Assembly (NCBI GenBank): GCA_000503915.1
Contig: CP006915.1
Span: 90,001-122,000 of the forward strand
DNA: 32,000 nucleotides
Source: Candidatus Saccharimonadota bacterium
GTDB taxonomy: Bacteria; Patescibacteriota; Saccharimonadia; Saccharimonadales; Saccharimonadaceae
Reading direction: 5' to 3'
The position numbers and the translations under genes are program-made. The stretch's first letter is position 1. Each line of letters begins with the position of its first letter. Positions 1-32,000 of the stretch are shown here, piece after piece. The notes beneath the pieces were generated by a model, which ran no database searches, was not told the origin of the DNA, and saw only the letters and a program-made list of their open reading frames with translations.

Positions 1-2114
1 CCCTGATCTTCTTTTGAAGCAAAGATTAGTTTGCCGTTGTGACCATCAACGACCTTTTTTGCTAAGTACAGGCCGACACCGGTACCATCCGGTCGTTGCT
101 TGCGAGCATTGTCGGCGCGGAAAAATTTAGTGAAAAGTTTCTCCTGTTGAGCAACGGGTACGCCAATACCGTGGTCAACTACCGTTACCTTGACGCTTCC
201 CCGCCCGACCGTCAGTGTAATGACGATTGTCGTTCCTGACTTCGAATAGTAAATAGCGTTGTCAATAAAGTTCATCACTACCTGGCGTATCTTGCTCTCA
301 TCAAGGTTCAGTAGCACCGGCTCCGCTGGCAGAACAGCTTTCAACTTCAGCCCACGCACCTCAGCCACGCTTACCAGCGAATTTATTTCATCCCTAACCA
401 GGCCCCCCAGGTCACACTGCTTCTTTTCGATCAGGAATTTCCCAGTCTGAATACGCGAAACATTGAGAAAATCGTGGATGAGATGGACCATCCGCTCACT
501 TCCGTTGAACGCCTCACTCAAAAGGTGTCTTTGCATGTTGGTAATCTTACCGGCATCACCTTCAAGCACCATACTTAGGTAGCCTTTGATACTGGTAAGC
601 GGCGTCCGGAGCTGATGCGACGCCATGCTGAGGAATTCATCTTTCGTCGCATCAATACGCAGTAGCCGGGCATTAGAGGTACGTAGCTCTCTGGTTGCTT
701 CGCTGATACGCTGCTGGAGACTTTCGTTAATGTCTCTTACTTCCTGCACCGACAGCGCATTTTGTATACCGATTACCAGTTCGTCAGAAACCGTCGTAAG
801 AACACGGATATCGCGGTTAGTGAATCCGCCTCCTTGATGTTCGCCTAGCATTAAGTAGCCAAAGATTTTTGACTCTCGCATCAGCGGCATCAGCACAGCA
901 ACCTTGTGGCTGATCAGTAGCCGCCGTATGGTACGGTCTTGAAGCAGCTCGGTTACGATCACCTCACTACTACCGATTTCGTCGATATAGTCGTTTAGGC
1001 TGCGAATATCACTCACCGGTACTGTTTTATACGTTAGGGTTCCGGCTGACATATAGTGAGTATTACTGTACTGGACAAAGAAGGAGGCGTGTTCGGCCTT
1101 CAGAGTAGTGGCGACCTCTTTTGACACCCGCTGGAGCAAGCTGCGCAGATCGGTCGTGGTGGTCAACACCTCGCTTAATCGAGCGTAGAATTCATCAGTA
1201 TGATAGCGTCCTCGGTAAAATATTTTGTCGGTTACCCTATCAAAGAACCGCTTAACAGGCTGAAAGATAAATGCCAGCAGCAGCGCAAGCAGAATATTGA
1301 TAGGGCTTACACTGACCGACGAGTCAGCCGTGCTGTGGAATAATAAGGTCGATACGACATAGGCGAGAAAGTAGTAAATAACAGAGAGACTGGCCAATGC
1401 TAAGATATAGGTAACCGTGCGTACTGCCGCCAGGCGAATATCAAACAGCCCGTGTTTAACGATGGAGTAAGCAATGAGGCTCACTAGGATGATAGTTGCG
1501 AGCGGGCCAAACTGGGTCACCTGCCAGCCGACAGCCATGACTGGCAAAACCAGGTTTATGATAAGCCCGACAGGAGCACTTATTCCAAACGCCAACAGCA
1601 CCAGTACACTTTGACTCCTTTTTGTACCCGAATCACGACGGATGGTGCTAACGAGGTTTTTGACAAGTAATCCGACATTGGTAAGAAATGCCGCCATATA
1701 GAGCCATAGGAGCGGACCGATAGTAAATTCTAGGAGTCCGTCATGGCTTCTTCTTACTTCACCGCTCACCAGCGACGTCGCGGAAAGGAGCATGACGATA
1801 GCTGCCAGCAGATATACGAGAACAATCTCATAGGTATTCACTTTACGTTGCTTAGGAAAAACATACGTAAACAAAAGTCCGGCAAAGACGACACCGTACC
1901 CAGCTATAAAAGCGATGCGATTGGCTATGTCGTTGAGTACCAGGCTGTCACCGTTTGCATAGTTGGTGATGAAGTTGGAGAGAATCCATAACGCGATGGC
2001 GCCGCTCATAACACCAAATAGTTGCGACTTCCTCGAGGTGCGATCACGTAGGTAGATCAGTCCCCCCAGAAAACTATTGGTCACAAGTGTAATAATTACA
2101 ATCAGAACATCCAC
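1..2114 (-). CDS. sensor histidine kinase (multi-TM N-terminus, GAF-like region, HisKA + HATPase_c); C-terminus runs off the window
   Basis: Absent from the ORF track because it is open to position 1. My own minus-strand translation from GTG 2114 (in-frame TAA 12 nt upstream) gives about nine hydrophobic helices. It then gives an H-box SHQLRTPLTSIKGY, an N-box NFIDNAIYYS and G-boxes DHGIGV and GTGVGL. Confidence 0.85.
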   Translation of the reverse strand, partial: MDVLIVIITLVTNSFLGGLIYLRDRTSRKSQLFGVMSGAIALWILSNFITNYANGDSLVLNDIANRIAFIAGYGVVFAGLLFTYVFPKQRKVNTYEIVLVYLLAAIVMLLSATSLVSGEVRRSHDGLLEFTIGPLLWLYMAAFLTNVGLLVKNLVSTIRRDSGTKRSQSVLVLLAFGISAPVGLIINLVLPVMAVGWQVTQFGPLATIILVSLIAYSIVKHGLFDIRLAAVRTVTYILALASLSVIYYFLAYVVSTLLFHSTADSSVSVSPINILLALLLAFIFQPVKRFFDRVTDKIFYRGRYHTDEFYARLSEVLTTTTDLRSLLQRVSKEVATTLKAEHASFFVQYSNTHYMSAGTLTYKTVPVSDIRSLNDYIDEIGSSEVIVTELLQDRTIRRLLISHKVAVLMPLMRESKIFGYLMLGEHQGGGFTNRDIRVLTTVSDELVIGIQNALSVQEVRDINESLQQRISEATRELRTSNARLLRIDATKDEFLSMASHQLRTPLTSIKGYLSMVLEGDAGKITNMQRHLLSEAFNGSERMVHLIHDFLNVSRIQTGKFLIEKKQCDLGGLVRDEINSLVSVAEVRGLKLKAVLPAEPVLLNLDESKIRQVVMNFIDNAIYYSKSGTTIVITLTVGRGSVKVTVVDHGIGVPVAQQEKLFTKFFRADNARKQRPDGTGVGLYLAKKVVDGHNGKLIFASKEDQ

Positions 2115-2158
2115 GCTTTTATTTTAGCGTAAGCATAATAGTTTTTATAGGTTATTAT

Positions 2159-2953
2159 CTAAAACTGCAGCGTGTTGTCTTCGGTTCCCTTAACAAGCCT
2201 CTTCAGTGCCTTACGTGCCAATAAGCCTCGAGGAGTTCGCATTTTTTGGCTCATTTTCTTATAGAATTCGGGTACGTATCCATATACCGCTTGGCTACGG
2301 TCGGAACCGAGGTATTTGAAGGGCTGTGTGCCAGCGAGTGGCTTGAACGGAATTCCCAGGTATCCCGTGAGTTTACCAAGAGGCTTTAGATCAACAATTG
2401 AAATGAAATGATCAATCTTGTTCTCTAATGCAGAAAGATACATTGCCCTATATAGCTGTACACTAACCGCACCTTCGCCACTGCGGTACTCTGGTGGAAC
2501 CGCTACGGTACCGACATCCCACACCCTACTTAAGTCATCGATGTCATGATAGCCCATTACTACTTCTTTCGAAATGCCAATCGTAGATTCCTCTTGCAGA
2601 TCATGGAGTGTCTTGAGTCCAGCAGGTCCGTTTTGAATTATTCGAAGCACGCCTGACGGAGCTTCTTTAGTAGCATCAAATGAGATGAAAAACATACTCT
2701 GATCTTCATAGGCAGAGTACTCCTTATCCATTTCTGCTGCATTATTCTTAAATGTTTGCTCTAAAACTAGACGCTCCACACCCCGCCCAATATCAGAAAA
2801 AGGCTCTTTACCTTCAAGTCTATAGCAAACAAAACGATCTGAAGTTTTTGGCGGATTTTCCTGCAGTAATTGATGGGTAAGGTTCACAACTTCGTCATGT
2901 GTAATCTCATACGGATTATCATGAAGTGGCCGCGGGTCATTGTCTATCGACAT
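2159..2953 (-). CDS. hypothetical protein with weak GNAT/N-acyltransferase-like features
   Basis: The ORF 2159..3142 overlaps the upstream gene. The internal ATG at 2953 (MSIDNDPRPL...) sits 1 nt after that gene's stop (TAA 2955-2957). The segment VWDVGTVAVPPEYRSGEGAVSVQLYRAMYLSA resembles an acyl-CoA N-acyltransferase core. Confidence 0.6.
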   Translation of the reverse strand: MSIDNDPRPLHDNPYEITHDEVVNLTHQLLQENPPKTSDRFVCYRLEGKEPFSDIGRGVERLVLEQTFKNNAAEMDKEYSAYEDQSMFFISFDATKEAPSGVLRIIQNGPAGLKTLHDLQEESTIGISKEVVMGYHDIDDLSRVWDVGTVAVPPEYRSGEGAVSVQLYRAMYLSALENKIDHFISIVDLKPLGKLTGYLGIPFKPLAGTQPFKYLGSDRSQAVYGYVPEFYKKMSQKMRTPRGLLARKALKRLVKGTEDNTLQF

Positions 2954-2954
2954 A

Positions 2955-3296
2955 TTAGAATTCTCTAGATTCAAGCTCGGTAGTATTGAAAAATTCCTGT
3001 GTGTACCGAAGCGCAGTACTTGGTTCGAACGCTTTACAAGTGTAGATATCGACGCTAAAGAAAAGGCGCGGCTTGTCCCAGGCATAGAAGTGAGCACCGG
3101 AATTCTCCCAGTGTATCCACCCCGCCCAGCCATACTGATCACTTTGGTGGGTGACAGGAGAAAGCAGTTCTGTCATATCGAGTACGGCCGAGAGTCCGCT
3201 CAAGTACTCCTGTATATCCGTATCGGTTACGGGGCGTACTGGATAGCCTTCGATGACGAAGCGTTGTCGATAGATGTCAGGCGCGAGGTCTTTCAT
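2955..3296 (-). CDS. S-adenosylmethionine decarboxylase-fold (SpeH-like) small protein, atypical processing motif
   Basis: 113 aa. GWAGWIHWENSGAHFYAWDKPRLFFSVDIYTCKAF lines up with the SpeH pattern GvSGvvvisESHltiHTWPE...DlFTCG. ENSG replaces the ES-H self-cleavage site. Confidence 0.5.
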   Translation of the reverse strand: MKDLAPDIYRQRFVIEGYPVRPVTDTDIQEYLSGLSAVLDMTELLSPVTHQSDQYGWAGWIHWENSGAHFYAWDKPRLFFSVDIYTCKAFEPSTALRYTQEFFNTTELESREF

Positions 3297-3397
3297 TTTG
3301 TTGCATCTTTAAAATATATTGGTTTGATGATCGCTAATGGATTACTTACATTGTACCACATTTGTCCGGACACCGGTGGATACTGTATGATAAGAGT

Positions 3398-3769
3398 ATG
3401 ACTAAGATTGCTATCATCGAAGACGACCAGACCATTAGCCAGATGTATCGAATGAAGTTTGAAGCGAACGGCTACGAGGTTGCGCTGGCCGATAATGGCG
3501 AACGTGCCGTCGCCCTGGTAGAGAGCTTCCAGCCCGATATTATGCTCCTCGACCTCCAGATGCCAGAGATGGATGGGACCGAAGCGCTGACGGAAATCCG
3601 CAAACATGATTGGGGTAAAGATATCCCGGTCATTATTCTGACGAATATGGGCGAAGAAGAATCACCAAAAGAGCTTAAGAAACTTGGAATCAAGAACTAT
3701 ATCGTCAAAGCTGACCTGACGCCCAGCCAAGTCGTCGAACGCGTGAAATCGACACTAGAGCATCAGTGA
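3398..3769 (+). CDS. single-domain response regulator (CheY-like receiver only)
   Basis: MTKIAIIEDD...DIMLLDLQMPEMDG...ILTNMG...VKADL are receiver-domain motifs, and there is no output domain. ATG 3398 is preferred over TTG 3362 because it restores a canonical N-terminus. Confidence 0.85.
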   Translation: MTKIAIIEDDQTISQMYRMKFEANGYEVALADNGERAVALVESFQPDIMLLDLQMPEMDGTEALTEIRKHDWGKDIPVIILTNMGEEESPKELKKLGIKNYIVKADLTPSQVVERVKSTLEHQ

Positions 3770-3881
3770 GGCAGCACTGAGAAATAGCTACGAGACAGAC
3801 TAAAGGCGAAACGCAAGATGTGGTACAATCTTTTGACCACATCGAAAGTGGTCTGTCGAATAGCTATTTTTCAGTGCTGCC
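3770..3881 (+). ncRNA. unassigned structured RNA-like element, copy 1 (21-bp outer helix around a conserved 69-nt core, 3792-3860)
   Basis: GGCAGCACTGAGAAATAGCTA pairs with TAGCTATTTTTCAGTGCTGCC. The core has GACAGAC/GTCTGTC and GATGTGGT/ACCACATC helices. It starts 1 nt after the regulator stop, and its 3' arm overlaps the last 6 codons of folD. A second copy is at 17995-18097. Confidence 0.55.
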
Positions 3882-4688
3882 GAATTTTACGCGCTGATAG
3901 GCGGCGCGAATCACATTTTCAAACAATGCCACGACCGTCAGCGGTCCGACGCCACCCTTTTCTGGCGTAATGGTCACATCGCTGCGCTCACGAACCTCAT
4001 CGGCTACATCACCGATAATCTTGCCGTGTTCGGCCGACGTCGCCGCGTCAATCACTACCGCGCCCGGCTGAACCGAAGCGGAGGTAATCAGTGCTGGTAC
4101 ACCGGCTGCCGAGACGATCACCGGATAGCGCCGGAGTTGCGCAGTCATATTTTTGCTATGTTCGTCGAAGACCGTCACATTGTAGCCGGCAGCTTGCCAT
4201 AGCTTAGCAAGTGGCGCACCAACCAGCCGGCCATTGCCGACAATCGCGATGTGTTTGCCCTGTAACGCTACATTATATCCGTTTACTAGCCAGTCGATCG
4301 CCATCGGCGTGGCCGGAGTAAAATCTGAACCCTTCGACAAACCATCAACGTCTTTACTGCCCGCTACCATATTGACCGCCTCTTCAGTCTGCGATTCGTC
4401 CGCCAGCGGCAACTGGATGATGATGCCATGTACCGACTCGTCGTCATCGAGTAAGTTAATCGTTTGAAAAAGCTGATCCGAACTCACGCGGTGCAAGTCG
4501 ACTTCGACTAAAAGATCGGCCCCATAGCGCTGCTTCATTCGAACATAGGTATCAATAACCGGATCGTCGACTGTCTGGATAATCGCTAAGCGAGGCACGA
4601 TATCGTGCGCCTGACGCAGGTTGCGCACCTGACGCGCTTGCCGCTCCTTAATATAGTCCGCTAGTTCGGTACCGCTCAGTAATTTCAT
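3864..4688 (-). CDS. folD: bifunctional methylenetetrahydrofolate dehydrogenase/cyclohydrolase
   Basis: 274 aa with FolD-typical length and motifs (RVSSDQL..., IIIQLPLA, VVGNGRLVGAPLA, TPEKGGVGPLTVVALFENV). Confidence 0.9.
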   Translation of the reverse strand: MKLLSGTELADYIKERQARQVRNLRQAHDIVPRLAIIQTVDDPVIDTYVRMKQRYGADLLVEVDLHRVSSDQLFQTINLLDDDESVHGIIIQLPLADESQTEEAVNMVAGSKDVDGLSKGSDFTPATPMAIDWLVNGYNVALQGKHIAIVGNGRLVGAPLAKLWQAAGYNVTVFDEHSKNMTAQLRRYPVIVSAAGVPALITSASVQPGAVVIDAATSAEHGKIIGDVADEVRERSDVTITPEKGGVGPLTVVALFENVIRAAYQRVKFGSTEK

Positions 4689-4748
4689 CTCTTCTTATTG
4701 TACCAAATGACTGTGCTACAATAATAAAAACTAAGGGAAGAAGGTGTT

Positions 4749-5216
4749 ATGTACGATTACAACTATAGTTACGGCTATCCATCAACAAATACGGGAAATA
4801 ATGAGATGACGGCTGCGGTTGTCCTGATGATATTCCTGGTCATCTTCCTTACCTTGATTGTCGCATACGCTGTCACGTCATTCTTCCTTGGCAAGATCTT
4901 CAAGAAAGCCGGCCAACCTGCCTGGGCAGCCTGGGTACCGATTTACAACAACTGGAAATTACTCGAGATGGGCGGTCAGCACGGCTTCTGGGCGATTCTC
5001 GCCTTCGTGCCATTCGTCAATATCGCCGCCATTATCTTCCAGTACATCGCCATGTACCACATCGGCTTGAAATTCGGTAAGGAAGGTGTTTTTGTACTGC
5101 TCGCTATCTTCCTGCCAATCGTCTGGATCATTTGGCTGGCGGTTGATAAAACTGCCGTTTGGCAAGGCGCTCCAACTCAGGCCGCAGCCGCGCCACCAAA
5201 AACAACGACCCAGTAA
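4749..5216 (+). CDS. small membrane protein (DUF5684-like)
   Basis: SD GGGAAGAAGG lies upstream. KAGQPAWAAWVPIYNNWKLLEMGG...FVPFVNI is the pattern I associate with DUF5684. There are 3-4 hydrophobic helices. Confidence 0.7.
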   Translation: MYDYNYSYGYPSTNTGNNEMTAAVVLMIFLVIFLTLIVAYAVTSFFLGKIFKKAGQPAWAAWVPIYNNWKLLEMGGQHGFWAILAFVPFVNIAAIIFQYIAMYHIGLKFGKEGVFVLLAIFLPIVWIIWLAVDKTAVWQGAPTQAAAAPPKTTTQ

Positions 5217-6417
5217 TAATCAAATAGCTCGGCTTTTGCTCCAGTGCATACTGCAGCGCCGTAAAAGCATCCGGATGCGCGTCGCTATGGATACCGTAGT
5301 GGCGCGCTCTTTCTGCTACATTACTACTTACGAAGGATTGCCGAGCTTTAAAATCTTGTCCTACCTGAAAATCAGTCCATACGATTTTTTCCGCTGCCAC
5401 CGCGAGTACTTTTAGGCTATCTTCCAGTTTTTGATTGGGAGCCTCGGCCATCGCCATGAGCCAAACCGCATCTTTCGCAGCTGCAGGCAGTGAGTCGATC
5501 AACGCTTGTAACTTCTGCGGATTATGTGCGCCGTCAAGAATGATAGTGGTCACACCGGCCTTATACCGTTCAAAGCGCCCCGGCGGCATTGACCGAGAGG
5601 CTTCCCATTCCTTATCATGAGTAAGCTCTGCTAAATCATCCCGCCGCTGGACATAGCCGAAGACGGCACACGCCAAATGCCAGTTCTGATACTGAAATTC
5701 TGGTAAGCGTAGTCCTGCATCCTTAGGTTCGCTATTGATAAACTCAAGCGAGGCCAATTGTTGGCGGCAAGCTTTTTGAAACAGGGCAGCTGCATCCGGT
5801 GCCTGCCTTGCACTAAACACAACATTCTGCAGCTGGATAATCCCCGCCTTCTGTTCAGCGATCTGTGTAATACTGCCGCCAAGTACATTCGTGTGATCGA
5901 GCCCAATCGGTGTCAGCGCGCAGACTTTATCCTGTCTCGTTACCACATTGGTCGCATCGAGTAATCCGCCCAGCCCCGTTTCAACCACCGCATAACCTAC
6001 CTTTTCCCGACGAAAAACCCAGTAGGCAAAGGCGATCATTAGTTCAAAATAGGTTGGTTTCAACTGCGGCCAGTTTTCGAGCAGCAAAAAGAACTCCTGT
6101 AGGTACGTGACAAATACCGCGTCCGGTAGTGGCCGCCCGCCTATCTGGACGCGCTCGGTGATCGACGTGATATGAGGCGAGACCGTCAGCCCGGTTTTTT
6201 GCCCTGTCTCTTCAAGGAGCGCTCTGACAAAGTATGCCGTGCTTGTTTTGCCGGAGGTACCGGCGATATGTATTACCTTTAACTCGTTCTGCGGATTACC
6301 TAGCTTAGCCATCAGCTGCCGCATACGCCCCAATGTGTAGGTTGCTCCGTCTGGTTTTAATGGCGAGTAGCCGAGTAGGTAATTTTCCGCTTGTTGAAGT
6401 GTCTCAAACTTATGCAT
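5128..6417 (-). CDS. folC: folylpolyglutamate synthase / dihydrofolate synthase (Mur ligase family)
   Basis: 429 aa with P-loop HIAGTSGKTSTAYF, Mur-ligase middle region (LDHTNVLG) and DGAHNP motif. Confidence 0.85.
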   Translation of the reverse strand: MHKFETLQQAENYLLGYSPLKPDGATYTLGRMRQLMAKLGNPQNELKVIHIAGTSGKTSTAYFVRALLEETGQKTGLTVSPHITSITERVQIGGRPLPDAVFVTYLQEFFLLLENWPQLKPTYFELMIAFAYWVFRREKVGYAVVETGLGGLLDATNVVTRQDKVCALTPIGLDHTNVLGGSITQIAEQKAGIIQLQNVVFSARQAPDAAALFQKACRQQLASLEFINSEPKDAGLRLPEFQYQNWHLACAVFGYVQRRDDLAELTHDKEWEASRSMPPGRFERYKAGVTTIILDGAHNPQKLQALIDSLPAAAKDAVWLMAMAEAPNQKLEDSLKVLAVAAEKIVWTDFQVGQDFKARQSFVSSNVAERARHYGIHSDAHPDAFTALQYALEQKPSYLIITGSLFLVARLRPELERLAKRQFYQPPAK

Positions 6418-6526
6418 TACTTTCTATCTTACCGAACGTAGCGAAGAAGTAGAACCATAAACAGCACTATAACTCTCAGAGTATTCTCAGACTATAGTGG
6501 CATACTTATATATGAGGAGGTGGTTT

Positions 6527-6688
6527 ATGGCAAAGTACGGCAAGAAAGCCCAGGAAGAAGTCGGCAAAACCATGCACGAGCATAAACATGAAGGCAAGTA
6601 TACGAGCAAAGAGCAAGCGATTGCCGTCGGTCTAGACAAAGCTCGCCGTCAAGGCAGTAAAGCACCTAAAAAGAAATCGGATAGCTAA
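6527..6688 (+). CDS. small conserved basic protein (MAKYGKKAQEEVGKTMHEHKHEGK... family)
   Basis: Strong SD GAGGAGG (6514-6520) lies 6 nt before ATG 6527. The upstream extension to 6497 lacks an RBS. Confidence 0.65.
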   Translation: MAKYGKKAQEEVGKTMHEHKHEGKYTSKEQAIAVGLDKARRQGSKAPKKKSDS

Positions 6689-6699
6689 AGGAGGAAGCC

Positions 6700-6855
6700 A
6701 TGGCAGATTCACCAGATGAATTAGAGGAGGAAGCAAAAGCCCTACAGGAAGAGGCTGACGAGAAAAGAGAAAAGCTCGCTGAAGCAGAAGAGAAAGAGCA
6801 AGAAGCCGAAAACTTGAAGGAAGAAGCCGAAGGACGCGGCGGCGGTTTGATCTAG
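6700..6855 (+). CDS. 51-aa highly acidic, probably helical small protein
   Basis: Below the ORF-track size cutoff. AAGGAGGAA lies 5 nt upstream of ATG 6700. It translates to MADSPDELEEEAKALQEEADEKREKLAEAEEKEQEAENLKEEAEGRGGGLI and ends at TAG 6853-6855. Confidence 0.55.
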   Translation: MADSPDELEEEAKALQEEADEKREKLAEAEEKEQEAENLKEEAEGRGGGLI

Positions 6856-6878
6856 GTTATTAACCAGCGGTACTGAAG

Positions 6879-6908
6879 AATATCGAGGCTTGTTGTCTCG
6901 GTATTTTT
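6879..6908 (+). terminator. rho-independent terminator for the 6527-6855 pair
   Basis: AATATCGAG / CTCGGTATT 9-bp stem (one G-U), 9-nt loop, then TTT. Confidence 0.55.
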
Positions 6909-6931
6909 CATAGAATCGGTAGATAAATCAA

Positions 6932-6953
6932 ATGGAGGGCCAGGAGGGGCTTG
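6932..6953. repeat. 22-bp direct repeat, copy 1 (ATGGAGGGCCAGGAGGGGCTTG)
   Basis: Identical to 7124-7145, which covers the 3' end of the tRNA-Lys-like gene. Confidence 0.9.
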
Positions 6954-7094
6954 GTCACATTCTGCGACCCCGCGAGTTCACGACTGACGATCAATCGTCA
7001 TCGGAACATCGCTCTCAAAGTGCCGCCGGCACTTTTCGCCCTCGACATCGCCTTCTCAGGCGACCTGTCGAGGATTCAAGCCCGCTCAACCATG

Positions 7095-7122
7095 AAAAAA
7101 CCGCCCAAATGGACGGTCTTTT
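7095..7122. terminator. bidirectional hairpin terminator downstream of tRNA-Lys
   Basis: AAAAAACCGCCCAAATGGACGGTCTTTT: an imperfect ACCGCCC/GGACGGT stem flanked by an A-run and a T-run. Confidence 0.55.
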
Positions 7123-7123
7123 C

Positions 7124-7145
7124 ATGGAGGGCCAGGAGGGGCTTG
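7124..7145. repeat. 22-bp direct repeat, copy 2
   Basis: Identical to 6932-6953. Confidence 0.9.
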
Positions 7146-7201
7146 AACCCAGGACACCCTGCTTAAGAGGCAGGTGCTCTAACCAGCTGAGCTATGGACC
7201 C
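7125..7201 (-). tRNA. tRNA-Lys(CUU)-like gene with mispaired T and acceptor stems
   Basis: Reverse complement reads GGGTCCA TA GCTC AGCTGGTTA GAGC A CCTGC CTCTTAA GCAGG GTGTC CTGGG TTCAAGC CCCTC CTGGCCC T CCA. The D and anticodon arms are perfect. The T stem pairs only 3/5 and the acceptor only 5/7. Confidence 0.6.
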
Positions 7202-7250
7202 ACGTTGATCTGCTGACCCTAGAGACTATATCAAACAGAGGCGGATCTGT

Positions 7251-8816
7251 CTAGAGTTGATCTTTTTTGACGCTGATAAACGCCGCCCATTGACGGACAA
7301 GTCGCAGCACAGTTTTAAGGGGCAGCTCGATCAGCATGTCAAGCGCCAACGCAACAATATTTACCTTGGCGTATTTTTCATTCATATAGCGACCGACGAC
7401 AACAAAAGGCATGTAGAGAAAGTCTCGCACCAGCGTAATGCCGTTTTGAGTCGCTTCGACCGATTCAATCTCACGGATCATACGGCTGAGACGGAAGCCA
7501 AGGAAGCTGGCACCAGATAGGAAGACAAAGAAGATAGTGAGGTGAAGAATATCAAACGAGAAAGCACTCCACAACAACCACGCCACACCACCAAAGACGA
7601 GGATGAAAATCAAGGCGTAGACGAAGTTATAGGCAAATCCAAAGCTCTGGACAGACCGACGTTCAAGCTGGCGTACTCCGCCCTCCTCGTATAACGTGCG
7701 GTCAATCTGCTCCGACAAGCGACGCGTATTGGCAGCCCCAGGTAGGATCAACGTCGCGCGGAGCAGGAGCATGTAGACGGGTGGAAAAATGAGATTGATC
7801 AGCAGCGGTGTCCACAAGATCATTCCAGCTACGATATAGTCGTACGGCACCTCAACCGCAATACCGATCAAGAATTTGGTAATAACGAGAAAGATAACAC
7901 TCCGAACAATACCCTTGTTGACACGACGATTGATCGACTGATAGTCTGTCTCAACCTGTGATTCGTACGCCGAGAGAAATTGTTCGCGGTGGGCGAGCGT
8001 TGCTGGCAACGAGGTGTCTTCATCCATCATATGACGCAAAACGCGCAGGTGTGCACCGCGCCGGTCGACGATACGGTAGAGCTTCTCGGTAGTGGCTGAG
8101 GTAAACAGCGTATCGAGATGCTTGTTGATATCGATATATTCTTGCAGGGCATCGACACTGCGCTGGTAGCGGCGTAGTAGCCCGAGGCGAACAACCGCCT
8201 CATCAGATTTCAAAAGTGCCCGATGGATTGCTACGTAGAGCGATGTTTCGACGTCCGCCGGCTGCGTACCAAAGAGCCGCTGGAAATCAATCGTATCGAG
8301 GAAGTAGCCATGCGCGAACTGAGTAAATGCCTGTAAATAACTGGCGTCATGAAGTAGCCACTCCACTTCAACCGCAAGCACCTCGTACGTCCACTGTTCG
8401 ATTTGCCGATGAGACAAGCCACGCTTGCGATTTAGTGCCGTGTAGGCGGCATAATACCTCGTCGCCAATTGACTTATTTCCTGGACGGTTTTTTCCGAAA
8501 TCGTATCGTTTGCTACATAGCCAGCCTGTGTCAGTTCGATCGCTAGCTCTTCCCCGCTCCGGGCAATATAGTTGGCGTCGTGTACGATAAACAGCCGCTT
8601 ATAAAAACGACGGATAGCACGTTGGAGCAAGACGTGTTCTTCGGTATACTCGGCAGCATTTCGTAGTTGCTCATACGCTGCGGTCAGCGTACTCCCTGCG
8701 CCAACAACGTGAACTTTCTGCTCTTGAGCCAGCTGTTCTTCACGGACAGCCGACTGCTTGCGGGCAGTCTCAAGATGATGGGCCAATTGCTGGCTTAAAT
8801 GATTTAGTTGTGTCAT
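7251..8816 (-). CDS. hypothetical membrane protein (helical soluble N-terminal half, about 5-6 TM helices in C-terminal half)
   Basis: 521-aa ORF flanked by two tRNA genes on the same strand. I recognise no family. Confidence 0.75.
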   Translation of the reverse strand: MTQLNHLSQQLAHHLETARKQSAVREEQLAQEQKVHVVGAGSTLTAAYEQLRNAAEYTEEHVLLQRAIRRFYKRLFIVHDANYIARSGEELAIELTQAGYVANDTISEKTVQEISQLATRYYAAYTALNRKRGLSHRQIEQWTYEVLAVEVEWLLHDASYLQAFTQFAHGYFLDTIDFQRLFGTQPADVETSLYVAIHRALLKSDEAVVRLGLLRRYQRSVDALQEYIDINKHLDTLFTSATTEKLYRIVDRRGAHLRVLRHMMDEDTSLPATLAHREQFLSAYESQVETDYQSINRRVNKGIVRSVIFLVITKFLIGIAVEVPYDYIVAGMILWTPLLINLIFPPVYMLLLRATLILPGAANTRRLSEQIDRTLYEEGGVRQLERRSVQSFGFAYNFVYALIFILVFGGVAWLLWSAFSFDILHLTIFFVFLSGASFLGFRLSRMIREIESVEATQNGITLVRDFLYMPFVVVGRYMNEKYAKVNIVALALDMLIELPLKTVLRLVRQWAAFISVKKDQL

Positions 8817-8828
8817 AAATTTTCAGTC

Positions 8829-8905
8829 TGGTACACCCGGTAGGATTCGAACCTACGACACCTGGTTCCGAAGACCAGTGCTCTAATCCACTGAGCTACG
8901 GGTGC
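8829..8905 (-). tRNA. tRNA-Arg(UCG), CCA encoded
   Basis: Reverse complement reads GCACCCG TA GCTC AGTGGATTA GAGC A CTGGT CTTCGGA ACCAG GTGTC GTAGG TTCGAAT CCTAC CGGGTGT A CCA. The cloverleaf is complete. Confidence 0.9.
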
Positions 8906-9084
8906 TCACTACATACATTGTACTGCAAATACACGAGCCAGCGAACTTCGGAACTATAATACCAGGTAACAATCCAAGTCCACTGACCTGCCCGTTCTGT
9001 CGAACAGACAGGCGGGGCTACGGGTGCATAAATACAGGGGTAATTATAGCACGTATGACCCGAAGTGCGCTATACTCTTGTCAT

Positions 9085-10104
9085 ATGGACGTCCACACAA
9101 ACATTCCTCTTAAAAACTATACGACCATGAAGCTAGGCGGCAACGCCCGCTTTATGACTGAGGTACATACTCCCGACGAGCTGGCCGAAGCGATCCGTAA
9201 TGCCGGGAAGCAGAATATCGCTTTATTCATCCTCGGCGGCGGCAGCAACATCGTCGTACGTGACGATGGCTTCAACGGACTCGTCATCCGAAACCATATC
9301 CCAGGATTTGAGGTCGTCGAACAAACCGCTAGCTCCACCACGATCAAGATTGGTGCCGGCGAGAATTGGGACGAGATCGTCAAGCGTAGCGTTGAAATGG
9401 GCTTAAGTGGTATCGAAGCGCTCTCGGCCATTCCCGGAACGGCCGGTGCAGCTCCCGTCCAAAATATCGGTGCTTATGGGCAGGAAATCGCTGACACGCT
9501 CCAGTCACTCGAAGCGTACGACAGCCAGAAAAATGAATTTGTTACGCTTTCAAACAGTGCCTGCCATTTCTCCTACCGCAACAGTATCTTCCGCTCCACG
9601 CATCAAGGCCGCTACGCGATCATCTCTATCACACTCAAGCTCTACCATACTCCGCCACAGCCACCCTTCTACGCTGCGCTCGAAACCTACTTTAATGAAC
9701 ATGGTGTCACCCTATTTACCTCACAGGTTGTCCGCGACGCAGTAATCGCTATCCGAAAAGATAAGCTACCCGACCCAACCGAGCGGCCAAACGCCGGTTC
9801 ATTCTTTAAAAACGCCATTGTCGAAGAGTGGCAGCTGGGTGAACTCAAAAAAAACTGGCCCGATATGCCTGCCTATGACCTCGGTAATAAAACCTATAAG
9901 GTACCGACCGGTTGGTTGATCGAACAAGCCGGCTTTAAAGGAAAACTCCTCCACGGCATACGAATACACGACAAAAACTGTCTAGTACTCATCAACGAAT
10001 CGGCCGGAGGCTACGCTGACCTAGCCGCCGCCAAGCGCGAGATCGCTGGCGCCGTACGCGATACGTTCCGAATCTCTATCGAGCAAGAACCGCTGGAAAT
10101 CTAA
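9085..10104 (+). CDS. murB: UDP-N-acetylenolpyruvoylglucosamine reductase
   Basis: FAD-binding N-terminus (NYTTMKLGGNARF, FILGGGSNIV) and MurB C-terminus (GWLIEQAGFKG...LVLINE). The ORF-track start 8902 overlaps tRNA-Arg. ATG 9085 (or 9055) is more plausible. Confidence 0.85.
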   Translation: MDVHTNIPLKNYTTMKLGGNARFMTEVHTPDELAEAIRNAGKQNIALFILGGGSNIVVRDDGFNGLVIRNHIPGFEVVEQTASSTTIKIGAGENWDEIVKRSVEMGLSGIEALSAIPGTAGAAPVQNIGAYGQEIADTLQSLEAYDSQKNEFVTLSNSACHFSYRNSIFRSTHQGRYAIISITLKLYHTPPQPPFYAALETYFNEHGVTLFTSQVVRDAVIAIRKDKLPDPTERPNAGSFFKNAIVEEWQLGELKKNWPDMPAYDLGNKTYKVPTGWLIEQAGFKGKLLHGIRIHDKNCLVLINESAGGYADLAAAKREIAGAVRDTFRISIEQEPLEI

Positions 10105-10142
10105 CGCTTGCCTCAGGGCGTGAAACATCTTATGCTTATTAC

Positions 10143-10721
10143 ATGAGAAATCGGCCTGCCTTTACTATCGTCGAGTTACTAGTGACACTTGTCGCTATGA
10201 CGATCCTGATGACGTTAGCCGTCGTCAGTTTCAAGAGCGTTCAGGTGGATGCCCGCGATACCGAGCGAGAAGCAGACGTCAAAAATATAGCTCGGGGTCT
10301 CGAGCAGCGCTATAAAGAAGGCAACCCGGTGGCCACAGCCCCCGCCCCTGATGTACAAAAAGGTTCGTACCCCGGCATTAATGAAGCCCTTCATATCGAC
10401 GGCTGGGCGCGTGCGGGCTATACTCCCGAGTCTTACGGCGGCAACTATCGTCGGCTTGCGTTCCCAGGTACGGAAGAGTCGTCATTCACGAATCCAGAAG
10501 GCGAGTTCGCATGGACACAAATATGCGTCTATGGCTGCGCCCTTGCAGGGGATACCACTCAAATAAATAATGCCATGAATGGCGAAGATCGCTATGTCTA
10601 CGAGCCTATCGATAAGAATGGTGGCGTCTGCTGCTGCGGTGAATGTATTCGATTTAATATCTATTGGCGCAAAGAAGTAGATGGTAGCCTCCAGAAAGTA
10701 AAGAGTCTTCACCAGCAATGA
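10143..10721 (+). CDS. type IV pilin-like (minor pilin/pseudopilin) protein
   Basis: Prepilin N-terminus MRNRPA|FTIVELLVTLVAM with Ala rather than Gly at -1. The C-terminus is Cys-rich (VCCCGEC). Confidence 0.75.
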   Translation: MRNRPAFTIVELLVTLVAMTILMTLAVVSFKSVQVDARDTEREADVKNIARGLEQRYKEGNPVATAPAPDVQKGSYPGINEALHIDGWARAGYTPESYGGNYRRLAFPGTEESSFTNPEGEFAWTQICVYGCALAGDTTQINNAMNGEDRYVYEPIDKNGGVCCCGECIRFNIYWRKEVDGSLQKVKSLHQQ

Positions 10722-11131
10722 AAAAGAACCTACTTCATCACACCCAACAAGGCTTTACGGCAGTCGAACTGCTGATTACACTCTTTATTGCCGCCATCTT
10801 CTCACTGGCTGGCTATATGCTCTATGCACAGCTCAACGATAGCGGAGAAAACGCCAAACGTATCGCCACCATATCCTCTCTCGTATACGACCAGCTCAGC
10901 AACGCCCACCAATACGTCGCAGCCAGCGGCTGCACACCAAATACCAGTATCCCCGCCTTGACACCAACCGTTACTGGTTTTAAGTCAGTCCAAATTACCA
11001 CGACTGTCACTTGTCCTTTTCCAAGCACTACGGGAGGTGCTGCTAACGTTTCACTAATCACCGTTAAAGCCACCTACAGTTATCGTTCTAACACGGATAC
11101 CCTTTCTCATGCGCAATATGCCAGCAACTAA
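10718..11131 (+). CDS. type IV pilin-like (minor pilin) protein
   Basis: MKKNLLHHTQQG|FTAVELLITLFIAAIF. ATGA overlap with the upstream gene. Confidence 0.75.
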   Translation: MKKNLLHHTQQGFTAVELLITLFIAAIFSLAGYMLYAQLNDSGENAKRIATISSLVYDQLSNAHQYVAASGCTPNTSIPALTPTVTGFKSVQITTTVTCPFPSTTGGAANVSLITVKATYSYRSNTDTLSHAQYASN

Positions 11132-12977
11132 ACGCATTTCGTCAGGCTTTACACTCGTCGAGATGCTCATCATCGCGCCAATAGTGATTTTGTTTATCGG
11201 CGGCTTTGTCAGCCTACTCGTCGCGCTGACCGGCGACAGTCTCAAGCGCCACGCACAAAATATCATGACCTATGAGACACAGGCAGCCCTCGAAGATATC
11301 GAGACAAATGCAGCAAAAGCCACCTCCTTCCTGATGACTACTGGCACATTGCAGGATAAACAGGGTAAGGGCGACACAGGCGGCACCGCCTTTACCAACA
11401 CCTCATCAGGCGCGCCAGACACACTCATCTTTACCTCGCCTGCCACTACTAAAAATCCTTACGACGCCACACGAGGCCTTGTCTATACCGGCAGCGGCAC
11501 CTGTGATAGTACGAAGCCAGTATATGCCTATACCTCAGTCTATTTCGTCAATTCCAGCGGCACAATTTACAAGCGTACGATTCTTCCTACCGGCAGTACA
11601 TGTGCTACACCCTATCAGCAGGGTAGCTGTAGCGAGGCCATTATGTCCAGCTCACCGCCGGCATACTGTCAAGTAAAGGATGAGCAGCTCCTCTCTGATG
11701 TCACCGATTTTTCTGTGCAATACCTTGACAGTTCTGGTGCCTCGATTGCAAGTAGTAATGCAACTGAGGCGAAAGCCGTGAATATCTCTATTAGTACAAG
11801 TAAATCTGTTGCAGGAAAAGTAGTTAGCTATACCGGAAGCTCGCAATCAGCAGCACAAGGCTTGGCTCGCATTACGAACCTTGCAACTAATCCGAGCTTT
11901 GAAAATAATACTACTGGGTGGAATGCACTGGGCGGCTCAACATTTACCCAGGATGCCTCCTGGTCGGTCACTGGAAGCAAAAGTGCTCTATTAACCGCTT
12001 CTAGTGGCTCCAACGATAGCGCTGCTCAATTAGGTGGTTACGATAATGCAACCTTCGCCATCCAGCCTAATACGACATACACACTATCTGCCTACGGCAA
12101 GATAGTAAGCCCTGGAACAGGCACGCCCATTGGCAACGGATCAAGGCAGGTTACTTTCTGGGTAAATAATGGTTCGACATATACAGTCTACCGCGGCAAC
12201 CAGATAGAAAATACAGCAGGTGCAACAGGACGATCCTCAGTTACTTTTACAACGCCTTCGACTATAACACAATCTTTTATTCGACTCTATTTCGGCTATA
12301 CAGGCGGATCGATGCAATGGGATGGCGTAATGCTCTCATCGAGCGGTGGCACCTACACGTATGCCGATGGCAACTCGAATAACTGGGCGTGGAATGGCAC
12401 AGCAAATAATTCTACTTCGACCGGGCCGCCCCTGACTACGAACCTCCACACGAATCCGAGCTTTGAAAGTAATATCAGTGGGTGGGGCCAGTCTGCGTAT
12501 GCTTCGACCGCCAGGGTCACCGGATCGACCCTTGCCGGCAATGCTTACTTTCGCATAAGCAGGAGCGCTGCTGGCGACGCATACGCCTACTACACAGCAC
12601 CAACCGTTCCGCCGCCAAATTCGGCATACACCTTGTCATTTTGGGCATGGGCAGACGCAAATGTCACCGTCACCGACCCATTAATGTTTAGAACGAATAA
12701 CGACGGGGCATGCTGTGCGAATATCGCCACAAAATCTGGCCAGACGTTAACCACCGCACCCACAAAAATCACGCTATCTGGCATCACCGGATCAAATCCT
12801 ACCAGTGGACTGCAAATTATTCTGCGAGCCACTCCGACCATCGGACAAAACGTTTATTATGATGGCTTCATGATGGTAGAGGGGTCGAGCTCTTACAACT
12901 ACGCCGACGGTAGCTCTGCCAATTGGGCATGGAGTGGCACGGCAAATAATTCTACTTCAACCGGCCCGGCCTTCTAG
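11109..12977 (+). CDS. large pilin-like protein with two tandem CBM4/9-like modules (candidate pilus-associated adhesin)
   Basis: N-terminus ...RISSG|FTLVEMLIIAPIV. There are two ~180-aa modules, each starting N(L)xTNPSFExN..GW and ending Y.YADG.S.NWAW.GTANNSTSTGP. It overlaps the upstream gene by 23 nt. Confidence 0.8.
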   Translation: MRNMPATKRISSGFTLVEMLIIAPIVILFIGGFVSLLVALTGDSLKRHAQNIMTYETQAALEDIETNAAKATSFLMTTGTLQDKQGKGDTGGTAFTNTSSGAPDTLIFTSPATTKNPYDATRGLVYTGSGTCDSTKPVYAYTSVYFVNSSGTIYKRTILPTGSTCATPYQQGSCSEAIMSSSPPAYCQVKDEQLLSDVTDFSVQYLDSSGASIASSNATEAKAVNISISTSKSVAGKVVSYTGSSQSAAQGLARITNLATNPSFENNTTGWNALGGSTFTQDASWSVTGSKSALLTASSGSNDSAAQLGGYDNATFAIQPNTTYTLSAYGKIVSPGTGTPIGNGSRQVTFWVNNGSTYTVYRGNQIENTAGATGRSSVTFTTPSTITQSFIRLYFGYTGGSMQWDGVMLSSSGGTYTYADGNSNNWAWNGTANNSTSTGPPLTTNLHTNPSFESNISGWGQSAYASTARVTGSTLAGNAYFRISRSAAGDAYAYYTAPTVPPPNSAYTLSFWAWADANVTVTDPLMFRTNNDGACCANIATKSGQTLTTAPTKITLSGITGSNPTSGLQIILRATPTIGQNVYYDGFMMVEGSSSYNYADGSSANWAWSGTANNSTSTGPAF

Positions 12978-13257
12978 CTGATCTTAAGTAAAGTATGCGC
13001 TTCATCATAGGAAGCAACCCCCATGACAAAATTGTACACATAGCGGCTTAACTTTCCTCTTTAGGCCATACAATCGGTGCCGATACCGGACTATCTGTAG
13101 ATCCATTGATTGTTATCTGCATTGGTCGCTTGCACCTACAAAATCACCGAGATTACAAGGCATGGCCTCGCAAAATGAGAAATCTTACATAACTGTATCT
13201 TATAACTGTTTTTTGCCCCTTTAGCGATAATGTCTCCTGATTTATTAAACATTTCAC

Positions 13258-13286
13258 TTGTGCTTATAAATCAACGCGCGTATAAT
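13258..13286 (+). promoter_or_regulatory. sigma70-type promoter of first major pilin (TTGTGC-17-TATAAT)
   Basis: -35 at 13258-13263 and -10 at 13281-13286. The same ACTTGTGCTT -35 context recurs at 13811-13820, upstream of the second pilin (-10 TAAACT 13836-13841). Confidence 0.5.
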
Positions 13287-13318
13287 TTGAAGCAACTAAG
13301 CAAGGAACGAAAAAAGAC

Positions 13319-13789
13319 ATGATACTCACCAACTATAGAAACCGTGGTTTTACCATCGTCGAGCTCCTCATCGTCATCGTCGTGATTGCGATCCTTGCCT
13401 CTATTACCATCGTTTCTTATAACGGTATCCAAAACCGTGCCAAAGCCACCAGCGCCACCTCGACCGCGGCCAACGTCGCTAAAAAAGCCGAGCTAGCCAA
13501 TACCCTAGCGGGTTCTTACCCCTCATCTCTTGCTAATTTTGACGCCTACCCCGAGTCAAAAATGACCGGTTCCGGCCTCGGGCTGGGGACGCCGACCGCA
13601 GTAACTGGCGTCAACACCGTGAGCTATGAATACTGCTCGGCCGGTGCGGCGCTCGGCGGTGCTCGTATCCGTACCTGGGATTACAATACTGGTGCCCTCT
13701 CTGCAACCTACAGCTACATAGGCCCTGCCACTGGTGGTACGGCCTGCACAACTTGGGCTGCTACCCTAGCTCTAACCGCCGGTTCATAG
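13319..13789 (+). CDS. type IV major pilin (PilA-like) paralog 1
   Basis: MILTNYRNRG|FTIVELLIVIVVIAILA. Confidence 0.85.
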   Translation: MILTNYRNRGFTIVELLIVIVVIAILASITIVSYNGIQNRAKATSATSTAANVAKKAELANTLAGSYPSSLANFDAYPESKMTGSGLGLGTPTAVTGVNTVSYEYCSAGAALGGARIRTWDYNTGALSATYSYIGPATGGTACTTWAATLALTAGS

Positions 13790-13892
13790 GGGTCATATTT
13801 TTCACAAAATACTTGTGCTTTTCAGAGAACCACGCTAAACTTAATAGCATATAAGCATAGTCAGTTATTAAATAGGGGGCACAGGGTACCAG

Positions 13893-14354
13893 ATGCTGAA
13901 TAAAATAAAATCTAAAGAAAGCGGTTTCACCATCGTCGAACTCTTGATCGTCATTGTCGTGATCGCGATTTTGGCTGCGATTACGATTGTTGCGTACAAC
14001 GGTATTCAGAGCCGAGCTCGCTTAAGCTCTGCTCAACAAGCTGCAAACACCATCATGAAAAAAGCTGAGGTAGCCAACTCATTGACAAGCTCATATCCTA
14101 CTGCCGCAACCGGATTTTCTGCCAACACAGAGTCTGCAATTGCCGGACAGGGCATCTCGCTCTCCGCGACTGCTCCGACATCCAGTAATGGAACAAACAC
14201 GGTTATGTATGAACCTTGTACCGCTGGTGCCTCTGGAGCACGTATCAACTACTACGATTTTGTGGCTGGTACGGCAGCTAGCAAATACGTGTATGTAGGT
14301 AATGCATCTACAGGGTGTACAACGTGGGGCGCTGCCTTCGCAGTTGCCGGATAG
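13893..14354 (+). CDS. type IV major pilin (PilA-like) paralog 2
   Basis: MLNKIKSKESG|FTIVELLIVIVVIAILA. Confidence 0.85.
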   Translation: MLNKIKSKESGFTIVELLIVIVVIAILAAITIVAYNGIQSRARLSSAQQAANTIMKKAEVANSLTSSYPTAATGFSANTESAIAGQGISLSATAPTSSNGTNTVMYEPCTAGASGARINYYDFVAGTAASKYVYVGNASTGCTTWGAAFAVAG

Positions 14355-14395
14355 CAACCATAAATTTAATCTCTGTGAAGATAGGAACATCGATA

Positions 14396-14914
14396 ATGTC
14401 AAACATCATCAATCAGGTAAAGGATATGAAAAAGTCTCAGCGAGGCTTCACTATCGTCGAGCTTCTCATCGTCATCGTCGTCATCGCAATCCTGGCAGCA
14501 ATTACTATCGTTGCCTACAACGGTATACAGAACCGCGCCAAGGCCAGCGCCGCTCAAGAGCTTGCCTCGCAGATATATAAAAAAGCAGAGGCATGGAACG
14601 CTATTCAATCAAGCTATCCTAACTACTGCCAGCTAGCGACAAATACGGTCGCACCAACTCTTACCACTGCAGCTACGGCACCGACGACAGGAACAAGCGG
14701 CTGTACAAATGGTGGTGCGACCGGACCTGCCGAAGCAAAGATCGATGACGTAACAGAACTACGCTTTAGCGCAGCAACAGATCAGAACGCTGTACAGTAC
14801 AAATACTGTAGCGGTGGTGGTGGCACAATCACCTGGGTGGGAGGTGGAAGCACCGGTACGATCAACGCCGGAAATGCAACCGGTACCTGCAACGCCGGTC
14901 TTGGTGGCGTATAG
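14396..14914 (+). CDS. type IV major pilin (PilA-like) paralog 3
   Basis: ...MKKSQRG|FTIVELLIVIVVIAILA. The track start 14315 overlaps paralog 2. ATG 14396 (or 14426) is more plausible. Confidence 0.8.
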   Translation: MSNIINQVKDMKKSQRGFTIVELLIVIVVIAILAAITIVAYNGIQNRAKASAAQELASQIYKKAEAWNAIQSSYPNYCQLATNTVAPTLTTAATAPTTGTSGCTNGGATGPAEAKIDDVTELRFSAATDQNAVQYKYCSGGGGTITWVGGGSTGTINAGNATGTCNAGLGGV

Positions 14915-14935
14915 TTCACATATCTTAATACTAAT

Positions 14936-14968
14936 AAATCGAGCTCGGATGACGAGCTCGATTTATTT
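14936..14968. terminator. bidirectional rho-independent terminator between pilin 3 and glyA
   Basis: Perfect 12-bp stem AAATCGAGCTCG / CGAGCTCGATTT with loop GATGA and T-rich tail. Confidence 0.8.
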
Positions 14969-14981
14969 ATGTGCTTCTAGG

Positions 14982-16259
14982 CTAATAAGGCAACGGGAAG
15001 TCTTTTAGAAAATCTTCAACTTCCCCACGTAGAGCATTGAGTTGAGCTTCATCATCCCTACTATCGATCGCCTGCTTCATCCACTCAGCGATTTTAGGCA
15101 TGTGTTCTTCCTTCAGCCCACGGGTGGTTAGAGCCGGTGTACCCAGCCGAATACCGCTGGGCTTAAAGGGCGGCAGCTCATCATCAGGTACCGAGTTTTT
15201 GTTGAGCGTCAGACCAATCTTGTCGAGCGCTTCCTCGGCAACCTTGCCATCGATACCGAAGCTCTTGTGGATATTGGCGAGTATAAGGTGGTTACTCGTA
15301 CCGCCAGTCACCAGATTGAAGCCTCGTTGCTTTAACTCGTCGGCCAGCACGCTGGCGTTCTTGAGGATCTGCGCAGCATATTCTTTAAACTCCGGCTTTA
15401 ACGCTTCACCAAAAGCCACTGCTTTCGCGGCAATAACGTGCATGTGCGGCCCACCTTGCATGCCCGGGAAAACGGCACGGTCGATCAGGGTCGGGATATT
15501 CTCAAGTGTTTTCTCTGGTGCTTTTAGCGGATTACCCACCACGCCCTTCGACAGAATCATGCCGCCACGCGGACCACGCAGCGTCTTGTGCGTGGTGGTG
15601 GTAATGACATGGAAACCATAATCAAACGGATTCTTGGCCACACCGGCAGCAATAAGCCCTGCAATGTGCGCCATGTCGGCCATCAGCAGGCACCCATCAC
15701 CAACTTCACGGCCGATAGCCGCAAACTTTTCGTAGTCGAGCTCGCGTGGATAACCTGAGAAGCCAGCAATAATAATCTTTGGCTTTTCTTTGAGTGCTAC
15801 CTCGCGCAGGGCGTCGTAGTCAATCTCGCCCGTCTCAATATCTTTCATCTTGTAGCGCACAAAGTTGTACAGCTTGGCACTACGCGTCACCGGGGCGCCA
15901 TGTGTCAAGTGGCCGCCGTGGCTCAAGTCCATCGCCAGCACCGTATCGCCCGGCTCCAGCCAGGCACTGTAAACTGCTTCATTGGCCGGCGCACCAGAGT
16001 GCGGCTGGACATTGGCGTGGTCGGCTCCAAAGAGCTGTTTGGCTCGCTCAATCGCCAGCGTTTCAACCTGGTCGGTAAATTCCTGACCACCGTAGTAGCG
16101 GCGTCCAGGATACCCTTCAGAATATTTATTGGTAAAGACGCTTCCCAGCGCCTTGAGCACATCCGTACTGACATAATTCTCACTCGGGATCAGCTCGAGT
16201 CCGTCTTGCTGCCGCTTCACTTCACCGGCAATCAGCTGTGCTACTATATCGTCGTTCAT
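14982..16259 (-). CDS. glyA: serine hydroxymethyltransferase
   Basis: 425 aa. SENYVS, GYPGRRYYGG and TTTTHKTLRGPRGG (PLP-lysine region). SD GGAGGAGGG lies upstream. Confidence 0.95.
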   Translation of the reverse strand: MNDDIVAQLIAGEVKRQQDGLELIPSENYVSTDVLKALGSVFTNKYSEGYPGRRYYGGQEFTDQVETLAIERAKQLFGADHANVQPHSGAPANEAVYSAWLEPGDTVLAMDLSHGGHLTHGAPVTRSAKLYNFVRYKMKDIETGEIDYDALREVALKEKPKIIIAGFSGYPRELDYEKFAAIGREVGDGCLLMADMAHIAGLIAAGVAKNPFDYGFHVITTTTHKTLRGPRGGMILSKGVVGNPLKAPEKTLENIPTLIDRAVFPGMQGGPHMHVIAAKAVAFGEALKPEFKEYAAQILKNASVLADELKQRGFNLVTGGTSNHLILANIHKSFGIDGKVAEEALDKIGLTLNKNSVPDDELPPFKPSGIRLGTPALTTRGLKEEHMPKIAEWMKQAIDSRDDEAQLNALRGEVEDFLKDFPLPY

Positions 16260-16438
16260 ACGTAACCCTCCTCCATTTGGTTCATAAAAGTAAGTAAAAA
16301 AGTCCTAAGAGTAATTACAACATGTCGTTATTATAGCATTGGCGAGCCGAATGTTGCGAAAGCTTGCTTTCATTACTGAGACGATCCAATGTTACAGCGG
16401 CAACACCGTTATAACACCCTTTACTCTTATATCGTATG

Positions 16439-16447
16439 TGATATAAT
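16439..16447 (+). promoter_or_regulatory. extended -10 box TGATATAAT, 7 nt upstream of ATG 16455
   Basis: Read directly from the sequence. No SD fits in the 7-nt gap. Confidence 0.55.
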
Positions 16448-16454
16448 CGTACGC

Positions 16455-17987
16455 ATGACAGCAGTAGACTACAAAAAGCAGCTCGGTAAGCTCATTCAGC
16501 AGAACAGGCGACTCCGTCACATGACTCAGGCCGAGCTCGCTCGTGAGCTGGAAACGTCACAAAGTGCGATCAACCGCATTGAAAAGGGTGGCCAAAATAT
16601 CAGTATCGAGATGTTGGCGCGTATCAGCGAGGTGCTTTCCTGCAACCTTGTCATGCTCAATAATACAGGGAAAACTAACTTTAAAATCCGCGGCGGCAAG
16701 CGACTGTCTGGAAGTATCGAAGTAAAGACCAGCAAGAATGCGGCCGTCGGCCTGCTTTGTGCCAGCCTGCTCAACAAAGGCAAGACAACCCTACACCGCG
16801 TGGCACGCATCGAAGAAGTTAATCGTATCATTGAAGTTCTCGAAAGTATCGGCGTTAAAGTTCGTTGGCCGGAGTCAGGCGACCTCGAGATTATACCACC
16901 AGCGAGATTACAGCTGGATCGTATGAATATCATTGCCGCCAAACGCACACGTACGGTCATCATGTTTCTTGGGCCACTACTTCATCAATATAGTGATTTT
17001 AAAATCCCGTTTGCAGGTGGCTGTAGCCTCGGTACGCGTACCGTCGAGCCACATCTGGTCGGTCTGAGCCAATTTGGCATGGATGCCGTCGCACATGCCG
17101 GAACCGACTACTACCAGGTAACGGTCGCCGAGAAAGCGCCGTCAAAAGCAATTGTCCTCACTGAGCGTGGTGACACCGTGACCGAAAATATCATTATGGC
17201 AGCAGCGCTGTACGACGGTGAGACGGTTATTCGTAATGCTAGTCCGAATTATATGGTGCAGGATGTGTGTTTCTTTTTGCAGAAACTTGGTGTTGAGATA
17301 GACGGCATCGGTACCACAACGCTCCGCATCAGAGGCAAACGACACATCAACCAAACGGTTGACTACTACCCAAGCGAAGACCCGATCGAAGCAATGAGCC
17401 TGATAGCCGCCGGTATTGTGACGAATTCAGAGATTACCGTAAAGCGTGTGCCGATCGAGTTTGTTGAGCTTGAGCTTGCCGTACTGGAAGGTATGGGTCT
17501 TCAGTATGAGTTATCTGACGAATACGTGGCACGTAATGGCCAGACCCGCCTGGTCGATATCAGCCTGAAACACTCGAAGTTGGTCGCTGCCAAAGATAAA
17601 CTTCACAGTATGCCCTTTCCTGGCGTCAATATGGACAACTTGCCCTTCCTTGGCTTGGTCGCGACTGTCGCAAAAGGCCGCACACTGCTGCACGACTGGA
17701 GCTATGAGAATCGCGCCATTTACTTTACCGAACTAGCGAAGCTCAACGCCAACGTTGAGTTGGTCGACCCGCACCGCGTCTACCTAACTGGTCCGACCAA
17801 ATGGAAGCCGGCTGATATCATCGCGCCGCCCGCCTTGCGCCCCTCGGTCGTCATTCTCATCGCCATGCTAGCCGCACCTGGCACCTCAGTCTTACGCGAC
17901 ATCTACTCGATTAACCGCGGCTATGAAGACCTCGCCAGCCGTCTCAACACCCTTGGCGCCGACATCGAAACTGTCCAAGATATCTAG
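16455..17987 (+). CDS. murA: XRE-type HTH domain fused to UDP-N-acetylglucosamine 1-carboxyvinyltransferase (MurA)
   Basis: N-terminal ~65 aa are LRHMTQAELARELETSQSAINRIEKGGQNISIEMLARISEVL (HTH_3 pattern). A full MurA/EPSP-synthase fold follows: KIRGGKRLSGSIEVKTSKNAA and the catalytic-Cys loop AGGCSLGTRTVEPH. Confidence 0.85.
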   Translation: MTAVDYKKQLGKLIQQNRRLRHMTQAELARELETSQSAINRIEKGGQNISIEMLARISEVLSCNLVMLNNTGKTNFKIRGGKRLSGSIEVKTSKNAAVGLLCASLLNKGKTTLHRVARIEEVNRIIEVLESIGVKVRWPESGDLEIIPPARLQLDRMNIIAAKRTRTVIMFLGPLLHQYSDFKIPFAGGCSLGTRTVEPHLVGLSQFGMDAVAHAGTDYYQVTVAEKAPSKAIVLTERGDTVTENIIMAAALYDGETVIRNASPNYMVQDVCFFLQKLGVEIDGIGTTTLRIRGKRHINQTVDYYPSEDPIEAMSLIAAGIVTNSEITVKRVPIEFVELELAVLEGMGLQYELSDEYVARNGQTRLVDISLKHSKLVAAKDKLHSMPFPGVNMDNLPFLGLVATVAKGRTLLHDWSYENRAIYFTELAKLNANVELVDPHRVYLTGPTKWKPADIIAPPALRPSVVILIAMLAAPGTSVLRDIYSINRGYEDLASRLNTLGADIETVQDI

Positions 17988-17994
17988 CCCGGCA

Positions 17995-18097
17995 ATCTCT
18001 CGGTATCCTTCTGAGACAGACTAAAGGCGAAACGTGAGGTGCGGTATAACTAATAACCACACCGAAAGTGGTCTGTCGAAGAAGTGGTCCGAGAGAT
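17995..18097 (+). ncRNA. unassigned structured RNA-like element, copy 2 (core 18013-18080)
   Basis: The core shares its first 22 and last 17 nt identically with copy 1. The outer helix has a different sequence (ATCTCTCGG/CCGAGAGAT plus CTTC/GAAG). It begins 8 nt after the murA stop. Confidence 0.55.
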
Positions 18098-18124
18098 GAA
18101 CCGCTAGCTCTTCCCTCTCTGTTA

Positions 18125-18133
18125 TGCTACAAT
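18125..18133 (+). promoter_or_regulatory. extended -10 (TGCTACAAT) for the tRNA-His/tRNA-Gly pair
   Basis: 12 nt upstream of tRNA-His G-1. Confidence 0.45.
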
Positions 18134-18145
18134 TATCAACTGTAC

Positions 18146-18221
18146 GGCGAGAGTAGTTCAATGGTTAGAACGTCGGGTTGTGGCTCCGAAGACGAGGGTT
18201 CAATTCCCTTCTCCCGCCCCA
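18146..18221 (+). tRNA. tRNA-His(GUG) with encoded G-1 and CCA
   Basis: G GCGAGAG TA GTTC AATGGTTA GAAC G TCGGG TTGTGGC TCCGA AGAC GAGGG TTCAATT CCCTT CTCCCGC C CCA. There is one A-C mismatch in the acceptor. Confidence 0.85.
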
Positions 18222-18224
18222 TAT

Positions 18225-18299
18225 GCGGGTGTCGTATAATGGCTAATATATCTGCCTTCCAAGCAAATGATGCGAGTTCGATTCTCGCCACCCGCACCA
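18225..18299 (+). tRNA. tRNA-Gly(UCC), CCA encoded
   Basis: GCGGGTG TC GTAT AATGGCTA ATAT A TCTGC CTTCCAA GCAAA TGAT GCGAG TTCGATT CTCGC CACCCGC A CCA. Confidence 0.85.
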
Positions 18300-18384
18300 A
18301 AATAATTACTCCAGCTTGTCTGGGGTTATTATTTTGGTATAGGTTGTGTGGATTGTACTTGCATCAGCGAGCGCCAGCGAGCCG

Positions 18385-18478
18385 GATGCGAGTTCGGTGA
18401 AGTGCAGCGAAATTCTGGAAAAGCTTGCTTTTGCCAGAATGAGCAAGCGGAAGTTACAATGCAACATTCTCGCCACCC
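18385..18478 (+). repeat. split duplicate of the tRNA-Gly 3' region
   Basis: GATGCGAGTTCG (18385-18396) and ATTCTCGCCACCC (18466-18478) together equal tRNA-Gly 18269-18293. A 69-nt insert interrupts them exactly within the T-loop. Confidence 0.7.
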
Positions 18479-18581
18479 TAAGTCGCAGCTGGTATAATCA
18501 GGTTGTTCTTCAGCGAGAATACATTGACTACAGGGGTAACCTTACAGTCTGGTTCGTTAACATCTATCCTTAGGAGAAGTC

Positions 18582-20144
18582 ATGTTAAGCATTAGGCGAT
18601 ACATGTTGCCTGGATTATCATTAATCCTTGCATCACTCGTGTTTCCTATCATGTTTTCAACTGGTGCTTATGCCGTGTCTCAATACGACAACGCCTACAA
18701 CCATGTAGATCAGCTGAAAATCGTACAAAACAACTACAACGGTGTTACCTGCGACCCTCTCGACATCACCATGACGTACCAGTCGTATTTGAATAACTCT
18801 GCGAAATGGTACCCGACTACCAGTGCCTTTGCTACAACCATGCAAGCATACAAAAGCTCCTTTGCTCAGGCACGCCAAGCAGGGTCATGGACAGTCAGTG
18901 TCGTATTAGTAAACGACGGAAGTGGTGGCTATACGTCGATAGTGAGAATTAACTGGTTCGAAGATGACCCTGGCAAGCTTGTCTTCAAGGGCACATCACC
19001 TAATACGCAAGTTGAATACCAATCCACTACAGATACCCAGGGACACTATGCATTCATATCGACGATTGATTTTGCACGTCCCTATGGATCGACAGATGCT
19101 GGAAATTGCACTCCTCATGTTTACGCAGTCGGTGACTTCGTAGCTAACGCCAACGAGGAAACCTACGCAGTTGTTTCTACTGAAGGTGCATTTTCTTGGA
19201 CGCCAACCAGCTCATCAGAAATGGGACACTGGGCAAACCTATTTGCTACAAGCACAAATGTTCAGTATCCTACAGGGTATGAAGGAGCGGCTATTTCAGC
19301 CAACTCACCCACGGCCACGTATGTGGCTATGGGTGATTCATTCTCAAGCGGTGAAGGGAACCCTCCATTTGAGTATGGAACGGACTCAGCTTCAGACAAG
19401 TGCCACCGAAGTCCCAATGCATACCCACGTTTACTGCAGAGTGATTCCAGCCTCAGTCTTGGATCAACTGCCTTCGTGGCGTGTTCGGGAGCAACAACCG
19501 ATGATGTCTTAAATGGCGGAAGCGGTGCGGGCAACTGGGGTGAAGGTCCGCAGGTGGATGCATTGTTATCAGACACGGAGGTTGTCACGATTACGATAGG
19601 AGGAAACAATATCAAGTTCGCTGAGTTTGCACATGCTTGCCTGTTTGGGAGCTGCAACAGCTCATCCGATGAGTACCAGGAGTCCTGGGACGTCATGACG
19701 GATTTGACACGGAGCGACTACTTGCCAAGCCAGCTTGACTCTCTCTTTTCGGATATCGCTTTTCACCTCTGGCAAAATACAAGTGTCAAGGTCTATGTCG
19801 TCGGCTACCCCTATGTGATCACACAGGCGTCCTGGAACGACAGGGGAGTCGGAATTTGTTCCGATTTTGACGAGGATGAAGCAATAGCTGCCGAAACTAT
19901 TGTCTCGAAACTTGACACCGTCATCGAGACTGCTGTGACAGATTTTGACGACTCACGATTTGTTTACGTAGATCCGCTAGCGACAGGAAGCCCATTCCTA
20001 GGCCACGAACTCTGCAGAAACGGATCATATTTCAACGGGATTGAGACGTCAGGCGCACTCGGCGGTGACGACGCTTACGTCTTCCACCCGGATACTAATG
20101 GTCAGCAAGCATATGCCGACTTGATTAGGAGCTACATGAGCTAG
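18582..20144 (+). CDS. secreted protein: unknown N-terminal domain + C-terminal SGNH/GDSL hydrolase, paralog 1
   Basis: Signal peptide ...FSTGAYA|VS. SGNH blocks AMGDSFSSGEG, ACSGATT, TIGGNN and FHPD..G. SD TAGGAGAA upstream. Confidence 0.85.
   Translation: MLSIRRYMLPGLSLILASLVFPIMFSTGAYAVSQYDNAYNHVDQLKIVQNNYNGVTCDPLDITMTYQSYLNNSAKWYPTTSAFATTMQAYKSSFAQARQAGSWTVSVVLVNDGSGGYTSIVRINWFEDDPGKLVFKGTSPNTQVEYQSTTDTQGHYAFISTIDFARPYGSTDAGNCTPHVYAVGDFVANANEETYAVVSTEGAFSWTPTSSSEMGHWANLFATSTNVQYPTGYEGAAISANSPTATYVAMGDSFSSGEGNPPFEYGTDSASDKCHRSPNAYPRLLQSDSSLSLGSTAFVACSGATTDDVLNGGSGAGNWGEGPQVDALLSDTEVVTITIGGNNIKFAEFAHACLFGSCNSSSDEYQESWDVMTDLTRSDYLPSQLDSLFSDIAFHLWQNTSVKVYVVGYPYVITQASWNDRGVGICSDFDEDEAIAAETIVSKLDTVIETAVTDFDDSRFVYVDPLATGSPFLGHELCRNGSYFNGIETSGALGGDDAYVFHPDTNGQQAYADLIRSYMS
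18712..19345 (+). repeat. 634-bp block identical to 22404-23037
   Basis: The in-frame translation and the out-of-frame/antisense track ORFs are the same in both copies. Flanks on both sides are clearly diverged. Confidence 0.85.
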
Positions 20145-20167
20145 TGACTTACCATCGCTGAAGAACA

Positions 20168-20192
20168 ATACCCTCAGGTTTCCTGAGGGTAT
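20168..20192 (+). terminator. stem-loop after SGNH paralog 1 (no clear U-tract)
   Basis: ATACCCTCAGG ttt CCTGAGGGTAT. Confidence 0.45.
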
Positions 20193-20240
20193 CTTCAATC
20201 TGTGATATATTAACTTACGTAATGTGGTAAACTTACTTAT

Positions 20241-20729
20241 ATGACCAGTAAAAAGGTTTTTCCAAAACAAAAATCCAGACTAAAATCATTTAACGCTGTC
20301 TATAGTTTAGTGTTTATCATTTCTTTTTTTGTGATCTATTTAATTAGTCTTTTCCTGCCGTTCGCTAGTGGATACGCTGCTTTCCCTCTCAAGATTATCC
20401 AATGTGGTCATCAGCCATATATAACAAGTAATTTCATGGGAGACTACACCTATACCAAGCCGGGTGATGGACTATACGCGGGACCAGATATTTTTACACA
20501 GGGCAGTGATCTGTATTGCAATAAGCAAGATGTGGAGGAGCGAGGATACAGTTTACATTCTCGTCCTGAAAGGTGCCATACTAATGCGGATCAACTGACA
20601 GAATGTGCTAGCGGAGGTGATGGGTACTGGTCTATATTTACATTCGTTATGATAATAATCGTAATTTCTTTAGCAATAGCTTACCTGCTGACACCTAATT
20701 TACTCAAAGCAAAGCTCAAAAAGATTTAA
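20241..20729 (+). CDS. hypothetical membrane-anchored protein (N- and C-terminal TM helices, 4-Cys exposed domain)
   Basis: 162-aa ORF, AT-rich. TGGTAAACT lies 7 nt upstream of the ATG. Confidence 0.65.
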   Translation: MTSKKVFPKQKSRLKSFNAVYSLVFIISFFVIYLISLFLPFASGYAAFPLKIIQCGHQPYITSNFMGDYTYTKPGDGLYAGPDIFTQGSDLYCNKQDVEERGYSLHSRPERCHTNADQLTECASGGDGYWSIFTFVMIIIVISLAIAYLLTPNLLKAKLKKI

Positions 20730-20730
20730 A

Positions 20731-20775
20731 GTTGCGAAGTGGGTCGGTGAGAGGGCACCACAGCATGAGCGTTAT
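20731..20775 (+). repeat. cassette-boundary repeat, copy A
   Basis: GTTGCGAAGTGGGTCGGTGAGAGGGCACCACAGCATGAGCGTTAT. It starts 2 nt after the stop of 20241-20729. Confidence 0.85.
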
Positions 20776-20785
20776 AAAAGAACTA

Positions 20786-21264
20786 CTAGCGAGAATGCTC
20801 GCGGAGATTGTTTATTAGCAGAACTGGCTGGTTAGTATTTATATGGCTACGTATATTTACCTTTTGTAGGAAATCCGGAAGCAAATCGCTTGTTGCAGGA
20901 TCGATGAACGACACACGAGTAAGCTCACGGCCATGGCTAGTTGCGGATAAATCTATATCACGCTGAAAATCCGCCGTATTTGTGACATGGAATAATAGTT
21001 CCATTTTTTCCGATTGTTTACCATTCCTGTGTGTAAAGATAAATTGCTGCATAAATAACAGTCGTCCAATTTTTGGTTTAATACCTAGTTCTTCTTCAAA
21101 CTCTCGGATCAGCCCGTCATTGAGAGATTCGCCAGATCTAAGCCTCCACCAGGAATTGCCCAAAAATCTGACTCTCCGTTCGTATCTCTATCGCGATGCT
21201 TTACCGCAAAAACATGACCGCTCTCGTCGACTACAATGCCACGTACATTAATTCGTCGTTCCAT
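20786..21264 (-). pseudogene. Nudix hydrolase interrupted by a 1-nt frameshift
   Basis: Frame a reads MERRINVRGIVVDESGHVFAV...FWAIPGGGL. Frame b continues ...SGESLNDGLIREFEEELGI. Together they make a Nudix box. The frames switch within 21134-21144. Confidence 0.7.
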
Positions 21265-21299
21265 TGCTTGAATTATACCATGGAGGCTTAGTCGAGAAA

Positions 21300-21344
21300 G
21301 TTGCGAAGTGCGTCGGTGAGGGGGCACCAAGCATAAGCATTATC
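21300..21344 (+). repeat. cassette-boundary repeat, copy B
   Basis: GTTGCGAAGTGCGTCGGTGAGGGGGCACCAAGCATAAGCATTATC. Confidence 0.85.
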
Positions 21345-21346
21345 AT

Positions 21347-21372
21347 CTCTGTTAATTCAGAGTTTTTGTTTT
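21347..21372 (+). terminator. terminator-like hairpin directly after repeat B
   Basis: CTCTG ttaatt CAGAG followed by TTTTTGTTTT. There is no plus-strand CDS upstream of it. Confidence 0.4.
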
Positions 21373-21390
21373 ATTTGATATGATTGAAGT

Positions 21391-22128
21391 ATGACCGAGT
21401 TACTCTATTTAGCTAATTTCAATGTCGAAATGTGTGAAGCAGAGGTTATTGCAATTGATACTCTCGAAGATGGACGTAGTGATGTAATTCTCGATAAGAC
21501 CTGCTTCTACCCTAGAGGCGGTGGACAAGATTGGGATAAAGGTGAAATCCTTAGCGGCAACTCTTACTTTGACATAGACGAGACTCGATTAGATGAAACG
21601 GGCACTGTGCACCATATTGGTCACTTCACGAGTGGAATGTTCAACGTTAGGAACCAAGTTTCCGGTAAAGTTGATCACGATCGCCGATTAATTAATACAC
21701 GCCTACACTCGGCCGGCCATGTCATCGATATGGCGATTAATAGTCTTGAGCTAGACTGGATAGCCACAAAAGGTCAGCACTATCCAGATTTATCTGCTGT
21801 GGAATATCACGGCACTTGGCAGCCAGAACAAGCTGAGAAGCTAAAATCTGGTATTGAGTCTCGCGTTAATGAATTCATCCGTGGAGCTACGGATAATGAG
21901 CTGAGGTTTATGCCGGTTGAGGAAATGCACACAATTTGCCGTCATGTACCCGATAATATTCCAAAAAACAAACCGGGGCGAGTTGTTGTCTACGCTGATA
22001 ATTTTGGTATTCCTTGTGGTGGCACTCATGTGAAAAACTTGCAAGAAATCGGACTAGTCAAGATACCCAAGCTGAAAGAGAAAAAAGGCGTGATTCGAGT
22101 TACTTACACAGTTGATGAAATTAATTAA
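21391..22128 (+). CDS. alanyl-tRNA editing protein (AlaX-like, tRNA synthetase second additional domain)
   Basis: HxxxH (RLHSAGHVID) and CxxxH (CGGTHV) zinc motifs, 245 aa. Confidence 0.75.
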   Translation: MTELLYLANFNVEMCEAEVIAIDTLEDGRSDVILDKTCFYPRGGGQDWDKGEILSGNSYFDIDETRLDETGTVHHIGHFTSGMFNVRNQVSGKVDHDRRLINTRLHSAGHVIDMAINSLELDWIATKGQHYPDLSAVEYHGTWQPEQAEKLKSGIESRVNEFIRGATDNELRFMPVEEMHTICRHVPDNIPKNKPGRVVVYADNFGIPCGGTHVKNLQEIGLVKIPKLKEKKGVIRVTYTVDEIN

Positions 22129-22133
22129 TCACA

Positions 22134-22177
22134 GTTGCGAAGTGTATCGGTGAGGGGCATAAGTATAAGCGTTCTAG
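22134..22177 (+). repeat. cassette-boundary repeat, copy C
   Basis: GTTGCGAAGTGTATCGGTGAGGGGCATAAGTATAAGCGTTCTAG. It starts 5 nt after the alaX-like stop. Confidence 0.85.
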
Positions 22178-22273
22178 TATATGATATAATCAATTCGTTC
22201 TTCAGCGACGCTCCATAACCTCGAAGAAGAATCTGAGGTTTACGTTCATTAACAATCTGTCTTAGGAGAAATC

Positions 22274-23776
22274 ATGCTAAATGTTAGGCGATATGTGGTA
22301 TTGGGACTATCGCTCATTCTCTCGCTACTCGTATTACCTGCCCTGTTTTCAACTGGTGCATATGCCGCATCTCCATACGACAACGCTTACAATCATGTTG
22401 GCGAGCTGAAAATCGTACAAAACAACTACAACGGTGTTACCTGCGACCCTCTCGACATCACCATGACGTACCAGTCGTATTTGAATAACTCTGCGAAATG
22501 GTACCCGACTACCAGTGCCTTTGCTACAACCATGCAAGCATACAAAAGCTCCTTTGCTCAGGCACGCCAAGCAGGGTCATGGACAGTCAGTGTCGTATTA
22601 GTAAACGACGGAAGTGGTGGCTATACGTCGATAGTGAGAATTAACTGGTTCGAAGATGACCCTGGCAAGCTTGTCTTCAAGGGCACATCACCTAATACGC
22701 AAGTTGAATACCAATCCACTACAGATACCCAGGGACACTATGCATTCATATCGACGATTGATTTTGCACGTCCCTATGGATCGACAGATGCTGGAAATTG
22801 CACTCCTCATGTTTACGCAGTCGGTGACTTCGTAGCTAACGCCAACGAGGAAACCTACGCAGTTGTTTCTACTGAAGGTGCATTTTCTTGGACGCCAACC
22901 AGCTCATCAGAAATGGGACACTGGGCAAACCTATTTGCTACAAGCACAAATGTTCAGTATCCTACAGGGTATGAAGGAGCGGCTATTTCAGCCAACTCAC
23001 CCACGGCCACGTATGTGGCTATGGGTGATTCATTCTCGAGCGGCGAAGGTAATCCAGCATTTGAAGCAGGAACCGACACCAACGACGCCAACGAGTGTCA
23101 TCGGAGTTCGCAGGCATATCCGCACCTCCTTCAGAACATATCGAGTTTGAATCTGGGAACGATGGCATTCGTAGCGTGTTCGGGAGCAACGACAGCAAAT
23201 GTCCTCTACGGAGGTACGTCTGATGGCAACTGGGGTGAAGGCCCCCAAGTGGACGCACTGTCTTCAGACACTGAAGTTGTCACGATCACGATTGGCGGTA
23301 ACGACGCGGGGTTCCAGGAATACCTTCAGGGGTGCGTTATAGCTCCCTGTGGCCCCTCTACGGTTACGTACAACGCGATGATTGATCTGATAGATTCCTC
23401 ATCATTCTTGAGTAATCTTGAAACGACGTATGAAGAGATCCTGGATGGTGCCACATCTACTAATGTGTACGTGATCGACTACCCCTACTTGACGGCAGAC
23501 GATGCCGGATACTGCGGGGTGATCGATTTCTCGGGCGCAAGGGACATTCAGGTAGCACTGAATTCAACAATTGCGCTAGCAGTAGCAAACGTGAGAGCTG
23601 GATCTACCGACTACAGTGACAGGCTGCACTACGTCTCCACCAATTACACGGGGAGTCCGTTCGAAGGACAGCACCTATGCAACGGTGGTACGTCCGACTT
23701 CGGCAGCACTACCTTCCACCCCAACGTTCTCGGACACACTCATTACGCGGAGGTGGTAGCTGCAGCCATCGAGTAA
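22274..23776 (+). CDS. secreted protein: unknown N-terminal domain + C-terminal SGNH/GDSL hydrolase, paralog 2
   Basis: Signal peptide ...FSTGAYA|AS. AMGDSFSSGEG, ACSGATT, TIGGND and FHPNVLGH. Confidence 0.85.
   Translation: MLNVRRYVVLGLSLILSLLVLPALFSTGAYAASPYDNAYNHVGELKIVQNNYNGVTCDPLDITMTYQSYLNNSAKWYPTTSAFATTMQAYKSSFAQARQAGSWTVSVVLVNDGSGGYTSIVRINWFEDDPGKLVFKGTSPNTQVEYQSTTDTQGHYAFISTIDFARPYGSTDAGNCTPHVYAVGDFVANANEETYAVVSTEGAFSWTPTSSSEMGHWANLFATSTNVQYPTGYEGAAISANSPTATYVAMGDSFSSGEGNPAFEAGTDTNDANECHRSSQAYPHLLQNISSLNLGTMAFVACSGATTANVLYGGTSDGNWGEGPQVDALSSDTEVVTITIGGNDAGFQEYLQGCVIAPCGPSTVTYNAMIDLIDSSSFLSNLETTYEEILDGATSTNVYVIDYPYLTADDAGYCGVIDFSGARDIQVALNSTIALAVANVRAGSTDYSDRLHYVSTNYTGSPFEGQHLCNGGTSDFGSTTFHPNVLGHTHYAEVVAAAIE
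22404..23037 (+). repeat. 634-bp block identical to 18712-19345
   Basis: See the partner feature. The offset is exactly 3692 nt. Confidence 0.85.
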
Positions 23777-23798
23777 TTTTAGAATCACTGAAGAATAT

Positions 23799-23822
23799 CC
23801 CCCGGCTCGGGCCGGGGGTTTT
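23799..23822. terminator. rho-independent terminator after SGNH paralog 2
   Basis: CCCCCGGC tcgg GCCGGGGG TTTT. Confidence 0.7.
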
Positions 23823-23826
23823 CAAT

Positions 23827-24138
23827 TTAAATAAGTAACATCCGTACAAGGTGTGTTAGCAGAAAACCTACAACTACAGCTCCAAAGCCGATAGCTATAG
23901 CTTGAGTTAAGCCTGCTGGGGTTTTTGTAGTTAAACGAGTTGAATACGTATATGTGATAAATCCGCCGCATGCCAGCAATATTATTAATTCTGTCACTAG
24001 TCCCCCGGCTGACGGTAAAGGAGAATAAGATTGATCATTCGATAAGAATACGCCAAGTCCAATAGCAGCGATAAGGAGAACAACAAGGCTAATAATTATG
24101 TTGTTACTTTGTTTAGATTGTGTGGTATTTTTCATCAT
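23827..24138 (-). CDS. hypothetical small membrane protein (3 TM helices)
   Basis: 103-aa hydrophobic ORF. TGCTAATAT lies 6 nt upstream of the ATG. Confidence 0.6.
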   Translation of the reverse strand: MMKNTTQSKQSNNIIISLVVLLIAAIGLGVFLSNDQSYSPLPSAGGLVTELIILLACGGFITYTYSTRLTTKTPAGLTQAIAIGFGAVVVGFLLTHLVRMLLI

Positions 24139-24189
24139 ATCTATATATTAGCATAGCCTTTATAGTTTACCTGTCTATTATTCCATCGT

Positions 24190-24233
24190 GTTGCGAAGTG
24201 TGCTGGCGAGGAGACACCAAGCTGCTTATGCTT
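24190..24233 (+). repeat. cassette-boundary repeat, copy D (most diverged)
   Basis: GTTGCGAAGTGTGCTGGCGAGGAGACACCAAGCTGCTTATGCTT. Confidence 0.75.
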
Positions 24234-24255
24234 AATAACCTCTGGGAGGTTATTT
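24234..24255 (+). terminator. hairpin directly after repeat D
   Basis: AATAACCTC tgg GAGGTTATT then T: a perfect 9-bp stem. Confidence 0.4.
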
Positions 24256-24269
24256 GATATAATCAGCAT

Positions 24270-24536
24270 ATGAAATATAGAACTATAAAGTTTGCACGGA
24301 TATCTTTAGCGGCTCTAGCCATTATTCTTGGTCTGCTATTTGTCCTTGGGTTTGCGAAAGACATATCGCATGAACGATGTAGCGGCCTTATGGGTGTAGA
24401 AACATCTTGTGTAGAGCAATATGCCATCATGCCATTAATAGTCATCGGTTTACCTCTTGGCGCTCTCTTTGTAGCAATACTTCTCACGGAGTACATGTCT
24501 AAAGATAATCAGAAGAAACCCAAAAAGCGTCGTTAG
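24270..24536 (+). CDS. hypothetical small membrane protein (2 TM helices, basic tail)
   Basis: 88-aa ORF. TGATATAAT lies 6 nt upstream of the ATG. Confidence 0.6.
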   Translation: MKYRTIKFARISLAALAIILGLLFVLGFAKDISHERCSGLMGVETSCVEQYAIMPLIVIGLPLGALFVAILLTEYMSKDNQKKPKKRR

Positions 24537-24537
24537 A

Positions 24538-24571
24538 GTTGCGAAATGTGTCGGTGAGGGGCACCAAATAT
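24538..24571 (+). repeat. cassette-boundary repeat, copy E
   Basis: GTTGCGAAATGTGTCGGTGAGGGGCACCAAATAT. It starts 2 nt after the stop of 24270-24536. Confidence 0.85.
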
Positions 24572-24646
24572 GAAGACCTTCTGATCTTTTTATTTTGGCC
24601 TATTGCGAATCCAACTCGCATCAGCAAGCACTGGCGAGCAAGACTT

Positions 24647-24655
24647 TGCTATACT
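24647..24655 (+). promoter_or_regulatory. extended -10 (TGCTATACT) 8 nt upstream of the tRNA-Arg(UCU) 5' end
   Basis: Read directly from the sequence. Confidence 0.5.
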
Positions 24656-24663
24656 AGACGCAT

Positions 24664-24740
24664 GCCCCGGTAGCTCAGTTGGATAGAGCAGAGGACTTCT
24701 AAGCCTAAGGTCGCTGGTTCAAGCCCAGCCCGGGGTACCA
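24664..24740 (+). tRNA. tRNA-Arg(UCU), CCA encoded
   Basis: GCCCCGG TA GCTC AGTTGGATA GAGC A GAGGA CTTCTAA GCCTA AGGTC GCTGG TTCAAGC CCAGC CCGGGGT A CCA. The anticodon stem has only 3 central Watson-Crick pairs (27-43 G-A, 31-39 A-G). Confidence 0.8.
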
Positions 24741-24794
24741 TTTCTGTGGTCCATAGAAATTACTTAAATTCCTTTTATTTGCTAAACTAACTAT

Positions 24795-25100
24795 ATGGTC
24801 ATTCTCTATTTAACTTGCGCCGACAACGAAGAGGCTCTTAAAATTAGTAACGCTTTACTGGAGGCAAAGTTAATTGTTTGCGCGCGACGCTCACCCGTAA
24901 GCTCATCATACTGGTGGGATGGGAAGATAAATCATGATGATGAGATCCTTCTTATGATGGAAGGTACTGAAGAGAAATTTGATGAGATAGAAAAAGTAGT
25001 CACAAATCTACACAGTTACGATGAGTATGTATTGACTATGATTCCAAATGTACAAACCACACCTGGTGTTCACCAATGGCTAAAAGAAACTCTCGCTTAG
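24795..25100 (+). CDS. cutA: divalent-cation tolerance protein CutA
   Basis: 101 aa. LIVCA...SSYWWDGKI...E..L..K...H.Y pattern typical of CutA1. Confidence 0.8.
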   Translation: MVILYLTCADNEEALKISNALLEAKLIVCARRSPVSSSYWWDGKINHDDEILLMMEGTEEKFDEIEKVVTNLHSYDEYVLTMIPNVQTTPGVHQWLKETLA

Positions 25101-25238
25101 TTCGGTTCTAATTTCATACAATACGCCGTACCAGATTGTAAACTGCACAATCAATAGCTTGTTTTTGCAGGCTGTTTATTTTATTACCTCTTGTTATGCT
25201 ATAGTGGAACCACAAGCCTTAAGCGAGGGAGACAGTAC

Positions 25239-25634
25239 GTGGAAGAAGATAAGCAGACAACCGAAGTCCGTAAAACCAATGAGCGAGTCGGCAACACGAC
25301 CGTACAGCGACAAAGTATCGAACAAAAAACAGCCGTTTCTGGTGTCGTGATTGCCCAGCGGGTCATCTACTACGTCGGTGGCGTCATCGTTGCACTCATT
25401 CTGGTGCGCTTGCTACTCCAGCTGCTAGGCGCCAACCAAGAAAGTGACTTCGTCAGTTTTATCTACGGCCTAAGCGGCGTCTTTGTCGCCCCATTCTTTG
25501 GTATCTTCGGTGAACCAACCTTTGGCACTTCCCACTTCGAGACATCAGCAGTTGTCGCGATTGTTATCTATGCCTTGCTCACTGTTGGTATTGCAAAGCT
25601 CATTACGCTCACGCGGCCTCACGAAGAAGTCTAA
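25239..25634 (+). CDS. YggT-like small membrane protein
   Basis: GTG 25239 is preceded by GAGGGAG. RVIYYVGGVIVALILVRLLLQLLGAN...FIYGLSGVFVAPFFGIF resembles the YggT family. Confidence 0.6.
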   Translation: MEEDKQTTEVRKTNERVGNTTVQRQSIEQKTAVSGVVIAQRVIYYVGGVIVALILVRLLLQLLGANQESDFVSFIYGLSGVFVAPFFGIFGEPTFGTSHFETSAVVAIVIYALLTVGIAKLITLTRPHEEV

Positions 25635-25654
25635 TCAAAGCAAATTTATAAAAT

Positions 25655-25684
25655 CATCTCCCAAGTCGCGGGAGATGCTTTTTA
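25655..25684 (+). terminator. rho-independent terminator
   Basis: CATCTCCC aagtcgc GGGAGATG CTTTTT. Confidence 0.75.
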
Positions 25685-25844
25685 TATAAACTATTTACAA
25701 ATAATTATTCTTATGTTAGAATTAAACTAATAGTTCCCGCGTATCTCTAACGAAATATACTTAGGTGCTACCGGATGAATACCTGATCTTACTTTTCTTG
25801 TCATTCATCACCAACAACAATGATGAATGAAAGGTATTATTCTC

Positions 25845-27053
25845 ATGCAAGCAACACGACGCTCTTTTAGCGCCCGAAAACAATTTAATGGTGGCCGCCG
25901 TAAATTTACGCCTAGTCGCCGCGCGCCCCGAGGCAAGCAGTATATCGACCCGGCGCGGTTTATCAATAAGCACATCGTCGAAGAGCGTGCCCCGGACTAC
26001 AAGCCGACGCACCTATTTACCGATTTTGGTTTGCACCGCGTTATTGAAAGTAACCTTGCCGAAGCTGGTTTCAGCGCGCCAAGCGCGATTCAAGACCAGG
26101 CCTTACCGCTCGCACTTGAAGGACGTGACGTGATTGGCCTTGCCAATACCGGCACCGGAAAAACGGCGGCGTTCCTTTTGCCTATCCTGCAGAAACTATA
26201 TAAGACCCGTACGACGCAGTCAGTGCTCATCATGGCACCAACGCGTGAACTGGCGCAGCAAATTGATGCAGAATTCAAAAAATTCTCACGCGACATGAAA
26301 CTCTATGCCGCCATTTGCGTAGGTGGTGTCAATATCACCGGTCAAATTCGCCAGCTCCAGCGTAAGCCACACGTTATCATCGGCACGCCGGGACGACTGA
26401 AAGACCTGATCAACCGCGGCATGCTGCGGCTCGACACAATCGACACGCTGGTACTCGACGAAGCCGACCGCATGCTCGATATGGGCTTTATAAACGATAT
26501 CCGCGCGATTGTGCAGCAGATTTCCTCTGATCGCCAAACGCTTTGTTTTAGCGCGACGATTACGCCAGGCGTCAAAAGCATCATCAACGACTTTATGCGT
26601 AATCCGGAGCTAGTATCGGTACGTGTTACCGACACTAATGACCATATCCACCAAGATGTCGTCGAATACCACGACGATACCCACAAAAAGGAGCTCCTGA
26701 CCGAACTATTGCAGCAGAGCGAGTTTGAGAAAGTGATTGTCTTTGGTGAAACCAAATACGGCGTACAGCGTCTCAGCGACAACCTCGAAAAACAAGGTAT
26801 CACTTCGGCAGCGATTCACGGCAATAAGTCGCAGAGTCAACGCGAACGAGCCCTAAGAGCCTTCAAAGCTGACCAGACAAAAGTCTTGGTCGCGACCGAC
26901 GTCGCCGCCCGCGGACTCGATATCCCCGACGTTAGCCACGTGATCAATTTCGATCAGCCACAAAGCTATGATGACTACGTCCACCGCATTGGCCGAACAG
27001 GCCGTGGTGGTAAGACCGGTAAAGCCCTCACTTTCGTCCAAAAACGATCTTAG
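25845..27053 (+). CDS. DEAD-box ATP-dependent RNA helicase
   Basis: Q-motif, ANTGTGKTAAF, PTRELA, VLDEADRMLDMGF, SAT and HRIGRTGRGG. ATG 25845 has GAAAGG 10 nt upstream. The alternative in-frame ATG 25827 lies inside a hairpin. Confidence 0.9.
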   Translation: MQATRRSFSARKQFNGGRRKFTPSRRAPRGKQYIDPARFINKHIVEERAPDYKPTHLFTDFGLHRVIESNLAEAGFSAPSAIQDQALPLALEGRDVIGLANTGTGKTAAFLLPILQKLYKTRTTQSVLIMAPTRELAQQIDAEFKKFSRDMKLYAAICVGGVNITGQIRQLQRKPHVIIGTPGRLKDLINRGMLRLDTIDTLVLDEADRMLDMGFINDIRAIVQQISSDRQTLCFSATITPGVKSIINDFMRNPELVSVRVTDTNDHIHQDVVEYHDDTHKKELLTELLQQSEFEKVIVFGETKYGVQRLSDNLEKQGITSAAIHGNKSQSQRERALRAFKADQTKVLVATDVAARGLDIPDVSHVINFDQPQSYDDYVHRIGRTGRGGKTGKALTFVQKRS

Positions 27054-27535
27054 GACTTTTTGCTGCGCCTGATAACACGTCTCACCCACAAGGTGACTCG
27101 CTCAAGCTCACCTTTAGCGAGCGGTCCTTCATTGCCAGTAACAATGAAGCCTTCGGGACGCTCAACAATACACGTTGAACCGTGCTGAAACGAGTGGGCA
27201 ATTTTTGGCGCAGCAAACCCAATCATTCTCATCAGGAGCTTTAGCCACCGTCCGACAGTTCTTGAGTTCAAGCGCGTATCGAACGGCGCAACGTGCAACG
27301 TGCTAGGCAGCGTAAGCGCGTAGGTATCGATGACTTCTTGCAGATGCTCTGTCGGTCGACCACCTTGTGTCGGCGTACCAATAAAGAGTACGTCGATACC
27401 GTCGAAATCACCACTCTCCACCTTATTGGCAAGCTTTCGGTGCGCTGATCCATACGCTGTGGCGGTTTCAACAATCCACTCAGCAACCTTGGCGGTATTA
27501 CCGTACTTTGAGTCATATACTACCAGCGTTTTCAT
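27050..27535 (-). CDS. flavodoxin-family protein
   Basis: MKTLVVYDSKYGNTAKVAEWI... FMN-binding N-terminal motif, 161 aa. Confidence 0.75.
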   Translation of the reverse strand: MKTLVVYDSKYGNTAKVAEWIVETATAYGSAHRKLANKVESGDFDGIDVLFIGTPTQGGRPTEHLQEVIDTYALTLPSTLHVAPFDTRLNSRTVGRWLKLLMRMIGFAAPKIAHSFQHGSTCIVERPEGFIVTGNEGPLAKGELERVTLWVRRVIRRSKKS

Positions 27536-27623
27536 AATTTTACGCTAGCACATAACTACTGCACATGCCTGTGAGATCCCTCACAGACACCGCTACACTG
27601 TTTTCTAACTCAGATTGGTCTCT

Positions 27624-28262
27624 CTAGAGTAGATGCATGAAGCGATCACGCATTGTCGGAGCGCCCATATTACTGCCGCAGCCCGCTGGATCGCTGGAAT
27701 TGTTCTCGTCTTTTGCTTTATTTTGGATACCCTTGTACTCAGCCTGGAGTTGCTCTGGCGTTTGGTTGCCATAGTTAATCAGCACCTTGTCCTGGTCGCC
27801 AATTACCCGGTTGGTGATACTATCAACTTTTTTGCCATTCACCATGAACGTTAGCTTTTTGCCTCCGGCTGTAGTGTAGACATCTTGCCCGGTACTAAAG
27901 TAGGTGTCGCCAACCCCCCAGTCCAACACAGCGAAGAAGTTACCCCAAGTAACTAGCTCATCCTCCACGTGCACGACGTCGCTAACCATACCGTGCATAT
28001 GCACCCGTGACAGTGGTGTCATCTTGGCCTCATGCGGTTCAGCCGCACAAACAGCGGCGGCTGTTTCCTCATAATATTTTAAGCTTTTGAATGCTTCGCG
28101 CTGGCCATTGATGTAGACTGCAAAGTTAGCATGATAATGTGGTCTTTCAGCAGGATGGTAAGTGACAAATCGGACGCCCAACACTACAAGTACACCGACT
28201 AATAGGCTAGTGGTGGCGATGAACCAACGTTTTTTCATAACACTCGTAAGTTTAGATTTCAT
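27624..28262 (-). CDS. membrane-anchored exported His/Met-rich protein, unknown family
   Basis: N-terminal TM helix. PHYHANF, EPHEAKMTPLSRVHMHGMVSDVVHVED. Its ATG overlaps the upstream TAA (TAATG). Confidence 0.7.
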   Translation of the reverse strand: MKSKLTSVMKKRWFIATTSLLVGVLVVLGVRFVTYHPAERPHYHANFAVYINGQREAFKSLKYYEETAAAVCAAEPHEAKMTPLSRVHMHGMVSDVVHVEDELVTWGNFFAVLDWGVGDTYFSTGQDVYTTAGGKKLTFMVNGKKVDSITNRVIGDQDKVLINYGNQTPEQLQAEYKGIQNKAKDENNSSDPAGCGSNMGAPTMRDRFMHLL

Positions 28263-28849
28263 TAACTTGCTTCCTCCATTTTTTTAATTTCCTTCAGTAA
28301 CATATCATTCCTATTTCCCATCTTGGGATCGTCAAACGTATAGCGAACAATACCTTTCTCATCAACCAGCACAAAAGTGTGGCCTGGTAACATGCCGCTA
28401 TGCATCGATGAAGGCAGATTGAGCATATCGTACTGCCGCGAAACCGACTTGTCGGAGTCTAACAGGATTGTTCCCTTGCCGAGATCGGGCATCCTATCGA
28501 TCGCTTCGCGCCAGCCATCACGGGCATCTCCGACAATACTAAGTGCCACCACGTCACCACTATTCAACTGCTCATCAGTGCCGAGCGCTGCAATTTGGTT
28601 CCAGCATGCCGGGTAACACATCAAACCTTCATTGAAAAAGAGAATCACCTTTTTGCCTTTCAGCTGACTGAGCGTGTAATCTTTGCCGTCATACGAGGTA
28701 AGTGTAAAGTCCGATGCCGGACGGCCAACCAGCGCGTCAAAGGAAGTACCGGGCTGAGCTTGGCCAGCGCCCTTATTCAGACTGTCACCCGTAAAGACAG
28801 CGACGCCGAGTAGTACCACCACCACGCCAACTATAATATATTTAATCAT
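28262..28849 (-). CDS. membrane-anchored thioredoxin-fold protein, Sco/TlpA-like with CxxxC
   Basis: KGKKVILFFNEGLMCYPACW (CYPAC) and downstream GHTFVLVDEKGIVRY parallel the Sco1/SenC pattern (CPDxCP ... H ... dG). SD AGGGAGGAAAG. Confidence 0.7.
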   Translation of the reverse strand: MIKYIIVGVVVVLLGVAVFTGDSLNKGAGQAQPGTSFDALVGRPASDFTLTSYDGKDYTLSQLKGKKVILFFNEGLMCYPACWNQIAALGTDEQLNSGDVVALSIVGDARDGWREAIDRMPDLGKGTILLDSDKSVSRQYDMLNLPSSMHSGMLPGHTFVLVDEKGIVRYTFDDPKMGNRNDMLLKEIKKMEEAS

Positions 28850-29720
28850 CTTTCCTCCCTTTCACAATTTCACTCCGACGTGCCTGTCGGTAGGCGACCC
28901 ATGCCACCAGTCCAAACAGTAGCGTAAAGATGACTGCCCAGGCATACTCTGGGATAAGCTGCGTCACCTGACTAACTGTCCGCGTCACTTCGGCAGCCAG
29001 TAAGTTTAGCTTCAGCTGGTACACGCTCGTTCCTTCCGGACTTGCCCTCTCAAAGATAATGATGAAAAGTCCGATAGCAATAAACAGAAAACCGGATATC
29101 AAATGAGACAGATTGACGTTAATCGCCCTGCCCGCCAGCCGGTAGGATATGACGCGGCGAATCGCGCTAAACTTTTCCATGACATTGGCCTTGTCGATAA
29201 GAAACGCCATGATGAACAGCGGCAGCACCAGCCCAGTGACAAACGCCAACGAATAGACCGGACCCAACACCCACGAGCCTGGAATCGCCGATAACGCCAA
29301 TACACCGGCCAGCACTGGAGCGCAGCAACTGGTTGCAATACCCGAGAAGATACCCAGCACATAGAGCGAGCCCGGGTCATGACCCTTTAGTTGCGGCTTA
29401 ATGCGCATCGGCAACATATAGGATCGGCCGAGCACCAGAGCAACCCCGAGCGCGATCATAAACAAACCGCCGAGCGTGAAGATTATGACGTGATAGCGAC
29501 TAAACAGCGCGCCGAGTCCAGCCATCCCCAGCCCCAGCGGCAAAAAGACCGTCAGTAGGCCTAGATAGTAGAAAAATGTCATTAGAAAAATTTTGCTCTT
29601 TGTTTTAAAGACCGACGCCAGATATGCTGGTAACAATACTCCTATGCAACATGGAGCAAACAAGGCGGCAATGCCTGCCAAAAAGGCGGTGACCAACGAT
29701 GCCGTACTGACAATATCCAC
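28842..29720 (-). CDS. CcdA/DsbD-type polytopic membrane protein with two CC motifs
   Basis: LFAPCCIGVLLP and ATSCCAPVLAG lie in TM helices. The likely GTG start at 29720 overlaps the upstream TAG (TAGTG) and follows GGAGGAG. Confidence 0.75.
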   Translation of the reverse strand: MDIVSTASLVTAFLAGIAALFAPCCIGVLLPAYLASVFKTKSKIFLMTFFYYLGLLTVFLPLGLGMAGLGALFSRYHVIIFTLGGLFMIALGVALVLGRSYMLPMRIKPQLKGHDPGSLYVLGIFSGIATSCCAPVLAGVLALSAIPGSWVLGPVYSLAFVTGLVLPLFIMAFLIDKANVMEKFSAIRRVISYRLAGRAINVNLSHLISGFLFIAIGLFIIIFERASPEGTSVYQLKLNLLAAEVTRTVSQVTQLIPEYAWAVIFTLLFGLVAWVAYRQARRSEIVKGRKDD

Positions 29721-30157
29721 TACTTCTCTCCTCCACAACAGTCCATGACGTTGTCGACCAGCGGTTTCTTGCCTGGATCGTTACGATAGATAAATATAGC
29801 CCAAGCCACCACCCATACGACCGCCACCAGACCAAATGCCAGCAAAACTGTTTCAGTTTTAATGAGCGCGTAAGAAGCAGCGGTTAGCGACAAGAAGAAT
29901 GGCAGAGTAAAGATACGTAGGCTTCTTGGAACTTTGTCGCGTAGCAAATAGAATAGCCCGCTGATGCTTTGTCCCATCAGCAGCGCCAGGATTACATCGT
30001 CATGAATACCTCCCAGTTTAGATAAAGCAAGTAACCCTAGCCAAGTGAGTGCAATGCCTGCACAGATCGCGCAGACTAGCCTAGGTAATCTCCCACGTGC
30101 TGCCAGTACAGCAATAAAGATTAGGCTGATCGTTACAAAGCTATAAAAGAGAATCAT
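29720..30157 (-). CDS. small 4-TM membrane protein with CxxC (CAIC) in TM2 and C-terminal DCCGG
   Basis: 145-aa ORF with SD AAGGAAG. It is the first gene of a translationally coupled four-gene set. Confidence 0.7.
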   Translation of the reverse strand: MILFYSFVTISLIFIAVLAARGRLPRLVCAICAGIALTWLGLLALSKLGGIHDDVILALLMGQSISGLFYLLRDKVPRSLRIFTLPFFLSLTAASYALIKTETVLLAFGLVAVVWVVAWAIFIYRNDPGKKPLVDNVMDCCGGEK

Positions 30158-30269
30158 GACTAGTCGCTTCCTTGCCTCATGGGCGATTTGGTTACTATAT
30201 CTAGATTACACGGTGAGAATAATATATGCAAGTATTCTAATATAGTAATACATGTGATATTATAAAGAT

Positions 30270-30794
30270 ATGTATGGCAGACTATTTCAGCTCCAAGAGG
30301 AAACACTCAAGACGCTCGCCAACCAGAAGCGTCTAGAGATCGTCCAGCTTCTCGGTCAAGGGGAGCTGACAGTGAGTGAAATGATAGAAATGCTCGGTAT
30401 TAGTCAGTCAAACCTATCCCAGCACTTAGCTGTCCTGAGGCGTTACCAGATCGTCGCTACCCGCAAGGAAGGCCTCTACGTCTACTACCGGCTGACTGAC
30501 GGGCATATTGCCGAAGCTATTAAACAATTGCGTGAGTTTCTAAAAATTCGCTATGCATACGAACCCGAAATCACTAAGCTTAACCGCTTGAACGACCCTG
30601 CTCTTTATCCGATCGTCAAGGATCCAGTCTGCGGTATGCGCCTCAGCGAGTCAGAGGCATATGCCTCAGTCATGCACAATAACAAGTCCTATCACTTCTG
30701 TGCCAGCGGGTGCTACGATAAATTCACAGCACATACGGCACGATACATTAATGTAAAGAATGTCAATCAAGGAGGTATACCCTATGCTCTATAA
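30270..30794 (+). CDS. ArsR/SmtB-family regulator fused to a C-terminal YHS/TRASH metal-binding domain
   Basis: LANQKRLEIVQLL...LSQHLAVLR (ArsR wHTH), then VKDPVCGM...YHFCASGCYDKF (YHS). Confidence 0.85.
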   Translation: MYGRLFQLQEETLKTLANQKRLEIVQLLGQGELTVSEMIEMLGISQSNLSQHLAVLRRYQIVATRKEGLYVYYRLTDGHIAEAIKQLREFLKIRYAYEPEITKLNRLNDPALYPIVKDPVCGMRLSESEAYASVMHNNKSYHFCASGCYDKFTAHTARYINVKNVNQGGIPYAL

Positions 30795-31002
30795 CTATGA
30801 CATGCTAGGCAGTTACAGTGTCTGGGATGGTATTCTCATGTTCCTAATGATGGTGCTGATAGTTTTTGCCATCATCTGGGCTGTCCACTATGTGAGCCGA
30901 AGTGGCAGCGATGATAATGCTCTTACTATTCTCAAGAAGCGTTATGCCCGCGGCGAAATTGACAAGAAAGAATACGAGGAAAAGAAAGCGGAGCTGCAAT
31001 AG
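30784..31002 (+). CDS. SHOCT-domain small membrane protein
   Basis: AAGGAGG lies 7 nt before ATG 30784. One TM helix, then LKKRYARGEIDKKEYEEKKAEL. Confidence 0.7.
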   Translation: MLYNYDMLGSYSVWDGILMFLMMVLIVFAIIWAVHYVSRSGSDDNALTILKKRYARGEIDKKEYEEKKAELQ

Positions 31003-31043
31003 AGCTTATGGCTTTCCTGTTATAGCGATGCTACACTAGGGGC

Positions 31044-31328
31044 ATGCAGTTAATTCTACTCACCCACATCATACTCCTCACCCTCTCGCTCGTAGCAACG
31101 GCCGGTATGATCGGCGCCCACTTACTTTCACATGCTATTCCCACAAAACTTATAGCACTTAATGCTGGCGGAACGCTGGTCGGACTGGGAGCCGGCGGCA
31201 TCTTGCTGCTTTTCAAGCCGCTCGGGCTCGACTGCCTGCTGCTCCTTGGCTATCTGCTTGTCTTCAGTGCAGTCCAAGCGTTTCTCTACAAAAAGAATTT
31301 ACCCCGCAATCTTGGGCTGGAAGTCTAA
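31044..31328 (+). CDS. hypothetical small membrane protein
   Basis: 94-aa hydrophobic ORF with 3 helices. Confidence 0.5.
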   Translation: MQLILLTHIILLTLSLVATAGMIGAHLLSHAIPTKLIALNAGGTLVGLGAGGILLLFKPLGLDCLLLLGYLLVFSAVQAFLYKKNLPRNLGLEV

Positions 31329-31967
31329 GTCGTCTTCTTTGATCGCTGTCACCAATTTTGTCAGGTTAACTATATAGTATTTACGACGGGTCGAGATGAT
31401 TCCGTCTTTTTTGATGTCCAGCGTCTCGAGCGCCACCGTTTCACGGGTCAGGCCAGCAAAACTCGCTAAGTCTTTCTGCGTCAGCGGAATATTGATCCGA
31501 ATGACATCTTTCATAACCGAGGTACCGTAACGGAGCGAAAAATTATACAAAGTATAGAGGAGTTTTAGGCGTGCACGTGACTGCTCCAACGCGGTAATGT
31601 GGAGCGACTTCGTCACATAGTCATTCACCATATGACCAAGCATTTCATGTGCCAGTAGCGAATCGGCAGCTAACGCCTGGTGGAAGGTATTTTTGTCGAC
31701 AACATAGAGCTCACAGTCGGTATGGGCGACGTAGTAAAAGAGCGCGATGGTCGTTTTTGAGAATAGCCAGCCGACTGGAAATAGCTCGTTCTTCACAATG
31801 AAAGCGACGGATTTTTCCTCCAGCTCAGGCGTATAGGCAAATGCGCGTATGACGCCGGATTTAATGGCATAGGCGTGAGTTGGTTCATAGTCGCGGACAA
31901 ATATCGTCTCGCCTTTTTTGAACTTTTGGGTGTGATAGCCTTCGTACAGTTGCTTCACTCTATCCAC
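31299..31967 (-). CDS. Crp/Fnr-family transcriptional regulator
   Basis: cNMP-binding beta-roll N-terminus and C-terminal HTH (LTQKDLASFAGLTRETVALETL). GTG start preceded by AGGAAGG. Confidence 0.8.
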   Translation of the reverse strand: MDRVKQLYEGYHTQKFKKGETIFVRDYEPTHAYAIKSGVIRAFAYTPELEEKSVAFIVKNELFPVGWLFSKTTIALFYYVAHTDCELYVVDKNTFHQALAADSLLAHEMLGHMVNDYVTKSLHITALEQSRARLKLLYTLYNFSLRYGTSVMKDVIRINIPLTQKDLASFAGLTRETVALETLDIKKDGIISTRRKYYIVNLTKLVTAIKEDDLDFQPKIAG

Positions 31968-32000
31968 GATATGCTTACCTTCCTAAATCACTACAGTTGT

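Follow-up and report, generated by a model that had tools for sequence, protein, structure and literature searches.

What kind of sequence is it that stands twice in this stretch of a Saccharibacteria genome, each time as a conserved core of about 69 nt at the tip of a long helix, when the two helices share no sequence with one another? We analysed the whole stretch (32,000 nt, hereafter the window), for which an earlier note had placed the cores at 3792-3860 and 18013-18080, and both were found exactly there. The cores share a 22-nt exact block at the 5' end, GAGACAGACTAAAGGCGAAACG (3792-3813 and 18013-18034), and a 17-nt exact block at the 3' end, GAAAGTGGTCTGTCGAA (3844-3860 and 18064-18080). 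When these blocks (a 20-nt part of the 5' one) were matched to the 32-kb window with up to 3 mismatches allowed, each was found only at the two core sites, with 0.00 and 0.06 matches expected by chance. The outer helices also had the lengths claimed for them, with 21 bp in copy 1 (3770-3790 with 3861-3881, one G-U) and 9 + 4 bp in copy 2 (17995-18003/18089-18097 and 18008-18011/18081-18084), and at the base of copy 2 we found 3 further base pairs, CGG/CCG (17990-17992 with 18101-18103). The predicted fold of the whole hairpin was -64.5 kcal/mol for copy 1 and -50.0 kcal/mol for copy 2 (z = -11.8 and z = -6.0, respectively, against shuffled sequence). Between the two copies, the inner hairpin does carry one compensatory change, from A-T to G-C, and one uncompensated change, as had been described.

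Each window copy was found to follow a stop codon, as reported: the stem of copy 1 begins at the nucleotide next to a TGA (3767-3769), and the main stem of copy 2 begins 8 nt on from a TAG (17985-17987). The overlap of copy 1 with folD is similarly real, with the 3' arm of the stem supplying, on the minus strand, the last five folD codons and the stop codon (GSTEK, then stop). Downstream, copy 2 precedes tRNA-His and then tRNA-Gly. The features of both loci are collected in the table.

Table. Features of the two hairpin copies and of their neighbours, in coordinates of the 32,000-nt window
Feature	Position	Strand	Remarks
Copy 1, whole hairpin (stem + three-way-junction tip), 112 nt	3770..3881	+	fold; empty sites in six related lineages
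Copy 1, 5' arm of copy-specific stem, GGCAGCACTGAGAAATAGCTA	3770..3790	+	pairs with 3861-3881, one G-U
Copy 1, 3' arm of stem	3861..3881	+	minus strand is the end of folD
Copy 1, internal loop CGA	3791..3793	+	faces GAA 3858-3860; tandem G-A/A-G beside P1
Copy 1, P1 5' strand, GACAGACUA	3794..3802	+	pairs with 3849-3857, UGGUCUGUC
Copy 1, junction AAG, P2 mini-hairpin GCG-AAA-CGC (3806-3814) and junction AA	3803..3816	+	
Copy 1, P3 hairpin: 8 bp, bulged A, 3 bp, loop	3817..3843	+	
Copy 1, junction GAAAG (3844-3848) and P1 3' strand (3849-3857)	3844..3857	+	invariant block CGAAAGUGGUCUG
Copy 2, inserted block, equal to the whole hairpin, 115 nt	17989..18103	+	relatives without hairpin
Copy 2, 5' arm: CGG, CA, ATCTCTCGG, TATC, CTTC, T	17990..18012	+	pairs with 18081-18103
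Copy 2, core	18013..18080	+	GA, P1, P2, P3, GAAAG, GAA
Copy 2, core helices	P1 18015-18023/18069-18077; P2 18027-18035; P3 18038-18063; GAAAG 18064-18068	+	
CTAGC, left direct repeat at copy 2	17984..17988	+	includes murA stop TAG
CTAGC, right direct repeat at copy 2	18104..18108	+	
Response-regulator gene, stop codon abuts copy 1	3362..3769	+	Pfam Response_reg, 8e-26
folD, convergent with response-regulator gene	3864..4688	-	Pfam THF_DHG_CYH
murA with N-terminal HTH domain, upstream of copy 2	16389..17987	+	Pfam EPSP_synthase and HTH_3
tRNA-His, downstream of copy 2	18147..18221	+	extended -10 promoter TGTTATGCTACAAT at 18120-18133

The window corresponds to contig DPRQ01000004.1 of assembly GCA_003537595.1, and the nearest matches of its proteins are in Saccharibacteria/Saccharimonadales. 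Seven distinct copies of the hairpin were identified in at least five genomes, all of them in Saccharibacteria assemblies. A scan of one genome per species (185,579 species) with the pattern CTAAAGGCGAAAC...GAAAGTGG returned three true copies in 2 Saccharibacteria MAGs (L002 and L007, both in UBA1050, and L034); ~25 other pattern matches, lying inside the pyrB coding sequence of Bacteroidota, were judged to be chance and were discarded on reading. Scanning of metagenomes gave 5 contigs, on which L038 was the only new copy and the UBA1050 copies were met again, and the seventh copy (L050) was met at the folD locus of a relative. A covariance model built from six copies scored every true copy at 81-95 bits (92 for copy 1 and 87 for copy 2) and, with filters off, added no copy from the window or from the ~250 kb of related loci that were searched. 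Two copies lie within the 32-kb window, and 1-2 per assembly were met elsewhere. The family thus appears to be rare, confined to Saccharibacteria and present in 1-2 copies per genome, as far as can be seen by collection scans that needed exact matches to two conserved blocks.

No copy was found in IMG/VR, queried with the 5' block and with a pattern of core and 3' block, or in GenBank phages or PLSDB plasmids, queried with six hairpins together; the two matches to the core and 3' block pattern in IMG/VR were chance, at 10-18 bits by the covariance model. Similarly, a search of 5.8 billion proteins with a pseudo-protein of six-frame core peptides, by which extra copies could have been met as spurious ORFs, returned nothing. 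The earlier note had recognised no known RNA family in the core, and copy 1 matched none in Rfam 15 at E <= 10. Copy 2 gave chance matches far under threshold (18 bits vs 82) at the same cut-off, the five other loci gave no Rfam match, and at gathering thresholds 5 tRNAs alone were found in the whole window. No Saccharibacteria or CPR RNA motif or repeat of such a hairpin kind was met in the literature searched.

All seven copies, which align readily, share one three-way junction (P1 of 9 bp, P2 of 3 bp and P3 of 8 + 3 bp) within a hairpin of 105-125 nt per copy, of which the tip makes up ~65 nt and the stem ~17-26 bp, and unguided RNAalifold with the seven copies reproduced the P0-P1-P2-P3 structure that had been drawn by hand. 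Read from the outside, the order is P0, an internal loop, P1, AAG, P2, RA, P3 and GAAAG. The internal loop has RA on its 5' side and GR on its 3' side, giving a tandem G-A (GA/GA) in 5 of the 7 copies. In P1 (GACAGACUA/UGGUCUGUC) the inner 7 bp are invariant, including a U-G, and the outer 2 bp covary. P2 is GCG-AAA-CGY, with its closing pair changed from G-C to G-U in copy 2 alone, and P3 consists of 8 bp, a bulged A, at most 3 more bp and a variable loop, with changes on both sides across the copies in 6 of its 11 pairs. About 40 positions are constant across the seven copies, and two runs, CAGACUAAAGGCGAAACG (18 consecutive nt) and CGAAAGUGGUCUG (13 nt), are identical in all of them.

The proposal that these hairpins represent a selected fold, which had been made from the two window copies, was borne out by the larger set, as 15 of 30 pairs (P0 included) stay paired through two-sided changes among the seven copies. 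In the core alone, 97% of cells were paired, compared with 20-39% when the partners were slid by 1-3 columns, and double changes were found in 8 pairs, compared with 2.6 +/- 1.2 in shuffles; the covariation score of the seven sequences was reached by 0 of 500 shuffles. The inner P1 and P2 never vary and so contribute no covariation signal, and we regard the covariation evidence from seven sequences as good, not overwhelming. That inner P1 and P2 are held constant next to a freely changing P3 suggests recognition in a sequence-specific manner.

The two strands of the hairpin are not equivalent. In 6 of 7 copies the plus strand had the lower minimum free energy, the difference being 2 to 16 kcal/mol, and the two strands were tied in the one copy that has a perfect stem. 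Isolated transition mismatches in the long stems, when read on the plus strand, were G-U in 7-8 cases and A-C in 1, and further G-U pairs on this strand come from the invariant U-G in P1 and from three more across P1, P2 and P3. Contrary to this, the minus strand would have G-U at three sites that are C-A mismatches on the plus strand (two in P3 and one in the stem of L050), which brings the tally to ~12-13 for the plus strand vs 3 against. Because of this tally and of the folding energies, the hairpin appears to be selected as a folded single strand of plus polarity, and the simplest reading is that the folding strand is probably RNA.

Comparison of the two loci with those of related genomes revealed sites without the hairpin. 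At the response-regulator/folD junction there is no spacer in six lineages (L043, L047, L051, L061, L065 and L069), in which the genes overlap tail to tail by 4-23 nt. In alignment with L043, a close relative (FolD 93% identical, folD DNA 88%), the window has ~112 nt extra, stem and tip together, and the window FolD ends in the GSTEK C-terminus derived from the 3' arm at the place where folD of L043 runs into the response-regulator gene. The spacer downstream of murA was likewise found to be without the hairpin in four lineages (L057, L068, L058 and L060), with 13 to ~90 nt from the murA stop to tRNA-His in L068, L058 and L060. The L068 sequence (MurA 91%) reads ATCTAGC-AGTCTCTCCTC-TGTTGTGCTACAAT, and that of the window reads ATCTAGC-(17989-18103)-CTAGC-TCTTCCCTCTC-TGTTATGCTACAAT, with an 11-nt spacer equal in length to that of L068. 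In L057, with murA DNA 95.4% identical, the sequence reads ATCTAGC-GGTCTCTCAT, which equals the first 10 nt of the L068 spacer and has no hairpin; this comparison covers just the 10 nt past CTAGC, after which a Cys-rich ORF replaces tRNA-His. L068 and L057 each have a single CTAGC here and the window has two, which bracket 17989-18103, a block of 115 nt that is exactly the hairpin, and the extended -10 promoter of tRNA-His was left intact by the insertion.

Given these empty sites in close relatives, the whole hairpin, stem included, was therefore recently inserted as one block into tiny gene-end spacers, and both window copies postdate the split from relatives at 88-95% DNA identity. The earlier note had argued against a MITE with conserved terminal repeats. 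It was right that such repeats are absent, but the case against mobility fails on the empty sites and on the 5-bp repeat at copy 2. Around the L050 copy there is an imperfect repeat, CTAGG...CTAAG, which includes the stop codon of the upstream gene, and no flanking repeat was visible at the remaining five copies. CTAG occurs in the window at half of its expected frequency, yet it is clustered at the borders of three copies. Its reading as a target or end motif is only suggestive, because CTAG is self-complementary and there is a single clean case.

The genes next to the seven copies vary. The hairpin lies between a response-regulator gene and folD twice, in non-sister lineages, and otherwise between murA and tRNA-His, after ftsK (L002, where both neighbouring genes are on the other strand), downstream of a VirD4-like gene, in the gap from prmC to an htrA-like gene, and, at a site flanked by divergent genes, ~100 nt upstream of rpsT. 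Of the 7 copies, 5 follow closely on a gene in sense orientation. Location directly after a stop codon, to which the earlier note had drawn attention, proved to be no rule, with one copy antisense between genes and one upstream of rpsT. Gene-end spacers in these genomes are 0-15 nt, so short that tolerated insertions must land beside stop codons, and the adjacency therefore needs no function to explain it. At neither window copy did prediction give a sigma-70-like promoter or a canonical terminator, so that sense copies would be transcribed as 3' UTRs. By eye, L034 and L038 are each followed by a U-run and copy 1 by a weak one (GAAUUUUA); copy 2, L002, L007 and L050 have none. Neither the window nor the surroundings of the other copies yielded a transposase, a reverse transcriptase, an integrase or an HUH protein.

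The stems themselves had been called completely different in sequence, and for the two window copies this is true, but across the seven copies the proximal 6-7 bp are partly conserved. The core-proximal stem reads CCTTCT, CCTTCTC, CCTTCCC and CCTTTCC in four copies (CCUUCYC), six copies start with GGC, and a weak end motif, GGCWR...YWGCC, recurs, so that copy-specific sequence in the strict sense is limited to the distal 12-18 bp of the stem. At ordinary convergent junctions (14933-14967 in the window and five orthologous junctions) there are also hairpins with 10-18 perfect base pairs whose sequence changes from lineage to lineage, so a long stem that evolves fast is nothing special in itself. 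The stems of the hairpin element are longer (~17-26 bp) and have GC-rich bases, mostly without flanking A and T tracts.

The stem arms had no other match in the 551 kb compared, in IMG/VR, or in phages or plasmids. The idea that they are spacer-like copies of phage or plasmid DNA was rejected on this absence of any arm match in the IMG/VR, phage and plasmid collections. Copying from the flank, by template switching or fold-back, was also rejected, as an all-against-all comparison of arms with flanks gave a mean of 5.7 for self and of 5.8 (maximum 8) for non-self. Likenesses to the flanks that the eye had picked out, namely TCTCTC and CTAGCGG beside copy 2 and a tandem match of 9/11 beside copy 1, were judged to be chance. 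The stem of copy 2 resembles that of no other copy, and at ~5% murA DNA divergence copy 2 is too recent for its stem to have drifted from that of a sister copy. The sequence compared contained no donor with a matching stem. What is left as the simplest reading is the transfer of entire hairpins, each keeping its own old stem, from site to site or from genome to genome, their donors being unseen.

We favour, with middling confidence, the reading that the hairpin is a new low-copy insertion element of Saccharibacteria which folds as a single strand and in which the tip is the recognised module. The invariant tip would probably be recognised by a trans-acting protein or enzyme encoded elsewhere (it may, less likely, be a catalytic core), and such recognition in trans would account for both the spread of the element and the constancy of its sequence, with the stem required only as a long helix. 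The sense copies after genes (5/7) would be co-transcribed as a 3'-UTR hairpin, which may cap or terminate the mRNA as a by-product and not as the reason for its conservation. Against an insertion element of this kind it counts that no partner gene was met beside any copy, that, at 1-2 copies per genome, mobility must be rare, that the stems differ within one genome, unlike those of a cut-or-copy transposon with defined ends, and that a clean 5-bp repeat is present at one copy only and involves the palindromic CTAG. The CTAGC repeat could instead be microhomology from illegitimate recombination of foreign DNA and not the footprint of a transposition.

The strong purifying selection on ~40 positions, alongside P3 and stems that change freely, would also be expected of a non-coding RNA that serves the host, either a protein-binding sRNA or a 3'-UTR module, and that is moved by recombination without being itself mobile. 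On this view a protein would bind at the three-way junction, and the long stem would protect the RNA or act as a terminator, in keeping with the favoured plus strand, with the 5 of 7 copies that lie in sense right after a gene and with the U-run after three copies. However, the hairpin is missing from the nearest relatives and from almost all Saccharibacteria genomes scanned, and its neighbour genes are functionally unrelated, with one copy antisense and one upstream of a gene. At the empty response-regulator/folD sites the genes simply overlap and nothing is left that would need a hairpin, and neither a promoter of its own nor a consistent terminator tail was found, so that we consider a host-serving RNA possible but not likely.

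In tolerating G-T and avoiding A-C, the hairpin behaves as folded single-stranded DNA would, no less than as RNA would, and it could be a DNA element that folds on the lagging-strand template or during transformation and is recognised by a structure-specific recombinase or an HUH-type enzyme, in the manner of integron attC sites and IS200/IS605 ends. Saccharibacteria take up DNA, insertion was as a block with a short repeat, and the orientation of L002 is independent of neighbouring transcription, all of which agree with such an element. We nevertheless think it unlikely, since a three-way junction with a 3-bp arm would be unusual among known DNA recombination sites, no integrase or HUH gene is nearby, and known single-stranded DNA elements conserve their ends and not their centre. 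It is also doubtful that the hairpin is a new kind of mobile structured RNA, with the tip as a catalytic or RNP-forming core by which the entire hairpin is copied to new sites irrespective of its stem sequence, and with the stem either made or replaced meanwhile or acting as a guide-like duplex.

A new small self-cleaving or self-ligating ribozyme, with the junction strands CUAAAGG, GCGAAACG and CGAAAGUGG as its active site, after the manner of hammerhead-type three-way junctions, and a possible link to RNA-level mobility or 3'-end processing, seems quite improbable. Its size of ~65 nt and its three-way junction, with invariant junction nucleotides beside covarying helices, would be like those of small ribozymes, and the distribution is sporadic and mobile-like, as it is for bacterial hammerhead and twister RNAs. 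Yet no Rfam ribozyme model matched at E <= 10, the hammerhead core CUGANGA...GAAA was absent on inspection, and the invariant inner P1 and P2 look more like protein recognition. Insertion of a ~69-nt core into the loops of older terminator hairpins is very improbable: these genomes do carry perfect 10-18 bp hairpins of unrelated sequence at convergent junctions, but both empty sites are without any hairpin (overlapping genes at response-regulator/folD, a spacer of 11-13 nt at murA/tRNA-His), and the element stems are longer, with GC-rich bases and mostly without A and T tracts. A metabolite or signal switch toggling between P3 and an ACCAC/GUGGU helix, as the earlier note had suggested, is scarcely credible, since pairing of ACCAC with the GUGGU on either side is open to the two window copies only and, GUGGU being unchanged in all seven, the alternative helix is broken in 5/7 (the P3 3' strand is AGCAC in four copies and AACAU in one), and since the contexts, mostly downstream of genes, offer no consistent site upstream of a regulated gene.

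The genomes of Saccharibacteria and other CPR bacteria are tiny and tightly packed, and very few non-coding RNAs or mobile elements have been described in them. The hairpin combines features in an unusual way, with clear covariation, an invariant junction and recent insertions, and with a conserved centre and arbitrary ends. Were the tip catalytic, or bound by an enzyme, this would point to RNA or DNA hairpins being moved or used in a way not recognised so far; as a mere passenger, the hairpin would still cleanly mark recent gene flow from one Saccharibacteria lineage to another. Insertion can also rewrite gene ends, as seen in the C-terminus of folD, which is now derived from the element.

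Small palindromic intergenic insertion elements are known from Enterobacteria and Neisseria as ERIC/IRU and Correia (NEMIS) elements, which are conserved over their full length, and especially in their terminal inverted repeats, occur in tens to hundreds of copies and duplicate TA. The hairpin resembles these elements of ~100-150 nt as a non-coding insertion at gene ends, with presence/absence polymorphism and, at copy 2, a short flanking repeat that may be a target duplication, and co-transcription into mRNA, as occurs with ERIC/IRU and Correia hairpins, is proposed here for the sense copies. It differs from them in its conserved centre, copy-specific stem, 1-2 copies and CTAGC repeat, and shares no sequence similarity with them. 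Classical MITEs are similarly small and non-coding, with inverted repeats and a short direct repeat such as is seen cleanly at copy 2, and the outside factor proposed here would be a further likeness. Unlike MITEs, however, the hairpin has no conserved terminal inverted repeats (the arms of copies 1 and 2 share nothing), is present in few copies, and was seen with no transposase in the window or beside the other copies.

REP and REPIN sequences are also intergenic hairpins at gene ends which are thought to act as folded single strands. REPINs have conserved arms and a variable loop, which is the reverse of the arrangement found here, and no RAYT-like gene was seen in the sequence examined. Integron attC sites likewise act as one folded strand of variable sequence with small conserved parts and are recognised by structure, as is proposed for this hairpin, but attC conserves the hairpin base (R and L boxes) and varies the tip, whereas here the tip is conserved and the base of the hairpin varies; an integrase, attI or a cassette array was seen neither in the window nor at the other loci.

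Among RNAs, the nearest likeness in form is to orphan Rfam motifs and the hammerhead, in that the hairpin has a compact three-way junction, invariant junction strands and covarying helices and was found by comparison only; unlike cis-regulatory RNA motifs, it has no consistent gene association. The lysM-TM7 motif is among the orphan structured RNA motifs of Rfam (Weinberg et al. 2017, PMC5737381). Template switching during replication can create and keep perfect long stems of arbitrary sequence (Monttinen and Loytynoja, PMC8794818), but the flank-copy test on the stems studied here was negative. On these comparisons of sequence and structure, the hairpin appears to be previously undescribed, taking a place among the small bacterial hairpin insertion elements while lacking the conserved terminal repeats and high copy number that define them.

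At the 3' end of murA, where copy 2 of the element lies, the arrangement of neighbouring features differed between relatives. In three element-free relatives (L068, L058 and L060) a predicted extended -10-like promoter of tRNA-His, TGTTATGCTACAAT, lies 11-13 nt past the murA stop codon, and the same promoter in the window was found to be undisturbed by insertion of the element and its 5-bp duplication. In the closest relative, L057 (murA DNA identity 95.4%), the position of tRNA-His 3' of murA is instead taken by an ORF of 164 aa that is rich in Cys and matches no Pfam family. This replacement marks the murA gene end as a site of repeated rearrangement. MurA itself bears a Cro/C1-type helix-turn-helix domain at its N-terminus in the window, and as all of the 120 best MurA homologues (120/120) share the HTH_3 + EPSP_synthase fusion, this architecture appears to be a Saccharibacteria trait.

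Downstream of tRNA-His, the window also contains a 47-nt imperfect inverted repeat. It starts with the tRNA-Gly 3' half, continues through a terminator hairpin and closes with a degenerate inverted copy of that tRNA half. The repeat is also present in L068; it could be a pseudo-tRNA or the scar of an old integration. Two GDSL-lipase-like paralogues of ~500 aa each are encoded less than 4 kb apart.

Copy 1 contributes coding sequence to folD, with the 3' arm of the element encoding the final five codons and the stop (GSTEK*). The tail-to-tail overlap of folD with the response-regulator gene is 4-23 nt in 6 element-free relatives, and the C-termini differ there.

One of the two element copies in the Saccharibacteria MAG UBA1050 (L007; duplicate, L036) is separated from a VirD4/TraG-like coupling-protein gene by a ~1.2-kb AT-rich stretch in which no convincing gene was found, and this copy may lie inside a conjugative or integrative region. 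Matches to the element's pattern in ~25 Bacteroidota pyrB genes, CTAAAGGCGAAAC...(33 nt)...GAAAGTGG, fall within conserved coding sequence and were rejected as chance matches.

The products of five consecutive small genes in the window have type IV pilin-like N-terminal methylation motifs, and a 622-aa CBM-containing protein accompanies them; this gene set is not constant among relatives. Between a pilin-like gene and glyA lies a perfect 15-bp hairpin, and at this junction five other lineages also have perfect hairpins, 10-18 bp long, whose sequences are unrelated. Terminator hairpins thus undergo complete turnover between lineages.

Positions of the features described
Feature	Location
folD C-terminal codons in copy 1	window 3864-3881, minus strand
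Pilin-like/CBM gene set	window 10143-14914
Pilin-like/glyA junction hairpins	window 14933-14967; L057 467-493; orthologous junctions in L058, L060, L061, L065
murA	window 16389-17987
tRNA-His promoter	window 18120-18133
tRNA-Gly inverted repeat	window 18268-18366
GDSL-lipase-like paralogous genes	window 18582-20144 and 22274-23776
Cys-rich ORF	L057 3690-4184
AT-rich stretch beside L007 copy	L036 5060-6320 = L007 5113-6366
Bacteroidota pyrB matches to the element's pattern	L001, L003, L008-L033

What the first reader, a model, noticed from the sequence alone, without database searches (positions are those of the whole stretch)
18582..23776. Secreted SGNH hydrolase paralogs share a 634-bp block of identity with abrupt edges
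18712-19345 and 22404-23037 appear identical at nucleotide level. The in-frame protein and the overlapping out-of-frame and antisense ORFs in the track are all the same. The signal-peptide region upstream is clearly diverged. The GDSL catalytic half downstream drops first to moderate and then to low similarity (520 versus 500 aa). Sharp 100%-identity boundaries inside otherwise diverged paralogs indicate recent gene conversion or recombination. They conserve an N-terminal domain of unknown function while the esterase/lipase domains differ. As 3.7-kb-spaced direct repeats, the blocks could also mediate deletion or duplication of the intervening cassettes. If the host-association guess is right, secreted lipase/esterase diversity could matter for acquiring or attacking host envelope components.
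Basis: seen in the sequence. Interest (0 to 1): 0.65.

Follow-up and report, generated by a model that had tools for sequence, protein, structure and literature searches.

The report
Gene conversion between two secreted lipase genes
Two anciently diverged secreted lipase/esterase genes of a tiny Saccharibacteria (TM7) genome carry a 634-base stretch that is identical letter for letter, because recombination recently copied a fast-evolving N-terminal domain from one gene into the other; related bacteria show the same pattern.

Summary
Window 18712-19345 and 22404-23037 match at 634 of 634 bases. Outside the block the longest identical run is 17 nt.

The block has 0 differences at about 145 synonymous sites, while both coding flanks are saturated (pS 0.57-0.89). 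This is a recent gene-conversion tract, not selection.

The two SGNH catalytic domains belong to different old subfamilies. Each has orthologues elsewhere at 60-75% identity, and those orthologues' N-domains are only 20-25% identical to this one. The N-domain is therefore hypervariable between genomes but identical within this genome, which is concerted evolution.

Another lineage shows the same pattern: three SGNH types share a 96-100% identical N-domain, with identity ending at the same GDSFSSGEGN junction.

Independent short-read assemblies all break at the block edges. One carries a variant in which the tract starts about 45-60 bp further left, so conversion appears ongoing.

The genome is almost certainly RAAC3 (845,464 bp; 101-bp reads, 500-bp inserts). 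Exact identity of the block interior cannot be proven without reads.

The N-domain has no Pfam family and no PDB fold match. That it is a shared targeting or adhesion module is inference.

Gene conversion is a known process, so interest is moderate.

The parts
18147..18299 (+). tRNA-His(gtg) and tRNA-Gly(tcc). These form the left border of a variable slot that ends at tRNA-Arg(tct) 24664-24740.
   Evidence: ARAGORN and Rfam. The same tRNA-His, tRNA-Gly ... tRNA-Arg(tct) slot is only about 1.1 kb in related contig L020.
18490..18498 (+). Extended -10 box TGGTATAAT of paralogue A. Paralogue B has TGATATAAT at 22182-22190.
   Evidence: Read from the sequence. It lies inside the 27-nt direct repeat D4. 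Promoter function is inferred.
18503..18516 (+). 5' arm TTGTTCTTCAGCGA, at the predicted transcript start of paralogue A. It is perfectly complementary to 20155-20168.
   Evidence: Inverted repeat I3. The same core CTTCAGC(G/A) follows the -10 box in homologous loci of other genomes.
18582..20144 (+). Paralogue A, 520 aa. It comprises a signal peptide (aa 1-31, 18582-18674), the N-domain (aa 32-245, 18675-19316) and an SGNH hydrolase domain (aa 246-520, 19317-20141).
   Evidence: ORF list. Pfam PF13472 scores 37.3 bits against a cut-off of 32.9 at aa 249-509. PDB 4hyq phospholipase A1 matches at 3.3e-19. The N-domain HMM scores 8e-57.
18712..19345 (+). Identity block, copy A (634 bp). It covers codons 44-255, which is nearly the whole mature N-domain plus YVAMGDSFS of the SGNH domain.
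   Evidence: 634/634 identity. There are 0 of 145 synonymous differences.
18668..18711 (+). Polymorphic left margin. The window has A-type bases here. Independent contig L002 has B-type bases at all 10 sites where A and B differ, while keeping the A-type flank up to 18667.
   Evidence: alignment A5. Contig L003 of GCA_003537595.1 stops exactly at 18667.
20155..20168 (+). 3' arm TCGCTGAAGAACAA, 10 nt after the stop codon of A. A terminator-like hairpin (ACCCTCAGG/CTGAGGGT, 20170-20190) follows directly.
   Evidence: The CGCTGAAG motif follows the stop codon in 8 of 9 related loci.
20241..20729 (+). 162-aa predicted membrane protein between the paralogues, with no family assignment.
   Evidence: Pfam gives only a weak, sub-threshold hit.
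20786..21330 (-). NUDIX hydrolase gene split by a frameshift into two overlapping ORFs (20786-21163 and 21109-21330).
   Evidence: Translations. NUDIX is a weak Pfam hit in the gene calls of L006 and L007, whose DNA is identical to the window.
21391..22128 (+). AlaX-like tRNA-editing protein (tRNA-synt_2c C-terminal part plus tRNA_SAD).
   Evidence: Pfam.
22195..22208 (+). 5' arm of paralogue B (TCGTTCTTCAGCGA). Its partner TCACTGAAGAAT lies at 23785-23796, followed by the terminator hairpin 23799-23818 and a T run.
22274..23776 (+). Paralogue B, 500 aa, with the same architecture as A. Its SGNH domain is 46-51% identical to that of A.
   Evidence: Pfam PF13472 scores 48.6 bits. PDB 4hyq matches at 7e-17, with the GDS, ACSGA and GGND blocks aligned.
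22404..23037 (+). Identity block, copy B (634 bp).
   Evidence: Independent contigs start exactly k-1 or k bases before 23037: L010 at 23008 and L008 at 22911.
23827..24138 (-). 103-aa predicted membrane protein, convergent with paralogue B. Small convergent membrane ORFs also follow the SGNH gene in L013 and L014.
   Evidence: No sequence similarity was shown, so any functional link is speculative.
20728..24567 (+). Five same-strand copies of a roughly 30-50-nt repeat, GTTGCGAAGTGnGTCGGTGAGGGGCACCA(AGCATAAGC), starting at 20728, 21297, 22131, 24187 and 24535. They separate the genes of the slot.
   Evidence: The same 30-mer occurs in the same tRNA slot in three other metagenome contigs, L015, L017 and L020.

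Best explanation
Two secreted two-domain hydrolases sit 3.7 kb apart in a variable slot flanked by tRNA genes. Each consists of a Sec-type signal peptide, a roughly 215-aa N-domain and an SGNH lipase/esterase domain. Their catalytic domains belong to two old, separately conserved subfamilies.

A recent non-reciprocal homologous recombination event (gene conversion) copied one gene's N-domain coding sequence over the other's. This produced a 634-bp tract of perfect identity. The tract starts 13 codons into the mature protein and ends just after the catalytic-serine motif GDSFS.

This is one round of a continuing process. Each conversion restores perfect homology and makes the next one easy, so the N-domain evolves in concert within a genome while diverging very fast between genomes.

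The likely functional consequence is inferred, not shown. Enzymes with different substrate pockets are kept attached to one and the same rapidly changing recognition or anchoring module, and any adaptive change in that module spreads to all paralogues.

Shown: the identity, the silent-site pattern, the domain discordance, the recurrence in other lineages, and the polymorphic tract edge. Inferred: the RecA-type mechanism, the direction of transfer, and the role of the N-domain.
For: 1. Identity is 634/634, and the longest identical run elsewhere is 17 nt.

2. The block has 0 differences at 145 synonymous sites, against pS 0.57 upstream and 0.74-0.80 downstream. Conservation is therefore not due to protein-level selection.

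3. The histories of the two domains disagree. The A catalytic domain has orthologues at 61-75% identity and the B catalytic domain has a different set at 62-75%. A versus B is only 46-51%. The N-domains of all these orthologues are 20-25% identical to the window's, yet A versus B is 99-100%.

4. The pattern recurs. P0063, P0069 (with P0067, P0077 and P0088) and P0033 (with P0035) carry three catalytic types that are 42-49% identical, with 96-100% identical N-domains. Identity ends at GDSFSSGEGN or 46 aa further on. There are two N haplotypes, each shared across catalytic types. Older cases show N 79-86% against C 40-49%.

5. Independent assemblies support the edges. Logan k=31 contigs break exactly 30 nt inside the block edges, and MEGAHIT k=127 contigs break 127 nt inside.

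6. Contig L002 joins the A-type flank to B-type bases at all 10 differing sites in 18668-18711. Contig L003 stops at 18667. This indicates a second haplotype with a longer tract, or a recombinant junction.

7. Both enzymes keep the catalytic blocks GDS, ACSGA, GGN(N/D) and FHP, so both look functional.
Against: The reference was closed from 101-bp reads with 500-bp inserts, and the authors say some short repeats were not fully resolved. A few real differences inside the block could therefore have been collapsed.

No reads were available, so copy number, phasing and the frequency of the L002 haplotype are untested.

The direction of transfer is unknown.

The same-genome origin of the P0033, P0063 and P0069 group is inferred from shared haplotypes. 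It was not shown on one contig.

The N-domain's function is unsupported by any experiment or by a known fold.
Confidence: 0.85

Rival explanations
1. Assembly artefact. The two genes have similar but distinct N-domains, and one consensus sequence was pasted into both places during manual closure of a short-read metagenome assembly.
For: The block (634 bp) is longer than the library insert (500 bp). The paper states that some repeats could not be fully resolved. No assembly on hand traverses the block.
Against: Assemblers with k=31 and k=127 break exactly at the block's edges, so the edge k-mers are truly shared by two contexts. With silent sites saturated in the flanks, the copies must be nearly identical for any collapse to happen at all, and that still requires recent conversion. 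Unrelated datasets show the same 96-100% N-domain identity between different catalytic types.
Confidence: 0.07
2. Recent whole-gene duplication followed by replacement of both ends. The genes are young duplicates, and the 3' catalytic part and the 5' leader and signal peptide of one copy were later overwritten by foreign DNA, in the manner of C-terminal displacement in polymorphic toxins.
For: Family members combine the N-domain with unrelated C-terminal parts: SGNH, an HExxH protease, a Cys-rich domain, or membrane anchors. Some members sit in mobile regions.
Against: This needs two independent replacements, because both flanks are saturated. One conversion tract explains both edges. In the other lineage the shared N-domain and signal peptide are common to three catalytic types with different right-hand breakpoints, which fits repeated conversion better.
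Confidence: 0.06
3. Nucleotide-level purifying selection. The block is kept identical because it holds an overlapping gene or a structured RNA or DNA element.
For: Identical out-of-frame and antisense ORFs exist in both copies.
Against: Those ORFs are an automatic consequence of the identity. Rfam finds nothing in the block. Orthologous N-domains elsewhere are only 20-25% identical, so no conserved embedded element exists. Selection would not give edges this sharp with 0 of 634 changes.
Confidence: 0.02

Closest known systems
Gene conversion and concerted evolution of bacterial paralogues (for example tufA/tufB, or Helicobacter babA/babB segment exchange; named from general knowledge)
   Same: Sequence passes non-reciprocally between dispersed paralogues in one genome. 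The tracts are sharp-edged and identical, silent sites included. Paralogues within a genome are more alike than orthologues between genomes.
   Different: Here the tract is confined to one domain of a two-domain secreted enzyme. That domain is the most variable part of the family between genomes. The partners belong to two anciently separated catalytic subfamilies.
Streptomyces secreted SGNH/GDSL lipases (phospholipase A1, PDB 4HYQ; S. rimosus lipase, 5MAL; S. scabies esterase, 1ESC)
   Same: The C-terminal domains align with them at 3e-19, 1e-12 and 1e-3. The YVA(L/M)GDS(Y/F)SSG, CxRS, ACSGAxT and TIGGND(A)GF blocks are conserved.
   Different: The solved enzymes are single-domain proteins of about 235-306 aa. 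The window proteins carry an extra domain of about 215 aa at the N-terminus. Some annotated Streptomyces 'SGNH/GDSL hydrolase family' proteins of 445-483 aa also match the N-domain profile (P0073 at 6e-8).
Polymorphic toxin systems (Rhs, CdiA and similar)
   Same: A shared N-terminal part is joined to variable C-terminal enzymatic parts. Identity is lost abruptly at the junction. Recombination reshuffles the modules. Small membrane-protein genes lie directly downstream.
   Different: There is no dedicated secretion system or demarcation motif. Export is apparently by a Sec signal peptide. Both C-termini in this genome are homologous SGNH domains. No immunity function has been shown. The shared N part is hypervariable between species rather than conserved.
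Integron cassette arrays and CALINs (considered only for the five-copy intergenic repeat)
   Same: Short, same-orientation repeats separate single-gene units in a variable region.
   Different: No integrase is present in the window. The repeat is conserved in sequence rather than in structure, and it does not fold better than shuffled sequence. Its end resembles a tRNA 3' end plus flank.

Membership tests
SGNH/GDSL hydrolase (Pfam PF13472 Lipase_GDSL_2) | Profile score above the curated cut-off | tested here: met
   A scores 37.3 bits and B scores 48.6 bits, against a cut-off of 32.9.
SGNH/GDSL hydrolase (Pfam PF13472 Lipase_GDSL_2) | Block I nucleophile Ser in the GDS motif near the start of the domain | tested here: met
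   YVAMGDSFSSGEG is present in both proteins and aligns to YVALGDSYSSG of 4hyq and 5mal.
SGNH/GDSL hydrolase (Pfam PF13472 Lipase_GDSL_2) | Block II Gly and block III Asn (GxND), the oxyanion-hole residues | tested here: met
   ACSGATT is present in both. A has TIGGNN and B has TIGGND, and these align to TIGGNDAGF of 4hyq.
SGNH/GDSL hydrolase (Pfam PF13472 Lipase_GDSL_2) | Block V catalytic His | tested here: inconclusive
   FHPD in A and FHPN in B lie near the C-terminus and align with each other. The printed PDB alignments stop before this block, so the assignment rests on position and motif only.
SGNH/GDSL hydrolase (Pfam PF13472 Lipase_GDSL_2) | Esterase or lipase activity | not testable with these tools
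   This needs enzyme assays.
Gene conversion between paralogues | An identical tract far longer than flanking divergence allows, with silent sites included | tested here: met
   The tract is 634 bp and the next longest run is at most 17 nt. There are 0 of 145 synonymous differences against pS 0.57-0.89 in the flanks.
Gene conversion between paralogues | Phylogenetic discordance between the tract and the rest of the gene | tested here: met
   The catalytic domains group with different orthologue sets, whereas the N-domains are identical to each other and 20-25% identical to all orthologues.
Gene conversion between paralogues | Non-reciprocity and donor direction | not testable with these tools
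   This needs an outgroup strain that carries the pre-conversion state. L002 only shows B-type bases entering the A context.
Gene conversion between paralogues | Both copies verified in the reads (double coverage, phased interior) | not testable with these tools
   No read data are available. Independent contigs verify only the edges.
Polymorphic toxin system | Shared N-terminal region with variable C-terminal effector domains across the family | tested here: met
   The N-domain is joined to SGNH, an HExxH/TSP3 protease-like part, a Cys-rich domain of about 90 aa, or membrane-anchored regions.
Polymorphic toxin system | Cognate immunity gene directly downstream | tested here: inconclusive
   Small membrane ORFs follow the gene in the window, L013 and L014. 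They show no detectable similarity to each other or to any family.
Polymorphic toxin system | Dedicated secretion or delivery apparatus (T5SS, T6SS, T7SS or Rhs shell) or a pre-toxin demarcation motif | tested here: not met
   Only a Sec-type signal peptide is present. No such domains appear in Pfam scans.
Integron or CALIN (for the intergenic repeat) | IntI integrase nearby, and attC sites defined by imperfect inverted repeats that fold | tested here: not met
   No integrase is among the window's ORFs. Folding z-scores of the five copies range from -0.9 to +0.9.

The most novel reading that the evidence does not exclude
The N-domain is a previously undescribed, fast-evolving recognition or adhesion module. 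It has no Pfam family and no PDB fold match, despite a confident model. Saccharibacteria may use it to direct a set of interchangeable secreted effectors (lipases, proteases, others) to one target, such as the surface of their actinobacterial host or their own envelope. Within-genome gene conversion would keep all effectors matched to that target, making the family a Sec-exported, polymorphic-effector-like system and a candidate determinant of host specificity. The conserved complementary 5' and 3' mRNA ends, and the mobile, tRNA-linked cassette context, would belong to the same system.
Probability: 0.25. Interest if true: 0.7.

Novelty: new member of a known kind. Interest (0 to 1): 0.5.

Why it matters
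Saccharibacteria are obligate epibionts with tiny genomes. What decides which host they attach to, and how they take lipids or envelope material from it, is an open question.

A secreted domain that diverges to 20-25% identity between relatives, yet is kept base-for-base identical on different lipases within one genome, behaves like an interface under an arms race. That gives a concrete and cheap target for binding and structural studies.

The case is also a practical warning. The repeat breaks every short-read assembly at this locus, so members of this family are systematically truncated or missing in MAGs.

As a process, gene conversion between paralogues is well known, so the general-biology novelty is limited.

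Tried and rejected
Searches that found nothing:
- The word-indexed protein search with the N-domain found nothing, and with its profile found only one of the proteins the profile was built from.
- An exact look-up of the 520-aa protein failed.
- Two genome-contig scans and a metagenome scan with the protein were empty.
- Two viral-contig scans and tblastn against phage genomes were empty.
- Two alignments were too variable for pattern scans.

Structure:
- Single-sequence AlphaFold of the full protein was useless (pLDDT 32).
- The 18-sequence alignment gave a good N-domain model (pLDDT 84.9, pTM 0.84).
- That model had no PDB match (best E 0.67). It had one match to an unnamed viral protein, A0A345N5S7 (E 3.9e-5, TMq 0.55), which I could not identify.

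Ideas considered and not adopted:
- The five-copy repeat as integron attC sites. There is no integrase and no significant fold.
- The repeat as a tRNA T-arm and acceptor fragment. Only its last roughly 16 nt resemble a tRNA-Gly 3' end plus flank.
- Membrane-anchored family members as inovirus pIII-like adsorption proteins. P0001 lies next to a rolling-circle Rep gene, but no Zot-like ATPase or PHROG hit was found, so this stays a lead only.

Inconclusive tests:
- Covariation in the 5'/3' complementary arms is not significant with four sequences.
- RNAalifold on the 5' leaders predicted no consensus structure.


Full report
OBSERVATION

At offset 3692, window 18712-19345 and 22404-23037 are identical at 634 of 634 positions. 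The last mismatch upstream is at 18711 and the first downstream is at 19346. Everywhere else in the two loci the longest identical run is 16-17 nt.

The ORFs are 18582-20144 (520 aa) and 22274-23776 (500 aa). They align at 69% overall.

A codon-wise Nei-Gojobori analysis gives the following:
- Codons 1-43 (signal peptide and start of the mature protein): pS 0.57, 70% aa identity.
- Block, codons 44-254: 0 synonymous differences at 145 synonymous sites.
- Codons 255-345: pS 0.74, 72% aa identity.
- Codons 346-520: pS 0.80, 34% aa identity.

Both flanks are saturated at silent sites, so what similarity they keep is protein-level only. The block's identity cannot be due to selection on the protein. 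P is about 1e-53 for the silent sites alone.

WHAT THE GENES ARE

Both proteins have the same layout:
- A typical signal peptide, ending ...STGAYA before V or A.
- A domain of about 215 aa that starts at the mature N-terminus and ends in NxQYPTGYEG.
- An SGNH hydrolase domain.

The SGNH assignment rests on Pfam PF13472 scoring above its cut-off in both. It also rests on matches to Streptomyces phospholipase A1 (4HYQ, 3e-19 and 7e-17), S. rimosus lipase (5MAL) and S. scabies esterase (1ESC). The GDS, ACSGA, GGN(N/D) and FHP motifs are kept in both.

The block's right edge falls 9 residues inside the SGNH domain, just after GDSFS.

The N-domain has no Pfam match. An AlphaFold model built on an 18-sequence alignment is confident (pLDDT 84.9, pTM 0.84). 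It consists of a hairpin, two helices, and eight further strands. It has no PDB match (best E 0.67) and one match to an unnamed 497-aa viral protein (E 3.9e-5, TMq 0.55).

SOURCE AND THE ARTEFACT QUESTION

Proteins of the window lie on an 845,464-bp NCBI contig. That is the exact length of the closed RAAC3 (TM7/Saccharibacteria) genome of Kantor et al. 2013. That genome has GC 0.49 and was built with idba_ud from 101-bp paired reads with 500-bp inserts, then manually curated. The authors admit that some short repeats were not fully resolved (PMC3812714).

A 634-bp repeat is longer than the insert, so the interior could hold a single consensus.

Four other assemblies of the same population all break at the block:
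- Logan k=31 contigs span 19316-22433 and start at 23008. These ends lie exactly 30 nt inside the block edges.
- MEGAHIT k=127 contigs start at 19219 and 22911, exactly 127 nt before the right edges.

The edges are therefore real features of the reads, and two contexts enter and leave the block. The interior remains untested, because no reads were available and the block-only product could not be looked up.

Because silent sites in the flanks are saturated, the copies must be nearly identical for assemblers to fail here at all. The biological conclusion does not depend on exactly 100.0% identity.

A POLYMORPHIC TRACT EDGE

MEGAHIT contig L002 carries the A-side flank (murA-like gene, tRNAs, A promoter, A signal peptide) up to 18667. 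It then has B-type bases at all ten A/B-differing sites in 18668-18711, and it ends at 18778.

Position 18778 is exactly the end of the first 127-mer shared with copy B, if identity starts at 18652. Copy B's own contig, L006, ends at the homologous base.

Contig L003 of GCA_003537595.1 ends exactly at 18667, as expected at a branch between two haplotypes.

A and B share only 16 identical nt at that point (18652-18667). A graph chimera without supporting reads is therefore unlikely.

The population thus contains one of two things. Either there is a copy-A haplotype with a longer tract (at least 694 bp), or there is an A::B recombinant junction. Either way, recombination between the two genes is recurrent.

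TWO OLD SUBFAMILIES AND ONE HYPERVARIABLE DOMAIN

A search with A's catalytic domain found 349 relatives at E <= 1e-10. Most are 440-485-aa proteins from Saccharimonadales and Patescibacteria MAGs, and some are from Streptomyces.

A profile of the N-domain detects it in more than 60 of them. The two-domain architecture is therefore common, although the N-domain is too divergent for pairwise searches.

Identities to the window proteins:
- A's catalytic domain against its orthologues (P0023, P0026, P0027, P0025, P0028, P0029, P0030): 61-75%. These orthologues are 41-44% identical to B.
- B's catalytic domain against its orthologues (P0109, P0107, P0105, P0122): 62-75%. These orthologues are 42-45% identical to A.
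- N-domains of all these orthologues against the window's N-domain: 20-25%.
- Within the window: N-domains 99-100% identical, catalytic domains 46-51% identical.

This inversion is the signature of concerted evolution of a fast-evolving module. Orthologues are alike in the C-domain and unlike in the N-domain, while the two paralogues are the reverse.

RECURRENCE ELSEWHERE

Among the retrieved proteins, three catalytic types share 96-100% identical N-domains and signal peptides. The types are P0063; P0069 with P0067, P0077 and P0088; and P0033 with P0035. They are 42-49% identical to one another.

Identity ends at GDSFSSGEGN in two of the comparisons and 46 residues further on in the third. Two N-domain haplotypes exist, and each is shared by different catalytic types.

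Further pairs show N 79-86% against C 40-49%, consistent with older events.

Across all pairs with a detectable N alignment, the median N identity is 27% and the median C identity is 44%. Only 972 of 4,656 pairs have an alignable N-domain at all.

I could not place the members of the first group on one contig, because the look-ups were exhausted.

WIDER FAMILY AND CONTEXT

The exhaustive search with the N-domain alone found about 19 clusters. In these the same domain, always directly after the signal peptide, is joined to one of four C-terminal parts:
- an SGNH domain;
- an HExxH/TSP3 protease-like region;
- a Cys-rich domain of about 90 aa;
- long membrane-anchored regions.

Some members lie in mobile contexts:
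- P0001 sits next to a rolling-circle Rep gene.
- P0126 sits between two serine recombinases, together with a Rep, a DUF2726 and an S24 repressor-like gene.

In syntenic relatives the family member occupies other nearby positions. P0008 and P0025 lie between SHMT and the pilin genes.

In the window the two genes lie in the tRNA-His/tRNA-Gly to tRNA-Arg(tct) slot. That slot is 6.4 kb here but about 1.1 kb in contig L020. Parts of it have lower GC than the surrounding sequence.

MECHANISM

The best-supported account is homologous recombination between the two genes, resolved as conversion. The left end lies in the fairly similar region that codes for the end of the signal peptide and the start of the mature protein. 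The right end lies in the strongly conserved GDSFSSGEGN-coding stretch.

Repeated rounds keep the N-domains identical within a genome. I infer that selection favours one common, rapidly changing recognition or anchoring domain on enzymes with different pockets. The catalytic residues are intact in both, and the last 175 residues are only 34% identical.

The 3.7-kb direct repeats could also delete or amplify the intervening genes: the membrane protein, the frameshifted NUDIX gene and the AlaX-like gene. L002 is compatible with that, but it is not proof.

COMPARISON WITH KNOWN SYSTEMS AND VERDICT

Gene conversion between bacterial paralogues is well established. The C-domains are ordinary members of the SGNH family.

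The resemblance to polymorphic toxins is only partial. The shared N part, the variable C parts and the small downstream membrane ORFs fit. However, there is no delivery apparatus, no demarcation motif and no demonstrated immunity.

I rate this as a new member of a known kind. It is a clean, recurrent and population-polymorphic case of domain-restricted concerted evolution, involving an undescribed hypervariable secreted domain in Saccharibacteria.

Interest is 0.5. The process is ordinary, but the domain is a good candidate for host-interaction studies.

Noticed in passing
window 18503-18516 with 20155-20168; window 22195-22208 with 23785-23796; also L001, L013, L021, L023, L025: In seven genomes the SGNH genes of this family have a -10 box followed within about 7-9 nt by (T)GTTCTTCAGC(G/A). 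A complementary (T)CGCTGAAGA(A/G) lies 5-11 nt after the stop codon, directly before a terminator hairpin. The arms pair over 8-14 bp, and the extensions outside the 8-nt core differ between loci but stay complementary. This suggests pairing of the mRNA 5' and 3' ends, or a shared binding site. The 5' leaders also share a hairpin-like CCGTAGG...TTACGGTC segment. With four sequences the covariation is not significant, and RNAalifold found no consensus.
   Followed up: partly
window 20728-20760, 21297-21329, 22131-22163, 24187-24219, 24535-24567; L015 298-327(-), L017 1233-1262, L020 977-1006: A 30-nt sequence, GTTGCGAAGTGTGTCGGTGAGGGGGCACCA, often followed by AGCATAAGC, occurs five times on the same strand between the genes of the tRNA-Gly to tRNA-Arg slot. 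It occurs nowhere else in the window. Nearly the same 30-mer sits in the same tRNA slot in three other metagenome contigs, usually right after the stop codon of a small membrane-protein gene. It does not fold significantly and matches no Rfam family. Its end plus tail (GCACCA AGCATAAGC) equals the 3' end of tRNA-Gly plus its flank in L020. It could be an att-like recombination scar or site that multiplies with each inserted gene.
   Followed up: partly
window 18384-18477; L020 629-647 and 1172-1190: Downstream of tRNA-Gly the window holds decayed pieces of the tRNA-Gly 3' half: GATGCGAGTTCG, then about 67 nt, then ATTCTCGCCACCC. L020 has a perfect 19-nt direct repeat of the tRNA-Gly 3' end flanking a roughly 540-bp segment. 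This looks like the footprint of integration at tRNA-Gly. A further imperfect repeat, GCATCAGCrAGCrC..GCGAGC, lies at 18363 and 24619, near the two ends of the slot.
   Followed up: partly
window 7124-7177 and 8985-9018, compared with L002 11655-11713 and L003 11545-11603: Two independent assemblies differ from the window next to tRNA-Lys. They repeat window 7124-7177 on both sides of a 57-nt insert, and the insert contains 34 nt identical to window 8985-9018 in the opposite orientation. This is a small structural variant or an assembly difference beside the 521-aa ORF of unknown function (7251-8816), which is flanked by tRNA genes.
   Followed up: no
window 20786-21330 (-): The NUDIX hydrolase gene between the two paralogues is split by a frameshift into two overlapping ORFs. 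The same sequence is present in independent assemblies, so it is probably a real pseudogene or a programmed shift.
   Followed up: no
L011 9293-13608; L025 3566-15302: Family members in other organisms lie beside rolling-circle replication initiator genes (PF23343; phrog_3419 at 1e-20), DUF2726 genes and large serine recombinases. In L011 the membrane-anchored member follows a run of very small overlapping ORFs. That layout recalls filamentous-phage structural modules, with the N-domain protein in the place of an adsorption protein. No Zot-like ATPase or other phage hallmark was found.
   Followed up: partly
window 18042 (end of contigs L004 and L005): Two Logan contigs from different runs both stop at window 18042, about 100 nt upstream of tRNA-His and well before the block. 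The reason is unknown. It could be another repeat or a strain polymorphism.
   Followed up: no

Follow-up and report, generated by a model that had tools for sequence, protein, structure and literature searches.

The genomes of Saccharibacteria and of other CPR bacteria are smaller than 1 Mb, with few recognisable mobile elements, and little is said in searchable papers about the route by which these bacteria acquire strain-specific genes. The question raised by the present locus is what a 29-30-nt repeat, R, is doing in five same-strand copies between the genes for tRNA-Gly(tcc) and tRNA-Arg(tct) of Candidatus Saccharibacteria RAAC3_TM7_1 (TM7), the source of the 32-kb stretch of DNA analysed here (‘the window’). 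The copies of R are probably the conserved right-end sites of small mobile cassettes, inserted serially and site-specifically at the CCA end of a tRNA by a recombinase acting in trans; the enzyme and any current activity are inferred.

The repeat and the units that it bounds

The consensus of R is GTTGCGAAGTGyGTCGGTGAGGGGGCACCA. Its core pattern, GTTGCGAAGTGNNNNGGTGAGG, sought with up to three mismatches, gives exactly these five matches, with no further one on either strand of the 32 kb, against a chance expectation of 0.02 from shuffles, and a separate repeat-family detection in the window agrees on five copies. The number, starts and common plus-strand orientation of the original prediction are therefore correct, and the A-B-C and D-E adjacencies are also present in independent assemblies of the same sample. 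The repeat had been described as ~40 nt long; this proves to be a composite of the 30-nt right end of one cassette and the ~14-nt left end of the next, which meet at a tRNA-like GCACCA, the AGCATAAGC tail being the left end of the following cassette. The 38-nt consensus as then typed has no match at up to three mismatches, because 1-nt indels distinguish the copies within a G-run and the tail forms a looser module of its own. Three copies (A, C and E) do adjoin the stop codons of plus-strand genes, though at 1, 5 and 1 nt rather than at 2-5 nt, and the hairpins reported after copies B and D are both present.

Table 1. Features of the array and its flanks (window positions)
Feature	Positions	Strand	Remarks
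tRNA-His(gtg)	18147-18221	+	ARAGORN, Rfam
tRNA-Gly(tcc)	18225-18299	+	ARAGORN, Rfam; 3' end ...CCACCCGCACCA, array anchor (attB-like end)
tRNA-Gly trailer and terminator T1, then X1	18300..18478	+	T1 hairpin 18308-18326
Cassette 1	18479..20760	+	left end TAAGTCGCAGC; promoter TGGTATAAT; R copy A
SGNH/GDSL hydrolase paralog 1 (cassette 1)	18582-20144
162-aa membrane protein (cassette 1)	20241-20729
R copy A	20731-20760	+	pattern search
Cassette 2	20761..21329	+	left end CAGCATGAGCGTTAT; R copy B; GC 0.43
Nudix (cassette 2)	20786-21261	-	frameshifted; own TGGTATAAT promoter
R copy B	21300-21329	+	pattern search
Cassette 3	21330..22162	+	left end AGCATAAGCATTAT; hairpin 21347-21362 and T-run; promoter; R copy C
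AlaX-like (cassette 3)	21391-22128	+
R copy C	22134-22162	+	3' end decayed to GGGGCATAA
Cassette 4	22163..24219	+	left end GTATAAGCGTT; R copy D
SGNH paralog 2 (cassette 4)	22274-23776
Bidirectional terminator (cassette 4)	23799-23818
103-aa membrane protein (cassette 4)	23827-24138	-
R copy D	24190-24219	+	most diverged copy
Cassette 5	24220..24566	+	left end AGCTGCTTATGCTT (GCTTATGC motif inverted); hairpin 24234-24255; R copy E; GC 0.415
88-aa membrane protein (cassette 5)	24270-24536		promoter TATAAT
R copy E	24538-24566	+	pattern search
Distal flank of array	24567..24663	+	trailer-like hairpin and T-run; truncated X2 (5' part); tRNA-Arg promoter TTTGCTATACT
tRNA-Arg(tct)	24664-24740	+	ARAGORN/Rfam; ends GGGGTACCA; distal border of R array, anchor of R' cassette
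CutA cassette	24741..25133	+	CutA1 gene, then R'
CutA1 gene	24795-25100
R'	25105-25133	+	GTTCTAATTTCATACAATACGCCGTACCA; not in the original prediction
Terminator 3' of R'	25153-25176

Each unit has the same layout: a 14-nt left end (AGCATAAGCATTAT) with a hairpin, a promoter, one or two genes on either strand, and R. All five window cassettes have their own TGnTATAAT-type box and two carry a minus-strand gene, whilst GC falls from 0.50 to 0.38-0.47 in the cassette units (0.46 in cassette 1 against 0.50 in the backbone). The sequence after copies A and C is a diverged form of the AGCATAAGCATTAT and hairpin that follow copy B, and the homology between cassettes 1 and 4 starts right at the junction (TAAGT...). 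The cargo of these units of 0.35-2.3 kb, related loci included, consists only of SGNH hydrolases, Nudix, AlaX, CutA, HIT and small membrane or unknown proteins. As originally stated, there is no recombinase in the window: no recombinase or Phage_integrase domain is found in its ORFs, in the Pfam list of an identical contig, or within 10 kb of the R-bearing loci examined. As none of the cassettes has a recombinase gene, the enzyme must work in trans, from elsewhere in the genome or from a helper element. Pilin genes lie at 10-15 kb in the window.

All copies of R are in tRNA orientation, and the last bases of R, GCACCA, are also the last bases of tRNA-Gly. Identity between R and tRNA-Gly or tRNA-Leu is limited to the terminal (G)CACCA, 5-7 nt, and the point of strand exchange is therefore not defined. 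Cassette 1 does not directly adjoin the tRNA gene; it is joined to a tRNA-Gly copy in X1, a structured element of ~140 nt whose 3' end (18466-18478, ATTCTCGCCACCC) copies the portion of tRNA-Gly made up of T-loop, T-stem and acceptor. Such X elements (~150 nt, tRNA-like) are found behind six different tRNA species and contain stretches of 16-21 nt that copy tRNA 3' ends exactly. The truncated X2 of the distal flank was recognised by comparison with L067, a close relative, in which a copy of the tRNA-Gly trailer and then a complete X2 come after R.

Three other identities for R were rejected. The start-to-start spacings of the copies (569, 834, 2056 and 348 nt) contain genes, and the regular 25-50-nt spacers of a CRISPR array are absent. 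A displaced functional tRNA 3' half would be expected to pair with a tRNA of the window, but the T-stem and acceptor positions of R pair with none, only the last 5-9 nt matching. A promoter or operator role is rejected because the next -10 box lies anywhere from 22 to 84 nt away from R.

A sister repeat, R', closes the CutA cassette (GC 0.38) behind tRNA-Arg(tct), where it behaves as R does behind its own tRNA genes; four copies stand behind the same tRNA gene in L062 and one in L066. R' is a loose copy, about 65%, of the segment of tRNA-Arg from T-loop to CCA, and its last six bases are those of the local tRNA-Arg: GTACCA in the window and in L066, GCACCA in L062. Neither CutA nor YggT is present in L067.

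Cassette content in related genomes

The units behave as discrete pieces with fixed ends when genomes are compared, inserted exactly at tRNA 3' ends and differing in presence and order. L067, in which the MurA-like gene is 95% identical at the nucleotide level, has a single, different cassette where the window has five; L061, from another species, has an empty site with tRNA-Gly and tRNA-Arg 55 nt apart; and between tRNA-Gly and R there is one gene in each of L028, L052 and L070, a different one each time and on either strand. The unit counts are five (plus one) in the window, one in L067, three in L075 and none in L061. The tRNA-His/tRNA-Gly pair precedes R in L028, L044/L070, L052, L067 and L075. 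The left end of the cassette abuts the ...GCACCA of tRNA-Gly in L028, L052, L070 and L075 and that of tRNA-Leu(taa) in L072, and the bordering tRNAs are still intact in all five (ARAGORN calls). The same AGCATAAGCATTAT and hairpin that follow copy B in the window directly follow tRNA-Gly in L028, L044/L070, L052 and L075, whilst in L067 sequence of this type follows the tRNA-like end of X1: the orthologous X1 there ends with the full ...CGCCACCCGCACCA, then AGCATAAGT and the cassette. On its other side, the L067 cassette passes from R into a copy of the genuine tRNA-Gly trailer, which is the attR-type junction that recombination at GCACCA should produce.

Two cassettes are found at different positions with the same ends. 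The AlaX cassette is shared by the window and L075 (78% amino acid and about 84% nucleotide identity, both ends alike), with homology running from GCACCA/AGCATAAGC through promoter and gene into R and then stopping; its left neighbour is R copy B in the window and tRNA-Gly in L075, where it is the first cassette, and the right sides are unrelated. A cassette for a 131-aa protein (P0121/P0122, 60% amino acid identity) follows tRNA-Gly in L070 and tRNA-Leu(taa) in L072, left end and R being alike and homology ending exactly after ...CACCA. Variation of cassette content at the repeat boundaries, proposed as a check on the cassette reading, is thus seen in the single and absent cassettes of L067 and L061 and in the differing positions of these two cassettes. 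That the same cassettes occur at other positions and tRNAs in relatives points to integron-like gene gain in bacteria with tiny genomes.

R itself is under strong constraint. The mean pairwise identity of its copies is ~87%, with most copies at least 93% identical to the consensus, whereas the MurA-like gene in R-bearing genomes is only about 70-74% identical at the nucleotide level. Only a few independent genomes with R (about seven) are at hand. An nhmmer profile of R run on 309 kb of related Saccharibacteria DNA found it only 3' of tRNA genes and always in tRNA orientation. Scans of genome and metagenome collections gave chance singletons and three true copies, all three at the tRNA-His/tRNA-Gly locus; the singletons in the genome collection numbered 22, in unrelated phyla, against roughly 17 calculated by chance, and no R family was found among its species representatives. 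The relatives L057-L066, with MurA-like genes 71-74% identical, have no R, although L062 and L066 have R'.

Some variation at the locus is not bounded by R, namely the ack-xfp block in L057, L058 and L062, the genes after R in L070, and YggT in the window. The 219-aa gene adjoining R in L070 has an HTH domain only. The protein of cassette 5 is not homologous to the L052 cassette protein, which is also 88 aa long.

Proposed insertion at the tRNA end and other explanations

The serial insertion of cassettes, one of the readings first offered, is supported by the confinement of R to tRNA genes and by content variation that is precise at the boundaries. How insertion would proceed is inferred, as are a circular intermediate, an exchange point in or near (G)CACCA, the class of enzyme and present activity. 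Each cassette consists of the left end, an extended -10 promoter of its own, a gene or two pointing either way and the 30-nt R. R would abut the left end in a free circular form, giving a site of ~44 bp, which could recombine with the ...GCACCA at a tRNA end, with a resident R or with an X element at its tRNA-like end. The GCACCA end of R is shared with both tRNA-Gly(tcc) and tRNA-Leu(taa). The product would be tRNA/left end...gene...R/old trailer, in which the ~14-nt left end (AGCATAAGCATTAT) and its terminator hairpin restore termination of the tRNA operon, and repeated insertion would build a head-to-tail array with each R in tRNA orientation. A collection of viral sequences, searched with the 5' and 3' parts of R, the tRNA/left-end junction and R', gave matches at chance level only, and no phage attP was therefore found. 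With copies C and D decayed and the Nudix gene a pseudogene, the array of the window may be an old one that is no longer active.

Decay is also what would be expected if R, R' and X were merely scars left at tRNA genes by islands that carried an integrase and have since lost it, the cassettes moving by competence and by homologous exchange through tRNA, R and left-end sequences. This explanation is unlikely. It would account for the lack of an integrase near any array examined, for the decay seen in copies C and D, for the truncation of R in L075 and the half-site of R' in L070, and for the exact tRNA copies in X elements, which resemble attR scars; X copies also look mosaic between the window and L067, suggesting gene conversion, and RAAC3 has genes for ComEC, for DprA and for type IV pili (PMC3812714), to which the window pilin genes may be added. 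However, a cassette with exact ends stands behind two tRNA genes that share only CGCACCA, which is too short and so disfavours exchange of the RecA type there; dead scars would not persist at about 87-100% identity where the MurA-like gene is at roughly 70%; and the cassettes, unlike random island fragments, are all tiny, have a single gene each and match one another at the left and right ends. Single-strand transposition by a HUH/Y1 enzyme (IS200/IS605-like) is improbable. Non-autonomous, PATE-like cassettes ending in CACCA would then insert 3' of CACCA under a TnpA-type enzyme encoded elsewhere, which fits the oriented insertion directly 3' of a short fixed sequence without target duplication, the same sequence at the right end and the hairpins close to the left end. 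A Y1_Tnp gene does lie near an AlaX homolog in L077, but that locus has no R, and no Y1_Tnp gene occurs in the window or at any R-bearing locus. Moreover, the hairpin sequence at the left end differs among cassettes, the GGTG/CACC stem of R is not kept, and the composite site, folded as single-stranded DNA on both strands for an attC-like structure, does no better than shuffles (z -1.2 to +0.1).

R might instead act in RNA, as a mimic of the tRNA 3' end that serves in transcripts as a processing, stability or CCA-related signal or as a small RNA and travels with genes. Its ...GCACCA end, usually followed by a terminator-like hairpin, its position 1-5 nt (up to 68 nt) after the stop codons of plus-strand genes, and the -10-like boxes upstream of R where the gene is on the minus strand (L028, copy D) could all be so understood. 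Nevertheless, R keeps tRNA orientation even when the cassette gene is on the opposite strand (copies B and D, L028), its spacing to promoters follows no rule, and no pair covaries: the sole stem, GGTG/CACC, is broken in copy D, as the original prediction had it, and in the L067 copy, in both without a compensating change. Rfam 15 gives no match at R, R' or X even at E-values up to 1-10, only tRNAs passing. With no kept pairing, no Rfam match, no fold signal and an orientation independent of the genes, the original alternative of small transcribed units finds no support, and an RNA role, which would in any case leave the junction-exact start and end of homology between loci unexplained, is highly improbable. 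That R is a generic dispersed repeat of the REP or MITE kind, clustered here by chance, is effectively refuted. It is short, intergenic and multi-copy, as such elements are, but it is not palindromic, occurs on the plus strand only at one locus in 32 kb, and is always tRNA-linked, the collection scans adding nothing beyond chance singletons and three copies at the same tRNA locus. The genome-wide REP element that would have overturned the original prediction is accordingly not what the collection and 309-kb scans show, although the full RAAC3 genome was outside these scans.

Likeness to known systems

Site-specific insertion of cassettes at tRNA ends has elements of several known systems, and the array is best read as a new variation on integron-like and tRNA-island systems. 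Like an integron (IntI, attI, attC), it is a head-to-tail series of small, mostly single-gene cassettes without a recombinase of their own, each ending in a repeat that resembles a recombination site split between neighbours, with one fixed chromosomal anchor; cassettes are discrete, their borders fall at the repeat, order and content differ between genomes and strains, and many of the genes are for small membrane or unknown proteins. The anchor, however, is a tRNA CCA end rather than an attI beside intI, and there is no adjacent integrase. An attC site is an imperfect palindrome that folds as a single strand (R''-L''/L'-R', with extrahelical bases) and is conserved in structure rather than in sequence, whereas R and the left end (30 + 14 nt) are conserved in sequence and lack the bulged hairpin. 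Integron cassettes are mostly promoterless, co-oriented and expressed from Pc, whilst each cassette here brings a promoter and a terminator of its own, and either orientation occurs.

Classical tyrosine-integrase islands at tRNA genes and tycheposons are similar in inserting at tRNA 3' ends with the tRNA left intact, in the outward displacement of older insertions by newer ones, in presence or absence at the strain level, and in the tRNA-like direct repeats, in tRNA orientation, that separate units. Tycheposons also share tRNA-Arg(tct) as a target, a streamlined host genome and islands that differ between strains. The modules of pdif, which are gene modules of Acinetobacter plasmids bounded by 28-bp dif-like XerC/XerD sites in alternating orientation, are likewise small and recombinase-less, with short conserved sites and an enzyme thought to be encoded elsewhere, but the R sites are direct, tRNA-linked and not dif-like. 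The tyrT repeats that Rudd reportedly described in 1999, tRNA-linked repeats downstream of E. coli tRNA operons, are short same-strand copies of tRNA 3' ends, to which the X elements correspond best; unlike R, they are not known to bound exchangeable cassettes or to be common to genera with different cargo. Prochlorococcus tycheposons have true partial tRNA repeats of ~40 nt and carry integrase and replication genes (bioRxiv 10.1101/2020.12.28.424599), in contrast to TM7 units of 0.35-2.3 kb with no mobility gene, an overlap between R and tRNA of only 5-7 nt, and an R with its own conserved 24-nt arm and a left end conserved across genera.

A more specific proposal can be made only tentatively: that Saccharibacteria, and perhaps other CPR bacteria, possess an undescribed gene-capture system with a bipartite ~44-bp site (30-nt R and 14-nt left end), promoter-bearing single-gene cassettes, a dedicated but unlinked recombinase, at least two families (R for ...GCACCA, R' for tRNA-Arg(tct)), and X elements that serve as attI-like docking sites or as target-specifying RNAs. 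The literature searched on integrons, islands, integrases and hypervariable regions of Saccharibacteria/Patescibacteria contains nothing describing such arrays. A tRNA-anchored array of single-gene cassettes, if that is what this is, would be a compact route of gene capture, here for surface or membrane proteins, hydrolases and small housekeeping-type enzymes (AlaX, Nudix, HIT, CutA). R, R' and the left end would then provide a searchable signature with which flexible genes could be mapped in metagenomes, a short candidate site for the engineering of the few cultivable, naturally transformable Saccharibacteria, and a way to a possibly new recombinase specificity. The cassette array also explains the assembly breaks at this locus in such genomes.

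Repeat R and its tRNA borders

The five direct plus-strand repeats of the original prediction are present, and their conserved unit, here called R, is GTTGCGAAGTGyGTCGGTGAGGGGGCACCA, of 29-30 nt. Its core pattern is matched five times in the 32-kb window against 0.02 expected, with no match on the minus strand or outside the five sites. The earlier 38-nt consensus for a ~40-nt repeat does not survive in the form in which it was typed, even though the repeat is real: it finds no match, since the copies differ by 1-nt indels and its tail is a module of its own. All copies lie between tRNA-His/tRNA-Gly(tcc) and tRNA-Arg(tct) (Table), and GC in the tRNA-Gly to tRNA-Arg interval is 0.38-0.47 compared with ~0.50 outside. 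Both flanks of the interval carry housekeeping genes. One has FolD, a Mur ligase-like gene, MurB, pilins, SHMT and an HTH-fused MurA-like gene; the other has a DEAD-box helicase, flavodoxin and AhpC. The window comes from Candidatus Saccharibacteria bacterium RAAC3_TM7_1, in which RAAC3_TM7C00001G0122 (21391-22128) encodes an AlaX-like protein, and the locus is recovered again in other assemblies from the same aquifer-sediment sample. As had been noticed, there is no recombinase in the window, a domain search finding a recombinase domain in none of its ORFs. Upstream of the tRNA cluster (16389-17987), an N-terminal Cro/C1-type HTH is fused to a MurA/EPSP-synthase-fold enzyme, a fusion common to many Saccharibacteria (at least 120 homologs, ~510 aa, same domains).

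Table. Positions of repeats, bordering tRNA genes and X elements (structured, tRNA-like-ended elements downstream of tRNA genes)
Feature	Position	Strand	Remark
R copy A	window 20731-20760	+	core-pattern match
R copy B	window 21300-21329	+	core-pattern match
R copy C	window 22134-22162	+	core-pattern match
R copy D	window 24190-24219	+	core-pattern match
R copy E	window 24538-24566	+	core-pattern match
tRNA-His/tRNA-Gly(tcc)	window 18147-18299		proximal border of R interval
tRNA-Arg(tct)	window 24664-24740		distal border of R interval
R' (sister repeat of R)	window 25105-25133		n=1; five nt past CutA stop codon, terminator after
X element	window 7124-6933	-	
X element	window 18300-18478		
X elements	L067 4486-4670 and 5412-5590		
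X elements	L062 11745-11926, 16044-16225 and downstream of 3708		
X element	L028 downstream of 1620		
X element	L072 3300-3492		

Across 11 copies from seven genomes, R pairwise identity averages 87%; 12 positions are invariant and most others vary in one copy only. The essential MurA-like gene is only 70-74% identical in nucleotides between the same R-bearing lineages. An nhmmer profile of R recovers only the known copies from 309 kb of related Saccharibacteria DNA, each downstream of and co-oriented with a tRNA gene. Species-representative genomes give chance matches only, and four scans of viral contigs give no real match to R, to R' or to the junction of tRNA and cassette left end. R is thus neither a dispersed REP element nor a known phage attP. 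Genome-wide scattering, which would have refuted the cassette reading, is not seen in the 309 kb, which do not cover the full RAAC3 genome.

Cassette boundaries and differences in content between genomes

R copy B is followed in turn by AGCATAAGCATTAT, a hairpin with a T-run, an extended -10 box and the gene. Diverged versions of this left end follow copies A and C, and the left end after copy D has its GCTTATGC core inverted. Searching metagenomes with the R pattern leads to three relatives, L028, L044/L070 (one contig) and L052, the remaining matches being chance singletons. All three carry R at the tRNA-His/tRNA-Gly locus, where tRNA-Gly continues ...GCACCA, AGCATAAGCA(T/G)(T/A)AT and a hairpin, then a single gene, then R. 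This gene is a different one on each contig, with no fixed strand: it encodes an 88-aa membrane protein, a HIT protein (in reverse orientation) or a 131-aa protein. The sequence after R in the window is thus the sequence after the tRNA in its relatives, so the ~40-nt repeat, though present, is not one unit but a composite: R, the 30-nt right end of one cassette, joined at GCACCA to the ~14-nt left end of the next. These last six bases are common to R and tRNA-Gly. Homology between the two SGNH cassettes of the window likewise begins exactly at their left junctions, one with the X element X1 and the other with R copy C. Their SGNH/GDSL hydrolase paralogs (18582-20144 and 22274-23776) are each the first gene of the cassette and both have signal peptides. 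They are almost identical over the N-terminal ~245 aa, and their C-terminal hydrolase domains have drifted apart (71-74% nt in places). The duplication is a break point of short-read assemblies of the sample.

Cassette content was expected to vary at the repeat boundaries, and three independent comparisons bear this out. The first is with L067, whose MurA-like gene is 95% identical in nucleotides to that of the window (~85% for other genes). Here tRNA-Gly is followed by its trailer, X1 ending ...CGCCACCCGCACCA, AGCATAAGT, a 212-aa gene and R (GTTGCGGAGTGCGTCGGTCATGGGGCACCA), and then by a second copy of the tRNA-Gly trailer, X2 and tRNA-Arg. There is thus one cassette where the window has five, its gene is unrelated to any in the window, and R is joined to a tRNA trailer, as expected of an attR-type junction. 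In another species (L061) tRNA-Gly and tRNA-Arg are only 55 nt apart, which is an empty site. L057 and L058 have the identical MurA-like protein (P0009) but different genes at the site.

The AlaX cassette recurs in L075 (78% aa, ~84% nt identity) as the first unit after tRNA-Gly. The homology runs from GCACCA|AGCATAAGCATTAT exactly and ends in R. To its left is R copy B in the window and tRNA-Gly in L075. To its right the two have nothing in common: the window has SGNH paralog 2, and L075 a 283-aa gene that precedes a truncated R and a further left end. The third case is the 131-aa cassette of L070. Its homolog in L072 (60% identical) agrees with it in left end, 3' UTR and R (the last 28/30 identical). 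In L072 it lies behind tRNA-Leu(taa) at an unrelated locus; outside the cassette, the two loci share only ...CGCACCA on the left and nothing beyond ...CACCA on the right.

Sister repeats and a possible recombination mechanism

Behind tRNA-Arg(tct), L062 has four direct copies of R', GTTCTAACTTCGTACATCCTGCyGCACCA followed by TAACGCTTATGCTT, which separate small genes on either strand; L066 has one copy. The last bases of R' match those of the local tRNA-Arg: in the window and L066, R' ends GTACCA and the tRNA GGGGTACCA; in L062, R' ends GCACCA and the tRNA GGGGCACCA. This agreement is suggestive of the last bases being a shared exchange region, although it comes from the sequences of three genomes only. 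R' resembles a loose copy of the T-loop-to-CCA segment of tRNA-Arg, and R keeps GTT(G)CGAA and GGGGCACCA of a segment of this type. In the window, R' bounds only CutA; no end site can be recognised for the YggT segment.

The cassette-array reading of the repeats is supported, and it can be sharpened. Its simplest account would be site-specific recombination, in which one partner is the bipartite ~44-bp cassette site (R plus left end) and the other is the ...(G)CACCA end of a tRNA gene, the tRNA-like end of an X element or a resident R. The recombinase would be supplied in trans, though neither the enzyme (tyrosine, serine or HUH type) nor the circular cassette form through which units may accrete, nor the exact exchange point, is shown. 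Recombination at (G)CACCA would explain why R has a fixed orientation, why a tRNA, an X element or R can each serve as left partner, why R and trailer form an attR-type junction in L067, how units build up into an array and why gene orientation does not matter. The terminator hairpin of the left end would terminate the tRNA operon anew and insulate a cassette that has a promoter of its own. Decay is visible in R copies C and D and in the Nudix pseudogene of the window array, whose present activity is not shown.

An RNA role for R, as in small transcribed units, had been left as an alternative. It is not borne out: R follows the strand of the tRNA and not that of the genes, it has no Rfam match or fold signal, and its sole stem, GGTG/CACC, already seen to be lost in copy D, is broken in L067 as well, without compensation. 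Part of the variation could still come from inert scars that homologous recombination reshuffles once DNA has been taken up, since RAAC3 has competence genes (PMC3812714), but this would leave unexplained both the conservation of R and insertion behind two tRNA genes sharing only 7 nt. Insertion 3' of a pentanucleotide also fits the geometry of an IS200/IS605-like single-strand mechanism; however, the cassettes lack conserved hairpins and have no Y1 transposase nearby.

Site-specific recombination at (G)CACCA would make these arrays a form of site-specific gene capture, with integron-like logic and a tRNA-island-like target. In contrast to integron attC, the cassette site is conserved in sequence and does not fold as single-stranded DNA; no intI adjoins the array, and its cassettes have promoters and mixed orientation. 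Target, tandem growth and strain variability are those of classical tRNA islands and tycheposons, but the units have no integrase, and R is not a genuine partial copy of a tRNA. A full-text search of the Saccharibacteria and Patescibacteria literature on integrons, attC, genomic islands, integrases, hypervariable regions and tRNA found no description of such arrays, and the RAAC3 genome paper (PMC3812714) mentions neither mobile elements nor recombinases.

X elements and other variable features

Members of the X family (~125-150 nt) lie behind at least six tRNA species (Lys-ctt, Gly-tcc, His, Arg-tcg, Arg-tct, Leu-gag). A strong terminator hairpin comes first in each, then a body made up of 3-4 hairpins, and finally an exact repeat of the upstream tRNA's last 16-21 nt, located 122-177 nt downstream of that tRNA. 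In predicted folds the 5' end pairs with the tRNA-derived 3' end, closing the element. In X-Gly, the 5' stem and the T-stem of the local tRNA covary. X has no Rfam match; it may be an RNA that resembles a tRNA, or a site for attachment or docking. In both L067 and the window, a cassette adjoins its GCACCA end.

L067 lacks both CutA1 (window 24795-25100) and the YggT-like gene (25191-25634), and its tRNA-Arg(tct) almost directly adjoins the upstream region of the DEAD-box helicase (5689-5730; compare window 24741-25700). Another variable region is a ~3.5-kb block of the window (27536-31003) that encodes a 212-aa protein, AhpC/redoxin, proteins of 298 and 145 aa and an HTH_20/YHS regulator; nothing equivalent is present at the corresponding place in L067 (7527-7611), and homology resumes at window 31004. 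L070 has a partial 5' copy of tRNA-Arg(tct) (12585-12612, GCCCCGGTAGCTCGGTTGGACAGCC) ~70 nt upstream of the real gene.

Two ~110-nt long-hairpin copies in the window (3770-3881 and 17995-18097) have a common inner core, GAGACAGACTAAAGGCGAAACG...ACCACAYCGAAAGTGGTCTGTCGAA, and outer stems that are unrelated in sequence yet fully paired in both; RNA fold z-scores are -11.4 and -6.3, and neither has an Rfam match. The second is in the stretch that separates the MurA-like gene from tRNA-His, which is only ~48 nt long in more distant relatives. Exactly where the window has this element (~17990-18140), L067 has a free-standing HNH endonuclease gene (3791-4285) with a weak HNH_3 match and Cys-rich repeats.
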